NCBI GenBank assembly: GCA_963791045.1
Contig: CAWBQK010000013.1
Span: forward strand, 256,001 to 320,000
Direction of reading: 5' to 3'
DNA: 64,000 bases
Source of the DNA: Candidatus Latescibacterota bacterium
GTDB taxonomy: Bacteria; Krumholzibacteriota; Krumholzibacteriia; WVZY01
Shown: in pieces, positions 1-64,000 of the stretch
How positions within the stretch are numbered: the stretch's first letter is position 1
How the letters are laid out: each line of letters opens with the position of its first letter
Made by a program: the position numbers and the translations under genes
The notes under the pieces: generated by a model
Seen by the model: only the letters and a program-made list of their open reading frames with translations
What the model was told of the DNA's origin: nothing
Database searches by the model: none

Positions 1-1
1 G

Positions 2-877
2 ATCCAGGTATTCCCGCTATTTCTGCTTCCGGAAATCATTCTGCCGCTTCTGCATCACAACAGTCTCTTGTGGCAGCCGCTCGCGGACGCGCTTTTCCCC
101 GCGGTGACTTACGGCCACGGCCGCGAATTCTGGCGCGCTTACGGCCTGATCCTCGCCTGGCCGCTGAACGTATACAACGTGTTTACCCACGCACCGATTT
201 TCTGGTGGCTTGTTATTTCGTTCGTGCAAACGTGTGTCGTGATTCCGGGCCTCATATACTTTTACGGCAAAGGCGCGTACTGCGGTTGGATTTGCTCGTG
301 CGGCGCTCTTGCCGAAACACTTGGCGATACTCAGCGGCACAAAATGCCACACGGTCCAAAGTGGAATCGTCTCAATATGGTTGGCCAGGGGATACTTCTT
401 ATTACGGTGCTCATCCTGCTTCTCAGAATTTACGGGTGGATCTTCCCCGTCCAGGGAGTCGAGCGTGTGTTCGAGTTCTCCAAGGACAAATACAAGTGGA
501 TCGTCGACGTGTTTCTCGCAGGCGCCGTAGGGTACGGGGTCTATTTCTGGTTCAGCGGACGGGTGTGGTGCCGGTTTATGTGCCCGCTGGCCGCTCTGAT
601 GCACATCTTCACGCGATTCAGCCGCTTCCGAATCCTCGCCGACAAGAAAAAATGCATCTCGTGCAACGTTTGCACTTCCGTTTGCCATCAGGGTATTGAT
701 ATTATGAACTTTGCCAACAAGGGTCTTCCCATGGAGGATCCAGAATGCGTCCGTTGTTCGGCATGTGTCCAGAGTTGCCCAACCGGGGTATTGACATTCG
801 GACAGGTTGACAACAACGGTCGCGTGATATCAAAAGACAGGCTCTCTGCCAGCCATGTTCAAATCAAAGAGCATTAG
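2..877 (+). CDS. Membrane 4Fe-4S binding protein (NapH/4Fe-4S_5-like C-terminal region), 5'-truncated by window edge
   Basis: Frame is open from position 2 (IQVFPLFLLPEIILP...). Motifs YCGWICSCG, WCRFMCP, CISCNVCTSVC and CVRCSACVQSCP, plus hydrophobic segments. Confidence 0.8.
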   Translation: MQVFPLFLLPEIILPLLHHNSLLWQPLADALFPAVTYGHGREFWRAYGLILAWPLNVYNVFTHAPIFWWLVISFVQTCVVIPGLIYFYGKGAYCGWICSCGALAETLGDTQRHKMPHGPKWNRLNMVGQGILLITVLILLLRIYGWIFPVQGVERVFEFSKDKYKWIVDVFLAGAVGYGVYFWFSGRVWCRFMCPLAALMHIFTRFSRFRILADKKKCISCNVCTSVCHQGIDIMNFANKGLPMEDPECVRCSACVQSCPTGVLTFGQVDNNGRVISKDRLSASHVQIKEH

Positions 878-929
878 TCGATTTGATCATTTTACAAACC
901 GTAGTCAACTCAAACCAAAGGAGTGCGAA

Positions 930-1433
930 ATGCTTTCCAAGAAGATTGAAACAGCTCTCAACAAGCAGATGAATCTCGAGATGTACTCGTCGTATATTTA
1001 TCTTTCTATGGCGGCGTATTTCGACGGATTGAACCTCGAGGGTTTTGCCCACTGGATGAAACTCCAGGCTCAGGAAGAACTCATGCATTCGATCAAAATC
1101 TTCGACCACATTCTCGAGCGTGACGGATCGGTAAAACTCGACGCGATCAAGGCCCCGATCGCCGAGTGGAAATCACCCGTGGCCGCCTGCCAGGCCGCTC
1201 TCAAGCACGAACAGCTCAACACCAAGCAGATTAATGCTCTGATGGACCTCTCCTATGTGGAGAAGGATCACGCGAGCAAGACCTTCTTGCAGTGGTTCGT
1301 CGACGAGCAGGTTGAAGAAGAAGCGAGCGCTTCAGCGCTGGTCGAAAAAGCAAAAATGGTCAAAGATTCGGGCGGCGGTCTCTTCATGCTCGACAAAGCG
1401 CTCGGCGCGCGCCAGCTTACGCCGGAGAAGTAA
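930..1433 (+). CDS. ftnA: Non-heme ferritin
   Basis: LNKQMNLEMYSSYIYLSMA, QAQEELMH, FLQWFVDEQVEEE ferroxidase motifs. RBS AAGGAG before ATG 930. Confidence 0.95.
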   Translation: MLSKKIETALNKQMNLEMYSSYIYLSMAAYFDGLNLEGFAHWMKLQAQEELMHSIKIFDHILERDGSVKLDAIKAPIAEWKSPVAACQAALKHEQLNTKQINALMDLSYVEKDHASKTFLQWFVDEQVEEEASASALVEKAKMVKDSGGGLFMLDKALGARQLTPEK

Positions 1434-1464
1434 CCGTTACGTTTGATACGGGTAATTAGCGAAG

Positions 1465-1504
1465 AACTCCCGCCGTTCGAAAGGACGGCGGGAGTTTTGT
1501 TTTG
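1465..1504 (+). terminator. Rho-independent terminator after ferritin
   Basis: AACTCCCGCCGTTC-GAAA-GGACGGCGGGAGTT stem-loop followed by TTGTTTTG, between convergent genes. Confidence 0.85.
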
Positions 1505-1533
1505 CTTTCAAAAAGCACGAGCCGGCGATCGGT

Positions 1534-2778
1534 TTACGGAAGTTCGACTTCCCTCCACTCCCTCTCCACACTGATGTGCAAGAACGAATTCTCGTCACCC
1601 ATCACACCCAACTTGAAATTATGCTCTCCCACGAGATCGGTTCCCCGCTCGAGCATTACCCGGGCGGATGGCGGCGGGCACAGACTGTCGAGTGGACACG
1701 CGAATTTGAACACCAGTTCGTTGTCGATCGCCACCTCGACCCTGTCGATATAAATCGGGTACGGCCCCATCAACATCGGCGGTTCGACCCGGACAAAGTA
1801 CACATAGTCAACCTCCCGAAATGTGGGAGGCGGTGGCGGAATAACGACCATCGTGTCGACACGCGCCCCGTACGGTGACGCCGGCCCAACGGGAATTGGG
1901 CCGAATACGGTCTCATACTGCGGTGGCAGAATCGGCGCGAAAGCAAAATTCGCGTCGAGGAAACTCGAAACCATGCCGTCGGGCCGATCGATCAGCGTGA
2001 CGAGGTAATCGCGTGGATGGACCAGTGTCATCTCCGGGAGCGGGAGAATCGTCACTCGGTAAACCCCCGCGGGAAGACCCTCAAATCCGTATCGGCCTTC
2101 GCGGTTCGTGTCAATCACGCGCGGCCGCGATGGTTCCCCATCCGTCCTTCTGAGCTCAATGGGAACGCCGGGGACACCCGGTTCGCGTCCGGGCTGGTGC
2201 TCACCATCGCGATTGTCATCAACGAAAACCACGCCGCCGATAACTCCTTCGATCGGTTTCTGCCCGACATAGAGCCGGAAGCCGATGGCAAACGGAATCG
2301 GGTGCGGCCAACCGAAACGGACCCTGACGCGTCCGGTGGTCTCGCCCGCCCCGAGCACACCATCATCGCCTATGTCGTCGCTGAAATCAAAAAACGGCAT
2401 CCTGCCATCCGTGAATCCGTCCGGGTTCAGGACGGTGATGGTATTGGGAATCAATTTCGTAATGACAAAATGAATGGGCGGATATACGTCGCGATCGGTC
2501 TTGTTTGCAATGGCGATATCAAACGACACAGAGGAATCCCCTTCGACCGTGAGGTCAAAGACCCACACTTCGAGCGCTCCCCTGAAATCGTGCCCCAGGT
2601 CCACCGTCGACAGGAGAAAGTCGGCGTCTCCCAGCGGATCAATGTCGCCGTTACTGACGAACGCACCGTCATCCCCCGCAGTGTCGGTCGGATCTTCACT
2701 GCACGAAAATAGAATTCCAATTAGAAAAATGGCGAGAATACCGGCGAGCAGATACGCCGAGCGAAAACGGGCTTTCAT
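1534..2778 (-). CDS. Lipoprotein with SdrD B-like (prealbumin-fold) domain
   Basis: Signal peptide with lipobox LFSC. IGGVVFVDDNRDGEHQPGREPGVPGVPIEL...TNREGRYGFEGLPAGVYRV is SdrD_B-like. Confidence 0.7.
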   Translation of the reverse strand: MKARFRSAYLLAGILAIFLIGILFSCSEDPTDTAGDDGAFVSNGDIDPLGDADFLLSTVDLGHDFRGALEVWVFDLTVEGDSSVSFDIAIANKTDRDVYPPIHFVITKLIPNTITVLNPDGFTDGRMPFFDFSDDIGDDGVLGAGETTGRVRVRFGWPHPIPFAIGFRLYVGQKPIEGVIGGVVFVDDNRDGEHQPGREPGVPGVPIELRRTDGEPSRPRVIDTNREGRYGFEGLPAGVYRVTILPLPEMTLVHPRDYLVTLIDRPDGMVSSFLDANFAFAPILPPQYETVFGPIPVGPASPYGARVDTMVVIPPPPPTFREVDYVYFVRVEPPMLMGPYPIYIDRVEVAIDNELVFKFACPLDSLCPPPSARVMLERGTDLVGEHNFKLGVMGDENSFLHISVEREWREVELP

Positions 2779-2822
2779 TGGTGGCACCCCCTGGATTGCG
2801 TTACATGTTGTGAGGTACCTAT

Positions 2823-2851
2823 ATTATACGATCTGGGCGTCCGTATGGCAA
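2823..2851 (-). promoter_or_regulatory. Sigma70-like promoter for the lipoprotein gene
   Basis: Minus strand TTGCCA-17 nt-TATAAT. Confidence 0.6.
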
Positions 2852-3048
2852 GCCGAGCGGAGCGAGGTGCGGGGTGTCATGCTCCATGATGTTTCAGTCA
2901 CTTAGATAGTGAGCCGAGCGGAGCGAGGTGCGGGGTGTCATGCTCAGATGTTTCAGTCACTTAGATAGTGAGCCGAGCGGAGCGAGGTGCGGGGTGTCAT
3001 GCTCAGATGTTTCAGTCACTTAGATAGTGAGCCGAGCGGAGCGAGGTG
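2851..3048. repeat. Tandem repeat, about 3.3 copies of a 59-bp unit
   Basis: AGCCGAGCGGAGCGAGGTGCGGGGTGTCATGCTCAGATGTTTCAGTCACTTAGATAGTG starts at 2851 (61-nt variant), 2912 and 2971, with a partial copy at 3030. Confidence 0.95.
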
Positions 3049-3300
3049 GTCGTTGGGAACCGTTGTCGCGCTCCAGATCGCCGCGAACAGAAATCGAATC
3101 GATCCAGATCTCGTGACCCGGACTATCACCATTCTGAACTGGTGCAGCTTGCCGACAATACTCGGCAACATTGAACGCGAGAATTTACGCGAGAGCCTTC
3201 GTCTCGACAAGAAAATTAAGAACAGGACAATTCACTTCGTGCTTCCAACCGGGATCGGGGAAGCCGTCGTGGTTGATGATGTATCGGAAGGACAAAACTT
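3049..3300 (+). pseudogene. aroB: C-terminal remnant of 3-dehydroquinate synthase
   Basis: SLGTVVALQIA...LP...LRLDKKIKNRTIHFVLPTGIGEAVVVDDVSE matches the AroB C-terminus (DKK...FVLP..IG). The N-terminal roughly three quarters are missing. Confidence 0.7.
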
Positions 3301-3320
3301 ACGGAGCGGCGCATCCGGGG

Positions 3321-3584
3321 TTACTGAATCTTTCGAATGTAGTGGGTATAAAACATAATCGAATCGTTGCTGTCGACACCCTGGGCAACCAATACGATAT
3401 TCTTTGCGGCCTGCGCCCACCCCTGGAAATTCTTTAGCGATCCGTGGTCCGTGGCGTAAACCTTCAGGATTTCCCCGAGGGCCATCTCGGCGATTTCCTC
3501 GCGCGCTTTGACCACAGGCATGGGACATTCCTGCCCTCGAAGGTCTTGGAATCGATCGTATTTGAGGCTGTTCAACTGCTCCAC
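3321..3584 (-). CDS. TusA/SirA-family sulfur carrier protein
   Basis: DLRGQECPMPVVKA...GEILKVYATDHGS motif. GTG start is estimated. Confidence 0.85.
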   Translation of the reverse strand: MEQLNSLKYDRFQDLRGQECPMPVVKAREEIAEMALGEILKVYATDHGSLKNFQGWAQAAKNIVLVAQGVDSNDSIMFYTHYIRKIQ

Positions 3585-3842
3585 TTGATAATCCCGATTG
3601 CTGTTTACGTTCAGATGGAGGGGTGGTTCATCCGTCCCGATGAGCCGAAAATCCCATTCCGGATATCCTACCCCAAACGGCCTGGAACAACAAGACCCGT
3701 ATCGCATTGTCATTCCACGGAAAGTCACTATCTGGATCGTCGAGGGTGTCAACCCCGACGATCTTCTATACCCAGCCTCCTGGATGGACTATAATCTAAC
3801 GCTCGATATTAGAACGCGCAATCTGTTTAAGGAGACATTAAC

Positions 3843-4088
3843 ATGAGTGATCGCAAAATCGCCGCCAAAGTTCCCGTTGTTCTAGAGCTCGAACCCGGCA
3901 CCTATTATTGGTGCCGCTGCGGACGCTCCGAAAATCAACCCTATTGTGACGGCGCTCACAAGGGCACAAACCTGACGCCTCTTGAGTTTACCATTGATGA
4001 GAAAAAGAAATACGCGATGTGTCTCTGCAAGCACACGGCGAAGGAACCATTTTGTGACGGCAAGCACAAGATGCTCGACGACGAGTAA
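3843..4088 (+). CDS. CDGSH iron-sulfur domain protein (two CDGSH motifs)
   Basis: WCRCGRSENQPYCDGAH and MCLCKHTAKEPFCDGKH. RBS AAGGAG. Confidence 0.92.
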   Translation: MSDRKIAAKVPVVLELEPGTYYWCRCGRSENQPYCDGAHKGTNLTPLEFTIDEKKKYAMCLCKHTAKEPFCDGKHKMLDDE

Positions 4089-4149
4089 TCCCAGCCCGAA
4101 AACCGCCTGATTCCCGACCGTCAGCGGCGGAACCATGACTCCCAATGAT

Positions 4150-6066
4150 TCATTCGTCGACACATTGACTTTTCGTGGTCACCATGCCGGCCGCCCGATC
4201 GCTCACGTAGAGAAGGGAGCCGTTCGCGGCGACCCCCGTGGCAAACTCGCCGTGCTTCAACGTCCCAACCATGCCGGGATCAAATTCATTGTGGATATCA
4301 ATGACGTGCACCCCCGCATCGTCATCCGCCACGTACGCTATCGATCCAACCACAAAAACAAAATCGGCAAATCCGGGCGTTTCGATCCCGGACACACGAA
4401 CAGGTGCGCCCGGTGTAGATACATCCACGAGGTGAAGACCGGCCGCCCCGGCCGCGACAAGCGCAAGATTCCCGGCGACGGCGATTCCCGCGGCAGTGCC
4501 CGAGAGCGAAAGTGTCGTCACAATTGCGGGATTATCGGGCTCGGCGAGGTCGATGACCATCAACCCGGAAAGACCGTTGGCGACCAGCGCGAACGACCCA
4601 ACCAAAGCCACATCGCGCGCCAAATCTCCAGTCCCCTGGTTTATGACAAACCCCACGGCTCCGCCATCGATCACGCGATAGATGTCGACGCCCGAATAAC
4701 CCTGCACAAGCACAACGAGGCTGTCATTCACGGCGAGTCTGTCCGCCCCGGCATCCAGAAAATCAATAACCTTCGGGTTAAAAGGATCACGCACATTGAT
4801 TCTGCCCACGGCCTGGACCGTTCCCGAGGCCACGTACGCTACTGAGTCATGGACGGCAAGATACCGCGGACTACCGAAGGATGACAGGTTTTCGACGACC
4901 CGCGGTGTCGCCGGGTCGTCGACATTGACAACGTGGATCCCCGCCACTCCATCACACACATATACCGCGTCCCCCACAGGAAACACTCCCATGGCCTCGC
5001 CGGGCGTCGAAAGGACCGAAAGCGTCGGAACCGGATTCGGATTGTTTGCGTCAATAATCAAAAAACCGGCGAGCCCGTTGGCCGCGAAGACATAGCGACC
5101 ACACACGTTGACACCGATCGATTCCCGGGGTGTTTTTACGTTCGTTACTATTTCGGGGCGCAGCGCATTCTGAATTTCAAAAACCAGAATCCCGGCGGCA
5201 CGATCACCGACAAACAAACGATCACCAGACACCTCGACATCCCTCGCTCCACCGGGAGTGACGACGTTTCTCACATGCCTGGGGTCTGTTGGATTGGAAA
5301 CGTCCACAATCTGGATACCCTCCGAGCCGGCGGCGACGTAAATCACCGTTCCCTTCCCCGCTATTCCCTGTGGTTGCCCCGGAATTGGAAATATGGCGAC
5401 GGGATCGTAAATCGACGGAAGGGCAACGGGGATGACGCGAAGACCGAGCGTACCATCGCTGACATATGCGTGGTCGCCCAGCAGCACTACATCATTCGCC
5501 GCACCCGCCGTGTTGTCCCCACCGACAAAGAAAGGATCGCTGGGGTCACTCGTGTTGACCACGCGAAGACCGACATCATCGGTCAAATAGGCAAATGTGT
5601 CGCGGACTGCAACCGACGACGCCTCGCCGGCCGTATCCACGTACCCGACTTCCTCCGGGTGAAGCGGATCCGAAATGTCGACGACACGGAATCCCGCCTC
5701 GCCGGCGGCCACAAAAAGATGGTCGCCGTCAATAACGACATCCAATGCCGACCCGCCCGTTACCACGGTCGTGACGCTTTCGGGGGCCGACGGCTCCGTT
5801 ATGTCGAAAACAAGAACACCGGCGTCGCCATCGGCGACAAAGAGATGAGATCCGGCGCAGGCGGATCGGCGGGTATAACCCGCCGTCTCCGTACCGGACA
5901 CGTGATGGATGTAACCGAAGAAATCAACACACGAGGCGGGCGGTGGTTTCGGCGCCGTCGTGTCGGTTCCGCCGCAGCCATGCAAGAAAACTCCGGGAAT
6001 GGAGCTCAACAAGACGAGCGAGAATATGCGGAGATTTCTGAGAATCAACAGACGCTCACTCGACAA
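4150..6066 (-). CDS. LVIVD-repeat beta-propeller lipoprotein
   Basis: Lipobox LHGC. Many repeats of the form (V)x(V)xGxx(A/L)(Y/F)VA.G.AG(L/V)x(V/I)(V/I)D(V/I)SxP. Confidence 0.85.
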   Translation of the reverse strand: MSSERLLILRNLRIFSLVLLSSIPGVFLHGCGGTDTTAPKPPPASCVDFFGYIHHVSGTETAGYTRRSACAGSHLFVADGDAGVLVFDITEPSAPESVTTVVTGGSALDVVIDGDHLFVAAGEAGFRVVDISDPLHPEEVGYVDTAGEASSVAVRDTFAYLTDDVGLRVVNTSDPSDPFFVGGDNTAGAANDVVLLGDHAYVSDGTLGLRVIPVALPSIYDPVAIFPIPGQPQGIAGKGTVIYVAAGSEGIQIVDVSNPTDPRHVRNVVTPGGARDVEVSGDRLFVGDRAAGILVFEIQNALRPEIVTNVKTPRESIGVNVCGRYVFAANGLAGFLIIDANNPNPVPTLSVLSTPGEAMGVFPVGDAVYVCDGVAGIHVVNVDDPATPRVVENLSSFGSPRYLAVHDSVAYVASGTVQAVGRINVRDPFNPKVIDFLDAGADRLAVNDSLVVLVQGYSGVDIYRVIDGGAVGFVINQGTGDLARDVALVGSFALVANGLSGLMVIDLAEPDNPAIVTTLSLSGTAAGIAVAGNLALVAAGAAGLHLVDVSTPGAPVRVSGIETPGFADFVFVVGSIAYVADDDAGVHVIDIHNEFDPGMVGTLKHGEFATGVAANGSLLYVSDRAAGMVTTKSQCVDE

Positions 6067-6136
6067 AGGTGCAAAATCGGTTTCGTCCAGGGAATGATTC
6101 AGGCCCGACTTCGAGTTTTCCGCGATGCGATGGCCG

Positions 6137-6766
6137 CTACGATTTATCCGGCAAGTACGGCTTGACCTTTATGGACAACTTGTCGCCAAGCGTAGTGTAT
6201 TCGCCGCCTGCCAACCGGCCGAGGGGGTTGAGTTTATCGATGTCGATCCGTCCATTGTGATAAAGCTCATCGGCGATGTGAAACAAAACGATTTCACCAA
6301 TAACGAGCGCGCCGCCCCCGGCTCCCGGTTCGCCGATGTGAATGACATCATAGAGTTTGCATTCCATGCTGATGGGGGATTCCCCGACACGAGCTGGTGT
6401 CACAATATCGCTCGCCACCGGTGTCAAGCCGGCGACTTCGAATTCGTCGACCTCCGGCGGAAACTCCGTCGCCGTTTCGTTCATCTGCGAGGCGATATCG
6501 ACGGTAACGATGTTCACGACAAATTCTTTTGTCTCCTCTATGTTCCCAAGCGTATCCTTGCGCTCCCCACCCGGATTCCGCCGTCCCGGGCAAAAACACA
6601 GCGTAGCCGGCTTCGAAGACACGGCGGTGAAGTAGGAAAAAGGCGCCAGGTTTCGTATGCCGGACGGAGACGTGGTGGAGACCAGCGCGATGGGGCGCGG
6701 AACAATACTTCCGACCATTAGCTTGTAGCATTCGCCCGCGGTAGCGTTCTTGGGATCAATAATCAT
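6137..6766 (-). CDS. Flavin reductase-like FMN-binding protein
   Basis: VPRPIALVST...NLAPFSYF...KDTLGNI...EFVVN...ESPISMEC...LGRLAG. Confidence 0.9.
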   Translation of the reverse strand: MIIDPKNATAGECYKLMVGSIVPRPIALVSTTSPSGIRNLAPFSYFTAVSSKPATLCFCPGRRNPGGERKDTLGNIEETKEFVVNIVTVDIASQMNETATEFPPEVDEFEVAGLTPVASDIVTPARVGESPISMECKLYDVIHIGEPGAGGGALVIGEIVLFHIADELYHNGRIDIDKLNPLGRLAGGEYTTLGDKLSIKVKPYLPDKS

Positions 6767-6772
6767 GGCGTA

Positions 6773-7927
6773 CTATTCCAACCAGCTGTATGGATATTCG
6801 GGGTCGTCCACGGCCAGACTCGCCGCTGCCACGTTGAGCGGGCGGAACGTATCCACCATAACTGCCAATTCATTGGTTTCGGTGGCGCCAAGTGATTTCT
6901 CCATGAGAGCCGGTTGCGGACCATGCGGCAATCCCGCCGGGTGGAACGTGACCGATCCGACCTCGATGCCGCGGCGGCTCATGAATTGACCCTCGGCATA
7001 GTAGAGGATCTCATCGCTGTCCACATTGCTGTGCGCGTACGGGATGGGAATCGCCTTCTCGTGAAAATCGAACGGCCGCGGGACGAACGAACACACGACA
7101 AAACCGGGCGCGTCGAATGTCAAGTGAACCGGCGGCGGCAGGTGAATCTTGCCGACCTTGGGCATGTAGTCGTCTATATTGAATATCCACGGATAGTAGT
7201 AGCCGTCCCATCCGACAAGGTCGAACGGATGGTGCGCCAGATCGTATAGTTGGATTCCTTCCCACAATTTGACTACGATGGGAAACGCGCCCTTTTCATC
7301 GACGGCGTCGACGAATTCCGGCACGCGAAAGTCCCGTTCGCAGTACGGGGCATCTTCGAGAATCTGACCGTGCTTGTTTTTGAATATTTTCGGGACCTGA
7401 ACCGGCCCCCGCGATTCGACCACGAATAGCCGGGTCTCCCCCGCCTCGAACGCGAGCCGATAGGTTACGCCGCGCGGGATGATGATATAGTCGCCCCGGC
7501 AGAACTCGAGACGGCCGTACATGCTTTCCATCACGCCGGCGCCCACATGGACAAAGATCATCTCATCGGCATTGCCGTTCCGGTAAAAAAATTCTCCCCC
7601 ATCGATTGGGCTCGCCGTGTACATCGCCACTTCGTCGTTGAAAACAACGGGTGTTCTTCCGGACACCCAGTTGCCGCGTCCCGGCATATCGAATGTCTTA
7701 AAATGGTGATGCCTGTGGGGCTTATCCCCTGCGGCTTCGATCCGAGCACGTTTGAAGCCGCCCACCTCGCGGATCGCCGTCGGCGGGTGCACATGATAGA
7801 TATTCGAGTAGATATCCGAGAAGCCCTCGCGGCTCACCAGTTCTTCATAGCGTTGGTTTCCCGCCGCGTCCGGGTGCTGTATGTGCCGCTTGGATGGAAT
7901 GTCTCCCCGCTGAACGTAAAAAGGCAT
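6773..7927 (-). CDS. hmgA: Homogentisate 1,2-dioxygenase
   Basis: KRH, REGFS, HPPT, HLPPPVH, PYAHSNVDSDE and HPAGLPHGP motifs. Follows hppD. Confidence 0.93.
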   Translation of the reverse strand: MPFYVQRGDIPSKRHIQHPDAAGNQRYEELVSREGFSDIYSNIYHVHPPTAIREVGGFKRARIEAAGDKPHRHHHFKTFDMPGRGNWVSGRTPVVFNDEVAMYTASPIDGGEFFYRNGNADEMIFVHVGAGVMESMYGRLEFCRGDYIIIPRGVTYRLAFEAGETRLFVVESRGPVQVPKIFKNKHGQILEDAPYCERDFRVPEFVDAVDEKGAFPIVVKLWEGIQLYDLAHHPFDLVGWDGYYYPWIFNIDDYMPKVGKIHLPPPVHLTFDAPGFVVCSFVPRPFDFHEKAIPIPYAHSNVDSDEILYYAEGQFMSRRGIEVGSVTFHPAGLPHGPQPALMEKSLGATETNELAVMVDTFRPLNVAAASLAVDDPEYPYSWLE

Positions 7928-7938
7928 ATCACACTCCT

Positions 7939-9030
7939 CTAAAGATTCCCGCGACGTTCCTGCTCGCGCTCGATCGACTCGAAAAGCGCCTTGAAATTGC
8001 CCTTACCAAAACTCCTCGCGCCCTTTCTCTGTATGACCTCGTAAAACAATGTCGGGCGGTCCTGCACCGGCTTTGTGAAGATCTGGAGGAGATAACCGTC
8101 GTCATCCCTGTCGACAAGAATGCCGAGATCGGCCAGCACGTTGATGTCTTCATCGAATTTTCCAACACGGTCCTCGAGTTCTTCATAGTAGGTGCGGGGT
8201 GTCGGCAGAAATTCGACGCCGCGCTCACGGAGTTCGCTCACCGTCGCGATGATGTCGCCGGTCAGAAGCGCAACGTGCTGAACTCCGGCGCCCGAGTAAT
8301 AGTCGACATACTCCTGGATCTGGGACTTTTTCTTGCCCGGAGCCGGTTCGTTGATCGGCATTTTTATGATTTCACGGTCATCCGCGACCACGATCGAGCG
8401 CAGTGAGGTGTAGTCGGTCTGGATGTCGTCGTCATCAACCGTCCACATCCTCTTGAATCCAAACACGTTCTGATACCAGGTCGCCACCTGTTCCATCTCT
8501 CCGTCCGGTTGATTCCCAACAATGTGATCGATGATTTCCAGTCCGACCGGCTCCACACGCACAAGCGATTCAGCGGGCTCGTAACCGGGAAGAAACACCC
8601 CGCTGTAATTCTTTCGTTCGACGAACGTATGAACCGTGTCGCCGTATGTCTTGATCGACGCGAGCACGACGTCTCCGTTTTCGCCGGAAACCACGTGAGG
8701 TTCGCGAACCGATATGGCGTCTTTGCCCGTTGTGTGTTCCCACGCGGCCCGGGCGTCGGCAACGGTCATCCCGATATCGATCGCTCCGTCGCCATGGAGT
8801 CGGAGCTGCTCGTGAAGCTCCGAATCGGCGACCAACGGCGACGACAACACGAAGAAGCACTTGTTTTGCTTGAGGACATAGCTGGCCATTTCCCTGTCGC
8901 CCGTTTCGAGTCCACGGTAAGCAACGAGTTCAAATCCAAATTGAGATTGGTAATAGTATGCGGCTTGTTTTGCGTTGCCGACCAGGTAGGCGACATGATC
9001 AAAGCCGAGTATCTCGAAAGGGGCGTTCAT
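7939..9030 (-). CDS. hppD: 4-hydroxyphenylpyruvate dioxygenase
   Basis: IDHIVGN, KMPINEP, SQIQEY, GVQHVAL, LLQIFTKP, FYEVIQR and FGKGNFKALF motifs. Confidence 0.97.
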   Translation of the reverse strand: MNAPFEILGFDHVAYLVGNAKQAAYYYQSQFGFELVAYRGLETGDREMASYVLKQNKCFFVLSSPLVADSELHEQLRLHGDGAIDIGMTVADARAAWEHTTGKDAISVREPHVVSGENGDVVLASIKTYGDTVHTFVERKNYSGVFLPGYEPAESLVRVEPVGLEIIDHIVGNQPDGEMEQVATWYQNVFGFKRMWTVDDDDIQTDYTSLRSIVVADDREIIKMPINEPAPGKKKSQIQEYVDYYSGAGVQHVALLTGDIIATVSELRERGVEFLPTPRTYYEELEDRVGKFDEDINVLADLGILVDRDDDGYLLQIFTKPVQDRPTLFYEVIQRKGARSFGKGNFKALFESIEREQERRGNL

Positions 9031-9201
9031 AGATACACACACTCCCTCTTATTCAAATTGCTAGAAGTTGATATCCGGCCAAACTGGCTGCGGCGCACGA
9101 GCCGGATTGCGTTGGGCGATGGGCAATGATTTCCTGATTGTACATATAAGCAAAGTGGGACAGAGCTTAGCGGATGATGATCTGGAAATCAACAGTCTTC
9201 G

Positions 9202-10293
9202 CTATCGAAAATCCCGCATCCTGACGGGCATGCGTTTCGCTCCCCAGTCGCCAGGGCGCTCGTCGAACACACCGGGACACCGGGCGCCGCAGTTGGCGCA
9301 AGTTCCCGCGCCGGCCATTTTCCACTCGGTCAGCACGTACCAGTCGCGGCCGATCAGCCGCTCCCCACACTCGTTGCAGTACGTGCTCGCGCCCCGCTCA
9401 TCGTGCACATTCCCCGTAAACACATACCGAATCCCCTGACGAAGAGCGATTTCCCGGGCGCGCGTGAGCGTTGTCGGCTGCGTCGATTGCTTATTCCGCA
9501 TTTTGTAATCGGGATGGAACGCGCTGAAGTGTAGGGGAACGTCCAGACCGAGATTATCCACGATCCATTTTGACAACGCGTTGAGTTCTTCTTCGGAGTC
9601 GTTCTCTCCGGGAATGAGCAGTGTCGTAATCTCAAACCACACGTCCGTCTCGTTCTTGAGGTAAACGAGAGTTTCAAGAACGTTATCCAGGTCGGCGGCG
9701 CAGAGTTCCTTGTAGAAGCGGTTCGTGAACGCCTTGAGATCAATGTTCGCGGCGTCCATGTGACGGAAGAATTCCCGGCGGGGCTTTTCGCATATGTAAC
9801 CCGCAGTGACAGCCACCGTCTTTACGCCTGCGGCCTTGCACGCTTGCGCGACGTCGACGGCATACTCAAGAAATATCACGGGATCGTTGTAGGTGAACGC
9901 AACACTTCGGCATCCCATTGCCGCGGCTGCGCGGGCGATCTGCTCGGGCGTCGCCTGATCGGCGAGAGTGTCGACCTCGCGCGATTTGCTGATATCCCAA
10001 TTCTGACAAAACTTGCACGCGAGATTGCAGCCCGCCGTCCCGAAAGACAACACCGCGGATCCGGGGTGAAAATGATGCAGGGGTTTTTTCTCGATCGGAT
10101 CGACGCAAAAGCCGCTCGAGCGCCCGTAGGTTGTAAGTACGATCGAGTTCCCCTCACAGGCGCGGACAAAACACATCCCCCTCTGGCCGTCACGGAGCTT
10201 GCACTCCCGGGGGCACAGATCGCACTGAACGCGGCCATCTTCGAGATGATGCCAGTATCTGGCCTGAAATGATTGGGTTGTCTCTTTTGTCAT
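9202..10293 (-). CDS. amrS: AmmeMemoRadiSam system radical SAM enzyme
   Basis: CDLCPREC, DPIEKKPL, GCNLACKFCQNW (CxxxCxxC) and AFTYNDP. Confidence 0.93.
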   Translation of the reverse strand: MTKETTQSFQARYWHHLEDGRVQCDLCPRECKLRDGQRGMCFVRACEGNSIVLTTYGRSSGFCVDPIEKKPLHHFHPGSAVLSFGTAGCNLACKFCQNWDISKSREVDTLADQATPEQIARAAAAMGCRSVAFTYNDPVIFLEYAVDVAQACKAAGVKTVAVTAGYICEKPRREFFRHMDAANIDLKAFTNRFYKELCAADLDNVLETLVYLKNETDVWFEITTLLIPGENDSEEELNALSKWIVDNLGLDVPLHFSAFHPDYKMRNKQSTQPTTLTRAREIALRQGIRYVFTGNVHDERGASTYCNECGERLIGRDWYVLTEWKMAGAGTCANCGARCPGVFDERPGDWGAKRMPVRMRDFR

Positions 10294-10415
10294 TCAAAGC
10301 ACCAGCCGGATGGGGAGTGGAACTGTCACACACATTATAGCTCCAAAATTCGTTGAATTCAATCGGCGAACTCCGTATCTTTCTCGGGACCGGGGAAGGT
10401 TAAACCATAAAGAAA

Positions 10416-11342
10416 ATGAATCGTCCCAGGAGACCAACGTTGCAAATTCTTGACTCGCATGTTCATTTCTTCAGCCGCATTTTCTATGAGTGTCAGGCTG
10501 CCGAAACTCGTCCCGACAACGTCGAAGGATTGATCGATCGGCTGAACGTCAGCGGTGTGGATGTTCCCGAAGCCGACCACATCGCATTGCGCGATCGGTT
10601 GATCCTTGAATTCGACAACAGTGGCGTCGAACACGCGCTCATATTCGCGTCGGTTCCGGAGGAAACGGCGGTTGTCGGCGAAGCGGCGCAGACATCAGAC
10701 GGACGCATGTCCGCGTTTGCGACGGTGAATCCAAAACAACCCGAAACGCTAACCAACCTCGAAGCATTGCACGCCAGGTTCGAGTTCACGGGAGTGATTC
10801 TCTTTCCCGCGATGCACGATTTTGGAATTGGTGATGACGAAGCAACGGCCGCTCTGGACCTCGCGCGAAAACTCGACTTGATCGTATTCGTCCATTGCGG
10901 ATTGCTGCGGGTGCCGGTTCGGGCGGTTCTCGGACTCGAAGCCGATTATCCAATGGACCGCGCCCACCCCGAAAGTCTCATTCCGGTGGCGAAGGCGAGG
11001 CCCGACCAGACGTTTGTCGTCCCCCATTTTGGCGCCGGTTTCTTCGATGAATTCCTCAAGCTTGGGCTCACCTGTCCCAACGTCTACACCGATACCGCCG
11101 GATCGAACACGTGGGGAATGTTCCAGGCGCCGCCGCTGTACCTCGAAGACCTGTTCGCACAAACCGTCGATGTGTTTGGCGCCGAGCGCATCCTCTATGG
11201 TTCGGATACGGCCGGTTTCCCCCGAGGCTACCGGGGAGATGTTCTCACCCAACAGATCAGAGCGATGCACGACGCCGGACTTCGCCCCGAAGACCTCGAG
11301 GCGATTCTCGGCGGCAACCTTTCGCGTCTTCTCGATCTCTAA
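10416..11342 (+). CDS. Amidohydrolase_2 family protein
   Basis: DSHVH, VHCG, VPHFG, VYTDTAG and LYGSD metal-binding TIM-barrel motifs. Confidence 0.85.
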   Translation: MNRPRRPTLQILDSHVHFFSRIFYECQAAETRPDNVEGLIDRLNVSGVDVPEADHIALRDRLILEFDNSGVEHALIFASVPEETAVVGEAAQTSDGRMSAFATVNPKQPETLTNLEALHARFEFTGVILFPAMHDFGIGDDEATAALDLARKLDLIVFVHCGLLRVPVRAVLGLEADYPMDRAHPESLIPVAKARPDQTFVVPHFGAGFFDEFLKLGLTCPNVYTDTAGSNTWGMFQAPPLYLEDLFAQTVDVFGAERILYGSDTAGFPRGYRGDVLTQQIRAMHDAGLRPEDLEAILGGNLSRLLDL

Positions 11343-11361
11343 ATATCAGAATTGAAATCAT

Positions 11362-11475
11362 TGGCCGGCACGATGGCCGGCGCGGTGGCCGGCACGATGG
11401 CCGGCGCGGTGGCCGGCACGGTGGCCGGCACGGTGGCCGGCACGATGGCCGGCGCGGTGGCCGGCACGGTGGCCG
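11362..11475. repeat. 12-bp VNTR, about 9.5 copies of TGGCCGGCRCGR
   Basis: Units TGGCCGGCACGA, TGGCCGGCGCGG and TGGCCGGCACGG are counted directly between convergent genes. Confidence 0.95.
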
Positions 11476-11485
11476 CGCGAGACCA

Positions 11486-13113
11486 TCAGGGCAGGATGAG
11501 GATAATACCCTCGTTGTTCCGTATGGAAACCTCTGTCACGGCCAGATCCCCGACCGTTCCGTCCGCATTTAAAATCCTGTACGGCTGGTCGAGTGTGTGG
11601 ACGGTAATCGATTGCTGATCAACTACCGAGCCATCGGGTAGCATCTTGACAAGGACCATCCCGTTTGTGAAATTCCGCGCCAACACGTGGTATGTCAACG
11701 ACGGATCGTACGGATCGGGTCCCGAAGCAAATTCGAAGTGCTCATTGCTACCGGCGACACCCTCGAAATCGACAAAACCTTCTGGGACGGGAGCCGGGAC
11801 GCCGACGTCGTATTCGACGGCTGGATTCCACTGCCATTCGGAAATAGGTTGCTGAAAGTAGTGGCCGTTGAAACTTTCGTAGAGATAAAAAGTGTTCGCG
11901 TTGTGGACCAGATAGTAGAGAGACAAGGTGTATAGCCTTCCACGATCCGATCCGTTGGGAGCCATCGCCACATCCCTCGCACCCAGCACCCTGCGCCCGC
12001 CCGCGCGTGTTTGGCGGACAATACTTGCCACCGCCGTGGTGTAGTCTCTCTCGTACGTGATAACACGAAGTGATCCACTCGTCGGGTAATGGTACCCGCG
12101 GTACATCACCCAGACTTCCGCCCACGCCCAGTCGAGGATATCGAGAACACCCTGAGAAAGCGGATCGGTGCTGTCGAGAAACAAGGCGTGCCCGAAGTTG
12201 GGCATAATGTCGGCGCCCTGCGAAAACCGATCGTTCAACGCCTCGGAGAGTTCCGCATAGAATTCGAGGAAACCCTGCGCATAGGGATGCGCATAATCGA
12301 GATCAATGCCGTAGTATTCTTTTGTCTTGCCGAGCAGCCCTTCATTGAACTGCGGATAAAAGACGCCGTGGTCGACCATGATTCCATCCACCGGACCGCT
12401 GAAATTGGCCGCGCCGTACAGCGACCCATCCATCAACCGTTCCATCTCGTCGATGAGAAACCGGCGATACCCTTCGTAATTGATATTCGCGAGATTCCAC
12501 GGGTTCTGGACTTTTTGCGGAACACCAAAGACACGCGATTCGTAACGCGAGACCGCCGTCGCCGGAGCCGCATCGGGTTCCGGGTTTGGATTCCATCCCG
12601 GACGAATCCGGCCGGGTACCCGGGCACCAGGACGGTCGACTCGTACCCTGGAACGTTGACATCTTCGAGGTAATGGAGAAGGAAGTCCTCGTAAGTGTAA
12701 CCGTTGAGGGCAGCCCAATCCTCGGCATCATGCGCAAAAAAGTTGTACCGAAATGTCGCGTAATCGAACAGACGGACATTCGGATTCCCCGCCCGAAGCC
12801 GATCGGCGTACGTCGCGGTTCGGCCAATCAACAGATCGTAGTTCTCCGCCCGCCAATCAATCTCTGTAAAATCGGTGTATTCACGAAGAAGCGCCGACGC
12901 CAATTGGATATGCGGATATAACGCGGGGCGAACGGGGACACATCCCGCACCAATACACTCTTCTCCGGATGGACAGTCCCTGTCGCGGCAGTCTCCGGGA
13001 GGCGTATATTGCGCTGTCGGAGCCGTTTCCGTCGGCGAGGAACAAGCCGTCCCGAGAATCAGAAAGACGCTCAACACGCCCAAGACCATATATTCGAAAC
13101 ACGTTGACCGCAA
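11486..13113 (-). CDS. Lipoprotein, putative glycoside-hydrolase-like TIM barrel, split by a frameshift near 12600
   Basis: ORFs 12433-13167 and 11486-12718 join at YPAGFV|PGWNP if one C is added. Lipobox GTAC, Cys-rich N-terminal motif, and DGIMVDH / YDVGVP / LARNFTNGMVLV resembling GHL15-like proteins. Confidence 0.6.
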
Positions 13114-13455
13114 GATCCCACCTCTTCGATTGGATTTGGATACAGAGAGCAATGACAGTATCAGCATATTTGATGCCCGGGCCTGCTCGAATATGGCGAG
13201 GCCGGGCGCTGACGTCGGTTATGATTGAAGTAGTGGAATCTAAGGCTGCACCGGCTATAATATGAGGCATCCGCCGGAACGAGGCAACAACAAGGCCGCC
13301 ACGGACACGATCGGATTCAACGGGGAACGTTGCGGCGCAGTGCGGAGCCGTCACGCCCCGCCACACCGTCGATAACAAGGGTTTGCCACACACTAAAAGG
13401 GAACCCTATATTCGCATTATAAGACGTCGCCATATCCCGCCGCGAGGAGGCAATC

Positions 13456-14892
13456 TTGACCAAAAGAATAATCATTATCGGAATTTGTGGTTTTCTTTCT
13501 TTCTTCATTATGGCGGGCCCCGCCTTCGCGAACAAGAATTCGAACAGCAAAGACACCAAGCGATTGATCGAACTCAGCAACTCCTTCGAGTCGCTAACGC
13601 AACGAGTCGGTCCCGCCGTGGTACAAATATACTCGGCCGGTTACGGCCCACCCGCCAAACAGGGGTCGCTCGCGAGCGGGCTCATCAGCAAACGGCGGGC
13701 GGTAGGGAGCGGCGTCATACTGGATCCGGATGGATACATCGTGACCAACGCCCACGTCGTTTCGGAAGCGCGACGCGTCCAGGTGGTTTTGCAGTCACCT
13801 GCGAACGGCAAGGAATCCTCGACGTCGGTACTCAAACCGGCCGGCGAAAGGGTCGGAGCGCAAATCATCGGAATCGATCTTGAAACAGATCTCGCTGTAC
13901 TGAAGATACAGAGAAAAGACCTTCCCTTCCTCGAACTCGGTGACTCCGATACCCTAAAGCCCGGTGAAATCGTTCTCGCGTTTGGCAGTCCCCTCGGGCT
14001 CCAGAACTCGGTCTCGATGGGCGTGGTCAGTTCGGTCGCGCGACAGCTGCGACCCGAGGATCCGATGATCTATATCCAAACCGACGCCTCGATAAACCCC
14101 GGCAACAGCGGCGGACCGCTTGTCGATACAGAGGGCAAAGTCATGGGCATCAACACACTTATTTTCTCGCAGTCCGGCGGAAGCGAAGGAATCGGCTTTG
14201 CCGCTCCGAGCAATATTGTCAAGAATGTATTCAACCAGCTTCGCGCCAGCGGCAGAATCCAACGTGGACACATCGGCGTGCACGCACAGACAATTACAGC
14301 GATGATGGCCGCCGGCCTCGGGATGGACACGGATTGGGGCGTCATTCTTGGCGACGTCTATCCGGGCGGCCCCGCGGAACTCGCCGGTCTTCGGATCGGA
14401 GACATCGTGATGTCGCTCGACGGAAAGATGATGGAGAACGGACGTCAATTCGATGTCAATCTCTACCAGCGGCCGATCGGCGACAGAATTACGCTAGAGA
14501 TACGGCGCGGATCCGAGCTATTGACGGCGCGCGTGACCGTCATTGAGCGGGCGGACAAAGGAGCACAGTTCTCCGACCTCGTCAGTCCGGGCAAGAATCT
14601 CGTTCCCGAGCTGGGAATACTTTGTCTCGATATCGACGATAAGATCCGGGGGATGCTCCCCAACCCTCGGCGTGATTTCGGCGTCGTGGTGGCCGCACGC
14701 TCAGCGGACACTCCCTATTTCTCGGATGGTCTTCGGGCGTCCGATATCATTTATACGATGAATCGGACCCGGATCATCGATGTGAAAACACTGCGCGAGG
14801 AAGCCGCCCAACTCCAACCGGGCGATGCTGTCGTGTGCCAGGTGGAACGAAACGGGCAGTTGATGTTCGTCACGTTCGAGATCGATCTGTAG
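13456..14892 (+). CDS. DegP/HtrA family serine protease with two PDZ domains
   Basis: Signal peptide. Catalytic triad in TNAHVV, TDLAV and INPGNSGG. PDZ regions. Confidence 0.93.
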   Translation: MTKRIIIIGICGFLSFFIMAGPAFANKNSNSKDTKRLIELSNSFESLTQRVGPAVVQIYSAGYGPPAKQGSLASGLISKRRAVGSGVILDPDGYIVTNAHVVSEARRVQVVLQSPANGKESSTSVLKPAGERVGAQIIGIDLETDLAVLKIQRKDLPFLELGDSDTLKPGEIVLAFGSPLGLQNSVSMGVVSSVARQLRPEDPMIYIQTDASINPGNSGGPLVDTEGKVMGINTLIFSQSGGSEGIGFAAPSNIVKNVFNQLRASGRIQRGHIGVHAQTITAMMAAGLGMDTDWGVILGDVYPGGPAELAGLRIGDIVMSLDGKMMENGRQFDVNLYQRPIGDRITLEIRRGSELLTARVTVIERADKGAQFSDLVSPGKNLVPELGILCLDIDDKIRGMLPNPRRDFGVVVAARSADTPYFSDGLRASDIIYTMNRTRIIDVKTLREEAAQLQPGDAVVCQVERNGQLMFVTFEIDL

Positions 14893-15036
14893 TCCGGTCT
14901 TCGAAGCATATAGTCCATCGGGGGGCGGGATAAATAGCGTCTGGACTCAACTCGTCCGCAATCGTATCCTGTCTCCAACGCTGTGTGAGTCAAACGGAAC
15001 CAATCTTTGAATCTCCGTCAAAGGCCCGAGAACGAC

Positions 15037-15834
15037 ATGGGAAAAACAAGCACCGGAGCTCTCGATCAGGATGTTCGAATCACCGATCAGTTGAATCCTG
15101 ATATTGATTTCACCCGTCCGCCTGGCGGCGGCAAAGAGCTTTTTGACATCGTCGGCAGCTTATCGGGCAAACGAATCCTCGACGTGGGATGCGGGCTCGG
15201 GCCGTACAGGCAAGAAATCGAAAAACGGGGCGGCAAGTGGATCGGCGTCGATTTAAAGGGACCCGGGTGCAGCGTCATCGCTGATGGCCTTCACCTTCCG
15301 TTTCCCGACGGATCATTTGACGGCGTGCTGTGCGCCGCCGTTCTTGAACATGTTCCCGATCTCGATATTTTCATGATGGAAATCAAGAGGGTCCTCGCCG
15401 CCCACGGCGTACTGTTCGGATATGCGGCGTTTCTCGAACCGTTCCACGGCATGTCCTACTACCACATGACACACCTCGGACTCGAGCACTTGCTCATAAA
15501 ACATGGATTTCGTCCCAATCGTATTTTTGCCGCGCGAAACGGCACCGCGTACCAGATCGAGAGCATGTTTTTTCCACGATACATTCCCGTCGTTCAGCCG
15601 GCGTTCCGCGCCGTCGCCCAATGGTCGATGGCAATCACGATGTGGCTTAATCGAACAGTCCGCTCGATGGTCCGTGCTCTCCGCGGCGGCCAGCGCGATG
15701 ACGGAACGGACGCGATTCGTTACAAACAACTACTCTCTCTCCGGTTTGCCGTCGGGTTCAATTTTGTCGCGCGGCGCTCCGATTCTCCCGGCGTCATTGC
15801 GTCCTACTCCGCTTTTTCGGACCCCAATCGTTAG
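15037..15834 (+). CDS. Class I SAM-dependent methyltransferase (type 11)
   Basis: ILDVGCGLG, LPFPDGSFD, VLEHV. Confidence 0.85.
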   Translation: MGKTSTGALDQDVRITDQLNPDIDFTRPPGGGKELFDIVGSLSGKRILDVGCGLGPYRQEIEKRGGKWIGVDLKGPGCSVIADGLHLPFPDGSFDGVLCAAVLEHVPDLDIFMMEIKRVLAAHGVLFGYAAFLEPFHGMSYYHMTHLGLEHLLIKHGFRPNRIFAARNGTAYQIESMFFPRYIPVVQPAFRAVAQWSMAITMWLNRTVRSMVRALRGGQRDDGTDAIRYKQLLSLRFAVGFNFVARRSDSPGVIASYSAFSDPNR

Positions 15835-15939
15835 ATATTGCGATTTTCGCCTCGCGAATTCCTACCGCACAAAGAGGTTAGCGGCGGACGCGCAATTTGC
15901 ACGATTTTTCACCTGACAAACACTTCTACATTATTATAT

Positions 15940-15969
15940 TTGAATGAGTTGGCCGCTTCGTGCTATAAT
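15940..15969 (+). promoter_or_regulatory. Sigma70-like promoter with extended -10
   Basis: TTGAAT-18 nt-TATAAT, with TGn directly upstream of the -10. Confidence 0.6.
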
Positions 15970-16056
15970 TAATCATTGCCTGTTCTCTGTCCTTGGTGGC
16001 CTATCCGACGAGCAACCCCTAACTAGACTTATGTAAACACCAGGAGCAAACATCCT

Positions 16057-19000
16057 ATGACTACGCTTCTTCGCCTTGGGTTCGCCATTGCCATCATCGT
16101 AACCGTCCTGTCGCCGTACTCGGTGCGCGCCGTCGAACCAGGGACAAATGATCTTGGTTTTCTCGAGGGCATAAGCCTCATCGAACTCGAGACGGACGAC
16201 ATCGCTTCGATGCACGTCGCCCGCCGGTTGATTCAATCTTACGGCGGCACCGTCGCCATCATGTCGCCCCCTTCTCTTCTCGTCGGCGTGATACCGTATG
16301 AGATTCGCGATCAACTCATCGGAAAAACGGGAATCAAGGACATCTATCATACCGAGGTACTTCCCGGCGAAGTCCAGACGAACGATTCGAGATCGGAAGC
16401 GATGGTCGGATTCTTTAACGCCGCCGTCAGAGGCGAACTGGCCGCGGATCGGGACCGGTTTATACAGTCGGTAACGGCGGACGGCCCGCGCGAACAACGC
16501 GAGCCCGACCTTTTTTCGGCTGACGACATCGACCCCCGCGCTTACCTCGATAACCTGCTGGCCAACGGGCTGGACGCTAAAAAACTCGAAGAAGAGGGTC
16601 TTCCCCTCAACCCGACCACGATGGCCACCGCGGGCAACAGCGACTACATGACGGGCACAGTGGCGTTGACGCTTTTCTTCGTGGAAAGCGACGGCACCGG
16701 TTCCGACCCGGATCAGTACACATGGACGCCCGAACACATGCAGAATTATATAAACGGCGTGGGAACCGCGCTCTACTGGTGGTCCAGCCGCGCCGCGCAG
16801 CACGGGGACTGTTGGGTTACCTTCCTCATCAATTATTATTCGGGAGCCGACGAGAGATGTCAGCAGTGGGTCGAACCGATTCTGCATACCACTGAATACG
16901 AGGAAACGTGGATTAACGAAATCATGTCGAACTTCGGTTACACATCGGGAACTCGCTTTTCCCGTGTTAGTGCTTTCAACACCTGGCAGCGATCGTATTA
17001 CAACACCGACCGCTCGTATTCGGCTTTCATCCCTTACAACCCGGCCCCCGCGGCGGCAAGCTTTCCCGGAGGCGGAACGGCATACGCATACTGGTATGGC
17101 CCGCATACGGTTTTGCTCTACCACGTTCAGGGATGGACGACCGCCGAGGTATTCGCTCACGAAACCGGCCATATCTTCGGCGCCTGCGACGAGTATGCGG
17201 GCGGGTGCTCATCGCCCACGTACGTTTGTGCCAACGGCGTAATCAACGGCAATTGCGAAGTCGGCAATCCCGACAGCCGCGACTGCATGATGAAAGAAAA
17301 CTCGTTCTCAGTTTGCACGTACACAGTGAGTCATCTTGGTTGGGAGATTAACAACCCATGTGCACCGGCGGAACCGCCTCTTCTCCCCACGGTGACATTG
17401 TCGACGGTCGATCCTCCGTCCGGATTCCACGGAGTGGACACATCGATCACTCTTTTTGGATCCAATTTCTACCCCGGGATCAGACTGGAAATGGGGGACG
17501 ACATCTTCGTCCACGGGATCGATATTATCAACGACCACACGCTTATCGCCCATACGACGGTTCTCGCATCCGCTCCCCCGGGACTTCGCAACGCCCGGGT
17601 CTTCAACCGTGACGGTCAGTTCGCGACACTCACGGATGTATTCGAAGTTCTCCCCACGACGCGGCACTATTATTCGCCCACGGGCGGGGACGGTCCTCCC
17701 TATCTGTCGCCGGCAAACGCGGCCACGTCGTTTGAAGACGCCATCGCAGCCACCTACGACGGCGATACGCTCTTCGTCGTGACGATGACCTTTGACGACT
17801 TTTCGCTCATCGTCAATCACGGCGTTGTTTTTCACGGCGGATGGAACAACGATTTCAGCGCCCGTGACCTTGAAACCGGCAAGACGCTTGTTAACCTGAA
17901 CGCCATAAACGGCAACATCACTTTTACCGGCGCGTCGCAAAACGCGGGGTTCGATGGATTTACAATCCAGAACGGCACCGGCGTGTATGACTTTTTCCCC
18001 TTCGGCGCCTATTTTGGCGGCGCGGTCCGATTCGTCGGGGGCAGTGCGGTCATCGCCAATTGTGAAATCAGTTCCAGCGCGGCGGGTGGCCCGATGAACT
18101 ACGGTCTTGGAGGAGCGGTCTTCGCCGACGGGTGCCAGGTAGACATTCGTGACAGTTATATCCACGACAACGCGGCGACCCAGGGCGGCGCCCTGTACCT
18201 CCGCGGATGCACAGGGACGGTCTCGGGCAATACAATCTCGGGCAACTCGCTATTCGCATCGCCCGAAACTCTTGTTGGCGGCGGCGTTGCCATCGTCGAC
18301 TCGCCGGAAATGATTTTGACGGATAATGTCTTTTCGTCGAATACCTCCGCTGCGGAGGGCGGCGGGCTTTATGTCGAAAACTGCCCCAACCTGACAATGA
18401 CCGGCGGCTCTCTATCAGCAAACGAGGCATCCTTCGCCGGCGGCGGTGTCAGGCTCAAGAAAACGACCGCCGTAATAGACGGGGTCGAGTTCAACGGCAA
18501 CACCAGCGCCGGCCTCGGCGGCGGACTCGCCGCCATCGACTCGACCAACGCCACACTGTCAACGTCGACTTTTGTGTCCAACTCCGCCGCGGTCGGAGGG
18601 GGCGCTTATGCAACGGCCGGCTCTTTCTTTGTGACCCACAACCTCTTCACCGGCAATGCGTCGGCAAGCACCGGCGGCGCGCTGGTGGTGAGCGTAACAA
18701 ATTCCGGAACCGTAATCGGAAACACGCTCAACGCCAACTCGGCAAGCGGTGTGGGAGGATTGCTGGTCGGCGGAGACGTTGAGATTTTCAATAATATTGT
18801 CACAAACAACACGGGGCTGGGCGTTTCGTCCACCTCGGGACAACCCCCCGTCTTGTCTCACAACCTCACGTGGAACAACTCGGGCGGGGACTATTCGAAT
18901 TGCACGCCGGGCGACGGTTCGATATCCGCCGACCCGATCTTCGTCGATCCCGCGGGCGGCGATTATCACCTGGCGCTTCATTCTCCGGCGATCGACGCGG

Positions 19001-19671
19001 GTATTGTAAACGGTTTGTACACGGACCCAGATGGATCGCGCGGGGATCTGGGAGTCTACGGCTCGCACACATTCCAGATGGAACAGCCTGCCTTCACCAA
19101 CAACCTGGCGGCTGACGTGGAGGGGGCAAACGTGGTTCTCGAATGGGACAAAAATCCCGAGAGCGACATCGCCAATTATGCCGTTTATTGCGACACCATC
19201 GGAGGCTTCACCCCTTCAGAGTTGAATTTTGTCGCGCTCGTCTCGGGATCCGACTCGACAACAACACTCGACCTTCCCGCGGATTCCTCGTACTATGTTG
19301 TCTCCGCCGTCGACACCGGCGGCTACGCGGGCGGTTACTCGGCGGCGGCATCGATTTCGCCTGCCACGGGTATCGGAGATCGTGTCACGCGCTATGAATA
19401 CAAGCTGGGACAGAACGTACCCAACCCGTTCAATCCGGTGACAACCATCGCCTATCAGCTTCCCGCAAGAACCAACGTCGAGTTGAATGTTTACGATGTC
19501 AACGGCCGCCTGGTGCGGCGGTTGGTATCGCAGTCACAGGGAGCGGGATCCTACTCGATCACATGGGCGGGAAAAAACGATTACGGAGAACCCGTGGCTT
19601 CCGGTGTCTATTTTTACCGTCTCAATACGGGCAGCTTTGTCAAAACACGAAAAATGGTTCTTTTGAAATAG
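16057..19671 (+). CDS. Secreted metzincin metalloprotease with beta-helix repeats and C-terminal FlgD-Ig/T9SS-like domain
   Basis: Signal peptide, HETGHIFGACDEY, DCMM Met-turn, repeated N.A..GGG(L/A) parallel beta-helix motifs, and LGQNVPNPFNPVTTI...ASGVYFYRL...KMVLLK tail. Confidence 0.85.
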   Translation: MTTLLRLGFAIAIIVTVLSPYSVRAVEPGTNDLGFLEGISLIELETDDIASMHVARRLIQSYGGTVAIMSPPSLLVGVIPYEIRDQLIGKTGIKDIYHTEVLPGEVQTNDSRSEAMVGFFNAAVRGELAADRDRFIQSVTADGPREQREPDLFSADDIDPRAYLDNLLANGLDAKKLEEEGLPLNPTTMATAGNSDYMTGTVALTLFFVESDGTGSDPDQYTWTPEHMQNYINGVGTALYWWSSRAAQHGDCWVTFLINYYSGADERCQQWVEPILHTTEYEETWINEIMSNFGYTSGTRFSRVSAFNTWQRSYYNTDRSYSAFIPYNPAPAAASFPGGGTAYAYWYGPHTVLLYHVQGWTTAEVFAHETGHIFGACDEYAGGCSSPTYVCANGVINGNCEVGNPDSRDCMMKENSFSVCTYTVSHLGWEINNPCAPAEPPLLPTVTLSTVDPPSGFHGVDTSITLFGSNFYPGIRLEMGDDIFVHGIDIINDHTLIAHTTVLASAPPGLRNARVFNRDGQFATLTDVFEVLPTTRHYYSPTGGDGPPYLSPANAATSFEDAIAATYDGDTLFVVTMTFDDFSLIVNHGVVFHGGWNNDFSARDLETGKTLVNLNAINGNITFTGASQNAGFDGFTIQNGTGVYDFFPFGAYFGGAVRFVGGSAVIANCEISSSAAGGPMNYGLGGAVFADGCQVDIRDSYIHDNAATQGGALYLRGCTGTVSGNTISGNSLFASPETLVGGGVAIVDSPEMILTDNVFSSNTSAAEGGGLYVENCPNLTMTGGSLSANEASFAGGGVRLKKTTAVIDGVEFNGNTSAGLGGGLAAIDSTNATLSTSTFVSNSAAVGGGAYATAGSFFVTHNLFTGNASASTGGALVVSVTNSGTVIGNTLNANSASGVGGLLVGGDVEIFNNIVTNNTGLGVSSTSGQPPVLSHNLTWNNSGGDYSNCTPGDGSISADPIFVDPAGGDYHLALHSPAIDAGIVNGLYTDPDGSRGDLGVYGSHTFQMEQPAFTNNLAADVEGANVVLEWDKNPESDIANYAVYCDTIGGFTPSELNFVALVSGSDSTTTLDLPADSSYYVVSAVDTGGYAGGYSAAASISPATGIGDRVTRYEYKLGQNVPNPFNPVTTIAYQLPARTNVELNVYDVNGRLVRRLVSQSQGAGSYSITWAGKNDYGEPVASGVYFYRLNTGSFVKTRKMVLLK

Positions 19672-19701
19672 CCTTCGGCCTGATCGAACAAGCACGCCCC
19701 A

Positions 19702-20148
19702 ATGGGAGCTTTCGCAATCATGTTGCTTTTGCTTCACACCGCCGCAACGTGGATGATGGTCGGCGTCATCTGGTTTGTCCAAATCATCCATTACCCTCTT
19801 TTCAACAAGATCGGCGAGGGAGCCTTTCCCGAATACCACAAGTTGCACATGAACTTGACCATGCGCGTGATTACCCTACCGTCCGTGGTCGAAGGAATCA
19901 CCGGGGTACTCATTGCCCTGAACCGGCCGGAAGGCGTTACATCAGCGCAGATATGGATGGGTCTGGCGCTGCTCGCCGTCATCTGGACTGCCACTTTTCT
20001 CATGCAGGTCCCAAAACATTTTGCGCTGTCGAAAAAATACGACACGCGGCTCTACCGTTCGCTCGTCGGCTCCAACTGGATAAGAACCGTGGCGTGGAGC
20101 CTGCGCGGCGCGCTCACCTTGTGGATGATTTCGGGAACAATGAATTGA
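19702..20148 (+). CDS. Hypothetical 4-TM membrane protein
   Basis: Four hydrophobic helices. GVIWFVQIIHYPLF...QVPKH...NWIRTVAW pattern typical of a conserved uncharacterized family. Confidence 0.7.
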   Translation: MGAFAIMLLLLHTAATWMMVGVIWFVQIIHYPLFNKIGEGAFPEYHKLHMNLTMRVITLPSVVEGITGVLIALNRPEGVTSAQIWMGLALLAVIWTATFLMQVPKHFALSKKYDTRLYRSLVGSNWIRTVAWSLRGALTLWMISGTMN

Positions 20149-20160
20149 TGGGAGCGGGGA

Positions 20161-20562
20161 TCAGCCGAGCGAGGCTATGACGTCGCGGAGGTCTCCCTCC
20201 AGGGGAAGCGCCTTGTTCGTCTTCGCATCAACAACAACGAAGGTGACTTCCGCGTCCGCGACGACATCGTCGGTATCGGCAAAATGAATTTCCTGGCGGA
20301 CCGTCGCGCTTTTTTCGCCCAGCCTCGACAGCGCGCATCTCACCTCGAGAAGATCACCGAGCATAGCGGCACGGCGGTAGTTGATCGTTATGTTTACGAT
20401 AGTAAACGCCAGGCCGCGCTCGAGCCACGCACCGATATCGATTTTCTCTTCGATGAGTTCCCACCGCGCGTCCTCAAGAAACTCTAAATACCGCGCATTG
20501 TTGACATGGCCATATACATCGAGATGATAGCCGCGAACCTTTATGCGTGTGTTATATGTCAT
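20161..20562 (-). CDS. Acyl-CoA thioesterase (YbgC/FadM hotdog fold)
   Basis: VRGYHLDVYGHVNNARYLEFLEDARW. Confidence 0.9.
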   Translation of the reverse strand: MTYNTRIKVRGYHLDVYGHVNNARYLEFLEDARWELIEEKIDIGAWLERGLAFTIVNITINYRRAAMLGDLLEVRCALSRLGEKSATVRQEIHFADTDDVVADAEVTFVVVDAKTNKALPLEGDLRDVIASLG

Positions 20563-20681
20563 CGATTTTACCCGGCGCAAGAAATGATAAAAGTCTTGTT
20601 CAAATCAAAGACCCGGAAACGGGACCTCGCCGGCCCCGCCCCGGGTATTTGACTTCATCAGTCGAAGAACATCTCAATCGA

Positions 20682-22247
20682 TTACTCTTCAACCTGCCAC
20701 ACGGTATCGATAACCGTTCCATCAACCCACTTAATGACGGCGATCGGCTTATCGGTTACCGGCGGTTCCTCCGGCTTGCCGCCGATGATTCCTTCGATCT
20801 CGTCTTTGAGATCACGGATACGGCGAATCGGGAGACTCGTGTTCTTAACCGCTTTGAGCAAATCCTTCCGCCGAGGATTGATGGCGATCCCGCGCTCAGT
20901 GATCACGACATCGACGAGTTCGCCGGGGCCGGTCACCGTGGTCACCTTGTCGACGATCACCGGTATCCGGTCGCGGAAAGAAGGAATGGCGAGAATCGTA
21001 CATCCCGAGGCGAGACAGTTTTGCCAGCCGCCGATGCCGTGGAGCAGGTAGCCGTCCGAATGGGTCACGACATTGGCGTTGAAATTAACATCAACCTCGG
21101 TCGCCCCCAGAACCGCCGCGTCGACCAGACTGGCGAAGTTGCCCTTCCCGTGGAAGTTGTACGACGTAAACGGCGTCGTCGCTACGTGCGAAGGGTTTGA
21201 ACCGATCGACTCGACGGCGGCGAGATCAAACGTCTGTCCGTCGAGGATGTAATCGGTGAGCCCCTCGTTCAACATATCGACAAGATACTGTGTCGATCCG
21301 CCGCGGACAAAACGCGCCTTGACGCCGTCTTCGCGCATCATGTTTTTGAGAATCTCGACGAAGGCCAGAGCGATGCCGCCGGCACCCGCCTGGATGGAGA
21401 ACCCATCGCGCATGATCCCCGATTCCCGTATAAAACGGGCCACATATTCAGCGGTGAGAAGCCGGTCGGGACTCTTCGTGATTTGCGTCGTGCCCGATAC
21501 GATCTTCGCCGGATCGCCGATCTTATCTACTTCGACAACAAAATCCACATTGTTGCCTTGCACCTGCCACGGGATGCACGGAAAGGGGACGATGTTGTCG
21601 GTGACGACAATTACACGATCCGCATGAATCGAATCGGCGAGTGCGAAACCGATCGAGCCGCAGGCCGAAGGCCCGTGCGATCCGTCCGAGTTGCCAAACG
21701 GATCCGCCGTCGGCGCCGCGATAACAGCGACATCGACGTGAACCTCGCCGTCCTGGATCGCCTGCCAACGGCCGCCGTGCGATCGCAGCACACCCAGGCC
21801 GCGCATCTTACCGTGCGACGCGTAGCGCCCGAGGGGGCCGTTCATACTTCCCTCGATATGATGGATCACACCGCGATCCATAAGATCTATCATCGGCTCA
21901 TGACACGGAAACGACGCGGTCGGGAACCACATCAAGTCCTTGACCCCGAGTTCGGCTGCGGCGCCGAGCGCCATGTTCGCCACCTTGTCTCCGTTGCGGA
22001 GATGGTGGTGACTCGATATCGTCATCCCGTCCTTGAGTCCGCATTTCTTGAGAGCTGTCTTGAGATCGCGAACGCGCTTGTCCCCGTTTGCCGGATAATC
22101 CCGGCACGAACGAATCGGCGCCCCATACTTGTGACCTTTGGGTTTGTACGCGCCGACTCCCAGATAGGGAACCTGCTCGCGACCGTTAACAATCTTGGGG
22201 ACTTTTCGCCCCACCTTATTCACGACAAAGTCGGATTTACCGCTCAT
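20682..22247 (-). CDS. citF: Citrate lyase alpha subunit / citrate CoA-transferase
   Basis: GLKDGMTISSHHHLRNGD, RSHGGR, QAGAGG, LGATEVDVNFNANV, TERGIAINPRR. Confidence 0.93.
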   Translation of the reverse strand: MSGKSDFVVNKVGRKVPKIVNGREQVPYLGVGAYKPKGHKYGAPIRSCRDYPANGDKRVRDLKTALKKCGLKDGMTISSHHHLRNGDKVANMALGAAAELGVKDLMWFPTASFPCHEPMIDLMDRGVIHHIEGSMNGPLGRYASHGKMRGLGVLRSHGGRWQAIQDGEVHVDVAVIAAPTADPFGNSDGSHGPSACGSIGFALADSIHADRVIVVTDNIVPFPCIPWQVQGNNVDFVVEVDKIGDPAKIVSGTTQITKSPDRLLTAEYVARFIRESGIMRDGFSIQAGAGGIALAFVEILKNMMREDGVKARFVRGGSTQYLVDMLNEGLTDYILDGQTFDLAAVESIGSNPSHVATTPFTSYNFHGKGNFASLVDAAVLGATEVDVNFNANVVTHSDGYLLHGIGGWQNCLASGCTILAIPSFRDRIPVIVDKVTTVTGPGELVDVVITERGIAINPRRKDLLKAVKNTSLPIRRIRDLKDEIEGIIGGKPEEPPVTDKPIAVIKWVDGTVIDTVWQVEE

Positions 22248-22284
22248 TGTCTGCCTCCACGATCAGTCGTTTTGTTTGCGTATC

Positions 22285-23544
22285 TTACTTTTTTGAAATC
22301 AACCCCGCGCGTTTCGCCGTTTCCACGAGCCGTTGTGCCCGCAGCACGACCGGCGGGTCGACCATCTTCGTCCCCAGGCTGACGACGCTTAAGCCTTTCT
22401 TCTTTGCGGCATCGAAAGCGGCAACGATCTTGAGCGCCTTTTCGATTTCTTCGGGTCCGGGGGCGAACGCCTCGTGAATCACCCGGATCTGACGGGGGTG
22501 AATACACCCCATTCCTTCGAATCCAAGACCGCGGGCGCGAACACCCCACGCTTTGAGACCGTCCGAGTCGCCCACATCCCCGTAGACCGAATCGATCGCC
22601 TGCACGCCGGCGGCACGCGCCGCGTTGGCCAGGCGGACACGCGCGAACTGCGATTCGTCTCCCTCCCTGGTCTTGCGAACGCCCATGTCGGCGGTATAAT
22701 CCTCGAGCCCGATGGTCAGAGCCACCACGGTATCGGCCGCGCCCGCTATCGCAAACGCGTTCTCGACACCAAGCGCTGACTCGATGATCGGCATCAACCA
22801 CACCGGCGATTTGATTTTGTGCTGCCCTTGGATCTTTTTGATCCGCTTGTCGACGTCGGCCACTTGTTCGGCGGTTTCGACCTTCGGGATCAACACCAGG
22901 TCCGGCGACTCCGGAATGATTTCGTCGAGATCATCGAGTCCCATGGGAAGCTGGTTTATCCGGACCATCCGTTCGGCGCCGAGAAAATCGATGCATCGAA
23001 GTCCGTTTCTGACCAGAATCCGGGCCGAGTCTTTCTCGCCGGGATGAACCGAATCCTCGAGATCGAGAATCACGGCGTCGGGTCTATGAATTCCCGCATT
23101 TATCGCGAATTTGGGTTCGTTACCGGGAAGATAGAGCCTCGACCTGCGCAGCCGGTCGCTTGCCGTCGGTCCCGACTGCTTGATCTTCCGCCCGATCGGT
23201 GTGCGTCCCTTGCACCCGGCGCGCCTTAGCGCCGTCTCAACTCTCGCGCCAATAACGAACGGCAGCCCTCCCTTGTCTTCGACTTCAACCCTGGCGTTCT
23301 TGACACCGTAACCGGCGAGAACCTTCTTTACCGTCTCGCGGATCGACTTGCCAAAAAACGCCTCGACCTTCGAACGGAGCTTGAGTTCCACGCCTCCTTT
23401 GTCCGACAATGTCACCGATACAAAGAGATCGGACTTTACATCGTCTCCGCGGCGGCCGGCCTCGCCTTTCTTCGGCGCGGGCCGCTTCGCCCGCGCGCCC
23501 GCGCGTCCCCGTGCTTTCACGGTTTTCTTCTTTGCTTTGGGCAT
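22285..23544 (-). CDS. CitD (ACP)-CitE (citryl-CoA lyase) fusion
   Basis: N-terminal SD...SKVEAFFG.SIRET...VEDKG...ARVETALRRA is CitD-like. It is followed by RRSRLYLPGN, LDLEDSV, VRIN, IPKVE, IIESA, GLEDY and CIHPRQI of CitE. Confidence 0.9.
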   Translation of the reverse strand: MPKAKKKTVKARGRAGARAKRPAPKKGEAGRRGDDVKSDLFVSVTLSDKGGVELKLRSKVEAFFGKSIRETVKKVLAGYGVKNARVEVEDKGGLPFVIGARVETALRRAGCKGRTPIGRKIKQSGPTASDRLRRSRLYLPGNEPKFAINAGIHRPDAVILDLEDSVHPGEKDSARILVRNGLRCIDFLGAERMVRINQLPMGLDDLDEIIPESPDLVLIPKVETAEQVADVDKRIKKIQGQHKIKSPVWLMPIIESALGVENAFAIAGAADTVVALTIGLEDYTADMGVRKTREGDESQFARVRLANAARAAGVQAIDSVYGDVGDSDGLKAWGVRARGLGFEGMGCIHPRQIRVIHEAFAPGPEEIEKALKIVAAFDAAKKKGLSVVSLGTKMVDPPVVLRAQRLVETAKRAGLISKK

Positions 23545-23569
23545 TTCCCTTCCTCTTTTCCGCGTAAAC

Positions 23570-24751
23570 CTAGAGCTTCGAAATAATCGCGTCGGTCATC
23601 TGTATCGCCGTCGCCGCACCCTTAGAAATAGCGTCGGGCCCACCCGCGAGTTTCATCATATCGTACGGGCGAACCTTGCCTTCCTTGACAACCGCGGCAA
23701 CCGCGTCGCGCATCCGCTTCGCCTTGTCGCCTTCGCCCACATGATCGACGAGCATCGCCGCGCTCAACACCATCGCGATCGGGTTGACGATCGGCGGATC
23801 GAGGTTTTCATATTTTGGCGCCGAGCCGTGCGTGGGCTCGAATACGGCGACTTCGTCGCCTATATTTCCCGAGCAGGCAAACCCGAGACCGCCGACAAGA
23901 CCGGCGAACGCATCGGAAACGATGTCGCCAAAGAGATTGCCCGCGACGACCACGCCGTAGATTTCCGGATTCTTGGTCAGCCACATCATCTGCGCATCAA
24001 TATTGGTCGACCACAGTTCGATATCAGGATACTTCTCCTTCACGCTGGCCGCCACGTCTTCGAGCATTCCCGAAGTCTCACGAAGCACGTTCGGCTTTTC
24101 GCAAACGGTGACCGATGGGTACCCGTGTTTCTTCGCGTAGGCGAAAGCGGCCTCCATGATTCGCGTGCACGCATTGCGCGTAAACATGCGGACAGACACC
24201 GCCAAATCTTCGCCTTTGACATCCGCAAACGGTTTGTATTTTGGATGGGTCCCGAAACCCTTCCGCACCTCTTCGGGCGGATTTGTCCATTCCAGGCCGC
24301 AGTAGAGCCCCTCCGTGTTCTGACGGAAGATCACCGCGTCGACTTTCGGCTCTTCGAAGCCACCGTCGGCGGTCTGGCGGATAAAGTTGAGTGGATTGCC
24401 GGGGAACGACCGGCAGGGACGGATACAAACATCGAGATTGAATTTCTGCCGCATCCCGACGATCGGGCTGAAGTAGACGTATCCCTTGTCACGAAGCTCT
24501 GGGCTGAGCTCTTCGGCGGCCTTGTTTTTCGGCTTCGAAGTGATCGCGCCGAACAACCCCAGCTTGTGTTCTTTCAAGAGCTTGAGGGTTCTGTCGGGGA
24601 GCGGATTTCCCTCTTTGATCCAGAAGTCCCAACCAATATCCGCATGAACGTAATCCGCCTCAAACCCAACCGCCTCCAACACCCGTACGGACTCCGGAAG
24701 AACCACTTTGCCGATACCGTCACCGGGCATCGTTACTACTGTACGCTTCAT
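23570..24751 (-). CDS. Isocitrate/isopropylmalate dehydrogenase family, homoisocitrate dehydrogenase-like
   Basis: PGDGIG, LFGAITS, YFSPIVGMRQ, RQNTEGLY, NLFGDIVSD, FEPTHGSAP. Confidence 0.88.
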   Translation of the reverse strand: MKRTVVTMPGDGIGKVVLPESVRVLEAVGFEADYVHADIGWDFWIKEGNPLPDRTLKLLKEHKLGLFGAITSKPKNKAAEELSPELRDKGYVYFSPIVGMRQKFNLDVCIRPCRSFPGNPLNFIRQTADGGFEEPKVDAVIFRQNTEGLYCGLEWTNPPEEVRKGFGTHPKYKPFADVKGEDLAVSVRMFTRNACTRIMEAAFAYAKKHGYPSVTVCEKPNVLRETSGMLEDVAASVKEKYPDIELWSTNIDAQMMWLTKNPEIYGVVVAGNLFGDIVSDAFAGLVGGLGFACSGNIGDEVAVFEPTHGSAPKYENLDPPIVNPIAMVLSAAMLVDHVGEGDKAKRMRDAVAAVVKEGKVRPYDMMKLAGGPDAISKGAATAIQMTDAIISKL

Positions 24752-24793
24752 AATCGTTACATCCCCCTTCACAAATGTTTGTTTTTGAAATCG

Positions 24794-26749
24794 CTACGAG
24801 AGACCGAGTCGTTTGCGAACGAGATTCTCGATGCCTCCCGCGATCACCAGCGACTGAGGAACCGAACCCAGCGGCGGGAAACCGAACGTTTCGCCTCGGT
24901 GGGTCAATGTTCCGCGTGAAAAATCGATGACCAGCTCGTCGCCGGGAATAATCGTCGGCTTGCCCGATTCGATGTCACTCGCGAGTTCTTCGCGGAGCCG
25001 TTGGACGAGTTCCGGACATTCGATACACACAAATCCGTTGTTGTAAGCGTTTCGCAAATACGTCTGCGAAAAGCTTCCAGCTATAACAAGTGCGATGCCC
25101 TTCGCCTGAAAGGCAGTCGCCGCCTGCTCGCGACTCGATCCCGTTCCGAAATTGTTCCCTCCGACGAGCACATCGCCCTCGAATGTGTTTTTCGAAAACT
25201 CGGGATCGTAGTTCTCCATCAGGACACGCGACATTTCCTCGCGTGTCATTCCCTCTTTGTAGGTATAGTCCTTGCCGTAGATCCCATCGGTGTTGAGATT
25301 GTCCTGCGGGACAAATACGAGACGTCCCTGGATCTTCTCGGGGAACCCCGATTGAATCTCCACGCTCTCACCACCGGCGCCGGGGCCGGATTCGATTACA
25401 GAGAACTGTTTGTCGGGACTGCGCCCGTCGACGACATCGGGGCCGGTGATAAAACCGGCGATGGCCGACGCGGCAACTACTTGTGGACTCGCCAGATACG
25501 CCTGCGCGTCGCGCGACCCCATTCGACCTTTGAAGTTCCTGTTCGTCGCCGAGATCCCTACCTCTCCGGGCTCGAGAAGCCCGGTCCCAAGACCGATGCA
25601 CGGTCCGCATCCGGGGGGAAGCGGACGCGCGCCCGCCTCCAGGAGCGTCCCCCATACACCGCTGGCTTCCGCGGCATCCTGGATTTCCCGGCTGGCTGCG
25701 GCAACGTAGAACTCGACACCGTCCGCGATTTTTTTGTCTTTCAACACGGCCGCGGCGACTTCAAGATCGTTGTACCGGCTGTTCACGCACGAGACAAGGT
25801 ACGCTTTGCGAATCGCAATTTTCTCTTTTTCGATATCGAAAACCGATCGCATCACCTGGACCGAATCGGGCCCCGATACATGCGGACTAACATCTTCCAA
25901 GTTCACTTCAATCCGGGCCGCGTAGTTCGCGTCACCGTCCGGCGACGGCGGGCTGGTCTCCCAGTTTGCAATGTCACCTTCGGTAAACCGCTCAACACCC
26001 TGGGCGCTGAGCACGGCATGCCGTTCTTTGAGATATCGGATCGTAACGTCGTCGACCGGGAACCATCCAACAAGCGCTCCCCACTCGGTCGTCATGTTTG
26101 AAATGGCCATCCGCTCATCCATGCTCAAACCCGCGACGCCGAGCCCCGTGAACTCCACCGCGGCGTTAAGCACCTCGCCCTTGTTGTAAAGACCGCAGAG
26201 CGTGACGATGACATCCTTGCCCGTGACGCCTTCGCGAAGTTTGCCGCTGAAAACAACTTCAATCGTGCGCGGAATCTGCCACCAGAACTCGCCGGTGGCC
26301 CAAATCGCGGCCGCATCGGTCCTGACGACCGGCGTCCCAAGCGCGCCGAGCGCCCCGTACATGTTCGAATGCGAGTCCGACCCCACGACCAGCGAGCCGG
26401 GAACGACATAGCCGTTTGCGACCATGATCTGGTGCCCGATCCCCGTCCCGGCGGGATAGTGATCAACACCCTGCTCGGCGGCAAATTCGGCGATAGCCTT
26501 GTACTTCGCCAGGTTGGCCTCGGATGTATTCTGGATATCGTGATCGAGCGGAAAAACCGGCTGCCGCGGGTCGTGGATTTTCGCGGCGCCGATCGCCTTG
26601 AACTTGTTCATAACCGCCGCGGTGTTATCGTGCGTCATGACGTGCCGCGGACGCAACGACACGACGTCGCCGACACGCACCGGCCGGTCGGGCCCCTCGG
26701 TCATGTGCGCCTGGACAATTTTTTCGACAATGGTCTGCCCCATTATCAT
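24794..26749 (-). CDS. lysF: Homoaconitase, single-chain fungal Lys4/LysF type
   Basis: MTHDN, DHDIQN, GIGHQ, SDSHSNMYG, SCVNSR, GCGPCIG, NRNFKGRMG, and a fused swivel domain DNLNTDGIY...NFGTGSSREQA. Confidence 0.88.
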   Translation of the reverse strand: MIMGQTIVEKIVQAHMTEGPDRPVRVGDVVSLRPRHVMTHDNTAAVMNKFKAIGAAKIHDPRQPVFPLDHDIQNTSEANLAKYKAIAEFAAEQGVDHYPAGTGIGHQIMVANGYVVPGSLVVGSDSHSNMYGALGALGTPVVRTDAAAIWATGEFWWQIPRTIEVVFSGKLREGVTGKDVIVTLCGLYNKGEVLNAAVEFTGLGVAGLSMDERMAISNMTTEWGALVGWFPVDDVTIRYLKERHAVLSAQGVERFTEGDIANWETSPPSPDGDANYAARIEVNLEDVSPHVSGPDSVQVMRSVFDIEKEKIAIRKAYLVSCVNSRYNDLEVAAAVLKDKKIADGVEFYVAAASREIQDAAEASGVWGTLLEAGARPLPPGCGPCIGLGTGLLEPGEVGISATNRNFKGRMGSRDAQAYLASPQVVAASAIAGFITGPDVVDGRSPDKQFSVIESGPGAGGESVEIQSGFPEKIQGRLVFVPQDNLNTDGIYGKDYTYKEGMTREEMSRVLMENYDPEFSKNTFEGDVLVGGNNFGTGSSREQAATAFQAKGIALVIAGSFSQTYLRNAYNNGFVCIECPELVQRLREELASDIESGKPTIIPGDELVIDFSRGTLTHRGETFGFPPLGSVPQSLVIAGGIENLVRKRLGLS

Positions 26750-26796
26750 CCTCCCATGTGTACTCGTGCAGATGGCACAAAATCGTGTACGTCACG

Positions 26797-26892
26797 GCAC
26801 CGAGTGGACAAAGGTTTTTGGTGAATCCGCAGGACGCTAATATTCAAATGCGTCCGAGGACCTGAACAAAAAAACCTTCGTCCACTCGGTGC
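26797..26892 (-). other. Long intergenic stem-loop (23-bp inverted repeat with inner hairpin)
   Basis: GCACCGAGTGGACAAAGGTTTTT (26797-26819) pairs with AAAAACCTTCGTCCACTCGGTGC (26870-26892). Inner GGACGC/GCGTCC stem. Confidence 0.85.
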
Positions 26893-26905
26893 GTATCCTT
26901 CTCCG

Positions 26906-28285
26906 CTAGCGAATATCCGCTTTGCAGAGATCCATCAGTTCGGTGATCGAGCCGATATTTTCGAGGCCCCACACCGCGTCCTTCAACCGTTTCCTCGCGT
27001 CGTCCGACAGGACCGGCCTGGCCAACGCGTCAAACTTGTCTTCGATTTCGGCATCGGTGAGCGGGTTGCGTGGATCGCCTTTTGGATAGTCGAGCTGTTT
27101 TTCGAATTCCTTCCCGTCCGTCGTCGTGACCTTAACCTTCACACGCTGGAGTTCGGGGAAAACAGCTTCGATCTCCGGATCGGCAACCACCACGACCTTG
27201 TTCAGCTGCTCGCGGATCTTGTCATCCATGATCCGCTCCTGCTCGAACTGCGCCGGTGTCACCTGACGGTCGACAATCGCCGCCGCAATCACGTAGGGCA
27301 AACTGTGATCCGCCGTCTCCTTCGAGCGCGGGTCGTACTTGCTTGGGTCCGCGAGAATGTCCGCCGCACGAGCGAGTGAGCGGATGTGGACCTCTTTGAC
27401 CTGGTCGGGCGAAAGATCATTTTCAGTTATAATATCGAGAGTGGCCGATATAGGCGCGTGTGTCAGTGCTTCGGTCGGAAATGCTTTCATCCCGCATTTT
27501 TCAATACGCCACGAATCTCCAAGCCCATCGGTCAAAATATTCAGCTTCCATTCGGGGCCGAAACAATGGGTCAGGCCTTCCTTGCCATCGACGACATGCT
27601 CGGGTCCCGTGTAGCCTTTTTCGGCGAGCAGCGCCGCCATCACGCCACTCTGCGTCGCCATCGGATCGACGGTGTTCTTCATCATCGTAAGCTTCCCAGC
27701 CGTAACCGCACCGAGCGTTGAGTGCCGCGAGGCGGAAATACCGATGGCGTGCTGGATCTTTTCCCAGTCGAGACCCAGCATCCAGCCGGCAACGATCGGA
27801 GAAACAAAAGCGGTCAGTGTCGCGTGGTGCCAACCGCGCTCCCGGATCCCGGGGAACGCCGCTTCGCAGAACCGCATCTCAAACTCATGACCCAAAACGA
27901 TACCTACGATCAAGTCTTTGCCGTTTCCGCCGGCCCTTTCACCGCAGGCGAGCGCCGCTGGAATAATATCCGATGGGTGCGACGGATCCTGCTGCCAGTA
28001 AATGTCGTTGTAATCCATGACACGAACCATCAACGCGTTGGCAAGCGACGCCGTCACCGCGTCGGTTTTCTTTCCCGTACCGAGAATAGTCGCGTTTCCC
28101 TTGCCGCCGATTTCCTCGAGGACATCGAGCGCGATCTCCGCGTCTTCCTGGCGCAGTCCGCCAAACGCACACCCCAGAGAATCAAGTAGATAACGCCGCG
28201 CTTCGTGAACGGCGTTCTCGCCGATGTGTTCGAACTTCAAATCGGCGGCCCAGCGAGCCATTTTGGCTGTAATTGTTTCCGACAT
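26906..28285 (-). CDS. MmgE/PrpD family dehydratase
   Basis: LLDSLGC, VRVMDYND, SHPSD, GWHH, KETADHSLPY, PKGDPRNP. Confidence 0.92.
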   Translation of the reverse strand: MSETITAKMARWAADLKFEHIGENAVHEARRYLLDSLGCAFGGLRQEDAEIALDVLEEIGGKGNATILGTGKKTDAVTASLANALMVRVMDYNDIYWQQDPSHPSDIIPAALACGERAGGNGKDLIVGIVLGHEFEMRFCEAAFPGIRERGWHHATLTAFVSPIVAGWMLGLDWEKIQHAIGISASRHSTLGAVTAGKLTMMKNTVDPMATQSGVMAALLAEKGYTGPEHVVDGKEGLTHCFGPEWKLNILTDGLGDSWRIEKCGMKAFPTEALTHAPISATLDIITENDLSPDQVKEVHIRSLARAADILADPSKYDPRSKETADHSLPYVIAAAIVDRQVTPAQFEQERIMDDKIREQLNKVVVVADPEIEAVFPELQRVKVKVTTTDGKEFEKQLDYPKGDPRNPLTDAEIEDKFDALARPVLSDDARKRLKDAVWGLENIGSITELMDLCKADIR

Positions 28286-28338
28286 CCCTAAATCGCCTCC
28301 GCTTCTTGCAACCGGTTCGTCTTGAGACCGGGCAACTA

Positions 28339-28875
28339 CTAAAGGTTTTTGAATGGTAGGAAGCTCATAAAGTCCGCATGATGAACTATGGTCGCTTCGG
28401 TGGTTCTTTTGACGAGTTCCCCTTCACCTGCATGTGCGGCGATGATGTGACACACATCGTCGGGCACTCCGCATTCCATCGCGAGGGCCACACCGGTAAA
28501 AGGATGTCTGAGAAGTTTTCCCCGCACACTCTGCTTCGCCTCGCCGTCTATTTTCTCGTATTCGAGAAGTTTCCCGACATCGGCGAGAATGGCTCCCGCG
28601 ATTACAGTATCCATGTCAATCGCGAGCGCTTTTCCCAAAAATTCCTTCATCGCTTCCGCTGATTTTCGCGCGATGTGCACAACACATCTTTTGTGTTCCA
28701 TAAAAGTCGATGGGCAATTCGGAACGAGCAGCGTAAAAGGAATTCGTTCCAGATCGTCCGCGGTGAGCGGACTCAATTCCAACGCTTTCATCCACGTCTT
28801 TTCAACACTCTCACGAAGCTCGGCATTCTCAATCCATTCCAACTCCGGCCAGAGTTTCGCCACTGCCTCACGCAT
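28339..28875 (-). CDS. HD/HDIG-domain protein
   Basis: EHKRCV...GAILADVGKLLEY...RHPFTG...HIIAAH...VHHAD. RBS CAGGAGG. Confidence 0.85.
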   Translation of the reverse strand: MREAVAKLWPELEWIENAELRESVEKTWMKALELSPLTADDLERIPFTLLVPNCPSTFMEHKRCVVHIARKSAEAMKEFLGKALAIDMDTVIAGAILADVGKLLEYEKIDGEAKQSVRGKLLRHPFTGVALAMECGVPDDVCHIIAAHAGEGELVKRTTEATIVHHADFMSFLPFKNL

Positions 28876-28956
28876 CGAAAATTCCTCCTGCGAAGATACC
28901 GTTGTTCCGGCCCGTTCCGGCGGGCCACAGGCCCCATATCCATTACTCAACACAAC

Positions 28957-28985
28957 AGATTACGTGGTCTCAAAGCCAATGTCAA
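28957..28985 (-). promoter_or_regulatory. Sigma70-like promoter of the HD-prpD-lysF-dh-citDE-citF operon
   Basis: Minus strand TTGACA-17 nt-TAATCT. Confidence 0.6.
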
Positions 28986-29041
28986 TTTGTACCGGCGGAT
29001 TCACAACGGGATTTCACTCGGGCGCCGGGGCGGGCACAATT

Positions 29042-29743
29042 TTACAACGATGCGAAGGAGTCCATCGCCTCAGATATAAACATCTCGACGAGCCGCCGAT
29101 CCTTGCGGCCCGACTCGTCCTCGACACCCGTATGGGAATCAACCCCGGCGGGGCGAACGACACGGATAGCCTCGGAAACGTTACCGGGGGTGAGCCCCCC
29201 GGCGAGGATAACCGGAAGCGGCGAAAGCTCGACGAGCCGCCGACTGACCGACCAGTCGTGGGTCTTGCCCGTCGCCCCCGACCGGCCCGTGGCGGGATCG
29301 AAAGTATCCGTCAGGAAAGCGTCGACAAAGGGGCTCATTTTCTCGACGTCGGCGAGAAGATCGGAGAAACTCTCCCTCCGAACAATGAGCGATTTGATCA
29401 CAAAGAGGTCTCCGGCGCACCTTCCCAGGGCGGCGAGTTCTTCGAGCGCCAGATCGCCTTGCAGCTGGACGGCCGGGGCGTTGACGTCCCGGCACAAAGC
29501 CTGGATCTCCTCGGCGCGGTCGAGATAAGTAATCACGATCCCGTGTAACGGCGGCCGGAGCGAATCGATTATCGCTCGCGCCGCTTTCTCAGAGAGGTCC
29601 TCCCTGCCACCGCCAAGACGAAGCGGAAATCCGAGGGACCCGGCGCCGCATTCGCTTACCATTTTCGCCTCATCGTCATCGATGATTCCGGCAATTTGAA
29701 TCAGCGGCCGGCCGTCCTGGAATATTCGGGGTTTGTTCTTCAT
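29042..29743 (-). CDS. trpF: Phosphoribosylanthranilate isomerase (orphan)
   Basis: IQIAGI, VQLQG, GATGKTHDW, ILAGGLTPGNV..AI..VRPAGVDSHTGVE...KD. Confidence 0.85.
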   Translation of the reverse strand: MKNKPRIFQDGRPLIQIAGIIDDDEAKMVSECGAGSLGFPLRLGGGREDLSEKAARAIIDSLRPPLHGIVITYLDRAEEIQALCRDVNAPAVQLQGDLALEELAALGRCAGDLFVIKSLIVRRESFSDLLADVEKMSPFVDAFLTDTFDPATGRSGATGKTHDWSVSRRLVELSPLPVILAGGLTPGNVSEAIRVVRPAGVDSHTGVEDESGRKDRRLVEMFISEAMDSFASL

Positions 29744-29870
29744 TCGGGGCACCTTGAAAGCGCGTTGAGTCGGCACGGCCCTGATCATACGGGCTTTACA
29801 TGTGGCGGGCAACCCGCATATTCTTGCACGAAAGTTGCCTTCGACCGACCCTTTCAATTGGAGCGGAGAC

Positions 29871-31427
29871 GTGCACCCGACAAAACCCGACGAGAAGCGC
29901 GCGGCGTTCATGGACATCGGCACCAACTCGGTGCGGATGCTGATCGTCGGCATCACCGGCGACACGTACACGGTGCTCAGCAAGCAAAAAGAAATGGTCC
30001 GTCTTGGAGAGGGCGAATTCGACGACGGGATGCTCAAACCCGAAGCCGTGGAACGCGCTGCGCTGGTCTGCGGCGAATTCGCGGAAATGGCCAGGGGATT
30101 CGAAGTGGACGACATCCTCGCGGTCGCCACGTCGGCGCTCCGTGAAGCCGACAACAGGGCCGAGTTCATCGAGCGCCTGCATGAGGAAGCGGCCCTCGAC
30201 GTTAGAGTCATTTCAGGCCCCGAAGAGGCGCGCCTGATCTACCTGGGAGTATCGAGAAGCATCCATCTCGAAAGCACCCCGGCTCTTTTTATCGATATTG
30301 GCGGCGGGAGCACCGAGCTCATCGTCGGCGACAACGTCGACTACGAATCGCTCGACAGCGTGCAGCTCGGCGCAATCCGGCTCGCAAATCTATTTTTTCT
30401 GAAGGACGAAAATGGGCCGGTGCCACGGAGCCGATACAAATTGATCCGTCAGTATGTTTACAACAGGGCGATCCGCGTCATCCAACGGCTTGCCGGCAAA
30501 AAGTATGCGGCGGTGGTGGGCAGTTCTGGGACCATCGAGAATCTCGCCGACATTGCCGCACGGATGTTCCACGGACGTAAACGCGTTCCGGAAGATCTCT
30601 TGACCCGCGCCCAGCTCAAAACGGTTATTTCACACCTTTGTGAGCTTCCGCTCGAAAAGAGGCGGCAGGTACACGGCATAAATGCGAACAGAGCCGACAT
30701 CATCATCGCGGGTGCCGCTGTTCTCGATGGTCTGATGAAAGCGCTCCATGTCGATGAACTCCGCATAAGCGGACGTGGCGTTCAACACGGCCTCCTCGTC
30801 GATTATCTCGCATCAAATCAGCACGATCTTCACGCGAAACCCTACACGGTCCGCGAGCGTAGTGTTTTAAAACTCGGAAGATCCTGCCGGTTCGACGAAC
30901 AACACGCGCGGCACGTGGCGGATCTCGCCCTCGAACTTTTCGACTCGGGCAAAGAGGCGGGGCTTCACGCGCTGGGCGAATGGGAGAGGGAGCTTCTTGG
31001 CCACGCCGCTCTTCTTCACGACGTCGGGATGTTTGTCGCGTATAACAGCCACGAGGCACACACCTACTATCTCATCCGCCACGCCAACCTTCTTGGTTTC
31101 GATCAGACCGAAACCGCGATCATGGCGTCGACGGCTTTCTTTCACCGCAAACGTTTCCCGCGCAAAAAACACCCCGAGTTTGCCACGCTCGACAAACGAT
31201 CCGGCCAAATCGTGAGGGTTCTCGCGACGTTTCTGCGAATGGCGGAAAGTCTCGACCGAAGTCACACTAACGCTATCGACCATGTACGGCTCCTGTCGGG
31301 AGACGAAGAGATCGTTTTGGAGACCCGATCGGAAAAGGGCACGCAGCTCGAAGAATGGAATATCCCCCAGAGGGCCGAGGAGTTCGAGAGGGTGTTCGAA
31401 AAAACGCTCGTGGTTAAGAAGTTGTAG
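29871..31427 (+). CDS. ppx: Ppx/GppA exopolyphosphatase with C-terminal HD domain
   Basis: DIGTNSVR, ATSALREA, ISGPEEARL, DIGGGSTE, LLHDVG. Confidence 0.92.
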   Translation: MHPTKPDEKRAAFMDIGTNSVRMLIVGITGDTYTVLSKQKEMVRLGEGEFDDGMLKPEAVERAALVCGEFAEMARGFEVDDILAVATSALREADNRAEFIERLHEEAALDVRVISGPEEARLIYLGVSRSIHLESTPALFIDIGGGSTELIVGDNVDYESLDSVQLGAIRLANLFFLKDENGPVPRSRYKLIRQYVYNRAIRVIQRLAGKKYAAVVGSSGTIENLADIAARMFHGRKRVPEDLLTRAQLKTVISHLCELPLEKRRQVHGINANRADIIIAGAAVLDGLMKALHVDELRISGRGVQHGLLVDYLASNQHDLHAKPYTVRERSVLKLGRSCRFDEQHARHVADLALELFDSGKEAGLHALGEWERELLGHAALLHDVGMFVAYNSHEAHTYYLIRHANLLGFDQTETAIMASTAFFHRKRFPRKKHPEFATLDKRSGQIVRVLATFLRMAESLDRSHTNAIDHVRLLSGDEEIVLETRSEKGTQLEEWNIPQRAEEFERVFEKTLVVKKL

Positions 31428-31480
31428 CGGAAAGGTTTACCGGCTGCAGCGAAGAAAACATCCAACGAGACGCAAGCCGG

Positions 31481-31957
31481 TCATTTCAATAAAGTGGCAG
31501 GTTGCAACAACCAAACGAGCTCCCCGTGCCGGCTGTCCCGAGAGCAAAGATCCACACGCGCGACACTTCCCTTTTTGCACACCACTATGGCGCCGCCGAT
31601 AAGTTCGCCGATAATCGAACTGCAACTCGGCTCGTGACCAACGAAGGCGATCCGTTCAACGGCGGGGTGCTCCTCAATCAACGATCTCACGTCTGACACA
31701 TCGAACCCGAACCCGAGTCTATCATCAACCACAAGCCGATCTTTGATTTCCAGGACATCGGCGACTATTGTGGCCGTCTGAATCGCGCGGGTTAACGGGC
31801 TCGAGACAATGCGATCCACTTCGAACCCTATCTCCGAGAGCCGCCGCGCTTGTTTTTCCATTCGGTACTTTCCGTCGGATGTCAGCGGCCGTTCAAAATC
31901 TCCGCCGTCCCACGCGCTGCGGTCGGCCCTGCCGTGACGGATAAAATAGAGTTCCAC
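31481..31957 (-). CDS. sixA: Phosphohistidine phosphatase
   Basis: FIRHG, RPLT, SSPLTRAIQTA, VGHEP. Confidence 0.9.
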   Translation of the reverse strand: MELYFIRHGRADRSAWDGGDFERPLTSDGKYRMEKQARRLSEIGFEVDRIVSSPLTRAIQTATIVADVLEIKDRLVVDDRLGFGFDVSDVRSLIEEHPAVERIAFVGHEPSCSSIIGELIGGAIVVCKKGSVARVDLCSRDSRHGELVWLLQPATLLK

Positions 31958-31974
31958 TTGTCACGTCCTCCCGG

Positions 31975-33747
31975 TCAAAGCGGCCAGAAAACAGGGATGA
32001 GGAATGTGGCGGCGATCCACAAAATCAGATTGAGCGCCAGACCGATCCGCAGGTAGTCGCGGAAGAAATATCCGCCCGGACCCATTACAAGAAGGTTGGT
32101 TTGATACCCGATCGGCGTGGCAAAACACGCGCTGGCGCCAAACGCGACGGCGATGAGAAGCGGCTTGGGGTCGACCCCCATCTCTCGGGCAATCTCGAGA
32201 ACAAGGGGCGTGAGAAGAACCGCCGTTGCGTTGTTGGTCAGGAACGCCGAAAGCAAACTCGTTATGAAGTACACAATCGCGATCAACATCGTCGGGCCAA
32301 AATTGTCCGCGATTCCAATCACTCCGCGGGCCAGGAGCTCCGCCATGCCTGTTTTTTCCATCGCGATCCCGAGCGGAAGGGTGGCGGCAATAAGGAGAAG
32401 AACCGAGCTTTCAAGCGACCGAAAGGCTTCCCGAACCCGCAAACACCTGACCAGCATCATCAACGCCGCCCCCCCGACGGCGAGAATCGACAGCGGCATC
32501 CAGCCGAACGTGGCGCCGACAATGACGAGAACCATAATCAAAAACGCGATCGGCGCGTTCTTTGGGAAGCGAAGGGTCCTTTCAACTCCCTCGACGAGAA
32601 GCACGTCGCCCGTCGCCTGGAGTTCGTAGAGCGAGCTTTCCTCGCCCTGAATCAACAACACGTCGCCCACCTGGAGTTTCATCTCGCGAAGGCGTTCATG
32701 GAGATGGCGCCCCATTCGTTGAACGGCGAGGACCTTGATCCCATAATGCCTGTTAAGACCGATTTCGCCCAACCGAAGATTGAAAAACGGCGAGTTCGGC
32801 GTGACAACAGCCTCAACCACATGGAGATCCATCCGGCTGATACGAACGCGTTGTGTGTCCGCGACTGCCGACGCCAGGTCGATGCCCTGTCTTTCGAGAA
32901 GCGTGTGGATCCCACGTGCCGTTCCCTCGACAAGAAGCGTGTCACCGGTTTCTATCTCTGTGTTGTCCGGGGGGCCCAAAAGAACATCTTCACCCCGGAC
33001 GAGCTCGAGGATTTTCACGTCTTCGATGCCCGAAACCAGCCCCCCCAGGTTGTCGCCTGACAACCGGCTCTTGTCGGGGACAATTATTTCGGTCACAAAC
33101 CGGCTCCTGTGCTGGCGTTCGAGAAGCTGACTCAAGACCTTTCGCTTTGGCAGCAACTTGTTTGCAAAGAGCAGGATGAACCCACCCCCCAGCACGAGGT
33201 AACACAAACCCATCGGCGTGAACTCGAACATCCCGAACCCTTCACCACCCGCCTGTTTGTAAAGACTGTGAACCAGGATATTTGTGCTGGTGCCCACAAG
33301 GGTCAACGTCCCGCCGAGAATCGCAAAGTAACTCAACGGAATCATCAGTTTTGACGGCAGAACCTGCGTTTGCTGGCAGATTCTCAGCACCACAGGAATC
33401 ATCATGATCACGACGGCGGTGTTATTCAGGAACGCGCTGGGGACAGCGGCGAGTCCCGCGATAATCAGAAGGAGAACTTTCGGGTCACGAACCGGAACAC
33501 TGGTAGCCAGGCGGGCGACATAGTCGACCGCGCCGGTTTTTGACAATCCCGCGCTCAAAACAAACATCGCGGCGATGGTTATCGTAGCCTCGTTCGCAAA
33601 GCCCGACATCGCTTCCGCGGGCGTCAGAATTCCCGCGGCGGGAAGCGCGAATATGATCAGCAGCGCCGTCAATTCGTACCGCAGCGCCTGGCTCACCATG
33701 AGCGCAAACGCCGCTATGAGAATCAATGTCAGCGCGATCATATCCAT
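31975..33747 (-). CDS. SLC13/DASS family permease with TrkA-C domains
   Basis: SAFLNNT, LVGTSTN, FLTNNATA and TPIGYQTN motifs, with two central TrkA-C regions. Confidence 0.9.
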   Translation of the reverse strand: MDMIALTLILIAAFALMVSQALRYELTALLIIFALPAAGILTPAEAMSGFANEATITIAAMFVLSAGLSKTGAVDYVARLATSVPVRDPKVLLLIIAGLAAVPSAFLNNTAVVIMMIPVVLRICQQTQVLPSKLMIPLSYFAILGGTLTLVGTSTNILVHSLYKQAGGEGFGMFEFTPMGLCYLVLGGGFILLFANKLLPKRKVLSQLLERQHRSRFVTEIIVPDKSRLSGDNLGGLVSGIEDVKILELVRGEDVLLGPPDNTEIETGDTLLVEGTARGIHTLLERQGIDLASAVADTQRVRISRMDLHVVEAVVTPNSPFFNLRLGEIGLNRHYGIKVLAVQRMGRHLHERLREMKLQVGDVLLIQGEESSLYELQATGDVLLVEGVERTLRFPKNAPIAFLIMVLVIVGATFGWMPLSILAVGGAALMMLVRCLRVREAFRSLESSVLLLIAATLPLGIAMEKTGMAELLARGVIGIADNFGPTMLIAIVYFITSLLSAFLTNNATAVLLTPLVLEIAREMGVDPKPLLIAVAFGASACFATPIGYQTNLLVMGPGGYFFRDYLRIGLALNLILWIAATFLIPVFWPL

Positions 33748-33777
33748 AAAATCTCTTCGACTCCTAAACGGTCGGCG

Positions 33778-35227
33778 TTATTCGATATCGGCCGCCACTT
33801 CGTTAATCAATTTCCACGCCTGTTCGACGTGCCGCGCTTCCGTCATCGCCTGACCGATACAAAACCGGAGAGTCAGGCGGTCGTCTACTCGAGTATGTGT
33901 CAAATACAGCCGTCCGCTTTTGTTCAAACGGTCCATGATGGTCTGGTTCACGTCGTCACCACCCGTGTGTCTGAAACACACAAGATTGAGAGGAGCTGGA
34001 GCGGCAAGTTCGAACCGGCCACTCTCGACGATCCATGACGCGAACTCCTGGGCAAGCTCAACGTGTCGGCGGACGTGATGCGCCAGACCTTCGACCCCGT
34101 AGTGCCGGATTACAAACCACAACTTCAGGGCACGAAACCGCCGGCCCAGCTGCACGTGCCAGTCGCGGTAATCGATAACCGCACCCGACCGCGTTGCCTC
34201 GTTTCTCAAATACTCGGGCAGTATGGTCAAGGCATCGATAAGCGCTTTGCGGTCCCTCACATAGAAACAGTCACAGTCGAAATTCGTAAACATCCACTTG
34301 TGCGGATTGAAGCAATAACTGTCCGCGAGTTCCAGCCCATCGTGAATCCATCGGAACTCCGGGCAAACCGCAGCGGTGCCAGACATGGCTGCGTCGGCAT
34401 GCAGCCACAGTCCATGTTCCCGGCAGATCTTGCCGATTTCGCCGCAGAGGGTCCATCGCATTCGTCGATGTGGTTCCGACCGTGGCACTGACAAAAAATG
34501 GCTCGAGTCCATTCTGCAAATCCTCGGCGACCTTTCGCGACAGATCATCGGGCCGCATCGCCAGAGCGTCGTCGACATCGACACTGCGCAGATTTTTGCG
34601 CCCGATGCCGGCGATCCTGACTCCTTTTTCGATCGAAGAATGACCCTGGCTTGATGTGTACGCAATTAGCTTTCCATTACAGCCGGATTCGTTTGATTCC
34701 AGCCCCGTAAACCGCTCTCGCGCCGCTATCAACGCGCACAGCGAGGCGCTCGAAGCCGTATCCTGTATCACGCCCCCACCCGGGCCGGTCGAGAGAAATC
34801 CCGACGGAAGGCCGAGCATCTCGACGAGCCAGTCGAGCACCTGGGTCTCAAGTTCGGTGCAGGCCGGGCTCGTCGCCCACAGCATCCCCTGGACACCCAA
34901 CCCGGAAGAAATCATGTCACCGAGAATCGACGGGCCCGATGTGTTTGACGGGAAATATGCAAAAAAATTCGGCGATTGCCAGTGGGTGACACCGGGCAGG
35001 ATGATTCGACCAACGTCATCCAGGATCGAGGCGAACGCCTCGCCCTTTTGCGGCGGACGATCGGGAAGAGCATCGCGAATATCCCCGGGGGACACTTTTG
35101 AGAGAACGTCCATCTTCTCCACGTTCTCGTGGTAGTCGGCGATCCAATCGACGACCATCCTTCCGAACTCCCTGAATTCGTCCGGAGTCATGTGGTAACT
35201 CATTGTTTCACAAGGTCTTTTGGGCAT
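33778..35227 (-). CDS. PLP-dependent aromatic amino acid decarboxylase (group II), frameshift near 34444
   Basis: THWQSPNFFAYFP, SPACTELE, HSSIEK in one frame. WLHADAA, NPHKW (PLP lysine) and LGRRFRALKLW in the next frame. Confidence 0.9.
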
Positions 35228-35287
35228 GGGCTTCTCCTCAAATTCCCGCGCGGATCCTGTCGCCGATCGCCCCACTCTTCGTTTGGT

Positions 35288-37384
35288 CTAATTCGAGCTT
35301 ACCTGTTCCAGCGCTCGCTTCGTCGCTTCGAGCATCGCTTCCGCCCCGACAGGTGATCCCGTCGCATTCTTCATCCAGATATCCGGAGCGACGTTTCCGA
35401 CAACCGCCATCCGTTCGACTTCCGACCCCACCGTCCCCGCTTTTTTCATCTGCTCCTCTATCTGCAGCGCAATCAAGTGACCCAAAGGATAGTCGGGGAG
35501 ATAGAGGAACGAGTGAATCATATGCGAGTAAACACCGAGCAAAACGACGTCGTTCGTTTTGAAAATCGGGGCGTAGTACTTGTTCCAGACACCCTTTGAA
35601 ATCTCGATCGTGGCTTTTTTGAGTTCCGCGGGTGTGGCCTGCGGATGGTCGTACATCCAGTGCCACACGGCCATATCGACCAGCGCCACCGCCGCGATCT
35701 CGCAGGCGCCCCAATAATCGTTGAGAATTTTCATGGATTCGCTTTCGGAATCGGGCGAATCCAGACCCAGCAGCTGGAGATCGTGAGCCTGAAATACGAA
35801 GGCGAACGCTTCCGTGAACGCGGTATTGGGAACTCCCTGGAGAAGCGTGTGATCGATGTCATTCAAAGAAAGCGTCTGTTCGACGTTGTGCCCCATCTCG
35901 TGGACGGCGATATTAAACCCTTTGTAGTCCATCCCGTCGCTGCCAACTCGCGTCCGAAGCCGCGACGGAGCTTCACGCATGCCCGCACCCCAGGCGTGTC
36001 CGGACCCTCGGGCGGGTTCGACGACGATGTTCGCCGCGAGATAATCCGCACGATCCGGACTGAAGCCCAGCGTTCTCAGGAACTGGGGCATGTCCTTTTC
36101 ATAGGCCGCCGCATTCGGATATCTTTCCTGTACGATCTCGTCGAGCTGGGCCTCCGTGTACGCTCCCCTGGGACGAAATCCGTTGTACCAGATATCGAAC
36201 GGTTCAAGCGGACGTCCGAGACGCTGTTCGATAAGCGCGGCAACCTGCTTCAAAAGCGGCGACGTGAGGATTTGTTCGAACACCTCGCTCACGCGTTCTT
36301 CCGGAATCTCCCTGTTTTCGTCGAACCGGCGCGCAATATGGGTCGGCGCGGTAGGCGAGTACGGGTCGATCATTTTTGCCGCGAGAAATGTATCGAGCAG
36401 GATCTTGTATCGAGTATCCGGCTCAGGCGAGCTGGATATTTTCAGGTCCGCCGGCGCGGGCCTATCGGTATCGCTGGCCGCGGCCGCCGTCACTTCGTTT
36501 TTGTACGGTTTCCAGTCAACATACGGGTTGTCGATTACCGCCTCGGGGATGGTTTGATCCACTATCCGCTCCATGACCAGCTGTATCATACGCTGCCGCT
36601 CGAGACCGCCTTCGTCGTTGCTGTACTGGGCCTTGATTTCATCACGGAGATTCCAGTGTGAGAGCAGTCGCAGCCCCGGGCGGAACAAACGTTCGCCGTC
36701 ATCCGTCAGGAGATGGTGCATCCAAATATTGTACTCAGCGATATATTGATCCGACGCGCCTCCCGCCACCGAGACCGCCTGGAGAACCTCCGCCGGAATC
36801 CGTTTTGAGAACCGCTGCGCCAATCTCGTCTCGGCCCACTGCCGGCGGGTCCACGCCGGTCCATCGTTTAGCCGTTCGTCAAGCGTCGTGAGCGGAAAAT
36901 TGAGAAGAACGGCGAAAGCTAGTTTGTTTTCGAAGAAATCATCGGACACGTGGGACGATGGATCCCAACCGGCAAACACGCCGTCAAAAGGAAGGATGGG
37001 GCCGATGTCGAGGTCGGTTTGACGGCGGCAGATCAACATGATTTCGAGCATATGTCCGTCGATTTTTTCCAGCAGAAGCTCGTACCGCTCGAACATCTCG
37101 TCGAGCGCCGTCTCGTCGCCCGCGAAATTCGCGAGAGCGAATGCTTCGAATACTCCGGCATCGCCATCCTGCTCACGCCAAAACTGAGACACCTGGTCGA
37201 GCCCCTTCGCGACCCTTTCCCGCTGCCCTTCTCCAAACTCGGATACGAGTTGTTTTTCAAGTTTTTCGACCGAACCGTTCATCCAGTCGGGCTTGTCGAT
37301 ATTGGCAAATGACGGCACCATGCTCAATACCACCACGGCAACGGTGAAAATGGCGACGAATGCCAAACGGACGGTAATAGGCAT
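35288..37384 (-). CDS. Secreted hypothetical protein, probable gluzincin metallopeptidase
   Basis: Signal peptide. HEMGH followed by NTAFTEAFA (third ligand Glu). RBS AAGGAG. Confidence 0.7.
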   Translation of the reverse strand: MPITVRLAFVAIFTVAVVVLSMVPSFANIDKPDWMNGSVEKLEKQLVSEFGEGQRERVAKGLDQVSQFWREQDGDAGVFEAFALANFAGDETALDEMFERYELLLEKIDGHMLEIMLICRRQTDLDIGPILPFDGVFAGWDPSSHVSDDFFENKLAFAVLLNFPLTTLDERLNDGPAWTRRQWAETRLAQRFSKRIPAEVLQAVSVAGGASDQYIAEYNIWMHHLLTDDGERLFRPGLRLLSHWNLRDEIKAQYSNDEGGLERQRMIQLVMERIVDQTIPEAVIDNPYVDWKPYKNEVTAAAASDTDRPAPADLKISSSPEPDTRYKILLDTFLAAKMIDPYSPTAPTHIARRFDENREIPEERVSEVFEQILTSPLLKQVAALIEQRLGRPLEPFDIWYNGFRPRGAYTEAQLDEIVQERYPNAAAYEKDMPQFLRTLGFSPDRADYLAANIVVEPARGSGHAWGAGMREAPSRLRTRVGSDGMDYKGFNIAVHEMGHNVEQTLSLNDIDHTLLQGVPNTAFTEAFAFVFQAHDLQLLGLDSPDSESESMKILNDYWGACEIAAVALVDMAVWHWMYDHPQATPAELKKATIEISKGVWNKYYAPIFKTNDVVLLGVYSHMIHSFLYLPDYPLGHLIALQIEEQMKKAGTVGSEVERMAVVGNVAPDIWMKNATGSPVGAEAMLEATKRALEQVSSN

Positions 37385-37536
37385 TTGGAACTCCTTGGTA
37401 TGGGCGCGAAACCGTTTTGAGCTTCGAGAAGACACAACAACATCCGGCTGCCCTCATCGAGTTAAGGCGGCTCTCACCAGCGGTAAATTTGATTTGGGAT
37501 TATACCCTTTTTTGACAACGGTGTACACCGCCTTGA

Positions 37537-38187
37537 CTACAGCGGTGGGCGGAGGAGGACGGCTTCAGTCATGGCGTGCCGTTCGGGGGCGGCGGCGCCG
37601 TGGCGGTGCTCGGGGCCCATGCCTTCCCAATGGTGGATCACGTCAAAATCGGGGAAAAAGTCGAGGATTTCACCGGGTTCGAGATAAGTTCTGGTTCCCC
37701 ATTCGTCGTCCCGGAAAGAGTTCTTTCCGACGGGTTGCAGCGTTCTCGATATCTTGTTGAACGCCGGATCCGCTGTTGTAAACGCCGTCAAGAACACGAC
37801 GCTTCCCTCTCCCGTCCAATCGAGAATCTTGGCGATGAGATCCTGGATCGACGGCGGAGACAACTGCGGGACAATCCCGTAAACAGCGATGCCCGCATAC
37901 GATTCGATATCCGGAGAAAAAGTATCAAACCCACAAGCGAAGACGCGAACCGGGAGATTTTCGCGAACGGCGTGCGTTTCTATCTGGTTCACCGCCACTT
38001 TCGATGGATCGATCGCATCCACCTGAAACCCCTGCCGGGCGAGAAAAAGCGTATTGCGACCCTGGCCGGCGCCAATATCGAGAACGGGCCGCGATCGGTC
38101 GATCAACCCGCCATGGTCGATGAGCGTTTCCTCAGGTTCGGGTCCAAACACGTGTTCTATGTCACCGTATCTTTTGTCGTAATTCAA
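37537..38187 (-). CDS. Class I SAM methyltransferase (TehB-like)
   Basis: VLDIGAGQGRNTLFLA...VDAID. Confidence 0.8.
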   Translation of the reverse strand: MNYDKRYGDIEHVFGPEPEETLIDHGGLIDRSRPVLDIGAGQGRNTLFLARQGFQVDAIDPSKVAVNQIETHAVRENLPVRVFACGFDTFSPDIESYAGIAVYGIVPQLSPPSIQDLIAKILDWTGEGSVVFLTAFTTADPAFNKISRTLQPVGKNSFRDDEWGTRTYLEPGEILDFFPDFDVIHHWEGMGPEHRHGAAAPERHAMTEAVLLRPPL

Positions 38188-38202
38188 ATCTGTCCGCCCG
38201 TC

Positions 38203-38979
38203 TCACAGAATTCCCGTGCCGAGGCCCGCAGCAATTACAAACAGCATGATGGACACGACCAACTGGACGGTTCGCATCGTAATTTTTGTCAGAAGCCGGC
38301 GACCAACAACGGCGCCAAGGAACGCGCAGACCACCGCGGCAATCAAAAGCCTGGTATCCTCGCCGCCAAGTCCGGCACCAAACCGCGAGCCGTACACGCC
38401 GAGACGTATAACATCCACAACACACGCCACAACCACGCCCGTGGCAATAAAACTTTCCTTGGTCAATCCACAGCGGAGAAGAAAAACGCTCCGTAGAGCC
38501 CCCTGGTGTCCCGACAATCCACCGAAAAAGCCGCTCAACACGCCGCCAAGCGGCAAGTACCGTCTGTCCAGGGACATGCTTTCTTTGGATCCCGAAAGTT
38601 CAACAACAGCGAAGAGGACCATCAAGAGCGAAATCACGACTTTTATCGGTGTGATCGAACAATCCCGGCCCATGCAACTGTACTCATGCAGAGGTGAGAG
38701 GCCGGATATCCACACGAGGGCGCTGGCACCGGCCCAGGCCGCTATCACGGCGGGAAGTCCGAACCTTAGGGCCACATCGCGATCGGCATGGCGGCCGACG
38801 AGAAAAAGTTTTCCAAGATTGTTGGCGAGATGAACTATCGCCGTCATCGCGACGGCAATACCCGGCGGGCTGAACAGCGCAAAAACAGGAAGCAGAATTG
38901 TGCCCAGCCCAAACCCCGAGAAGAAGGTCAGCGCCGAAGCCAAAAACGACACAATACCGATGACAAGTACCGCGACCAC
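38203..38979 (-). CDS. TauE/SafE (TSUP) family transporter
   Basis: TFFSGFGLGTIL, SGFFGGLSGHQGALR, multiple TM helices. Confidence 0.85.
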   Translation of the reverse strand: MVAVLVIGIVSFLASALTFFSGFGLGTILLPVFALFSPPGIAVAMTAIVHLANNLGKLFLVGRHADRDVALRFGLPAVIAAWAGASALVWISGLSPLHEYSCMGRDCSITPIKVVISLLMVLFAVVELSGSKESMSLDRRYLPLGGVLSGFFGGLSGHQGALRSVFLLRCGLTKESFIATGVVVACVVDVIRLGVYGSRFGAGLGGEDTRLLIAAVVCAFLGAVVGRRLLTKITMRTVQLVVSIMLFVIAAGLGTGIL

Positions 38980-39074
38980 TTTTGTCCGATTCTGGAAATC
39001 AGTTCAATGTCCTCAACGAATTAAAAACAACGTTTGGAGGGTATCAGCGGGAGCGCGAAAAAGGGAGGAGAAAA

Positions 39075-39142
39075 AAGGGCAAAAAAAGGCGACGCGGCTT
39101 TTAGATGTCTCATCTTTGCAGGAGCTGTCCGAACCGCGTCGC
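39075..39142 (-). terminator. Terminator-like stem with U-tract (large loop)
   Basis: Minus strand GCGACGCGG...CCGCGTCGC followed by CTTTTTTT. Confidence 0.55.
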
Positions 39143-39307
39143 AACGTTCTTGATCTTTGGGAGCCATGTGTAAGGAGCGGAATGCTGGTGCAGCGTTGGG
39201 GGGTTGATTTGTGTGGAATCAGAAGCCTCCCGCCCCTTATACGTGACCCCGGCGGATCAATTATTTTGTTTCTATGGGAATGATAAACGATATGGGATCT
39301 TTAATCA

Positions 39308-39371
39308 ATCAGAGGAGAACCTGATTTTTTTGTAGGAGTATCACCCAAACCACCCGTAGGACAATTCCTAC
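39308..39371. promoter_or_regulatory. Candidate NarL/LuxR-type response regulator binding boxes
   Basis: Perfect GTAGGA-CAAT-TCCTAC at 39356-39371. Related GTAGGA half-site at 39332 and ATCAG-N8-CTGAT at 39308, spaced about 24 bp apart. Confidence 0.55.
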
Positions 39372-39486
39372 TTATTATTGCCGGGTTTTCACGTCGTTGT
39401 AAATTTCGCCATTTCAATATGTTTCATATTCGCCCATTCCCACGCCACATTAACCCCTCAGTTAACATAAATCAGAACGCCCCGCG

Positions 39487-40131
39487 TCAATCCACTTCGT
39501 CCTCGACAAGATCGTGCCGGAGCGCATATCGGACCAGGTCCGCATTGCTCCTGAGGTTCATCTTCTCAAGAATCCGTGCCCGGTATGTGCTAATCGTCTT
39601 CACGCTCAAACTCAGTTGGTCGGCGATCTCCGAAACCGTTTTGCCGCTTGCGAGATCGAGCAGGACTTCGTACTCGCGGTCCGAAAGTTTTTTGTGCGCG
39701 AGCACACCGGCAGCATCCCTCTCGAGATCCTCGGCAAGCTGTTCGGCCAGCGCCGCGCTTACATACTTGCCGCCGTTCAATACTTTGTTGATCGCGTTGA
39801 CGAGTTCTTCGGGGGCGGACTCTTTTGTCATGTAACCCGATGCGCCCGCTTTCAACACACGCGTGGCGAACTGATCTTCCGGATGAAAGCTCAATATCAA
39901 CACAGGCAGGTTCGGACGGTCCCTCTTTATCTCTTTAAGAGCGTCGAGTCCGCTTCTTCCCGGCATGGATACATCGAGAATCACGACATCCCACTCTTTA
40001 ACACGCAGAAGTTCCAACGCTTCTTCAGCGCTGGTCGCCTCTTCGAAATAAAGATCGTCGAATTCATCGACAAGTATCTGCTGGAGACCACGGCGGACCA
40101 CCGCGTGATCGTCCACGATCAAGACTCTCAT
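39487..40131 (-). CDS. NarL/UvrY-type response regulator (REC + LuxR HTH)
   Basis: VDDHAVVR, LDVSMPG, GASGYMTK, LSDREYEV...LSLSVKTISTYR. Confidence 0.95.
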   Translation of the reverse strand: MRVLIVDDHAVVRRGLQQILVDEFDDLYFEEATSAEEALELLRVKEWDVVILDVSMPGRSGLDALKEIKRDRPNLPVLILSFHPEDQFATRVLKAGASGYMTKESAPEELVNAINKVLNGGKYVSAALAEQLAEDLERDAAGVLAHKKLSDREYEVLLDLASGKTVSEIADQLSLSVKTISTYRARILEKMNLRSNADLVRYALRHDLVEDEVD

Positions 40132-40185
40132 AATCAACCGCTCCCAACTTTGTTCCACGAGCCTGGTCAAACAATAACACGGCCG

Positions 40186-43100
40186 CTAGTCTTCTCCCAA
40201 TGGAATCAACACACGGACCCGGGTTCCTCCGCCCTCAATATTGTCGAACATCACTTTCCCCCCGAATACATGCGCCCGCTCCCTCATTCCCAGAATCCCC
40301 AACCCCTCTTTTTGCTGCAGGTTATCCTCGGGAAACCCCTTGCCGTCATCGCTCACATCGAGCAAGAACCTGTCCTCTTCGGCGTGGAGTTCGACCAGCA
40401 CCCGTCGCGCGCCCGAGTGCCGTCCAACGTTGGTGAGGATCTCCTGGAAAATCCGAAATACGGCTGTCGATTGGTCGGGATCGAGGCCCAAATCGACTTC
40501 TTCGAGGTGGTGCTCCACAATCCGGCACTCCACATCGGTACGGCTCTGGAATTCCTGCGACTGCCATTCGATGGCTCCAATGAGCCCCAGATCGTCCAAA
40601 ATCATCGGCCTGAGCTGGGCCGAGATCTTTCTTACCGACTTGACCGACGCGTCGATTTCGGTGTTCATCAATTTGATCTTTTTTTCTAGTTCGATTCTGT
40701 GCTCACCCTCATCACTTCGGTCCAGTCTTTTTTCGATCCACTTGAGGTCCATTTTGATTCCCGTAAGAATCTGACCCAACTCATCATGAATCTCGCGGGC
40801 GATACTGGCGCTCTCCTCCTCCCTGATCTCGTGAACCCTTAGAGCGAGCGCCCGAAGCTGTATTTGCGATTCCCTTATCTCTACTTCGGCAGTTTTGCGA
40901 TCGGTCACGTTGAGGGCGATCGCAAGACAACCGATAATCTTGTCTCGGTCGTCACGCAGCGCCTCGGTGTGCACCTCCCACACGCTCTCGCCCCATTTGA
41001 ATTCCCATGTCGTCGGCTCCCCATCGAGGGATTTCCTGTGCATTGCGATCGGATAAAAATCCGGATCGTCGGTGTCAAAAAACTCGTAGAGACTCATTCC
41101 AACAACTTGATCGGACTCGAGGCCGAGCGCTTCCAATCCGGCCCCCATGCTTGAGGTAAATTTGAGGGATCGGTCGGTTGTCCACAAGATCGCCGGGATC
41201 TGGCTGACAATGAGACGAAGCCGGTCGTCAGCCTCACGAATCAACCGTTCCGCCTCGAGAAGATCCGTGGTGTCGTGGGAGACGATCTGGACGCCCATGT
41301 TTTTCCCATCTGCGTCTATCACCGGTTGGACCATCGAACGGAAATGTCTTTTGCCCGACGGCACTTCGACATCGTCTTCGAATTGCGCCCCCGCGCCTGA
41401 CTCCAGCACTCTTTTGTGTCTGGCCAAGAGTTCGCGTGCGAGTTCTTCCGGGAACAATTCCCGGAGATTCTTGCCCACGAGTTCTTCCGCCGTCGACCTC
41501 AGGTTCTCCGCGCCAATCTGGTTGACGAGCAGGAGGTTCCCATCCGTATCCCAGAAGGTCACCGGTGTTCCAGTGTTCTCGACCAGAAACCGGTAATTCT
41601 TTTCGCTCTCGCGGAGTGCCTTTTCGATCTCTTTGCGTCTCGATATGTCGACATCCATGCAAATAAATTCTCTCACTCCCTCGGCGAACGGGATGGAGAA
41701 AATTGTCGAGTATGCGGTTCCTTCCGAGCCGTCTTTCCTTTTGAAATTCCATTCCGCCGGGCCGGAGGGAGTATTCGTCCGACCCACCTGTTCGAGGACC
41801 GCACGGAATTCGACGGCGCCCTCTTCATCGAGAATCAAATTGTCGAGGGTTTTGCCGACCGCTTCGTTCGACGACCAGCCGTACATAACTTCAGCCGCGC
41901 GGTTCCAGAACAACACCTCGCCATTTTTGCCATATCCTTCGATCGCCACATTGGGAGTAGCGGAAATGATCGATCTCAGCCGCTCTTCACTCTGGCGGAG
42001 GGCCTCTTCTGCTTGTTTGCGCTCGGTAATGTCGATATTCACGCCGACTAATCCCTGAACCCTCTCCCCGTCGTAAACCGGCGACATGGTATGGAAGATG
42101 GAATTCTCCTTGCCATCGAGGTTGAACGATATCTCGTCCTCGACCTGCTCGCCCGCCAGCGCCTTTTCTATATTGGGCACCCAGATATCAAGGACGTCAG
42201 AGCCCAAATCCGTTTCGTGGAGGAGCTTCCCGACAATATCTCCCCACCTCTCCCTGGAGTGCGAATTCTGCATAACGCACCGGCGGTCTTCATCGAGGAG
42301 GTAGAAGTCGAAGGGGATGCTCTCAATAGCCGTTCGGAACCTGGCCTCGCTCTCCCGTAGCTTGCCCTCCGCGATGGTGCGGGCCGTCACATCCTCGGTA
42401 TGAACGAGCACGATATCGGGATGGATGAAGGCGTAAGAAACATTGAGATATTTGGATGTACCGGTGGATTTGAAGTGATACAGCATACTTGTCCGCAAAG
42501 AACACTTCTCGTCGTAACATTGCTTCATCTGATCGCGGATCTCCGGTTGATCCCCAAACAACTTGGCCGCTGTAACACCGAGCTGTTTCCCGATCTGTCC
42601 TTCGGTGATCTTTTCAGCCGCCAGGTTAAAATCTGTCAGAAAGAAATCTTTTCCCCGCTTTTGCCATGTATACACGGGGATGGGAAGCTCCTTGTACTGT
42701 GCTTTAAATCTCGCTTCGCTCTCACGAAGCGCATCCTGGATCTTTTTGCGGTTCGTGATATCCCTCGCCATTCCCTGCGATCCGGTCACATCGCCGCCCT
42801 TCCACATGGGTGTCGCGTTGACCTCCAGACAGACCGGCTTTTTGTTCTTGTTGAAAATCCGGAAATCGAGACCTCTCACCTCACCACCCATCCTCGTCGA
42901 CATGAATCCTTCCATGACTTTGTCAAGATCCTCCGGCACGATGTGTTCGCGGAAATCTGTGCCTATGAATTCATCCTGCAAATAACCAAGAATACGCGTG
43001 AGCGCCGGTGAGCAATACGTAATCTTGCCTTCATTATCGAGCTGATAAATAGCATCTGAACTTGTTTCGGTGATTCTCCGAAACATTTCCTCGCTTTGTT

Positions 43101-43596
43101 TGAGCCTGTCCTCGTTGGCCTTGCGATCGCTTATATCTTTTGAGATGCCAAAAAAGTGAGTCTTGCCGCTTCGAGTCGTTATCATCCCGGGCGTGAACAG
43201 AAGGGGGATTCGAACACCGTCTTTCCGATCGTACGCCATCTCAATCGCCACGAACTCACCGTCCATCATCTTTTGGCGGTGTTCATCGACCTTCGCGAGC
43301 TCTTCTTGCGGCCACCCCGGGAGAGGCGGCGCCGCCCCGATCCACTCGTCACGGGGGTATCCGGTAATCTCGCAGAACGCATCGTTTACCTGCAAAACCG
43401 TAAACTGATCATCGCTGACAATAAACCCATCCGGTGAATTCGCGATAAGAGCCTCGGAATACGCGCGGGCGTCATCCAGCTCCGTGACCCGCCTGGTGAG
43501 GAACTCGCGGCGAACCCGTGTCATCACAAGCCCGCCGAGCACGAAACCGAGCACGGCGACGGCAACTATCAACAAGGTGATTTCGATCGAACCCAT
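40186..43596 (-). CDS. Multi-PAS sensor histidine kinase (HisKA_3)
   Basis: N-terminal TM helix, about seven PAS/PAC units (DITERK-like ends), IAREIHDELGQ, QEILTN, DDGKGF, GLGILGMRER. Confidence 0.93.
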   Translation of the reverse strand: MGSIEITLLIVAVAVLGFVLGGLVMTRVRREFLTRRVTELDDARAYSEALIANSPDGFIVSDDQFTVLQVNDAFCEITGYPRDEWIGAAPPLPGWPQEELAKVDEHRQKMMDGEFVAIEMAYDRKDGVRIPLLFTPGMITTRSGKTHFFGISKDISDRKANEDRLKQSEEMFRRITETSSDAIYQLDNEGKITYCSPALTRILGYLQDEFIGTDFREHIVPEDLDKVMEGFMSTRMGGEVRGLDFRIFNKNKKPVCLEVNATPMWKGGDVTGSQGMARDITNRKKIQDALRESEARFKAQYKELPIPVYTWQKRGKDFFLTDFNLAAEKITEGQIGKQLGVTAAKLFGDQPEIRDQMKQCYDEKCSLRTSMLYHFKSTGTSKYLNVSYAFIHPDIVLVHTEDVTARTIAEGKLRESEARFRTAIESIPFDFYLLDEDRRCVMQNSHSRERWGDIVGKLLHETDLGSDVLDIWVPNIEKALAGEQVEDEISFNLDGKENSIFHTMSPVYDGERVQGLVGVNIDITERKQAEEALRQSEERLRSIISATPNVAIEGYGKNGEVLFWNRAAEVMYGWSSNEAVGKTLDNLILDEEGAVEFRAVLEQVGRTNTPSGPAEWNFKRKDGSEGTAYSTIFSIPFAEGVREFICMDVDISRRKEIEKALRESEKNYRFLVENTGTPVTFWDTDGNLLLVNQIGAENLRSTAEELVGKNLRELFPEELARELLARHKRVLESGAGAQFEDDVEVPSGKRHFRSMVQPVIDADGKNMGVQIVSHDTTDLLEAERLIREADDRLRLIVSQIPAILWTTDRSLKFTSSMGAGLEALGLESDQVVGMSLYEFFDTDDPDFYPIAMHRKSLDGEPTTWEFKWGESVWEVHTEALRDDRDKIIGCLAIALNVTDRKTAEVEIRESQIQLRALALRVHEIREEESASIAREIHDELGQILTGIKMDLKWIEKRLDRSDEGEHRIELEKKIKLMNTEIDASVKSVRKISAQLRPMILDDLGLIGAIEWQSQEFQSRTDVECRIVEHHLEEVDLGLDPDQSTAVFRIFQEILTNVGRHSGARRVLVELHAEEDRFLLDVSDDGKGFPEDNLQQKEGLGILGMRERAHVFGGKVMFDNIEGGGTRVRVLIPLGED

Positions 43597-43758
43597 GGTT
43601 AAAACCTTAGAAACTTCAATTCCGCCTACTGGCGCTGCATGGGACCGGAAGGCGATGTCAACGGAGGGAAGGACTGTAACTCATACACGTACTGTACAGT
43701 TACACCGCGCCCCCGTCAACCCCAGTTGTCGGCCGGCCGAGAAACCATGAACGTCCAC

Positions 43759-43800
43759 TTGACAAAATGAAGGATTATTTATATCATGAATCATTGTTCA
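43759..43800 (+). promoter_or_regulatory. Sigma70 promoter with overlapping palindromic operator (probable TetR site)
   Basis: TTGACA-17 nt-TATCAT (43759-43787). TGAA-TCATTG-TTCA at 43787-43800. Confidence 0.7.
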
Positions 43801-43839
43801 CAACATGAATCACGACCGCGAAGACGATCGGCGGACAAA

Positions 43840-44496
43840 ATGACCACACCAAGAAAAACGACCAGAAAAGAGAGAGAGAAACAACGGCACAAAACCGAAA
43901 TTCTCCTCGCCGCCGAAAGGGTTTTTGCTGAAAAGGGCTATGAAAGAGCCCGGATGAGCGATATTGCGATCGAGGCGGAGTTCAGCGTGGGGTACCTTTA
44001 CCAGACATGGGAAAGCAAAGAAGACCTCTACGCCTCTCTTTTTGAATCCAAATACAAAGAATTCAAGAAATTCGTTCAGAAAAGAATCGCCACCACAACC
44101 GATCCGCTCAAACAAGTCAATCTTCTCATCGACAGCTCAGTCGATTTTATTGACGAGAACAGACCTTTTGCCAGGCTTTACCTGGCGGAGACATCCCCGT
44201 CGGAGATTCGATTGCTCGGAACGATGGGCGCACGGATCAAAAGGCTGCATAACGCTTACCATCAATTCGTGGAAAAAATATTTGCAGGCGGCGTGGAGCG
44301 TGGCGTGTTTGTCTCGGTCTCCCCCGGGGATCTTGCTCTCGCTCTCGACGGCATAATCTTCGCTTTCGCCAAAGACCATGTCAAAAGCAACTCGAGCAGG
44401 AGTTTTACCCGCCGCGGCGATGTCATCAAACAGATCTTTTTCAACTCAATTCTGTGCAAACCGACTCGGGCGAAAAAGGAAGTGAGGAAATCATGA
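43840..44496 (+). CDS. TetR/AcrR family regulator
   Basis: ILLAAERVFAEKGYERARMSDIAIEAEFSVGYLYQTWESKEDL HTH. Confidence 0.92.
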   Translation: MTTPRKTTRKEREKQRHKTEILLAAERVFAEKGYERARMSDIAIEAEFSVGYLYQTWESKEDLYASLFESKYKEFKKFVQKRIATTTDPLKQVNLLIDSSVDFIDENRPFARLYLAETSPSEIRLLGTMGARIKRLHNAYHQFVEKIFAGGVERGVFVSVSPGDLALALDGIIFAFAKDHVKSNSSRSFTRRGDVIKQIFFNSILCKPTRAKKEVRKS

Positions 44497-45851
44497 CGAG
44501 GAGAGCCTGCATCCTTGCCGTCCTGATCATCTTTTCGTTATCCACCCCGCGGGGGGCCGCGCCGGTTCATTCGCAAACGACTCCGGACGCCCCCGTCGAC
44601 ACACTGCAGCTTGGACTCGACGACGCGATCCGGATTGCGCTGCAGAACAACGAGGAAATAGGGATCGCCGAGGCCGGGCTCGACCGGGCCAAAGGGACCA
44701 AGAAGCAGGCCACGGCGGCGGCACTTCCCCATCTGGGATTCAGCGCAAGATATACGAGGAACATCCAGATACCGGTGATCTTTTTCAACGATCCTGCATC
44801 CAACGAAGTCATTCCAATTGAGATCGGCCAGGCAAACGATTATCTGATGAACTTCTCGCTCGACCAGGTCGTCTACGCTTTCGGCCGGGTTGGCGGCGCG
44901 ATCAAGGCGGCGGACTATTATCTCAAGAGCAATGAGGCGGCGCTTGAGTCGACGAAACAAGACGTGAGACTCCAAACAGAGGTCGCCTATTACGACGCTC
45001 TGTTTGCCGTGGAAGTCCGGCGGATCGCAATCCAGTCCCTGGACGCAGCAGAAAAACACTTCGAAGAAACAAAACGAAAACTGCGGCAAAACATGTCGTC
45101 ACGATTCGACTCGGTCCGCGCGGAAGTCGAAGTCAAAAACCGTGAACCGGAGGTTCTCAACGCGGAGAACGCGATACGGATCGCTCGCCTCAATCTCAAG
45201 AGAGTTATGGGCATAGATCGGACTATTCCGATCGCGCTCACCGACACGCTGGTCTTCGAGCCCGAAGTCTATTCGCTGGATGAAGCGATCAGGGAGGCAC
45301 AAATCGCGCGGCCGGACATCCAGGCGCTTCGGCTCCACGTCGCGATGACCGACAAACTTTACAGTGTTCAGAAACGCTGGAATCTCCCGTATCTTTCGCT
45401 GTTCGGAAGCTACAACTTTCAGGCCCAGACGTCGAACGATCTCATTCCGCCGAGTGACTCGTTCATCAAAAGTTTTGGCCTCGGGCTCTCACTCACTTTT
45501 CCAATCTTCGACGGGCTGGAGAACCGCGGAAAAGTCGCCCAGGCGCAGGCCGATCTCTCCGCCGCCAAGTACACTCTGAAGAGGTTGGAAAATGTCGTAG
45601 CGCTCGCCATCAATGAACTCTACGATCAGATGGGAGCCGAAGAAAAGAACCTGAGAAGCCAACAGGCCACCGTGGGGATGGCGGAAGAAGCATACCGCCT
45701 CGCGCTGGTACGGTTTACGAACGGCCTGTCTACAAACCTCGAACTCGAAGATACCGAACTCGCGCTTACCAGCTCGCGGCTGAATTATTCCGAGGCGGTT
45801 TACCGCTACATGGTCGCCAAGAAACGATTCGAATACGCAATGGGTCACTAG
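44493..45851 (+). CDS. TolC family outer membrane factor
   Basis: Signal peptide, LDDAIRIALQNN, TFPIFDG, RFTNG. ATGA overlap with tetR. Confidence 0.9.
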   Translation: MTRRACILAVLIIFSLSTPRGAAPVHSQTTPDAPVDTLQLGLDDAIRIALQNNEEIGIAEAGLDRAKGTKKQATAAALPHLGFSARYTRNIQIPVIFFNDPASNEVIPIEIGQANDYLMNFSLDQVVYAFGRVGGAIKAADYYLKSNEAALESTKQDVRLQTEVAYYDALFAVEVRRIAIQSLDAAEKHFEETKRKLRQNMSSRFDSVRAEVEVKNREPEVLNAENAIRIARLNLKRVMGIDRTIPIALTDTLVFEPEVYSLDEAIREAQIARPDIQALRLHVAMTDKLYSVQKRWNLPYLSLFGSYNFQAQTSNDLIPPSDSFIKSFGLGLSLTFPIFDGLENRGKVAQAQADLSAAKYTLKRLENVVALAINELYDQMGAEEKNLRSQQATVGMAEEAYRLALVRFTNGLSTNLELEDTELALTSSRLNYSEAVYRYMVAKKRFEYAMGH

Positions 45852-45876
45852 TCACTAGTGGTGAGGAGCCATTCAG

Positions 45877-46989
45877 ATGAAATCCAAACGGGTTGCGATA
45901 ATTGTCATTGTGGCGGTCGTGGGACTGCTTTCCGCCCTTTTTGCCTGGCGCTTCATGGGATTGAAGGACCGGACGGCGGCGAAGAGCATCGATGAAATAC
46001 AGACCGAGGAAGGGATCCCTGTCGATGTTTATATCGCGGGCAAAAGCACCGTGTCGATGCATCTCGAAATCATGGGGAGTGTCCGCGGCGTCGAGCAGGT
46101 CAATATTACGAGTTCGCTCGCCATCGATATTACGGGCATCGCGAAACGCGAGGGCGATGTTGTAAAGAAAGGCGATGTCATTATCAAGCTAGCCCGAGAC
46201 CGCCGCGGCAAAGCCTACCACCAGTACACGATGGCGAAACAGGCGCTCGACAATGCAAAACTCGACCTGGAGCGGATGGAGAATCTTTTTTCGGAAGGCG
46301 CCGTTTCCGGACAAGCGCTCGAACAGGCTCGTCTCGCGTACGAAAACGCCAAGGCTCAGTACGACCAGGCGGCCTCGGTCGTCGACCTGGTAAGCCCCAT
46401 CGACGGCGTCGTCACAATGATAAACGCGACCGTGGGGTCGCAGGCCTCACCGGGAATCCCTCTTGCGACCGTGGCATCAATCGGCAAAATGCAGGTCCGT
46501 TGCCAGGTCGGTTACGATGAAGTTTCGCAACTCAGCGTCGGACAGACGGCGTATGTCGAGATTCCATCCAGCTCCGGTCGCTCCAGATCCACGGGCGGAC
46601 AGAGCGAATCGATCGAAGGAAAAGTAACACGCGTATCTCTGTCCTCCGATCCGAACTCGAGACTCTTTCTCGTTGAAGTAACCGTCGATAACCCGGAGGG
46701 CAAACTGAGGTCCGGAGTCATCACAACGGCGTCCGTTCTCGTCGATGAAAAGGACGATGTCATCGCAATCCCAGCCGAAGCCCTGCTCGAACGCGGGGGC
46801 AAATTATTTATTTATAAAGTCGACTCGAACCGTGCGGCGCTCACGGAGGTGACTTACGGGATGGATAACGGCACTCTGCTCGAAATGCGTTCCGGGGTCG
46901 CCGAAGGAGATACCGTCGTTGTTCGGGGACAGCACCAATTGACCGACCAGGTCCGCTTGAAGCTTCACAGCGTCGAAAGGAATGACTAA
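45877..46989 (+). CDS. RND periplasmic adaptor (MFP)
   Basis: EGDVVKKGD, LVSPIDGVV, IAIPAEAL, GDTVVVRG. Confidence 0.9.
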   Translation: MKSKRVAIIVIVAVVGLLSALFAWRFMGLKDRTAAKSIDEIQTEEGIPVDVYIAGKSTVSMHLEIMGSVRGVEQVNITSSLAIDITGIAKREGDVVKKGDVIIKLARDRRGKAYHQYTMAKQALDNAKLDLERMENLFSEGAVSGQALEQARLAYENAKAQYDQAASVVDLVSPIDGVVTMINATVGSQASPGIPLATVASIGKMQVRCQVGYDEVSQLSVGQTAYVEIPSSSGRSRSTGGQSESIEGKVTRVSLSSDPNSRLFLVEVTVDNPEGKLRSGVITTASVLVDEKDDVIAIPAEALLERGGKLFIYKVDSNRAALTEVTYGMDNGTLLEMRSGVAEGDTVVVRGQHQLTDQVRLKLHSVERND

Positions 46990-46992
46990 GCG

Positions 46993-49900
46993 ATGTTTCT
47001 CGCCCGCATGGCAGTTCGCAAACCCGTACTGACGACAATGATCGTTTTGTCGTTCGTGGTCCTTGGTTTCTTCTCCTGGCAGCGACTCGTTGTCGATATG
47101 CTGCCCGAAGTGGATTTCCCCTATGTGACGATTACCACGATCTATCCCGGCGCCGGTCCGTCTGAGGTCGAAACTCAGATAACCAAAAGGATCGAGGACG
47201 AGGTCAGCACGATCGCGAATCTCAAATCGCTCGATTCGATCTCGCGCGAAAATCTGTCGCTGGTCATTCTTGAATTCGAGCTCGGTGTAAACGTCGATAT
47301 CGCCGCAATCGAAGTCAAGGATAAGGTAGACGCGATCTTCTCCGATTTTCCCGATGACGCCGACCCGCCTGTAATCGCCAAGTTCGACATAAACGCGACG
47401 CCGATTATATACCTCGCTATCTCGAGCACGCGGCCGCCCGAAGAGGTCTACCAGACCACCAAGAACGAGATAAAAGATTTCCTGTCACGAGTGGATGGGG
47501 TGGCATCGATCGAGATCACCGGGGGCCGCGAACGCGAAATCCAGGTCGCCGTTGACAAAAAGCTTCTCAAATCGTACGGACTGTCTCTCGTCGAGATCGT
47601 GGGCGCGATCGCTTCCGAAAATATCAATGTTCCCACCGGCAGAATCACGGAGACCCGCCAGGAGTTCACCCTGAGACTGCTCGGCGAGTTCAAAAGCCTC
47701 CGCGAAATGAGGAGAATCCGGATCCCCATCGAGAACGGTTCGATACCTCTCGAGAACGTGGCTGAAATCATTGACGGCTTCAAGGACCAGAGATCGCTGG
47801 CCCGTTTCAACCGCGAGACCACCGTCCAGGTGTCGATCCAGAAAAGGTCCGGCGCGAACACCGTCGAGGTTTCCGACGGCATCTACGCGGCGCTCGAAGA
47901 ATTAAGGGAACTCGTTCCTTCGGATTACAATATTGCCGTGGCCCAGGATGAATCGAACTTTATCAAGGACGCCGTAAAAGACGTCACCCAGAATATCTTT
48001 CTCGGCATCTTACTGACCACGGTGCTCTTGTATCTCTTTCTCCACAACATCCGTGTCACCCTGGTAGCCGCGGTGGCAATGCCGACATCGGTTATCGCCA
48101 CGTTTCTACTTATCGACAGCGCCGGGTTTACCCTCAATATTCTTACACTTATGGCGCTCGGTATAACCGTCGGTGTCCTCGTCACCAACGCGATTGTCGT
48201 TCTCGAGAACATAATCCGCCACCTCCAGATGGGCAAATCCCCAGACGAAGCCGCCATTGACGGCACGACCGAAATCGCCGTGGCCGTCGTCGCCAGCACG
48301 TTGACAAATATTGTTGTTTTTACCCCGATCGCATTCATGAGCGGTATAATCGGACAATTTTTCTTTCAGTTTGGTCTCACCGTCGTATTCGCGACGCTCT
48401 TTTCTCTCCTCGTGTCGTTCACGCTGACGCCGCTCCTGGCAAGCCGCTTTTTCGAAAGCTCCAAGATCGAAGTTGGTGATGAGGAGGGCTCTTCGATACA
48501 TCACTCGCCAAGGAAAATCGCTCTGTTCGATAGGTTTGAAACGGCGTGGGATAGTTTTTATAACGGGCTCGAATCCCTCTACAAGGGGAGTCTCATATGG
48601 GCATTGAGACGCCGGTTCATCACGATTCTATTTGCCGTGGCGCTTCTTGCCTTTTCGTTCTTCATCTTCAATAATCTCGGCGGCGAATTCATGCCGACGC
48701 TCGACGAGGGATTCATCACCATAAAGATCGAAACACCCGCGGGGAGCAACCTCGAAGAAACCAACCGTGTGCTCCAACAGGTGGAAGAGATTCTTGAAAA
48801 TGAGCCGGAAACGGTGTCGATCCTCGCATCGGTCGGCGGAGCAAACCTCGGTGTCGAGGATGGGACGATTATTCTGAAGGTAGTGGCGAAGTCCGAGCGC
48901 GAATTAGGAATCATTGACTATACGAACTCGCTCAAGCCGAAACTTGCCGGGATACCCGGCGCCAAGATCCGTCTCTCGGTAGGAGCGGGAGGCGGCGGTG
49001 GGGACGAGGGAGACATCTCTCTCGAACTTACCGGGCCGGACCTCGACGTACTGGAGACCTTCTCCAAAGAGATCCTTGATTCGGTTATGACCGTGCGCGG
49101 TCTGGCGGGAATCAAATCGAGCGTGGAGGCGGAAAAACCCGAGTTGATTTTTGTTCCCGACCGCAAGCAACTCGATCGCTTTGGTTTGAACTCCGCCATG
49201 GTAGCGATGGCGCTTCGCACCGGCTACGAAGGCGAGATCGCGTCGCTCTACCGCGAGTCCGACGAGGAATATGACATTCGAGTGAGATACAGTGAGCCGG
49301 ACAGAAGAAACCGGGAATCTTTCTATTCGACCGAAATCAAGACAGACAACGGCAATGTGCCCCTCACCCAGCTCGGTGACATCGTCGTGGGCACATCTCC
49401 CGGTGAAATACTCCGTAAGGATCGGCAAAGACTCGTCAGGATCGACGCGACGGTGGCAAGCAAGACCCTGTCAGAGTTGGTCGCCGAGATCCAGGTAAAG
49501 CTCAAAGACCTCGACCTGCCCCCCGCATACCGCCTGGACTACGGCGGGATGTATGAGTTTCAGCAGGAATCGTTCGCGTCGATGTTCCAGGCCCTGTTTC
49601 TCGCCATCTTATTGACCTACATGGTGCTCGCCGCCGTTCTCGAGTCCTTCGTTCATCCCATTACCGTCATGATGACGCTGCCGCTCGGTCTCGTAGGAAT
49701 GGCGTTCGGACTGTTCCTCACTGGCCAGTCGATCAATATCTTCTCCCTGATGGCGTTTATCATGCTCGTCGGCATCGTGGTCAACAACGCCATCCTGCTC
49801 CTCGACTATACGGGCGTACTCCGCAAAAAAGGAATGTCGCGACGGGAGGCGTTGATCGAGGCGTGCCCGGTGCGGCTCCGCCCGATCATTATCGCGAACA

Positions 49901-50061
49901 TGGCGATTGCCATCGGGATGCTTCCTCAGGCGCTCGGCGGCGCGGGGAGTGAGTTCAGATCGGTGATGGCGGTGGTGACGATGGGCGGCGTTCTGGTGTC
50001 GGCGGTCTTCACCATGTACCTGATCCCGGTGATCTACGACCTCCTCGACCGCGGCAAATAG
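46993..50061 (+). CDS. RND efflux permease (AcrB/SwrC-like) with atypical TM4/TM10/TM11 motifs
   Basis: YPGAGPSEVE, 12-TM architecture, VTNAIVVLEN, VVNNAILL, RLRPII. Confidence 0.92.
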   Translation: MFLARMAVRKPVLTTMIVLSFVVLGFFSWQRLVVDMLPEVDFPYVTITTIYPGAGPSEVETQITKRIEDEVSTIANLKSLDSISRENLSLVILEFELGVNVDIAAIEVKDKVDAIFSDFPDDADPPVIAKFDINATPIIYLAISSTRPPEEVYQTTKNEIKDFLSRVDGVASIEITGGREREIQVAVDKKLLKSYGLSLVEIVGAIASENINVPTGRITETRQEFTLRLLGEFKSLREMRRIRIPIENGSIPLENVAEIIDGFKDQRSLARFNRETTVQVSIQKRSGANTVEVSDGIYAALEELRELVPSDYNIAVAQDESNFIKDAVKDVTQNIFLGILLTTVLLYLFLHNIRVTLVAAVAMPTSVIATFLLIDSAGFTLNILTLMALGITVGVLVTNAIVVLENIIRHLQMGKSPDEAAIDGTTEIAVAVVASTLTNIVVFTPIAFMSGIIGQFFFQFGLTVVFATLFSLLVSFTLTPLLASRFFESSKIEVGDEEGSSIHHSPRKIALFDRFETAWDSFYNGLESLYKGSLIWALRRRFITILFAVALLAFSFFIFNNLGGEFMPTLDEGFITIKIETPAGSNLEETNRVLQQVEEILENEPETVSILASVGGANLGVEDGTIILKVVAKSERELGIIDYTNSLKPKLAGIPGAKIRLSVGAGGGGGDEGDISLELTGPDLDVLETFSKEILDSVMTVRGLAGIKSSVEAEKPELIFVPDRKQLDRFGLNSAMVAMALRTGYEGEIASLYRESDEEYDIRVRYSEPDRRNRESFYSTEIKTDNGNVPLTQLGDIVVGTSPGEILRKDRQRLVRIDATVASKTLSELVAEIQVKLKDLDLPPAYRLDYGGMYEFQQESFASMFQALFLAILLTYMVLAAVLESFVHPITVMMTLPLGLVGMAFGLFLTGQSINIFSLMAFIMLVGIVVNNAILLLDYTGVLRKKGMSRREALIEACPVRLRPIIIANMAIAIGMLPQALGGAGSEFRSVMAVVTMGGVLVSAVFTMYLIPVIYDLLDRGK

Positions 50062-50077
50062 AAACCTCCAATACATT

Positions 50078-53074
50078 TCAGCGACAGGACCCACGCCGGG
50101 GCGCCGCCCACGATCGGGCTATTTCTCGGGCTTCCGGCGTGACCGTCAGAGTCACGCGTTCGCCGTCGCGGAGGACGACCACCGTGACCGGCTCACCGAT
50201 TTTCACGCCGCCCAGCGCATACGTATAGTCATAAATATTCGTAATCGTCTGACCGGCGAATTCGACGATTACATCGCCACCCTGGAGCCCCGCCTTGTCC
50301 GCCGGTCCACCCCCGCTGACACCGGTCAGTTTCACACCCTCCATATCTTCCGCCGCGTAGTCCGGAATCGTCCCAAGATAAGCGGTGAGCGACCCCCGCG
50401 ACCCCATCTGTGATTTCGACTTCTCGACTTTGACATAGTCCGGGCGGTCGGGACGGATTAACAGGTCTGCGACGACCAAACGCGCAAACCTGCCGATCCG
50501 AACCATATCGTCATACTCTAGCGTCTCCGGATCGTCGGACGGTTTGTTGTAATCACTATGAACCCCGGTAAAGAAGCTCACGATCGGTATTTCCTTTGGA
50601 TAAAACGACGTCACGTCTTCCGGCAGATACGGGTCCGACTGCATCGTCAGGTTAAACCCCGCAACGACGTTTCTTTTTTCCATGATCTCGGGCCATATGT
50701 TCGAAGAGCCGACACCCTGGACAGTGAGCTTGTTTTCACGAAGCCGGCCCACCATATCAAAATTGACATAGGCGGCGATTTTCTCGAGAGGGAACGGCGG
50801 GTTTTCGACAAAAAAGGATGACCCGATAAGACCCATTTCCTCGCCCGACCAGAAACCAATCATCAATCCGCGCCTGAACGCGTCAGGATTTGTCTTCTGC
50901 TCCTCGGCAAACGCCGCGGCAAGCTCCATCACCATCGATGTCCCCGACGCATTGTCATCCGCTCCATTGTGGATCTGCCCCTGCTGGTCCTTGTCGGCAA
51001 GCGAGCCAATCTCGCCGTGCCCAATGTGATCGTAATGCGCCCCAATTATGACAAACTCGGCATCCTCCATCCCCGTCGACGGTGGAATCATGCCTATCAC
51101 GTTACGGTCGCTTCTCTTCTCCCTCTCGACTCCCGTCGCCAGCTTCACGGTCACGCCGGCAAGCTCAAATGTCCCCTCGACGTGCGGGCTTTCCAGATCG
51201 AGCTGGGACTGGACGTCATCGAGTGTCTTATCCGAACCGGCAAAAAGAAGATCGGCGACACGGCCGCTGACCGACGCGATGGGAATCCCCGAGCTCGCGG
51301 AGCTCTGGTCGAACTTGAGCGGAATGAGTGTACCCGGGTCATAGGATGTCGGCCCCGTAACGACAAGAAGCGCCTTTGCTCCACGCTCACGCGCAACCAT
51401 CGCCTTGTACCGGAGTCCCGCATAGTGATTGAGTTCCTGCCGTCTCTCAACATCCGCTTCTTCGGGGACATAACGGAGAACGAGGACTATTTTGTCTTTA
51501 ACATCTATACCGCCGTACGAATCATAACCGTGCTCGAGATCACCGGGAACGCTCAGCCCATACCCGGCAAAAACGACGGCACCTTCGACCTCATCGCTCG
51601 CCGAGAACGCCAGGGGACGGAAAGCCTCGCCGAGAACAAACGATTCGCTCTCGCCTTCTTTGGGTGAAACGCTCAATGCGCACTCGTCCTCGATGATCTT
51701 CATCCCCGAGGTGAAGGGAAATTCCTGAAAAAACGTCCCGTCGTCGCCCAGAGGCTCTATTCCAATCTCCGCGAGATAACCGGCGAGATAGTCCGACGTG
51801 AGCTTCGTTCCCTTTGAACCCGTCAGTCGGCCTTCCATCCTGTCGGACGCAATAAACCCAACTTCCTCACGAAAATCGGCGGCCGTGATTTCCGCGGTCA
51901 GACCCTTCTCTCTCCCCTCGCGCATCGGCGCGGCCGCCAACGCGGCCAGGGCCGCGTCGTGATCCCAGTCGGCTATGAAAATCTGCGACTTCTTGTCGGC
52001 CGTCCGGTTCGATGTCCACGACAGACGCTTGCCATCAGGGGAAAACACGGGAAGACCGTCGAAGCCATCTGTATACGTGACCCGTACGGGCTCGCGGGTT
52101 CCGAGGGCGTCAACCATGTAGACTTCGAAGTTCGAGAATCCAAGTTTGTTGGATGCAAAGACCACATACTCGCCGGATGGATGGAAATACGGAGCCCATG
52201 ACATCGCGTCGAACTCAGTCAAACGCCTGCGATCGGACCCATCGAGACGCATGGTATAGATGTCGGCGAGCATCCCGCTTTCGTCAAAGTGACGCCAGAC
52301 GATCCGCTTGCCGTCGGGTGTAAAAAACGGTCCCCCATCGTAACCCGGCCAATCGGTCAATCGGGTCTGCCCGGAGCCGTCCGCGTTCATAATGTAGATC
52401 TCGGCAAAATAGGCCGTGTCCATTTCCAGCCGCTTCTTATCCTTGTCGGAAAGTTTGTCGGCGGGATAGCCGTCACGGATCGAGCAAAAAACGATTTTGT
52501 TTCCATCAGGCGAATATGCTCCTTCGGCATCATAACCGACAGCATCGGTCAGTCGCACGGAAGCGCTTCCATCCCGTTTCGTCGCGAAGATGTCAAAGTG
52601 TTCGTCGTAGTCCCACGAATAGCGTCGCTCCTTGCCCGATTCGCGAAATTCGATCTCGGCTTTTTGTTTGGCCTCGGCTTCGGGATCGAGATGGGTCGAG
52701 GCAAATAGAACCTCATCGGTTCCCGGCCGGAAAAACGCGCATGTGGTTTTGCCGGTTCCGGGAGACACGCGGTGGGTGTCACCCGATTCGAAATCGAGGA
52801 TATAAATTTGATAAAACGGATTCGTGGACTCACGTTCACTCTGAAATATCAAATGTTTGCCGTCTTCGGAGAAATAACCCTCACCGGCGCGTTTACCCTG
52901 GTAAAGAAGCTGCCGGCCATTGGAGAGAAAACTCTGATCGCCGGAATCATCGCTTTGCGGTGTATCGGCCGCGTCTGCGTGGCCGAACGCCGCAAACCCG
53001 GAATCGATACCGGCAAACGCGCCCAGGCACAACGCCGCCACAATAAGAATGATTCCCATAAACTTGAGAGCCAT
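50078..53074 (-). CDS. Secreted M28 peptidase with PD40 (TolB-like) repeats, PA and PDZ domains
   Basis: Signal peptide, YDAEGAYSPDG and YDGGPFFTPDG repeats, GAHYDH, GADDNASG, GEE, C-terminal PDZ. True stop may be at 50119. Confidence 0.9.
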   Translation of the reverse strand: MALKFMGIILIVAALCLGAFAGIDSGFAAFGHADAADTPQSDDSGDQSFLSNGRQLLYQGKRAGEGYFSEDGKHLIFQSERESTNPFYQIYILDFESGDTHRVSPGTGKTTCAFFRPGTDEVLFASTHLDPEAEAKQKAEIEFRESGKERRYSWDYDEHFDIFATKRDGSASVRLTDAVGYDAEGAYSPDGNKIVFCSIRDGYPADKLSDKDKKRLEMDTAYFAEIYIMNADGSGQTRLTDWPGYDGGPFFTPDGKRIVWRHFDESGMLADIYTMRLDGSDRRRLTEFDAMSWAPYFHPSGEYVVFASNKLGFSNFEVYMVDALGTREPVRVTYTDGFDGLPVFSPDGKRLSWTSNRTADKKSQIFIADWDHDAALAALAAAPMREGREKGLTAEITAADFREEVGFIASDRMEGRLTGSKGTKLTSDYLAGYLAEIGIEPLGDDGTFFQEFPFTSGMKIIEDECALSVSPKEGESESFVLGEAFRPLAFSASDEVEGAVVFAGYGLSVPGDLEHGYDSYGGIDVKDKIVLVLRYVPEEADVERRQELNHYAGLRYKAMVARERGAKALLVVTGPTSYDPGTLIPLKFDQSSASSGIPIASVSGRVADLLFAGSDKTLDDVQSQLDLESPHVEGTFELAGVTVKLATGVEREKRSDRNVIGMIPPSTGMEDAEFVIIGAHYDHIGHGEIGSLADKDQQGQIHNGADDNASGTSMVMELAAAFAEEQKTNPDAFRRGLMIGFWSGEEMGLIGSSFFVENPPFPLEKIAAYVNFDMVGRLRENKLTVQGVGSSNIWPEIMEKRNVVAGFNLTMQSDPYLPEDVTSFYPKEIPIVSFFTGVHSDYNKPSDDPETLEYDDMVRIGRFARLVVADLLIRPDRPDYVKVEKSKSQMGSRGSLTAYLGTIPDYAAEDMEGVKLTGVSGGGPADKAGLQGGDVIVEFAGQTITNIYDYTYALGGVKIGEPVTVVVLRDGERVTLTVTPEAREIARSWAAPRRGSCR

Positions 53075-53179
53075 GAGTCTCCTCCAATCGTTTTAGATTC
53101 TGGTCATCCGATGTCGGTTTTGAGATGTATTCGCGTGGAATCTGCTACTGGTAAGAAATACTAAAGGTCGGGGCAGAAG

Positions 53180-53848
53180 TCAATCGGAGCCCAAGGCCCT
53201 CTCGATCTCGACGAAAACGGCCTCAATAGTCTGGTCGCCATTGACTTCGATCAAAACGCCCTTTTTGGCATAGTATTCGACGAGAGGCGCAGTTTGCTCG
53301 TGATATACCCGGATGCGGTTTTCGATTGTTTCCCGAGTGTCATCCGCCCGACCCCGGTTGAGCAAACGGGTGAGAAGGACCTCATCGGCAACTGAGAGAT
53401 TGATGGCTATCAATCCCGGGGTTCCCCTCTTCGACAGAATCTCGTCCAGCCCGCCGGACTGAGCGAGGGTTCTGGGGAACCCGTCGAGGATGAATCCCTT
53501 TTCGCAATCGGGCTCTTTCAGCCGGGTCTCGACCAGATCGAGAACGATTTCATCCGAGACGAGATCGCCTCGCTCGATGACAGCCTTGACCTTTCTGCCG
53601 AGGTCCGTGTCTTTCTCGATTTCGGAACGGAGAACCGCCCCGGTGGAAATATGGGATATTCCGAAAGATTCGGCGATTTTCTTGGCCTGGGTTCCTTTGC
53701 CGGCCCCCGGAGGCCCCATGATAACGAGTTGAAGGGGAGACGGGGTCGACGCATTGTCCAACTCGGCGGCCCCGGAAGAATCATTGCTCTGACAGGCCCC
53801 GGCAAACACCATGATCAGCGGGATCAAACCATAGAGGCAGCCTTTCAC
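53180..53848 (-). CDS. adk: Adenylate kinase (short LID) with N-terminal lipoprotein-like signal
   Basis: GPPGAGKGTQA, HISTG, GDLVSD, GFILDGFPRT, RGRADD. RBS GAGGAG before GTG. Confidence 0.9.
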   Translation of the reverse strand: MKGCLYGLIPLIMVFAGACQSNDSSGAAELDNASTPSPLQLVIMGPPGAGKGTQAKKIAESFGISHISTGAVLRSEIEKDTDLGRKVKAVIERGDLVSDEIVLDLVETRLKEPDCEKGFILDGFPRTLAQSGGLDEILSKRGTPGLIAINLSVADEVLLTRLLNRGRADDTRETIENRIRVYHEQTAPLVEYYAKKGVLIEVNGDQTIEAVFVEIERALGSD

Positions 53849-53925
53849 AATATTCTCTCCTCTTCTTCGCTTCCAGGCCGTTACGTTCTTGAATTTTCAA
53901 GGCAGCCACCGTACTCAACACCTGA

Positions 53926-54237
53926 CTATACCATACGTTCGACATCCACCTGGAACGCCCGGATTGGATGGGTACAGTCGTCTTCGACTTCCTCCTTATC
54001 GGGCAGCCCGGCGATGGCATCGAGGATCTTGCTGGCTCGCTCCGTCGGAAGGATCGCAAAGTGAAGCCTCGAGTATGCAGGAATATCGCTCGACGGCCAC
54101 CATCCGTGCTTTTCGAGCTCGCACAATGTGTGACCGGTAATTTCCGTCTCGCTAAATATGTGAACGCCGTGCTCTTTGAAAAGCTTTCTGATCTTTTCCG
54201 TGTCTTCGATCAAGCCCATAACACCGATGAGTTTCAT
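53926..54237 (-). CDS. Small P-II-like hypothetical protein at end of RND operon
   Basis: About 103 aa, RBS GAGGAGG. Alternating beta/alpha pattern with EITGH resembles the P-II fold. Confidence 0.6.
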   Translation of the reverse strand: MKLIGVMGLIEDTEKIRKLFKEHGVHIFSETEITGHTLCELEKHGWWPSSDIPAYSRLHFAILPTERASKILDAIAGLPDKEEVEDDCTHPIRAFQVDVERMV

Positions 54238-54256
54238 CCCGGCCTCCTCAGATGAG

Positions 54257-57200
54257 TCATTCGACTTCGTCATTTCCGATTTCCTCCGGCGTCAAATTTC
54301 GCTTCTCGACCATGTAGTACACCAACGGAACTACACCCAGTGTCAACACCGTCGACGCAATCGCGCCGTACATGAGCGATATGGCGAGACCCTGGAAAAT
54401 CGGATCGAACAAAATTACTATCGCGCCAATCACTACCGTCCCGGCGGTCAGAAGGATGGGGCGTGTCCTGACGGCGCCCGACTCGAGAACAGCCTGCTTG
54501 AGTGTTCCACCGTCCGCTCGGCGAAGTTGGATAAAGTCGATGATGAGGACGGAGTTCCGGACCATGATCCCCGCCAGGGCGATCATCCCGATCATCGACG
54601 TCGCGGTAAAGAACGCCCCGTGTATCAAGTGGCCGGGAATGATTCCCACGAGACTGAGCGGGATCGCTATCATCATGACGAGCGGGGTCTTGAACGACTG
54701 GAACCACCCGATCGTCAACAAGTAGATGATCAGGAGTACCACGGCGAAGGCTCCGCCAAGATCTCTGAACACCTCGTATGTGATCTGCCACTCGCCGTCC
54801 CACTTAAGGGCGAGTTCTTCCTCGAGAAACGGCTGGTGGGTGTAAAGCGGTTTGATCGTGTGTCCGTCCGCGAGCTGGATCGCTTCGATACGCTTGTTCA
54901 TGTCGAGTATCGCGTAGATCGGACTCTCGATCGCGCCGGCAACATCGCCGGTAACATATACCACCCGCTGGAGGTTTTTCCTGTAGATCGCCTTTTCCTC
55001 GACGGATCTCGCGAACCTGAACGACGTCCGCGACCGGAATCATCTGGTTCGTGCGGGATCTCACGTAGACATTCTCGAGATCGTCCACAGACGTCCGGTT
55101 TGCCCTCGCGAGCCGAAGCTGGATCGCGACCGGTTCGATTTCATTGGGATCCCTGAGAAGCGTGACTTCGCCGCCCGCGAGCCCGATCCTTATTGTCTGC
55201 GCGAGCTGCTCCGTGTTGACCCCCCGGATGGACGCTTTTTCCTTGTCCACAACGAGGGTAAAAACCTTCTGGTCATCCTCGACATACCAGTCGACGTCGA
55301 CAACTCCCTCGGTCGTTTCAAAAACTTCGCGAACCTTACGCGCCAGTTCGATCTGCTGCTCGTAATCGGGGCCGTATACTTCGGCAACCAGAGTAGACAA
55401 CACCGGCGGACCGGGCGGCACTTCGGACACCTTCACACGGGCTTCGTATTTGGCGGCGATTTCCTGGATTTTCGGGCGCAGCCGTTTGGCGATCGCATGA
55501 CTCTGATCGGAGCGCTCGCTCTTGTGCACGAGATTGACCTGAATATCCGCAACGGTCGGTCCAGTTCTCAGGTAATAGTGGCGGACGAGCCCATTGAAAT
55601 TGATCGGGGCGCTCGTCCCAACATAATATTGATACGTTGTAACTTCAGGTACAGTCTTGAGATAGGTCGAAATCTCCTTCGCGACACGCGCCGTCTGTTC
55701 GAGCGGTGTTCCCTCGGGCATATCGATAATGACCTGCATTTCGCTCTTGTTGTCGAACGGCAGGATTTTGACTTCAACCGCGCGGAAGAAGAAAAGGCTC
55801 ACCGACCCAAGAAGAAGCACCACGACGACGGCAAGCCACATCCAGATCTGTTTATTATTGTCCAGAAGCGGGCCCAGCGTTTTGTTGTAAAACCTGTAAA
55901 TACGAGTTTCCTCTACCCGGTATTCTTTCTCCTCGCCGCCGTGCGCCTTGAGCAGCCGGTAAGCAAGCCACGGAGTACCCACCAACGCGACAAATAATGA
56001 GAAGAGCATCGCGAGCGCCGCGCCGATCGGCATGGGACTCATATAGGGGCCCATGAGACCCGAGACAAACGCCATCGGCAGTACCGAGGCGATCACGGTA
56101 AAGGTCGCAAGAATGGTCGGATTCCCCACCTCGCTGATCGCCGCTATCGCCGATTGGAGTTTCGGCAGCCTCCGCATGAGAAAATGCCTGTGAACGTTCT
56201 CGGCAATAATGATCGAATCATCGACAACAATACCCGTTACAAAAATCAGCGCGAACAGCGTCACGCGGTTCAATGTGTAGCCGAACAGATAATAGACAAA
56301 CAGTGTCAGCGCGAAGGTAATCGGAACCGACGCGAACACTACCAGGCCTCCGCGCCAACCAAGAAAAATACCGACGACTATTGTCACCGCGATGATGGCG
56401 CCGAGAAGATGCTCGAGCAGGGTGAGAACTTTTTCCGATGCCGTCTCGCCGTAGTTACGTGTCTCAGTGATATATATGTCCTGAGGCACGAGGCTTCCTT
56501 GCAGTGCCTCGATTTTTTTCATGACCTGGCTTGCCACCTGCATCGCGTCGGAGCCCTTGCGCTTGGCGATCGCCAGAGTCACCCCGGGGTACTCTTCGCC
56601 GCGATCCGCGTGAACCTCTTCGGCAGCCGGCCCCATGCCGTGGAACACGTAGCTGCTAACTTCTTCAGGCCCATCAACGATTTCCGCGACGTCACGAAGG
56701 TAGACGGGATGGGCTCCCGAAACGCCCACGACGAGATTGGCGACGTCCTCGGCGTTCTCGAGAAAGTCCCCGGTCCGAACGATATACTCGGTGTTGAGGC
56801 GCTGAAAACTACCTGAAGTGAGCTGCTGATTCGCCGAGCGAATCTGTTGGGCGATTTGCAGAGGCGTAATCAGATGAGCCTCGAGCCTTTCTCTGTCGAG
56901 GATCACCCTGATCTGACGCTTGAGTCCGCCCTTGACTTCGACTTCGGATACATTGTTTATCTTTTTGACTTCTTCGGCGAGCTGGGTTCCCACGCGCCGC
57001 AGCTGGTACCCGTCGTACCGGTCGCTCCACATCGTCAGGGTCAGGACCGGAACATCATCGATGCTCGAGGTTTTCAACAACGGGAAGTGAACACCGTCGG
57101 GCTTTTTATCCATGTTCTTGAGAATCGTCGCCCAGAGTTTGACCAGGCTTTCCTCCATATCCTCGCCAACAAAATAGCGAACGGTGAGAACGGAGAAGTC

Positions 57201-57473
57201 CGGCCGCGACATCGAGTAGATATACTCGACACCGGGAATCTGACTGATAACCTTTTCGAGCGGCTTCGTAACCCGCTCTTCCATTTCCCTGGCGCTGCTT
57301 CCCGGATAAGGGATAAAGATATCGACGATCGGCACCACGATCTGAGGTTCCTCTTCCCGCGGCGTGTTTATCGTCCCGAAAAAACCGACGAGAAGCGCCG
57401 CCAGCATAAGCAGCGGTGTCAGTTTAGAATCGATAAAAGCCTGTGCCAGGCGACCTGCGATTCCCGTTTTCAA
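54257..57473 (-). CDS. RND efflux permease, frameshift near 55004
   Basis: PREEEPQI, IVVDDSIIIAEN, PPGPPVL in the first frame. IYRKNLQRVVYV...MVRNSVLIIDF, RTRPILLT in the second. Confidence 0.9.
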
Positions 57474-58558
57474 TTTGTCACCTCGACTCTTTGTCCATCC
57501 ATCAACTTTGAGTCACTGCCCGTCACAACCATTTCGCCGGGGTCGAGACCGGAAAGGATTTCAATTCCATCTGTGACGGAACGTCCGGTGCGGACCCAGC
57601 GGAGGTACACGCGTCCGTCTTCCCCGACAACGAACAAACCCTCGAGCTGGCCGCGATCGAATACCGCTTCCTGCGGGACGATAAGTCTTTCCTTGGGTGC
57701 GCGGCTTATCACGAGTCGCGCGAACATACCCGACTTGATCGATCCGCCTGGGTTCTGGATGAAGACCTTGATTTCGAACTGGTGGCTTCCCGGGTCGGCC
57801 GTCGGAATGATCTGATCGACACTTCCCGTAAACACCTGGTCGGACGCATCGATCGCACGGGCGGGAATGATGACCTTAACGGGCATCCCGACACTGAGAT
57901 GTTTGATCTGGCTCTCGGGGACGCTTGCCACCACTTCGAGCTGGCGGACGTTTTCAAGAGTAAGTATCGGCCTGCCCGGTGTCGCGAGGTCTCCAACATC
58001 AACGAACGTCTTAGTTATCACGCCATCGAACGGTGCAACAACGTTGACGTACTGGAGCAGGTCCTCGACTTCCTTTTTCATTTCTTCGGCTCCGTTGAGT
58101 CGCGCCTGCGCGCTCTCGTAACCCATTCGAACGTCGTCGAGCTCTTTTTGTGTCGCCGCTTTCTCTTCATAAAGCGATTCGAACCGCTCAAGGTTTCTTT
58201 TCGCGTTTTCAAAATGAGATCTCGCCTCCGTAACACCCGCATCGGCCTGGGCCAGCCTGGACCGGATATCCTCCCCCTGGATCTTGACGAGCATCTGTCC
58301 CTTCTTGACCGTTTCACCCTCCGTCACGTAGATTTGCTCGACCTTACCCATGACCTTCCCCGCGATACTGGCCTCCTCGGCCGGCTCGATCGAAGCGGAG
58401 TACTGGACGGGTTCTTCCGCCGACCGCGTCATCGCCTGGGCCGCGCGTACCGCCACAGGGGGATTGTCGTTCACATCGTGTGTTTCATCCTGTCCTCCGC
58501 CGCAGCTGGAGATGATCAACAAACCGACGGCGGCAAGAATTGACATGTACCGTTTCAT
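57470..58558 (-). CDS. RND periplasmic adaptor lipoprotein
   Basis: Lipobox ISSC, VTEGETVKKGQ, VAPFDGVI, LSGLDPGE. Confidence 0.9.
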   Translation of the reverse strand: MKRYMSILAAVGLLIISSCGGGQDETHDVNDNPPVAVRAAQAMTRSAEEPVQYSASIEPAEEASIAGKVMGKVEQIYVTEGETVKKGQMLVKIQGEDIRSRLAQADAGVTEARSHFENAKRNLERFESLYEEKAATQKELDDVRMGYESAQARLNGAEEMKKEVEDLLQYVNVVAPFDGVITKTFVDVGDLATPGRPILTLENVRQLEVVASVPESQIKHLSVGMPVKVIIPARAIDASDQVFTGSVDQIIPTADPGSHQFEIKVFIQNPGGSIKSGMFARLVISRAPKERLIVPQEAVFDRGQLEGLFVVGEDGRVYLRWVRTGRSVTDGIEILSGLDPGEMVVTGSDSKLMDGQRVEVTN

Positions 58559-58596
58559 GAGCTCATCCACTCCTTGAAAAATTCCGAACCCGCAAA

Positions 58597-59952
58597 TCAC
58601 TGCTCGACCGTTTTTCCGGCCGTTCCCAGATAAAAATGAAGTTCGCTCCGCGCGACCTTGAAATCATACATCGCTCTTTGCAGACGAAGCTGCGCATCGG
58701 TGTACGCCGACTGTCTGGTAAGAAGATCCGAAACCCGCTCGAGGCCTTTCTGGAATCTGGCTTCAACGATCCGAAGACTCTCACCCGATTGTTCGACCGC
58801 CTGTTCCGCGACATCCATCCGCTCCCTTGCGGTTATCAATCCGCGGTAAGCCTGGCGGACCTCCATACTGCTTCGGGCCTGCGCCTCCCGGTACTGAGCC
58901 CTTGTGGCCGCGGCGAGGGCGTTCGCCTCGTTTTTTCGCCCCCACTGCCCCAGGCCGTCAAAAACACTCCACTCGAGCAATACGCCGACCGTCCAATGAT
59001 TCTTGTTTGTGCCGAAAATATTTTCATCGTGCCATTCGGTTACCCCGAACGCGTTGAGCCGTGGAATCCACTCGCCACGCTGCATCCACACACCACGGCC
59101 GGCCGCCTCGTCTGCATAATAAAGCGCAAGGAGGTCCGAACGACCGGCGGGGATAGTATCGAGCGGCACTTCTTCGACTATCTTCTCCAGGTCGGATACG
59201 AAGAGACTATCCGTCGGGATGATTTCACCGACATCTTCCAAACCCAGGAGGAATTTCAGTTGATCGCTTACGTTCGCGATATTCAGTTTGGCCGTCAGAC
59301 GATGTTCTTCGATTTCGGCAAGCCGGACCTGGGACGACAGGAGATCCGCCTTCGACACAATGCCTCTGTCATAGGAGGACTTCACCTCGGAGTAATGAGT
59401 CCGGGCCGTCTCTACGGCGTCATCAATCGTGGCCAGGTTGCCGTTCGATAGAATAAGGCCGTAATACGCCTTCTCGACTTCGAGCGCAATTTTTTCCTCG
59501 GTCCTGTCGAGGGCGTGTTCACTCGCCTTTTTCGCGCTACCCGCGGACGACTTACCATAGATTGCGTCCATATTGATGATCGGTTGATCGAGTCTTATCA
59601 CCGTCGCAAAGTTCGTAATCGGATCGGGGTTGTTGAGCGCGTCGAGCGCGAGGTCATCTTGCGAGAAAATACCCTGCCTCAGTTTTGAACCAAAAACGGC
59701 GACGGGCTCGTCCGATCTTAAGTAGCCTTCGCTAAGAACCAGGTGTGGAAGAAAAGCCTGCCAGCCACCAAGGTCTTGACCCTTGGCTTTGTCCAACTGG
59801 CTCCTGGCTATAAGGATCTGATGGTTGTTTTCCTTCGCCAGAGAAAGCGCCTCGTCCAACGACAGCCTGCGAGCGGTCGTCCCAAAGGCTTGCGACGCCA
59901 AGACAGCGACCATAATTATTGAAAGCAGTATTCGTGATTTTGCCATTTTCAT
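58597..59952 (-). CDS. TolC family outer membrane factor
   Basis: Signal peptide, LSLDEALSLAKENN, WSVFDG, RFQKG. Confidence 0.9.
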   Translation of the reverse strand: MKMAKSRILLSIIMVAVLASQAFGTTARRLSLDEALSLAKENNHQILIARSQLDKAKGQDLGGWQAFLPHLVLSEGYLRSDEPVAVFGSKLRQGIFSQDDLALDALNNPDPITNFATVIRLDQPIINMDAIYGKSSAGSAKKASEHALDRTEEKIALEVEKAYYGLILSNGNLATIDDAVETARTHYSEVKSSYDRGIVSKADLLSSQVRLAEIEEHRLTAKLNIANVSDQLKFLLGLEDVGEIIPTDSLFVSDLEKIVEEVPLDTIPAGRSDLLALYYADEAAGRGVWMQRGEWIPRLNAFGVTEWHDENIFGTNKNHWTVGVLLEWSVFDGLGQWGRKNEANALAAATRAQYREAQARSSMEVRQAYRGLITARERMDVAEQAVEQSGESLRIVEARFQKGLERVSDLLTRQSAYTDAQLRLQRAMYDFKVARSELHFYLGTAGKTVEQ

Positions 59953-60440
59953 AACGAGCCTCTCCTGGGGTCTCCTCTTTTATAACAGACCGGTACAAAT
60001 TACCGAGCGGGGATCGGCGTAGGGTATTCTGGCACCTGGAGTAGAAGCGGAAGGATGTCGGAATCTGCTGACAGCCATGCCCGCGCGGACCAATCCACCT
60101 GGCGGGTCATGTTGAGAATACCTACATAGCAACAGGATAGCAGAACCACGCCGTGTGGGCACGCATGAAATGCGCGTCACGTGGATCGCGCCGACCTCCA
60201 GATTCGTGCGTTTGTACCCTATGTATCTTTAGTGTCAAAACAGGGGTTGGAGGTTCCCGGATTTTGGACGGAAATCCAGTGTACGGGCATATACAATCGG
60301 CCTATACAAAACAATGCGTTCATTCTATAATCCCGAAATCATTATCTGCGGTTTATTGGTACATGAGCCATAAGTTAATGAACAGATGCGGTACCTCGTA
60401 CCCATCCGTTTGATCTTTAGCACCTTAGGGAGGGGTGTGT

Positions 60441-61701
60441 ATGTCTAACCAAAAAGTCATGAACCGGTCGCTCGTTGTTGTCGGCGCGCTGTTGATACAG
60501 TTGTCGCTCGGCGCCATTTATGCGTGGTCGGTGTTCACCAAACCGCTCGTTGCCGAGGGGTGGAGCAAGGCCCAGACGCAGGCTGTCTTTTCCGCGGGTC
60601 TCGCCCTTTTTGCCATCGTTATGGTAATTGCGGGACGGGCATTGCCCAAAGTGGGGCCGAGAAAACTCGCCATGTGGGGCGGCGTGGTTCTGGGGCTCGG
60701 TTACGTCCTCGCCGGCGTGCTGGGCGCGACCAACTTCTGGGTTCTCTTTATCTGTATCGGGATCATCGGCGGCGCCGGTATCGGTCTTGCCTACGTGGTG
60801 CCCATCGCCGTCGGAATGCGCTGGTTCCCCGACAGGAAGGGCTTTATAACGGGTCTGGCCGTTGCCGGTTTTGGTTTCGGAGCGATGCTCTGGGTCAAAC
60901 TGGCCGGCTCGTGGGGGCACCTCATAGCCAAATACGGGCTTGGGAAACACGTTCATCATATACGGCATCCTGTTTTTTGCCACGGTCGTCGTCGGTGGAA
61001 TCTGGATGGTCTTTCCACCCGAGGGCTACAAGCCCAAGGGCTGGGAACCCGCCCAGGCGGCAAAAGGCGCGGCACCGGCCGCCGGCTCGATCGACTTCGA
61101 GAGCGGTGCGATGCTTCGCACACCTCAGTTCTTCATGATCTTTATGACGTTCCTGTTTAGCGCCAGCGCGGGTCTGATGAGTATCGGCCTCATGAAGCTC
61201 TTCCCGTCGCAGGCGCTCGAAGCAAACGGGATGTCACCGATAGCGGCGTCGGCGACCGCCGGCACCGCGATGGCGGTGTTCTTCTCGCTGGCCAACGGCC
61301 TTGGCCGGATCGGGTGGGGAACGATTTCAGACAAGATCGGCCGTAAAATGTCGATTATCATTATGACGGCGGTCCAGGGGGTCATGATGCTGTGCTTCCC
61401 GTTTATGGCGGGCACAACGGCACTGCTCTACCTCGGGGCGACGCTGATCGGCTTCAACTTCGGCGGCAACTTCGCGTTGTTCCCGACGATCACTGCCGAT
61501 ACCTTTGGGAACAAATTCGTCGGACAAAACTACGGATGGGTGTTCCTCGCATATGGCGTCGGCGGGATATTCGGACCGATCCTCGGTGGCAGGCTGGGGG
61601 ACATGGGCAACTTCCCGATGGCGTTCACAATCGTCGGGATTTTGTGTCTCGCAGCATCGCTGATAATCGCGACGGTCAAACCACCGTTCAAATCAAACTA
61701 G
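60441..61701 (+). CDS. OFA/MCT family MFS transporter, frameshift near 60945
   Basis: LGAIYAWSVF, WFPDRKGFITGLAVAGFG in the first frame. NGLGRIGWGTISDKIGR, FGGNFALFP in the second. Confidence 0.9.
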
Positions 61702-61735
61702 GAACGGTCTCCAGGATCCACTGGATTTGCATAAG

Positions 61736-61764
61736 AAAAGCGCGCTCTCGGGCGCGCTTTTTTT
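61736..61764. terminator. Bidirectional Rho-independent terminator
   Basis: AAAAGCGCGCT-CTCG-GGCGCGCTTTTTTT between convergent genes. Confidence 0.88.
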
Positions 61765-61787
61765 GTGGGTGTCGGACAGGCGTGAGA

Positions 61788-62432
61788 TCAAATCGAGTTC
61801 GCCGCTGATCCAGTACGCGTGCTCAAGTAAAAATGCCACAACAACCGCGCCGCGACGGCCCGCCACGGCCGCCATTTCTCCCCGATTTCCTCCAGTTCGT
61901 CGCTTGTCGGCCGGACGGGAAGACTCAGAGCTTCCGCGGCGCCGACCATGAGAGCAAGATCCGAAGCCGGCCACACATCGGGCCGTTTCAGCGCCTGCAA
62001 CAGGTAGATGTCCGCCGTCCAGGGGCCGATTCCTTTTTGCGCGGTGAGCATCCTTCGCGCATCCTCATCGCTCATTTTGCCGACGGCGTGAAGGTCCAAA
62101 TCCCCCCCGGCAACCGCTTCGGCCAACCCTCGGCAATATCCCATCTTTTGACGGCTGAAACCAATGGCTTTGAGTGTTGGGGCGCTAAGCGACAGGAGTT
62201 TCTCGGGGGTAACGGTCTGCATTTTCTTTTCGAGCCGGCCGATGGTTGCTTTCGCCGACGCCAGTGACACTTGTTGTTCCAGAATTATATAGACGAGAGT
62301 GGAGAATCCGGGTTTGCGGGTCCACATCGGCGCGGGGCCGAAATTTTTGATGATCGAGGCGAGGCGGCGGTCGCGGCGGGCCAGTATTCTAAGACCATCC
62401 GCGTAGGATTTCTTGTCGAGCCGGGGCACCAT
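61788..62432 (-). CDS. alkA: DNA-3-methyladenine glycosylase II family (HhH-GPD)
   Basis: ILEQQVSLASA, KGIGPWTA (HhH), PDVWPASDL, WRPWR. TAATG overlap with the upstream gene. Confidence 0.88.
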   Translation of the reverse strand: MVPRLDKKSYADGLRILARRDRRLASIIKNFGPAPMWTRKPGFSTLVYIILEQQVSLASAKATIGRLEKKMQTVTPEKLLSLSAPTLKAIGFSRQKMGYCRGLAEAVAGGDLDLHAVGKMSDEDARRMLTAQKGIGPWTADIYLLQALKRPDVWPASDLALMVGAAEALSLPVRPTSDELEEIGEKWRPWRAVAARLLWHFYLSTRTGSAANSI

Positions 62433-64000
62433 TAATTCTCTTCCCCATCCGCCGTGTCGGCGGGCGAAGGAACCCACCCCTTCTGACGAAGCCATTCTTC
62501 GGCCTGGGCAACCCTCTCAGAGAAGATCAACCACATGAACGCGTCACCGTCACGGATCTTTACCTTGTGATCGAACAGTTCCACCGATTCGCCTCTTTTG
62601 ACCGCGACCGGCAGAAGCGTGTTTTTTAGCTCTTTTGGGGTGTCCGCCGGCGTCGCGTCGGCCGCCTCGACGGATTCTTCTTTTGGCTCCTCCGGTCCTT
62701 TCCACTCCCAGCACGCTACCGCGGCAATTCCCCTCCGAAGCCGGACCGACCACAACTCGACATCCGTCTCTCCTCCAAAGAGGACACCGGCGCCGGTTTC
62801 ATAAACCATGTCATCCTCGATCGATCCATGCCCGCGCTCGATCGCGACAAATGTTCTGGGCACCTTGTAGTCGTGGGCTTTCTCTATAAAAAGCAAATTC
62901 ACCGCGTCGTTCCAGAGAACGCCCACAGCGACTTTGCGGGATTCGAGGTCGGCGCCGAGAAGAACACGCTCTTCGAGCGCATTTCCAAAAACGACACGAA
63001 ACCCTTCCCTTTGCGCCTCTCGAGTGGCTTCAGCGCGCGCATCGATGAACACGACTTCTTCCCCTGCGTCGCGGAATATCCCACCAATGAGCCGGCCGAG
63101 ATTGTGCGCGCCCAGAATCACGTAGCCAAGACCGGTCGGGCGGCGGACGCCGAGCCATTTCGCGACCCACACCCCGGTCGTCCCCTGAAAAACAACGGTA
63201 ACCGCGATAACAAGAAATACCAGCGCGCGAAGCTCCGTGCCGCCGGCGATACCGGCATGCTCAAGACGGTCGTAGAAAAGAGACGCCACCGCCGCGGCAA
63301 CAATCCCGCGGGGCGCCAACCACGAAAGAAATGTCTTTTCTTTGACGCTCATGCCGGATCGAAGCGTGCACGCAATCACATTGACGGGGCGAACGACAAA
63401 CATCAACGCTAGCACCACCATGAGTCCGGGAACCCCAAGAGCCCGCACGTCGGCCAGTCTCACGTCGGCCGCCAGGAGGACAAACAACATTCCAATGAGA
63501 AGAACTGTCAGCTGTTCTTTGAATTCCCTCAGCTCGGGGAGCGCCGGCGTGCGGACATTTCCAACCACAAACCCCGCGACGATAACACTGACAATCCCGG
63601 TCTCCGGAAGAATGACGTTACTGGCCTGAAAGAGCGCGAGCGCGAGCGACAGCGTAAAAACGTTTTCAAAACCTTCGGGAACGATCCGCCGCGAACGGAG
63701 TGCCAGCGCGATGATGATCCCACCAATGAGTCCGATGAGGACGCCAAAAATGAGACGAGTGGGAAGACCGGCAAGACCCAGGGCCATCGCGGAACGCGTC
63801 GGACTCAAAACGATTTCGAGGACGACGATGGCGAGAATGGCGCCCACTGCATCGATGAAGACGCCTTCCGCCTCAAGAACCGTCTCGAGTTTTCGTACGA
63901 TCCGTATGCGGCGAAGCAGGGGTGTAATGACGGTCGGTCCGGTTACAATGACAAGCGAGCCAAAGAGAATCGATACCGTCCAGTCCCAACCAAGTATCAT
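62432..64000 (-). CDS. CPA1 (NhaP-type) cation:proton antiporter with TrkA-N domain, 5'-truncated by window edge
   Basis: VTGPTVI, LEAEGVFIDAVG, APRGIVAAAVA, and C-terminal VILGAHNLG Rossmann-like domain. Confidence 0.88.
   Translation of the reverse strand: MILGWDWTVSILFGSLVIVTGPTVITPLLRRIRIVRKLETVLEAEGVFIDAVGAILAIVVLEIVLSPTRSAMALGLAGLPTRLIFGVLIGLIGGIIIALALRSRRIVPEGFENVFTLSLALALFQASNVILPETGIVSVIVAGFVVGNVRTPALPELREFKEQLTVLLIGMLFVLLAADVRLADVRALGVPGLMVVLALMFVVRPVNVIACTLRSGMSVKEKTFLSWLAPRGIVAAAVASLFYDRLEHAGIAGGTELRALVFLVIAVTVVFQGTTGVWVAKWLGVRRPTGLGYVILGAHNLGRLIGGIFRDAGEEVVFIDARAEATREAQREGFRVVFGNALEERVLLGADLESRKVAVGVLWNDAVNLLFIEKAHDYKVPRTFVAIERGHGSIEDDMVYETGAGVLFGGETDVELWSVRLRRGIAAVACWEWKGPEEPKEESVEAADATPADTPKELKNTLLPVAVKRGESVELFDHKVKIRDGDAFMWLIFSERVAQAEEWLRQKGWVPSPADTADGEEN

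Follow-up and report, generated by a model that had tools for sequence, protein, structure and literature searches.

A conserved six-gene operon in a Latescibacterota genome and a candidate route linking 2-oxoadipate with 2-oxoglutarate and acetate

The operon, its surroundings and its conservation

Within the window, that is the whole stretch of 64,000 nucleotides that we analysed, six co-oriented minus-strand ORFs span positions 20682-28953, with intergenic gaps of 21-156 nt, in the order HD, MmgE/PrpD, homoaconitase, Iso_dh, CitD-CitE and CitF. An earlier note had described six co-oriented genes here, and searches with Pfam and NCBIfam profiles agree that all are real ORFs of the families it gave. 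The genes and adjacent features are:

28957..28985, minus strand: promoter-like motif TTGACA-17-TAATCT upstream of the HD gene (read directly; candidate)
28339..28875 (ORF open to 28953), minus strand: HD-fold protein, 178 aa (Pfam HD, TIGR00277)
26906..28285, minus strand: MmgE/PrpD-family protein, 459 aa (PF03972 and PF19305)
24794..26749, minus strand: fused large and small aconitase-family hydratase, Lys4-type homoaconitase, 651 aa (TIGR00139)
23570..24772, minus strand: Iso_dh-family beta-decarboxylating dehydrogenase, 400 aa from GTG or 393 aa from ATG 24751 (PF00180)
22285..23544, minus strand: CitD (acyl-carrier)-CitE (lyase beta) fusion, 419 aa (PF06857 and PF03328)
20682..22247, minus strand: CitF-type transferase (lyase alpha subunit), 521 aa (PF04223)
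20161..20580, minus strand: YbgC/4HBT-type acyl-CoA thioesterase, downstream neighbour (TIGR00051, 86 bits)
29042..29743, minus strand: TrpF-like (PRAI) gene, upstream neighbour (PF00697; below equivalog cut-offs)

The true start of the HD gene is likely ATG 28875, because it is preceded by GGAGG and alignments begin at this Met in 77 of 80 related loci. The promoter motif claimed upstream of this gene is indeed there (TTGACA at 28985-28980, a 17-nt spacer, TAATCT at 28962-28957), but its candidate -10 hexamer agrees with the consensus at only three of six positions, and for this reason a consensus scan, which returned 8 promoter-like sites between 19500 and 30000 against 3.7 expected, made no call at this place; a promoter here is plausible at a level no better than chance.

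Among the 80 loci, both the thioesterase (64% identity) and the TrpF-like gene recur solely in one Latescibacterota locus (L005); these neighbours are lineage-specific and lie outside the conserved core. All-against-all clustering of 4583 ORFs from the same loci gave no further neighbour family common to the represented phyla. Our Pfam scan of the 51 ORFs in the window detected no citrate/methylcitrate synthase, HMGL-like synthase, isocitrate-lyase-family or LysW/LysX-type protein, in agreement with the earlier statement that prpB/prpC, homocitrate synthase and lysW-type genes are absent from it. HMGL-like proteins numbered zero in the whole source genome (81% complete), whose sole citrate synthase sits on another contig.

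Among the related genome loci, 57 are long enough for six genes, and 54 of these have all six in the same order and on the same strand, so the concern raised in the earlier note, that the neighbourhood might not be conserved, does not hold. The loci come from records assigned to Latescibacterota, Gemmatimonadota, Rhodothermales and Acidobacteriota. Close relatives of the PrpD-like protein are encoded in at least 567 genome stretches, and the six genes stay linked in hundreds of bacterial species from soil and sediment. Per-gene presence among the 80 loci is 77 for the HD gene, 78 for the homoaconitase-type gene (61-79% identity), 63 for the CitD-CitE fusion and 61 for CitF. That the six genes form one self-contained metabolic module is the best reading of these observations, and we found no published description of the operon.

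The enzymes and a proposed pathway

What reactions might such a combination of enzymes carry out? Our tentative answer, to which we would give slightly less than an even chance, is a reversible conversion, 2-oxoadipate + CO2 + NADPH <-> homocitrate <-> 2-oxoglutarate + acetate, serving lysine catabolism; we infer all substrates, the direction and the role of the HD-fold protein from sequence. As a whole, the module would, through citrate-like tricarboxylic intermediates, reversibly connect a 2-oxo acid with its next-shorter homologue and an acetyl unit. The Iso_dh-family enzyme would interconvert 2-oxoadipate + CO2 + NADPH and homoisocitrate, the Lys4-type hydratase homoisocitrate and cis-homoaconitate, the MmgE/PrpD-family enzyme, as a second dehydratase, cis-homoaconitate and homocitrate, and the CitF transferase with the CitD-CitE lyase homocitrate and 2-oxoglutarate + acetate. 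Cleavage would be the main direction, and the module would provide a carbon-conserving outlet for lysine-derived 2-aminoadipate/2-oxoadipate. If true, this would be an undescribed route linking 2-oxoadipate, a lysine breakdown product, with 2-oxoglutarate and acetate. Reductive carboxylation is an unusual opening step for catabolism, which counts against the catabolic reading.

The fused hydratase scores 739.4 bits on the TIGR00139 h_aconitase model (cut-off 529.9), and its best solved relative is the large subunit of Methanocaldococcus jannaschii homoaconitase (4kp2). This equivalog-level score favours a homo-substrate over the citrate series. According to PMC3556520, fungal and Thermus homoaconitases interconvert only homoaconitate and homoisocitrate, the homoaconitate being made by another enzyme, and do not act on citrate.

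The MmgE/PrpD-family protein, called PrpD in the earlier note, belongs to that family only: we rejected it as a PrpD orthologue because it scores 65-93 bits on PrpD equivalog models with cut-offs of 458-950, and among solved structures it lies closest to IDS epimerase (143 bits) and IRG1/cis-aconitate decarboxylases (94-122 bits), true PrpD scoring only 56-63 bits. Of 8000 database relatives that were scored, the top 120 each show 81% identity or more to it. Might this protein then be a decarboxylase or epimerase for an itaconate-like compound, or the module act on another tricarboxylate or alkylmalate (2-methylcitrate, citramalate or longer homologues)? The structural relatives just named would fit, as would a match of CitE to the RipC/Ccl itaconate-degradation lyase model (148 bits, below cut-off), a dehydrogenase pocket of Ser/Ile/Val that would be better matched to a side chain of lower polarity, and the existence of an ACP-type citramalate lyase. 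We nevertheless consider it very unlikely, as the annotated flanks hold no itaconate CoA-transferase/hydratase or methylcitrate synthase/lyase genes, and both the homoaconitase equivalog score and the variant operons point to a dehydratase role. All four variants (L147-L150, Gemmatimonadota) retain the HD and Iso_dh genes, and in three of them a second aconitase-family large/small pair replaces the PrpD-like gene. This exchange, together with that of the lyase genes described below, supports a split isomerase joined to a cleavage enzyme, and it gives independent backing to the split aconitase suggested earlier from the sequence. We propose that, within the isomerisation, the MmgE/PrpD-family protein dehydrates the tertiary alcohol, a homocitrate-type compound.

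At the lyase end, residues 37-109 of the CitD-CitE fusion match PF06857 and residues 134-350 match PF03328; the fusion scores 261 bits on TIGR01588 citE (cut-off 443), and its CitE and CitD parts are each 38% identical to their E. coli counterparts. CitF (PF04223, 440 bits) shares 37% identity with its E. coli namesake across 481 residues and, at 490.3 bits, falls just below the TIGR01584 citF cut-off of 501.45. CitC, CitX and CitG were not found in the source genome (81% complete), and neither CitG nor CitX turned up in any of the five complete genomes that carry the module. Variants L147, L149 and L150 have instead succinyl-CoA-ligase-like beta and alpha subunits and a citryl-CoA lyase, over NCBIfam cut-offs (lyases at 277 and 256 bits on NF004869, cut-off 212), the alpha subunit being fused to the lyase in L150, and in two metagenome loci CitDEF is exchanged for citryl-CoA lyase (CCL) plus CitF. 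Across annotated loci the C-C step is thus always CitDEF, a citryl-CoA synthetase (CCS)-like enzyme plus CCL, or CCL plus CitF, and never an HMGL-type synthase, which upholds the lyase end of the earlier proposal.

These same features raise the question of whether the substrates are citrate and isocitrate themselves, in a reductive-TCA-like sequence from 2-oxoglutarate + CO2 + NADPH through isocitrate and citrate to oxaloacetate + acetate/acetyl-CoA, for glutamate catabolism, acetyl supply or the reverse. CitF is near citrate-lyase grade and would fit citrate itself, which counts against the homo-series; citryl-CoA lyase and succinyl-CoA-ligase-like subunits also occur together in the reductive TCA cycle that Hydrogenobacter uses, the cofactor motif of the dehydrogenase is of NADP type, and a PrpD-like gene follows sdhCDAB in one metagenome locus (L182). 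However, carriers already own an AcnA-type aconitase and separate isocitrate dehydrogenases, one aconitase covers both citrate halves, and such substrates would give no reason for two dehydratases; the dehydrogenase also lacks the Asn of S-x-N present in the aligned NAD-isocitrate dehydrogenase, and the hydratase is homoaconitase-grade, a class inactive on citrate according to PMC3556520. We regard this alternative as decidedly unlikely.

The earlier label of homoisocitrate dehydrogenase stands at family level: the best NCBIfam matches of the Iso_dh-family enzyme are the methanogen homoisocitrate dehydrogenases AksF2/AksF (259/253 bits), but these lie below their cut-offs (540/500), as do its scores on every other equivalog model. 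A Val aligns with the Arg85 of the Thermus homoisocitrate dehydrogenase motif 'airylr', which we take to be its substrate-determining residue; this Val and the missed equivalog cut-offs count against a homo-series substrate. 'SPIVGMR' stands opposite 'SVNVTLR' of the NAD-isocitrate dehydrogenase 6lky, placing Ile at the Asn of S-x-N. 'HGSAPKY', kept in at least 95% of 66 dehydrogenase sequences, replaces 'HGSAPDI' of two NAD enzymes (Thermus homoisocitrate dehydrogenase and 6lky); 'KY' presumably marks NADP use, as in E. coli isocitrate dehydrogenase, and the module enzyme is probably NADP(H)-type. We rejected it as the housekeeping TCA isocitrate dehydrogenase, because the complete Latescibacterota genome G001 has a separate monomeric enzyme (1251 bits) and, of the 201 Gemmatimonadota genomes sampled, no more than 12 have the module; the other four complete carrier genomes have 5-6 Iso_dh-family matches.

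The HD-fold protein (Pfam HD, 33.9 bits; TIGR00277 HDIG) has counterparts at 73-82% identity in 77 of the 80 loci, where their genes immediately precede the PrpD-like gene. Its canonical HD doublet reads AD (AILADVGK), as in at least 95% of 75 sequences, and is intact in the three variants without the PrpD-like gene. A fold search with its AlphaFold model (pLDDT 83.5) returned generic HD-domain matches only (best TM 0.59). It is an obligatory sixth component, tied to the dehydrogenase/dehydratase core rather than to the lyase.

Lysine metabolism and the direction of the proposed pathway

The earlier note had suggested examining co-occurrence with lysine genes. Among 201 Gemmatimonadota genomes, lysine 6-transaminase (TIGR03251 over cut-off) occurs in 10 of 12 module-bearing but 8 of 189 module-free genomes (Fisher p = 1e-10). 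However, an RpoB tree of 28 genomes gave five independent contrasts, of which about 2.5 had the transaminase going the same way, none the opposite way and 2.5 equal (sign test p ~0.25); after phylogenetic control the co-occurrence is not significant. Terriglobales aside, 8 of 11 carriers of the module, the source genome among them (784 bits), exceed the NF050084 cut-off for piperideine-6-carboxylate dehydrogenase, an enzyme that works towards 2-aminoadipate; the counts are 0 of 10 in module-free Gemmatimonadota and 1 of 14 in control genomes. In G033, whose variant hydratase scores 670 bits on the homoaconitase model, this dehydrogenase and a class-III aminotransferase are divergently oriented neighbours of the variant operon, an Lrp-type regulator lying between them; this is the one case of adjoining lysine-catabolic genes, against 0 of 80 metagenome loci and 0 of 19 genome loci with annotated flanks. 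In six Terriglobales with the module neither the transaminase nor the dehydrogenase is over cut-off, and neither lysine 6-transaminase nor a saccharopine-dehydrogenase domain was found in G001.

Could the module run the other way, from 2-oxoglutarate + acetate (acetyl-CoA in the CCS/CCL variants) to 2-oxoadipate, with a near-equilibrium lyase in place of homocitrate synthase, to feed 2-aminoadipate, lysine or another product? The absence of HMGL-like synthases from the source genome (G000) and G001 means that the canonical homocitrate synthase is missing there. In addition, TIGR01048 gave no diaminopimelate decarboxylase over cut-off in G072, in the two-aconitase-variant genomes G017, G020 and G023, or in G001 and G002, both complete, and the source genome has a match below cut-off only. 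LysA is encoded, however, in 10 of 12 module-bearing against 13 of 20 module-free Gemmatimonadota genomes (Fisher p = 0.42) and in all 6 Terriglobales genomes, so the module is no substitute for the diaminopimelate route. None of 12 carriers has a LysX match above the TIGR02144 cut-off, and on this ground we also rejected a LysW-type lysine pathway. The three C-C systems are all cleavage-type, the associated piperideine-6-carboxylate dehydrogenase leads to 2-aminoadipate and not from it, and the patchy spread in Gemmatimonadota suits an accessory trait. Synthesis is, in our view, unlikely, and we keep cleavage of homocitrate as the preferred, tentative direction.

Comparison with known systems

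A close parallel may be drawn with the upper alpha-aminoadipate pathway of fungi and Thermus, which runs through homocitrate synthase, aconitase with Lys4/HacAB, and Lys12/Hicdh. Like it, the module has a homoaconitase-grade hydratase and an Iso_dh-family decarboxylating dehydrogenase, the latter best matching homoisocitrate dehydrogenases. In both, two enzymes would share the isomerisation, as PMC3556520 describes for the known pathway. Unlike it, the module has a citrate-lyase- or CCS/CCL-type system in place of homocitrate synthase, an MmgE/PrpD-family protein in place of aconitase as first dehydratase, a dehydrogenase with an NADP-type motif and no Arg85 equivalent, an added HD-fold protein, no LysX-type lower pathway in the 12 carriers and, likely, a reversed direction.

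With the methylcitrate cycle, where PMC3556520 has PrpD and aconitase isomerising a substituted citrate, the module shares the pairing of an MmgE/PrpD-family enzyme with an aconitase-family hydratase, but it has no PrpD orthologue and no prpB/prpC, and it ends in a dehydrogenase and a lyase, not a methylisocitrate lyase.

The resemblance to the citrate lyase of E. coli and Klebsiella (CitCDEFXG, EC 4.1.3.6) extends from the CitE and CitF identities and the CitD-like domain to the D-E-F gene order of the E. coli locus. In the module, however, CitD is fused to CitE, its conserved Ser falls one position after E. coli Ser14 in an ungapped alignment, the source genome gave no CitC, CitX or CitG, and the lyase sits among isomerase and dehydrogenase genes in a unit without a citrate transporter or regulator.

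Citryl-CoA synthetase and citryl-CoA lyase (CcsAB/Ccl) form a system of the reductive TCA cycle, and the succinyl-CoA-ligase-like subunits and citryl-CoA lyase of L147, L149 and L150, which are relatives of the operon in the window, resemble it; unlike CcsAB/Ccl, these genes stand beside genes of the homoaconitase, Iso_dh and HD types and not in a CO2-fixation set.

Gene order and conservation of the module

The six genes follow one another on the minus strand as successive open reading frames, which bears out the co-oriented operon described in the earlier note:
20682-28953 (-): HD-fold protein, MmgE/PrpD-family ("PrpD-like") protein, Lys4-type homoaconitase hydratase, Iso_dh-family dehydrogenase, CitD-CitE fusion and CitF

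Intergenic gaps in the module are 21-156 nt. Of the promoter proposed ahead of it, TTGACA-17-TAATCT, the motif itself is where it was claimed to be, but its -10 element is weak and a consensus scan does not list it. The likeliest start of the HD gene is the ATG at 28875, with GGAGG ahead of it, and relatives align from that residue in 77 of 80 loci.

Is this gene order conserved in other genomes, as the earlier note proposed to survey? Among the 80 best loci, 57 have at least 700 nt upstream and at least 8600 nt downstream of the start of the PrpD-like gene, and in 54 of these 57 the six genes are colinear on one strand; the exceptions are two loci without an HD match (L061, L071) and one without both lyase genes (L067). 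Median identity of the locus proteins to those of the window is 62-77%. Conservation of the PrpD-like protein is very strong: of 8000 database relatives that were scored, the top 120 all share at least 81% identity with it. Scanning one genome per species gave at least 567 stretches that encode a relative, and for metagenomes the figure is at least 578 stretches. The closest relative in the collections is locus L005, labelled Latescibacterota, whose PrpD-like protein is 88% identical and which has lineage-specific flanks in common with the window, namely a TrpF-like gene upstream and a thioesterase gene downstream. Record labels of the loci are Latescibacterota, Gemmatimonadota, Rhodothermales, Acidobacteriota (mostly Terriglobales) and Thermoanaerobaculia. 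We do not count as an independent phylum a locus whose record title reads Akkermansiaceae (L028, genome G006), because it groups with Gemmatimonadota and comes from the same phylum sample as the gemmatimonadotal genome G002; it is probably a wrong bin or a wrong label.

All-against-all clustering of 4583 flank ORFs gave no further family conserved across the groups, and among 133 flank ORFs of 19 loci annotated with Pfam the neighbours were lineage-specific only, which leads us to regard the six genes as a self-contained module in changing surroundings.

Neighbours of the module in individual loci
L010, L015, directly downstream: ADP-forming acyl-CoA synthetase and thiolase
L006, L007, L026: thiolase/HMG-CoA-synthase-like genes
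L020: acyl-CoA dehydrogenase and citrate synthase
L037: ETF genes
L007, L017, and the window at 31975-33747: CitMHS-type transporters

Several other features of the window were recorded along with the module:
33778-35275 (-): PLP-dependent decarboxylase (PF00282) in two overlapping ORFs, 34271-35275 covering profile positions 1-218 and 33778-34665 covering 219-373
54257-57473 (-): AcrB-type RND transporter as two overlapping reading frames (54804-57473 and 54257-54964); HlyD-like and OEP genes belong to the same efflux operon
43786-50061: a second RND operon, intact
16057-19671 (+): 1204-aa secreted beta-helix protein with a sorting domain for T9SS at its C-terminus, plus a short metalloprotease-like motif
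6773-9042 (-): homogentisate-dioxygenase-like gene adjoining a glyoxalase/dioxygenase-fold gene, with a flavin reductase beside

The decarboxylase is divided by a frameshift or through faulty assembly; the corresponding place in L005 (7055-8509) holds an intact copy of 484 aa. The beta-helix gene stops some 500 nt short of the thioesterase gene, and the genes at 6773-9042 may serve aromatic amino-acid catabolism.

Candidate substrates of the individual proteins

The hydratase, in which the Pfam domains Aconitase and Aconitase_C are fused in one 651-aa chain, reaches the equivalog level for homoaconitase (TIGR00139, 739.4 bits against a cut-off of 529.9), and this score is the strongest pointer to the substrate of the module. 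The PrpD-like protein is far below the PrpD equivalog level, at 92.7, 88.5 and 65.1 bits where the cut-offs are 950, 575 and 458. It also matches the PrpD structures in the PDB at 56-63 bits versus 143 for IDS epimerase, and overall it is closer to IDS epimerase and IRG1/cis-aconitate decarboxylase than to PrpD. We consequently rejected the methylcitrate cycle as the setting of the module.

The citrate-lyase-type genes were more equivocal. CitE, 38% identical to its E. coli counterpart, is below equivalog level (TIGR01588, 261.5 bits against 443.4), the CitD models are over cut-off (TIGR01608, 67 against 63.5), and CitF, at 37% identity to E. coli CitF, scores 490.3 bits against the 501.45 of TIGR01584. 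That CitF comes so near to citrate-lyase grade keeps citrate in play, and the module could then act on citrate and isocitrate; set beside the homoaconitase score of the hydratase, we consider this rather improbable. An ordinary citrate lyase locus was likewise rejected, since the 3.66 Mb assembly of the window's genome (81% complete) gives no match to citC (the ligase; PF08218), citX (PF03802) or citG (PF01874), and none of five complete carrier (module-bearing) genomes has CitG or CitX; the E. coli control was positive. The prosthetic group of CitD sits on a serine, Ser14 in the numbering of E. coli and Klebsiella. In the gap-free BLAST alignment with the window protein, E. coli Ser14 is opposite Lys37, and the conserved Ser38 of an (R/K)SD motif comes one residue later; at least 90% of 60 sequences keep this serine.

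For the dehydrogenase, the best family matches are the methanogen homoisocitrate dehydrogenases AksF2 and AksF (259 and 253 bits), whose cut-offs of 540 and 500 are not reached. In alignment with an NAD-isocitrate dehydrogenase the Ser of the S-x-N motif is kept and the Asn is not, and a Val is aligned with an Arg of Thermus homoisocitrate dehydrogenase, the substrate residue Arg85. The cofactor motif reads HGSAPKY at the place of HGSAPDI in two NAD-dependent relatives; in the isocitrate dehydrogenase of E. coli, KY is the signature of NADP use. As evidence on substrate the dehydrogenase is ambiguous; that the module uses neither homocitrate-type acids nor citrate/isocitrate but other substrates strikes us as quite unlikely, given the level that the hydratase reaches.

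The sixth protein, of the HD/HDIG domain type, has an HD fold (Pfam HD, 33.9 bits). Its structure model, which is confident (pLDDT 83.5), matches HD-domain structures only, all of them generic, the best being YhaM (TM 0.59, E 3e-4). Of 75 sequences, at least 95% have Ala instead of the His of the HD doublet, which alters the H...HD...D metal-binding motif of the HD-domain metal-dependent phosphohydrolases: the doublet is AD where the PrpD-like gene is present, and HD in three gemmatimonadotal variants with two aconitases (L148, L149, L150). Six potential metal ligands, H61, D99, H124, H148, H165 and D168, are invariant over eight aligned HD variants. Could this protein stand in for CitX, CitG or CitC? 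We rejected this possibility because it stays with the dehydrogenase and the dehydratases in variants without any CitD; as it travels with the dehydrogenase/dehydratase core, it is not a helper of the CitD carrier.

Variant operons and the split-isomerase idea

Searching 201 genomes of Gemmatimonadota for the HD protein turned up 11 close copies at 74-79% identity, a partial one and four divergent ones (40-46%), and at all four divergent loci the HD gene adjoins an Iso_dh gene while CitDE and CitF are absent (0/4). One of the four genomes, G033, keeps the PrpD-like gene together with a Lys4-type hydratase (TIGR00139, 670 bits). The other three (G017, G020, G023) are without the PrpD-like gene and have two aconitase-family large/small sets in its place. 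Three of the divergent loci combine a citryl-CoA lyase over NCBIfam cut-offs with succinyl-CoA-ligase-like subunits, beta and alpha; the alpha subunit is fused to the lyase in G023, and only a beta-like subunit is resolved in G017. Further arrangements were found in metagenomes.

Arrangements of the module in metagenomic loci
L160, L169: gene order of the G033 type
L162 (3097-9288), L165: citryl-CoA-lyase-type gene (citrate-synthase fold) in the operon, divergent CitF-type transferase, no CitD/CitE
L215: re-ordered as Iso_dh-HD-hydratase-PrpD-CitDE-CitF

The hybrid cleavage set of L162 and L165 would be an ATP-independent, CoA-dependent version. In some metagenome loci the PrpD-like gene has no module partner, or just Iso_dh. 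At L182:6701-11341 a PrpD-like gene (~55% identical) directly follows sdhC-sdhD-sdhA-sdhB, with no other module gene within 10 kb.

Two conclusions follow from the variant operons. One is that the PrpD-like protein appears functionally interchangeable with an aconitase-family dehydratase. This is what the idea of a split isomerase, in which the PrpD-like protein and the hydratase each perform half of an aconitase-type reaction, had predicted, and it mirrors the description in PMC3556520, according to which homoaconitases interconvert only homoaconitate and homoisocitrate, the homoaconitate being made by another enzyme. The other is that the C-C step appears to be served by three different lyase-type systems; an HMGL-type synthase for this step is absent from every annotated locus. 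The finding itself is real; the cautious interpretation of the earlier note, a candidate (homo)citrate pathway, holds up.

Relation to lysine metabolism

Does the module belong to an established pathway? We rejected it as the oxidative branch of the TCA cycle, since the complete Latescibacterota relative G001 has a monomeric isocitrate dehydrogenase, the window's own genome (G000) encodes a citrate synthase and an AcnA-type aconitase at other places, and the other complete carrier genomes each have several Iso_dh-family matches. The known aminoadipate pathway to lysine was rejected too: an HMGL-like synthase is absent from G000 and G001, and LysX (TIGR02144) is over cut-off in none of 12 carriers (4 of 14 controls pass). 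LysA over cut-off is missing from G001 and G002, and below cut-off in the window's genome; it is found in all six Terriglobales carriers, in none of the three CCS/CCL-type (citryl-CoA synthetase/lyase) two-aconitase genomes G017, G020 and G023 (L148-L150), and, within Gemmatimonadota, in 10 of 12 genomes with the module versus 13 of 20 without it (Fisher p = 0.42). The distribution of LysA and the absence of LysX leave a role in lysine synthesis unsupported. That the chemistry of the module runs towards 2-oxoadipate is accordingly a reading to which we give a low probability, although the steps themselves would be the same.

G000 and G001 have neither an HMGL-like synthase nor a LysA over cut-off, and their only Iso_dh-family gene is that of the operon (the other four complete carrier genomes have 5-6 such matches each). 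Both are probably auxotrophic for leucine, perhaps also for lysine, which fits the many peptidase genes of the window (13456-14892, 50078-53074).

Markers of lysine catabolism are distributed differently. Lysine 6-transaminase (TIGR03251 over cut-off) is found in 10 of 12 module-bearing versus 8 of 189 module-free Gemmatimonadota (Fisher p = 1e-10) and in none of 14 controls. On an RpoB tree of 28 genomes the module changes at least five times and the transaminase at least four, and over the five independent contrasts the transaminase follows the module in about half and opposes it in none, a number with which a sign test cannot reach significance. The co-occurrence with lysine genes that the earlier note proposed to look for thus appears for the transaminase in the raw gemmatimonadotal counts, but not significantly in the tree contrasts, and not for LysA. 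Piperideine-6-carboxylate dehydrogenase, which makes 2-aminoadipate, is over cut-off (NF050084) in 8 of 11 carriers outside Terriglobales, 0 of 10 module-free Gemmatimonadota and 1 of 14 controls; the window's own genome has it on contig 17, beside a peptidyl-dipeptidase, and G001 has it without the transaminase. Neither enzyme is over cut-off in the Terriglobales carriers. Of the variant genomes, G023 encodes a lysine 6-transaminase, and a piperideine-6-carboxylate dehydrogenase is present in G020.

Adjacency of the module to such genes was seen once, in G033, where the variant operon has piperideine-6-carboxylate dehydrogenase and an aminotransferase as divergent neighbours, with the gene for an Lrp-type regulator in between. 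A tblastn search of 80 metagenome loci with these two proteins and the G002 transaminase as queries found a close match beside the module in none, and two weak matches only (29% and 32% identity). The 2-aminoadipate transaminase model NF049976 is over cut-off in 0 of 5 carriers and 0 of 14 controls, which makes it uninformative. A saccharopine-dehydrogenase domain is present in 9 of 12 carriers; we did not count it as lysine evidence because this domain family also covers polyamine enzymes.

The reading we prefer, if tentatively and at somewhat short of an even chance, is a reversible homocitrate-type module that mainly converts lysine-derived 2-oxoadipate to 2-oxoglutarate and acetate. A bolder form of it, which we put forward as a possibility on the doubtful side, is a widespread, horizontally shuffled "reverse homocitrate" pathway in several phyla, in which CO2 is fixed onto lysine-derived 2-oxoadipate and the resulting C7 acid is split to 2-oxoglutarate and acetate/acetyl-CoA by a modular kit. 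The invariant core of this kit would comprise a dehydrogenase of the NADP type, two dehydratases for one half-reaction each and a novel HD-fold metalloprotein, and its interchangeable cleavage systems would be a helper-less CitDEF, CCS/CCL, or CCL with CitF.

In the open-access literature that we searched, we found no published description of the operon; the papers listed for homoaconitase and homocitrate dealt with fungi or unrelated subjects. If the reverse-homocitrate reading is true, hundreds of abundant, poorly cultured soil and sediment species would have a new route in central and amino-acid metabolism, and automatic annotation would change for genes that are now named separately as "citrate lyase", "2-methylcitrate dehydratase" and "homoaconitase". 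The present names lead metabolic models to citrate fermentation, the methylcitrate cycle or aminoadipate lysine synthesis, none of which is supported here. Two questions also become testable: how does a CitD-type carrier operate without CitC, CitG and CitX, and what is the role of the invariant HD-fold partner?

Set against known systems, the proposed route would tie lysine breakdown to the TCA cycle while conserving carbon, with the steps of fungal lysine synthesis run backwards. Its helper-less CitD-CitE/CitF would be a new kind of citrate-lyase-like enzyme, working without the phosphoribosyl-dephospho-CoA arm or with an arm attached by an unknown route; unlike the module, the citrate lyase locus of E. 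coli carries the full citCDEFXG set.
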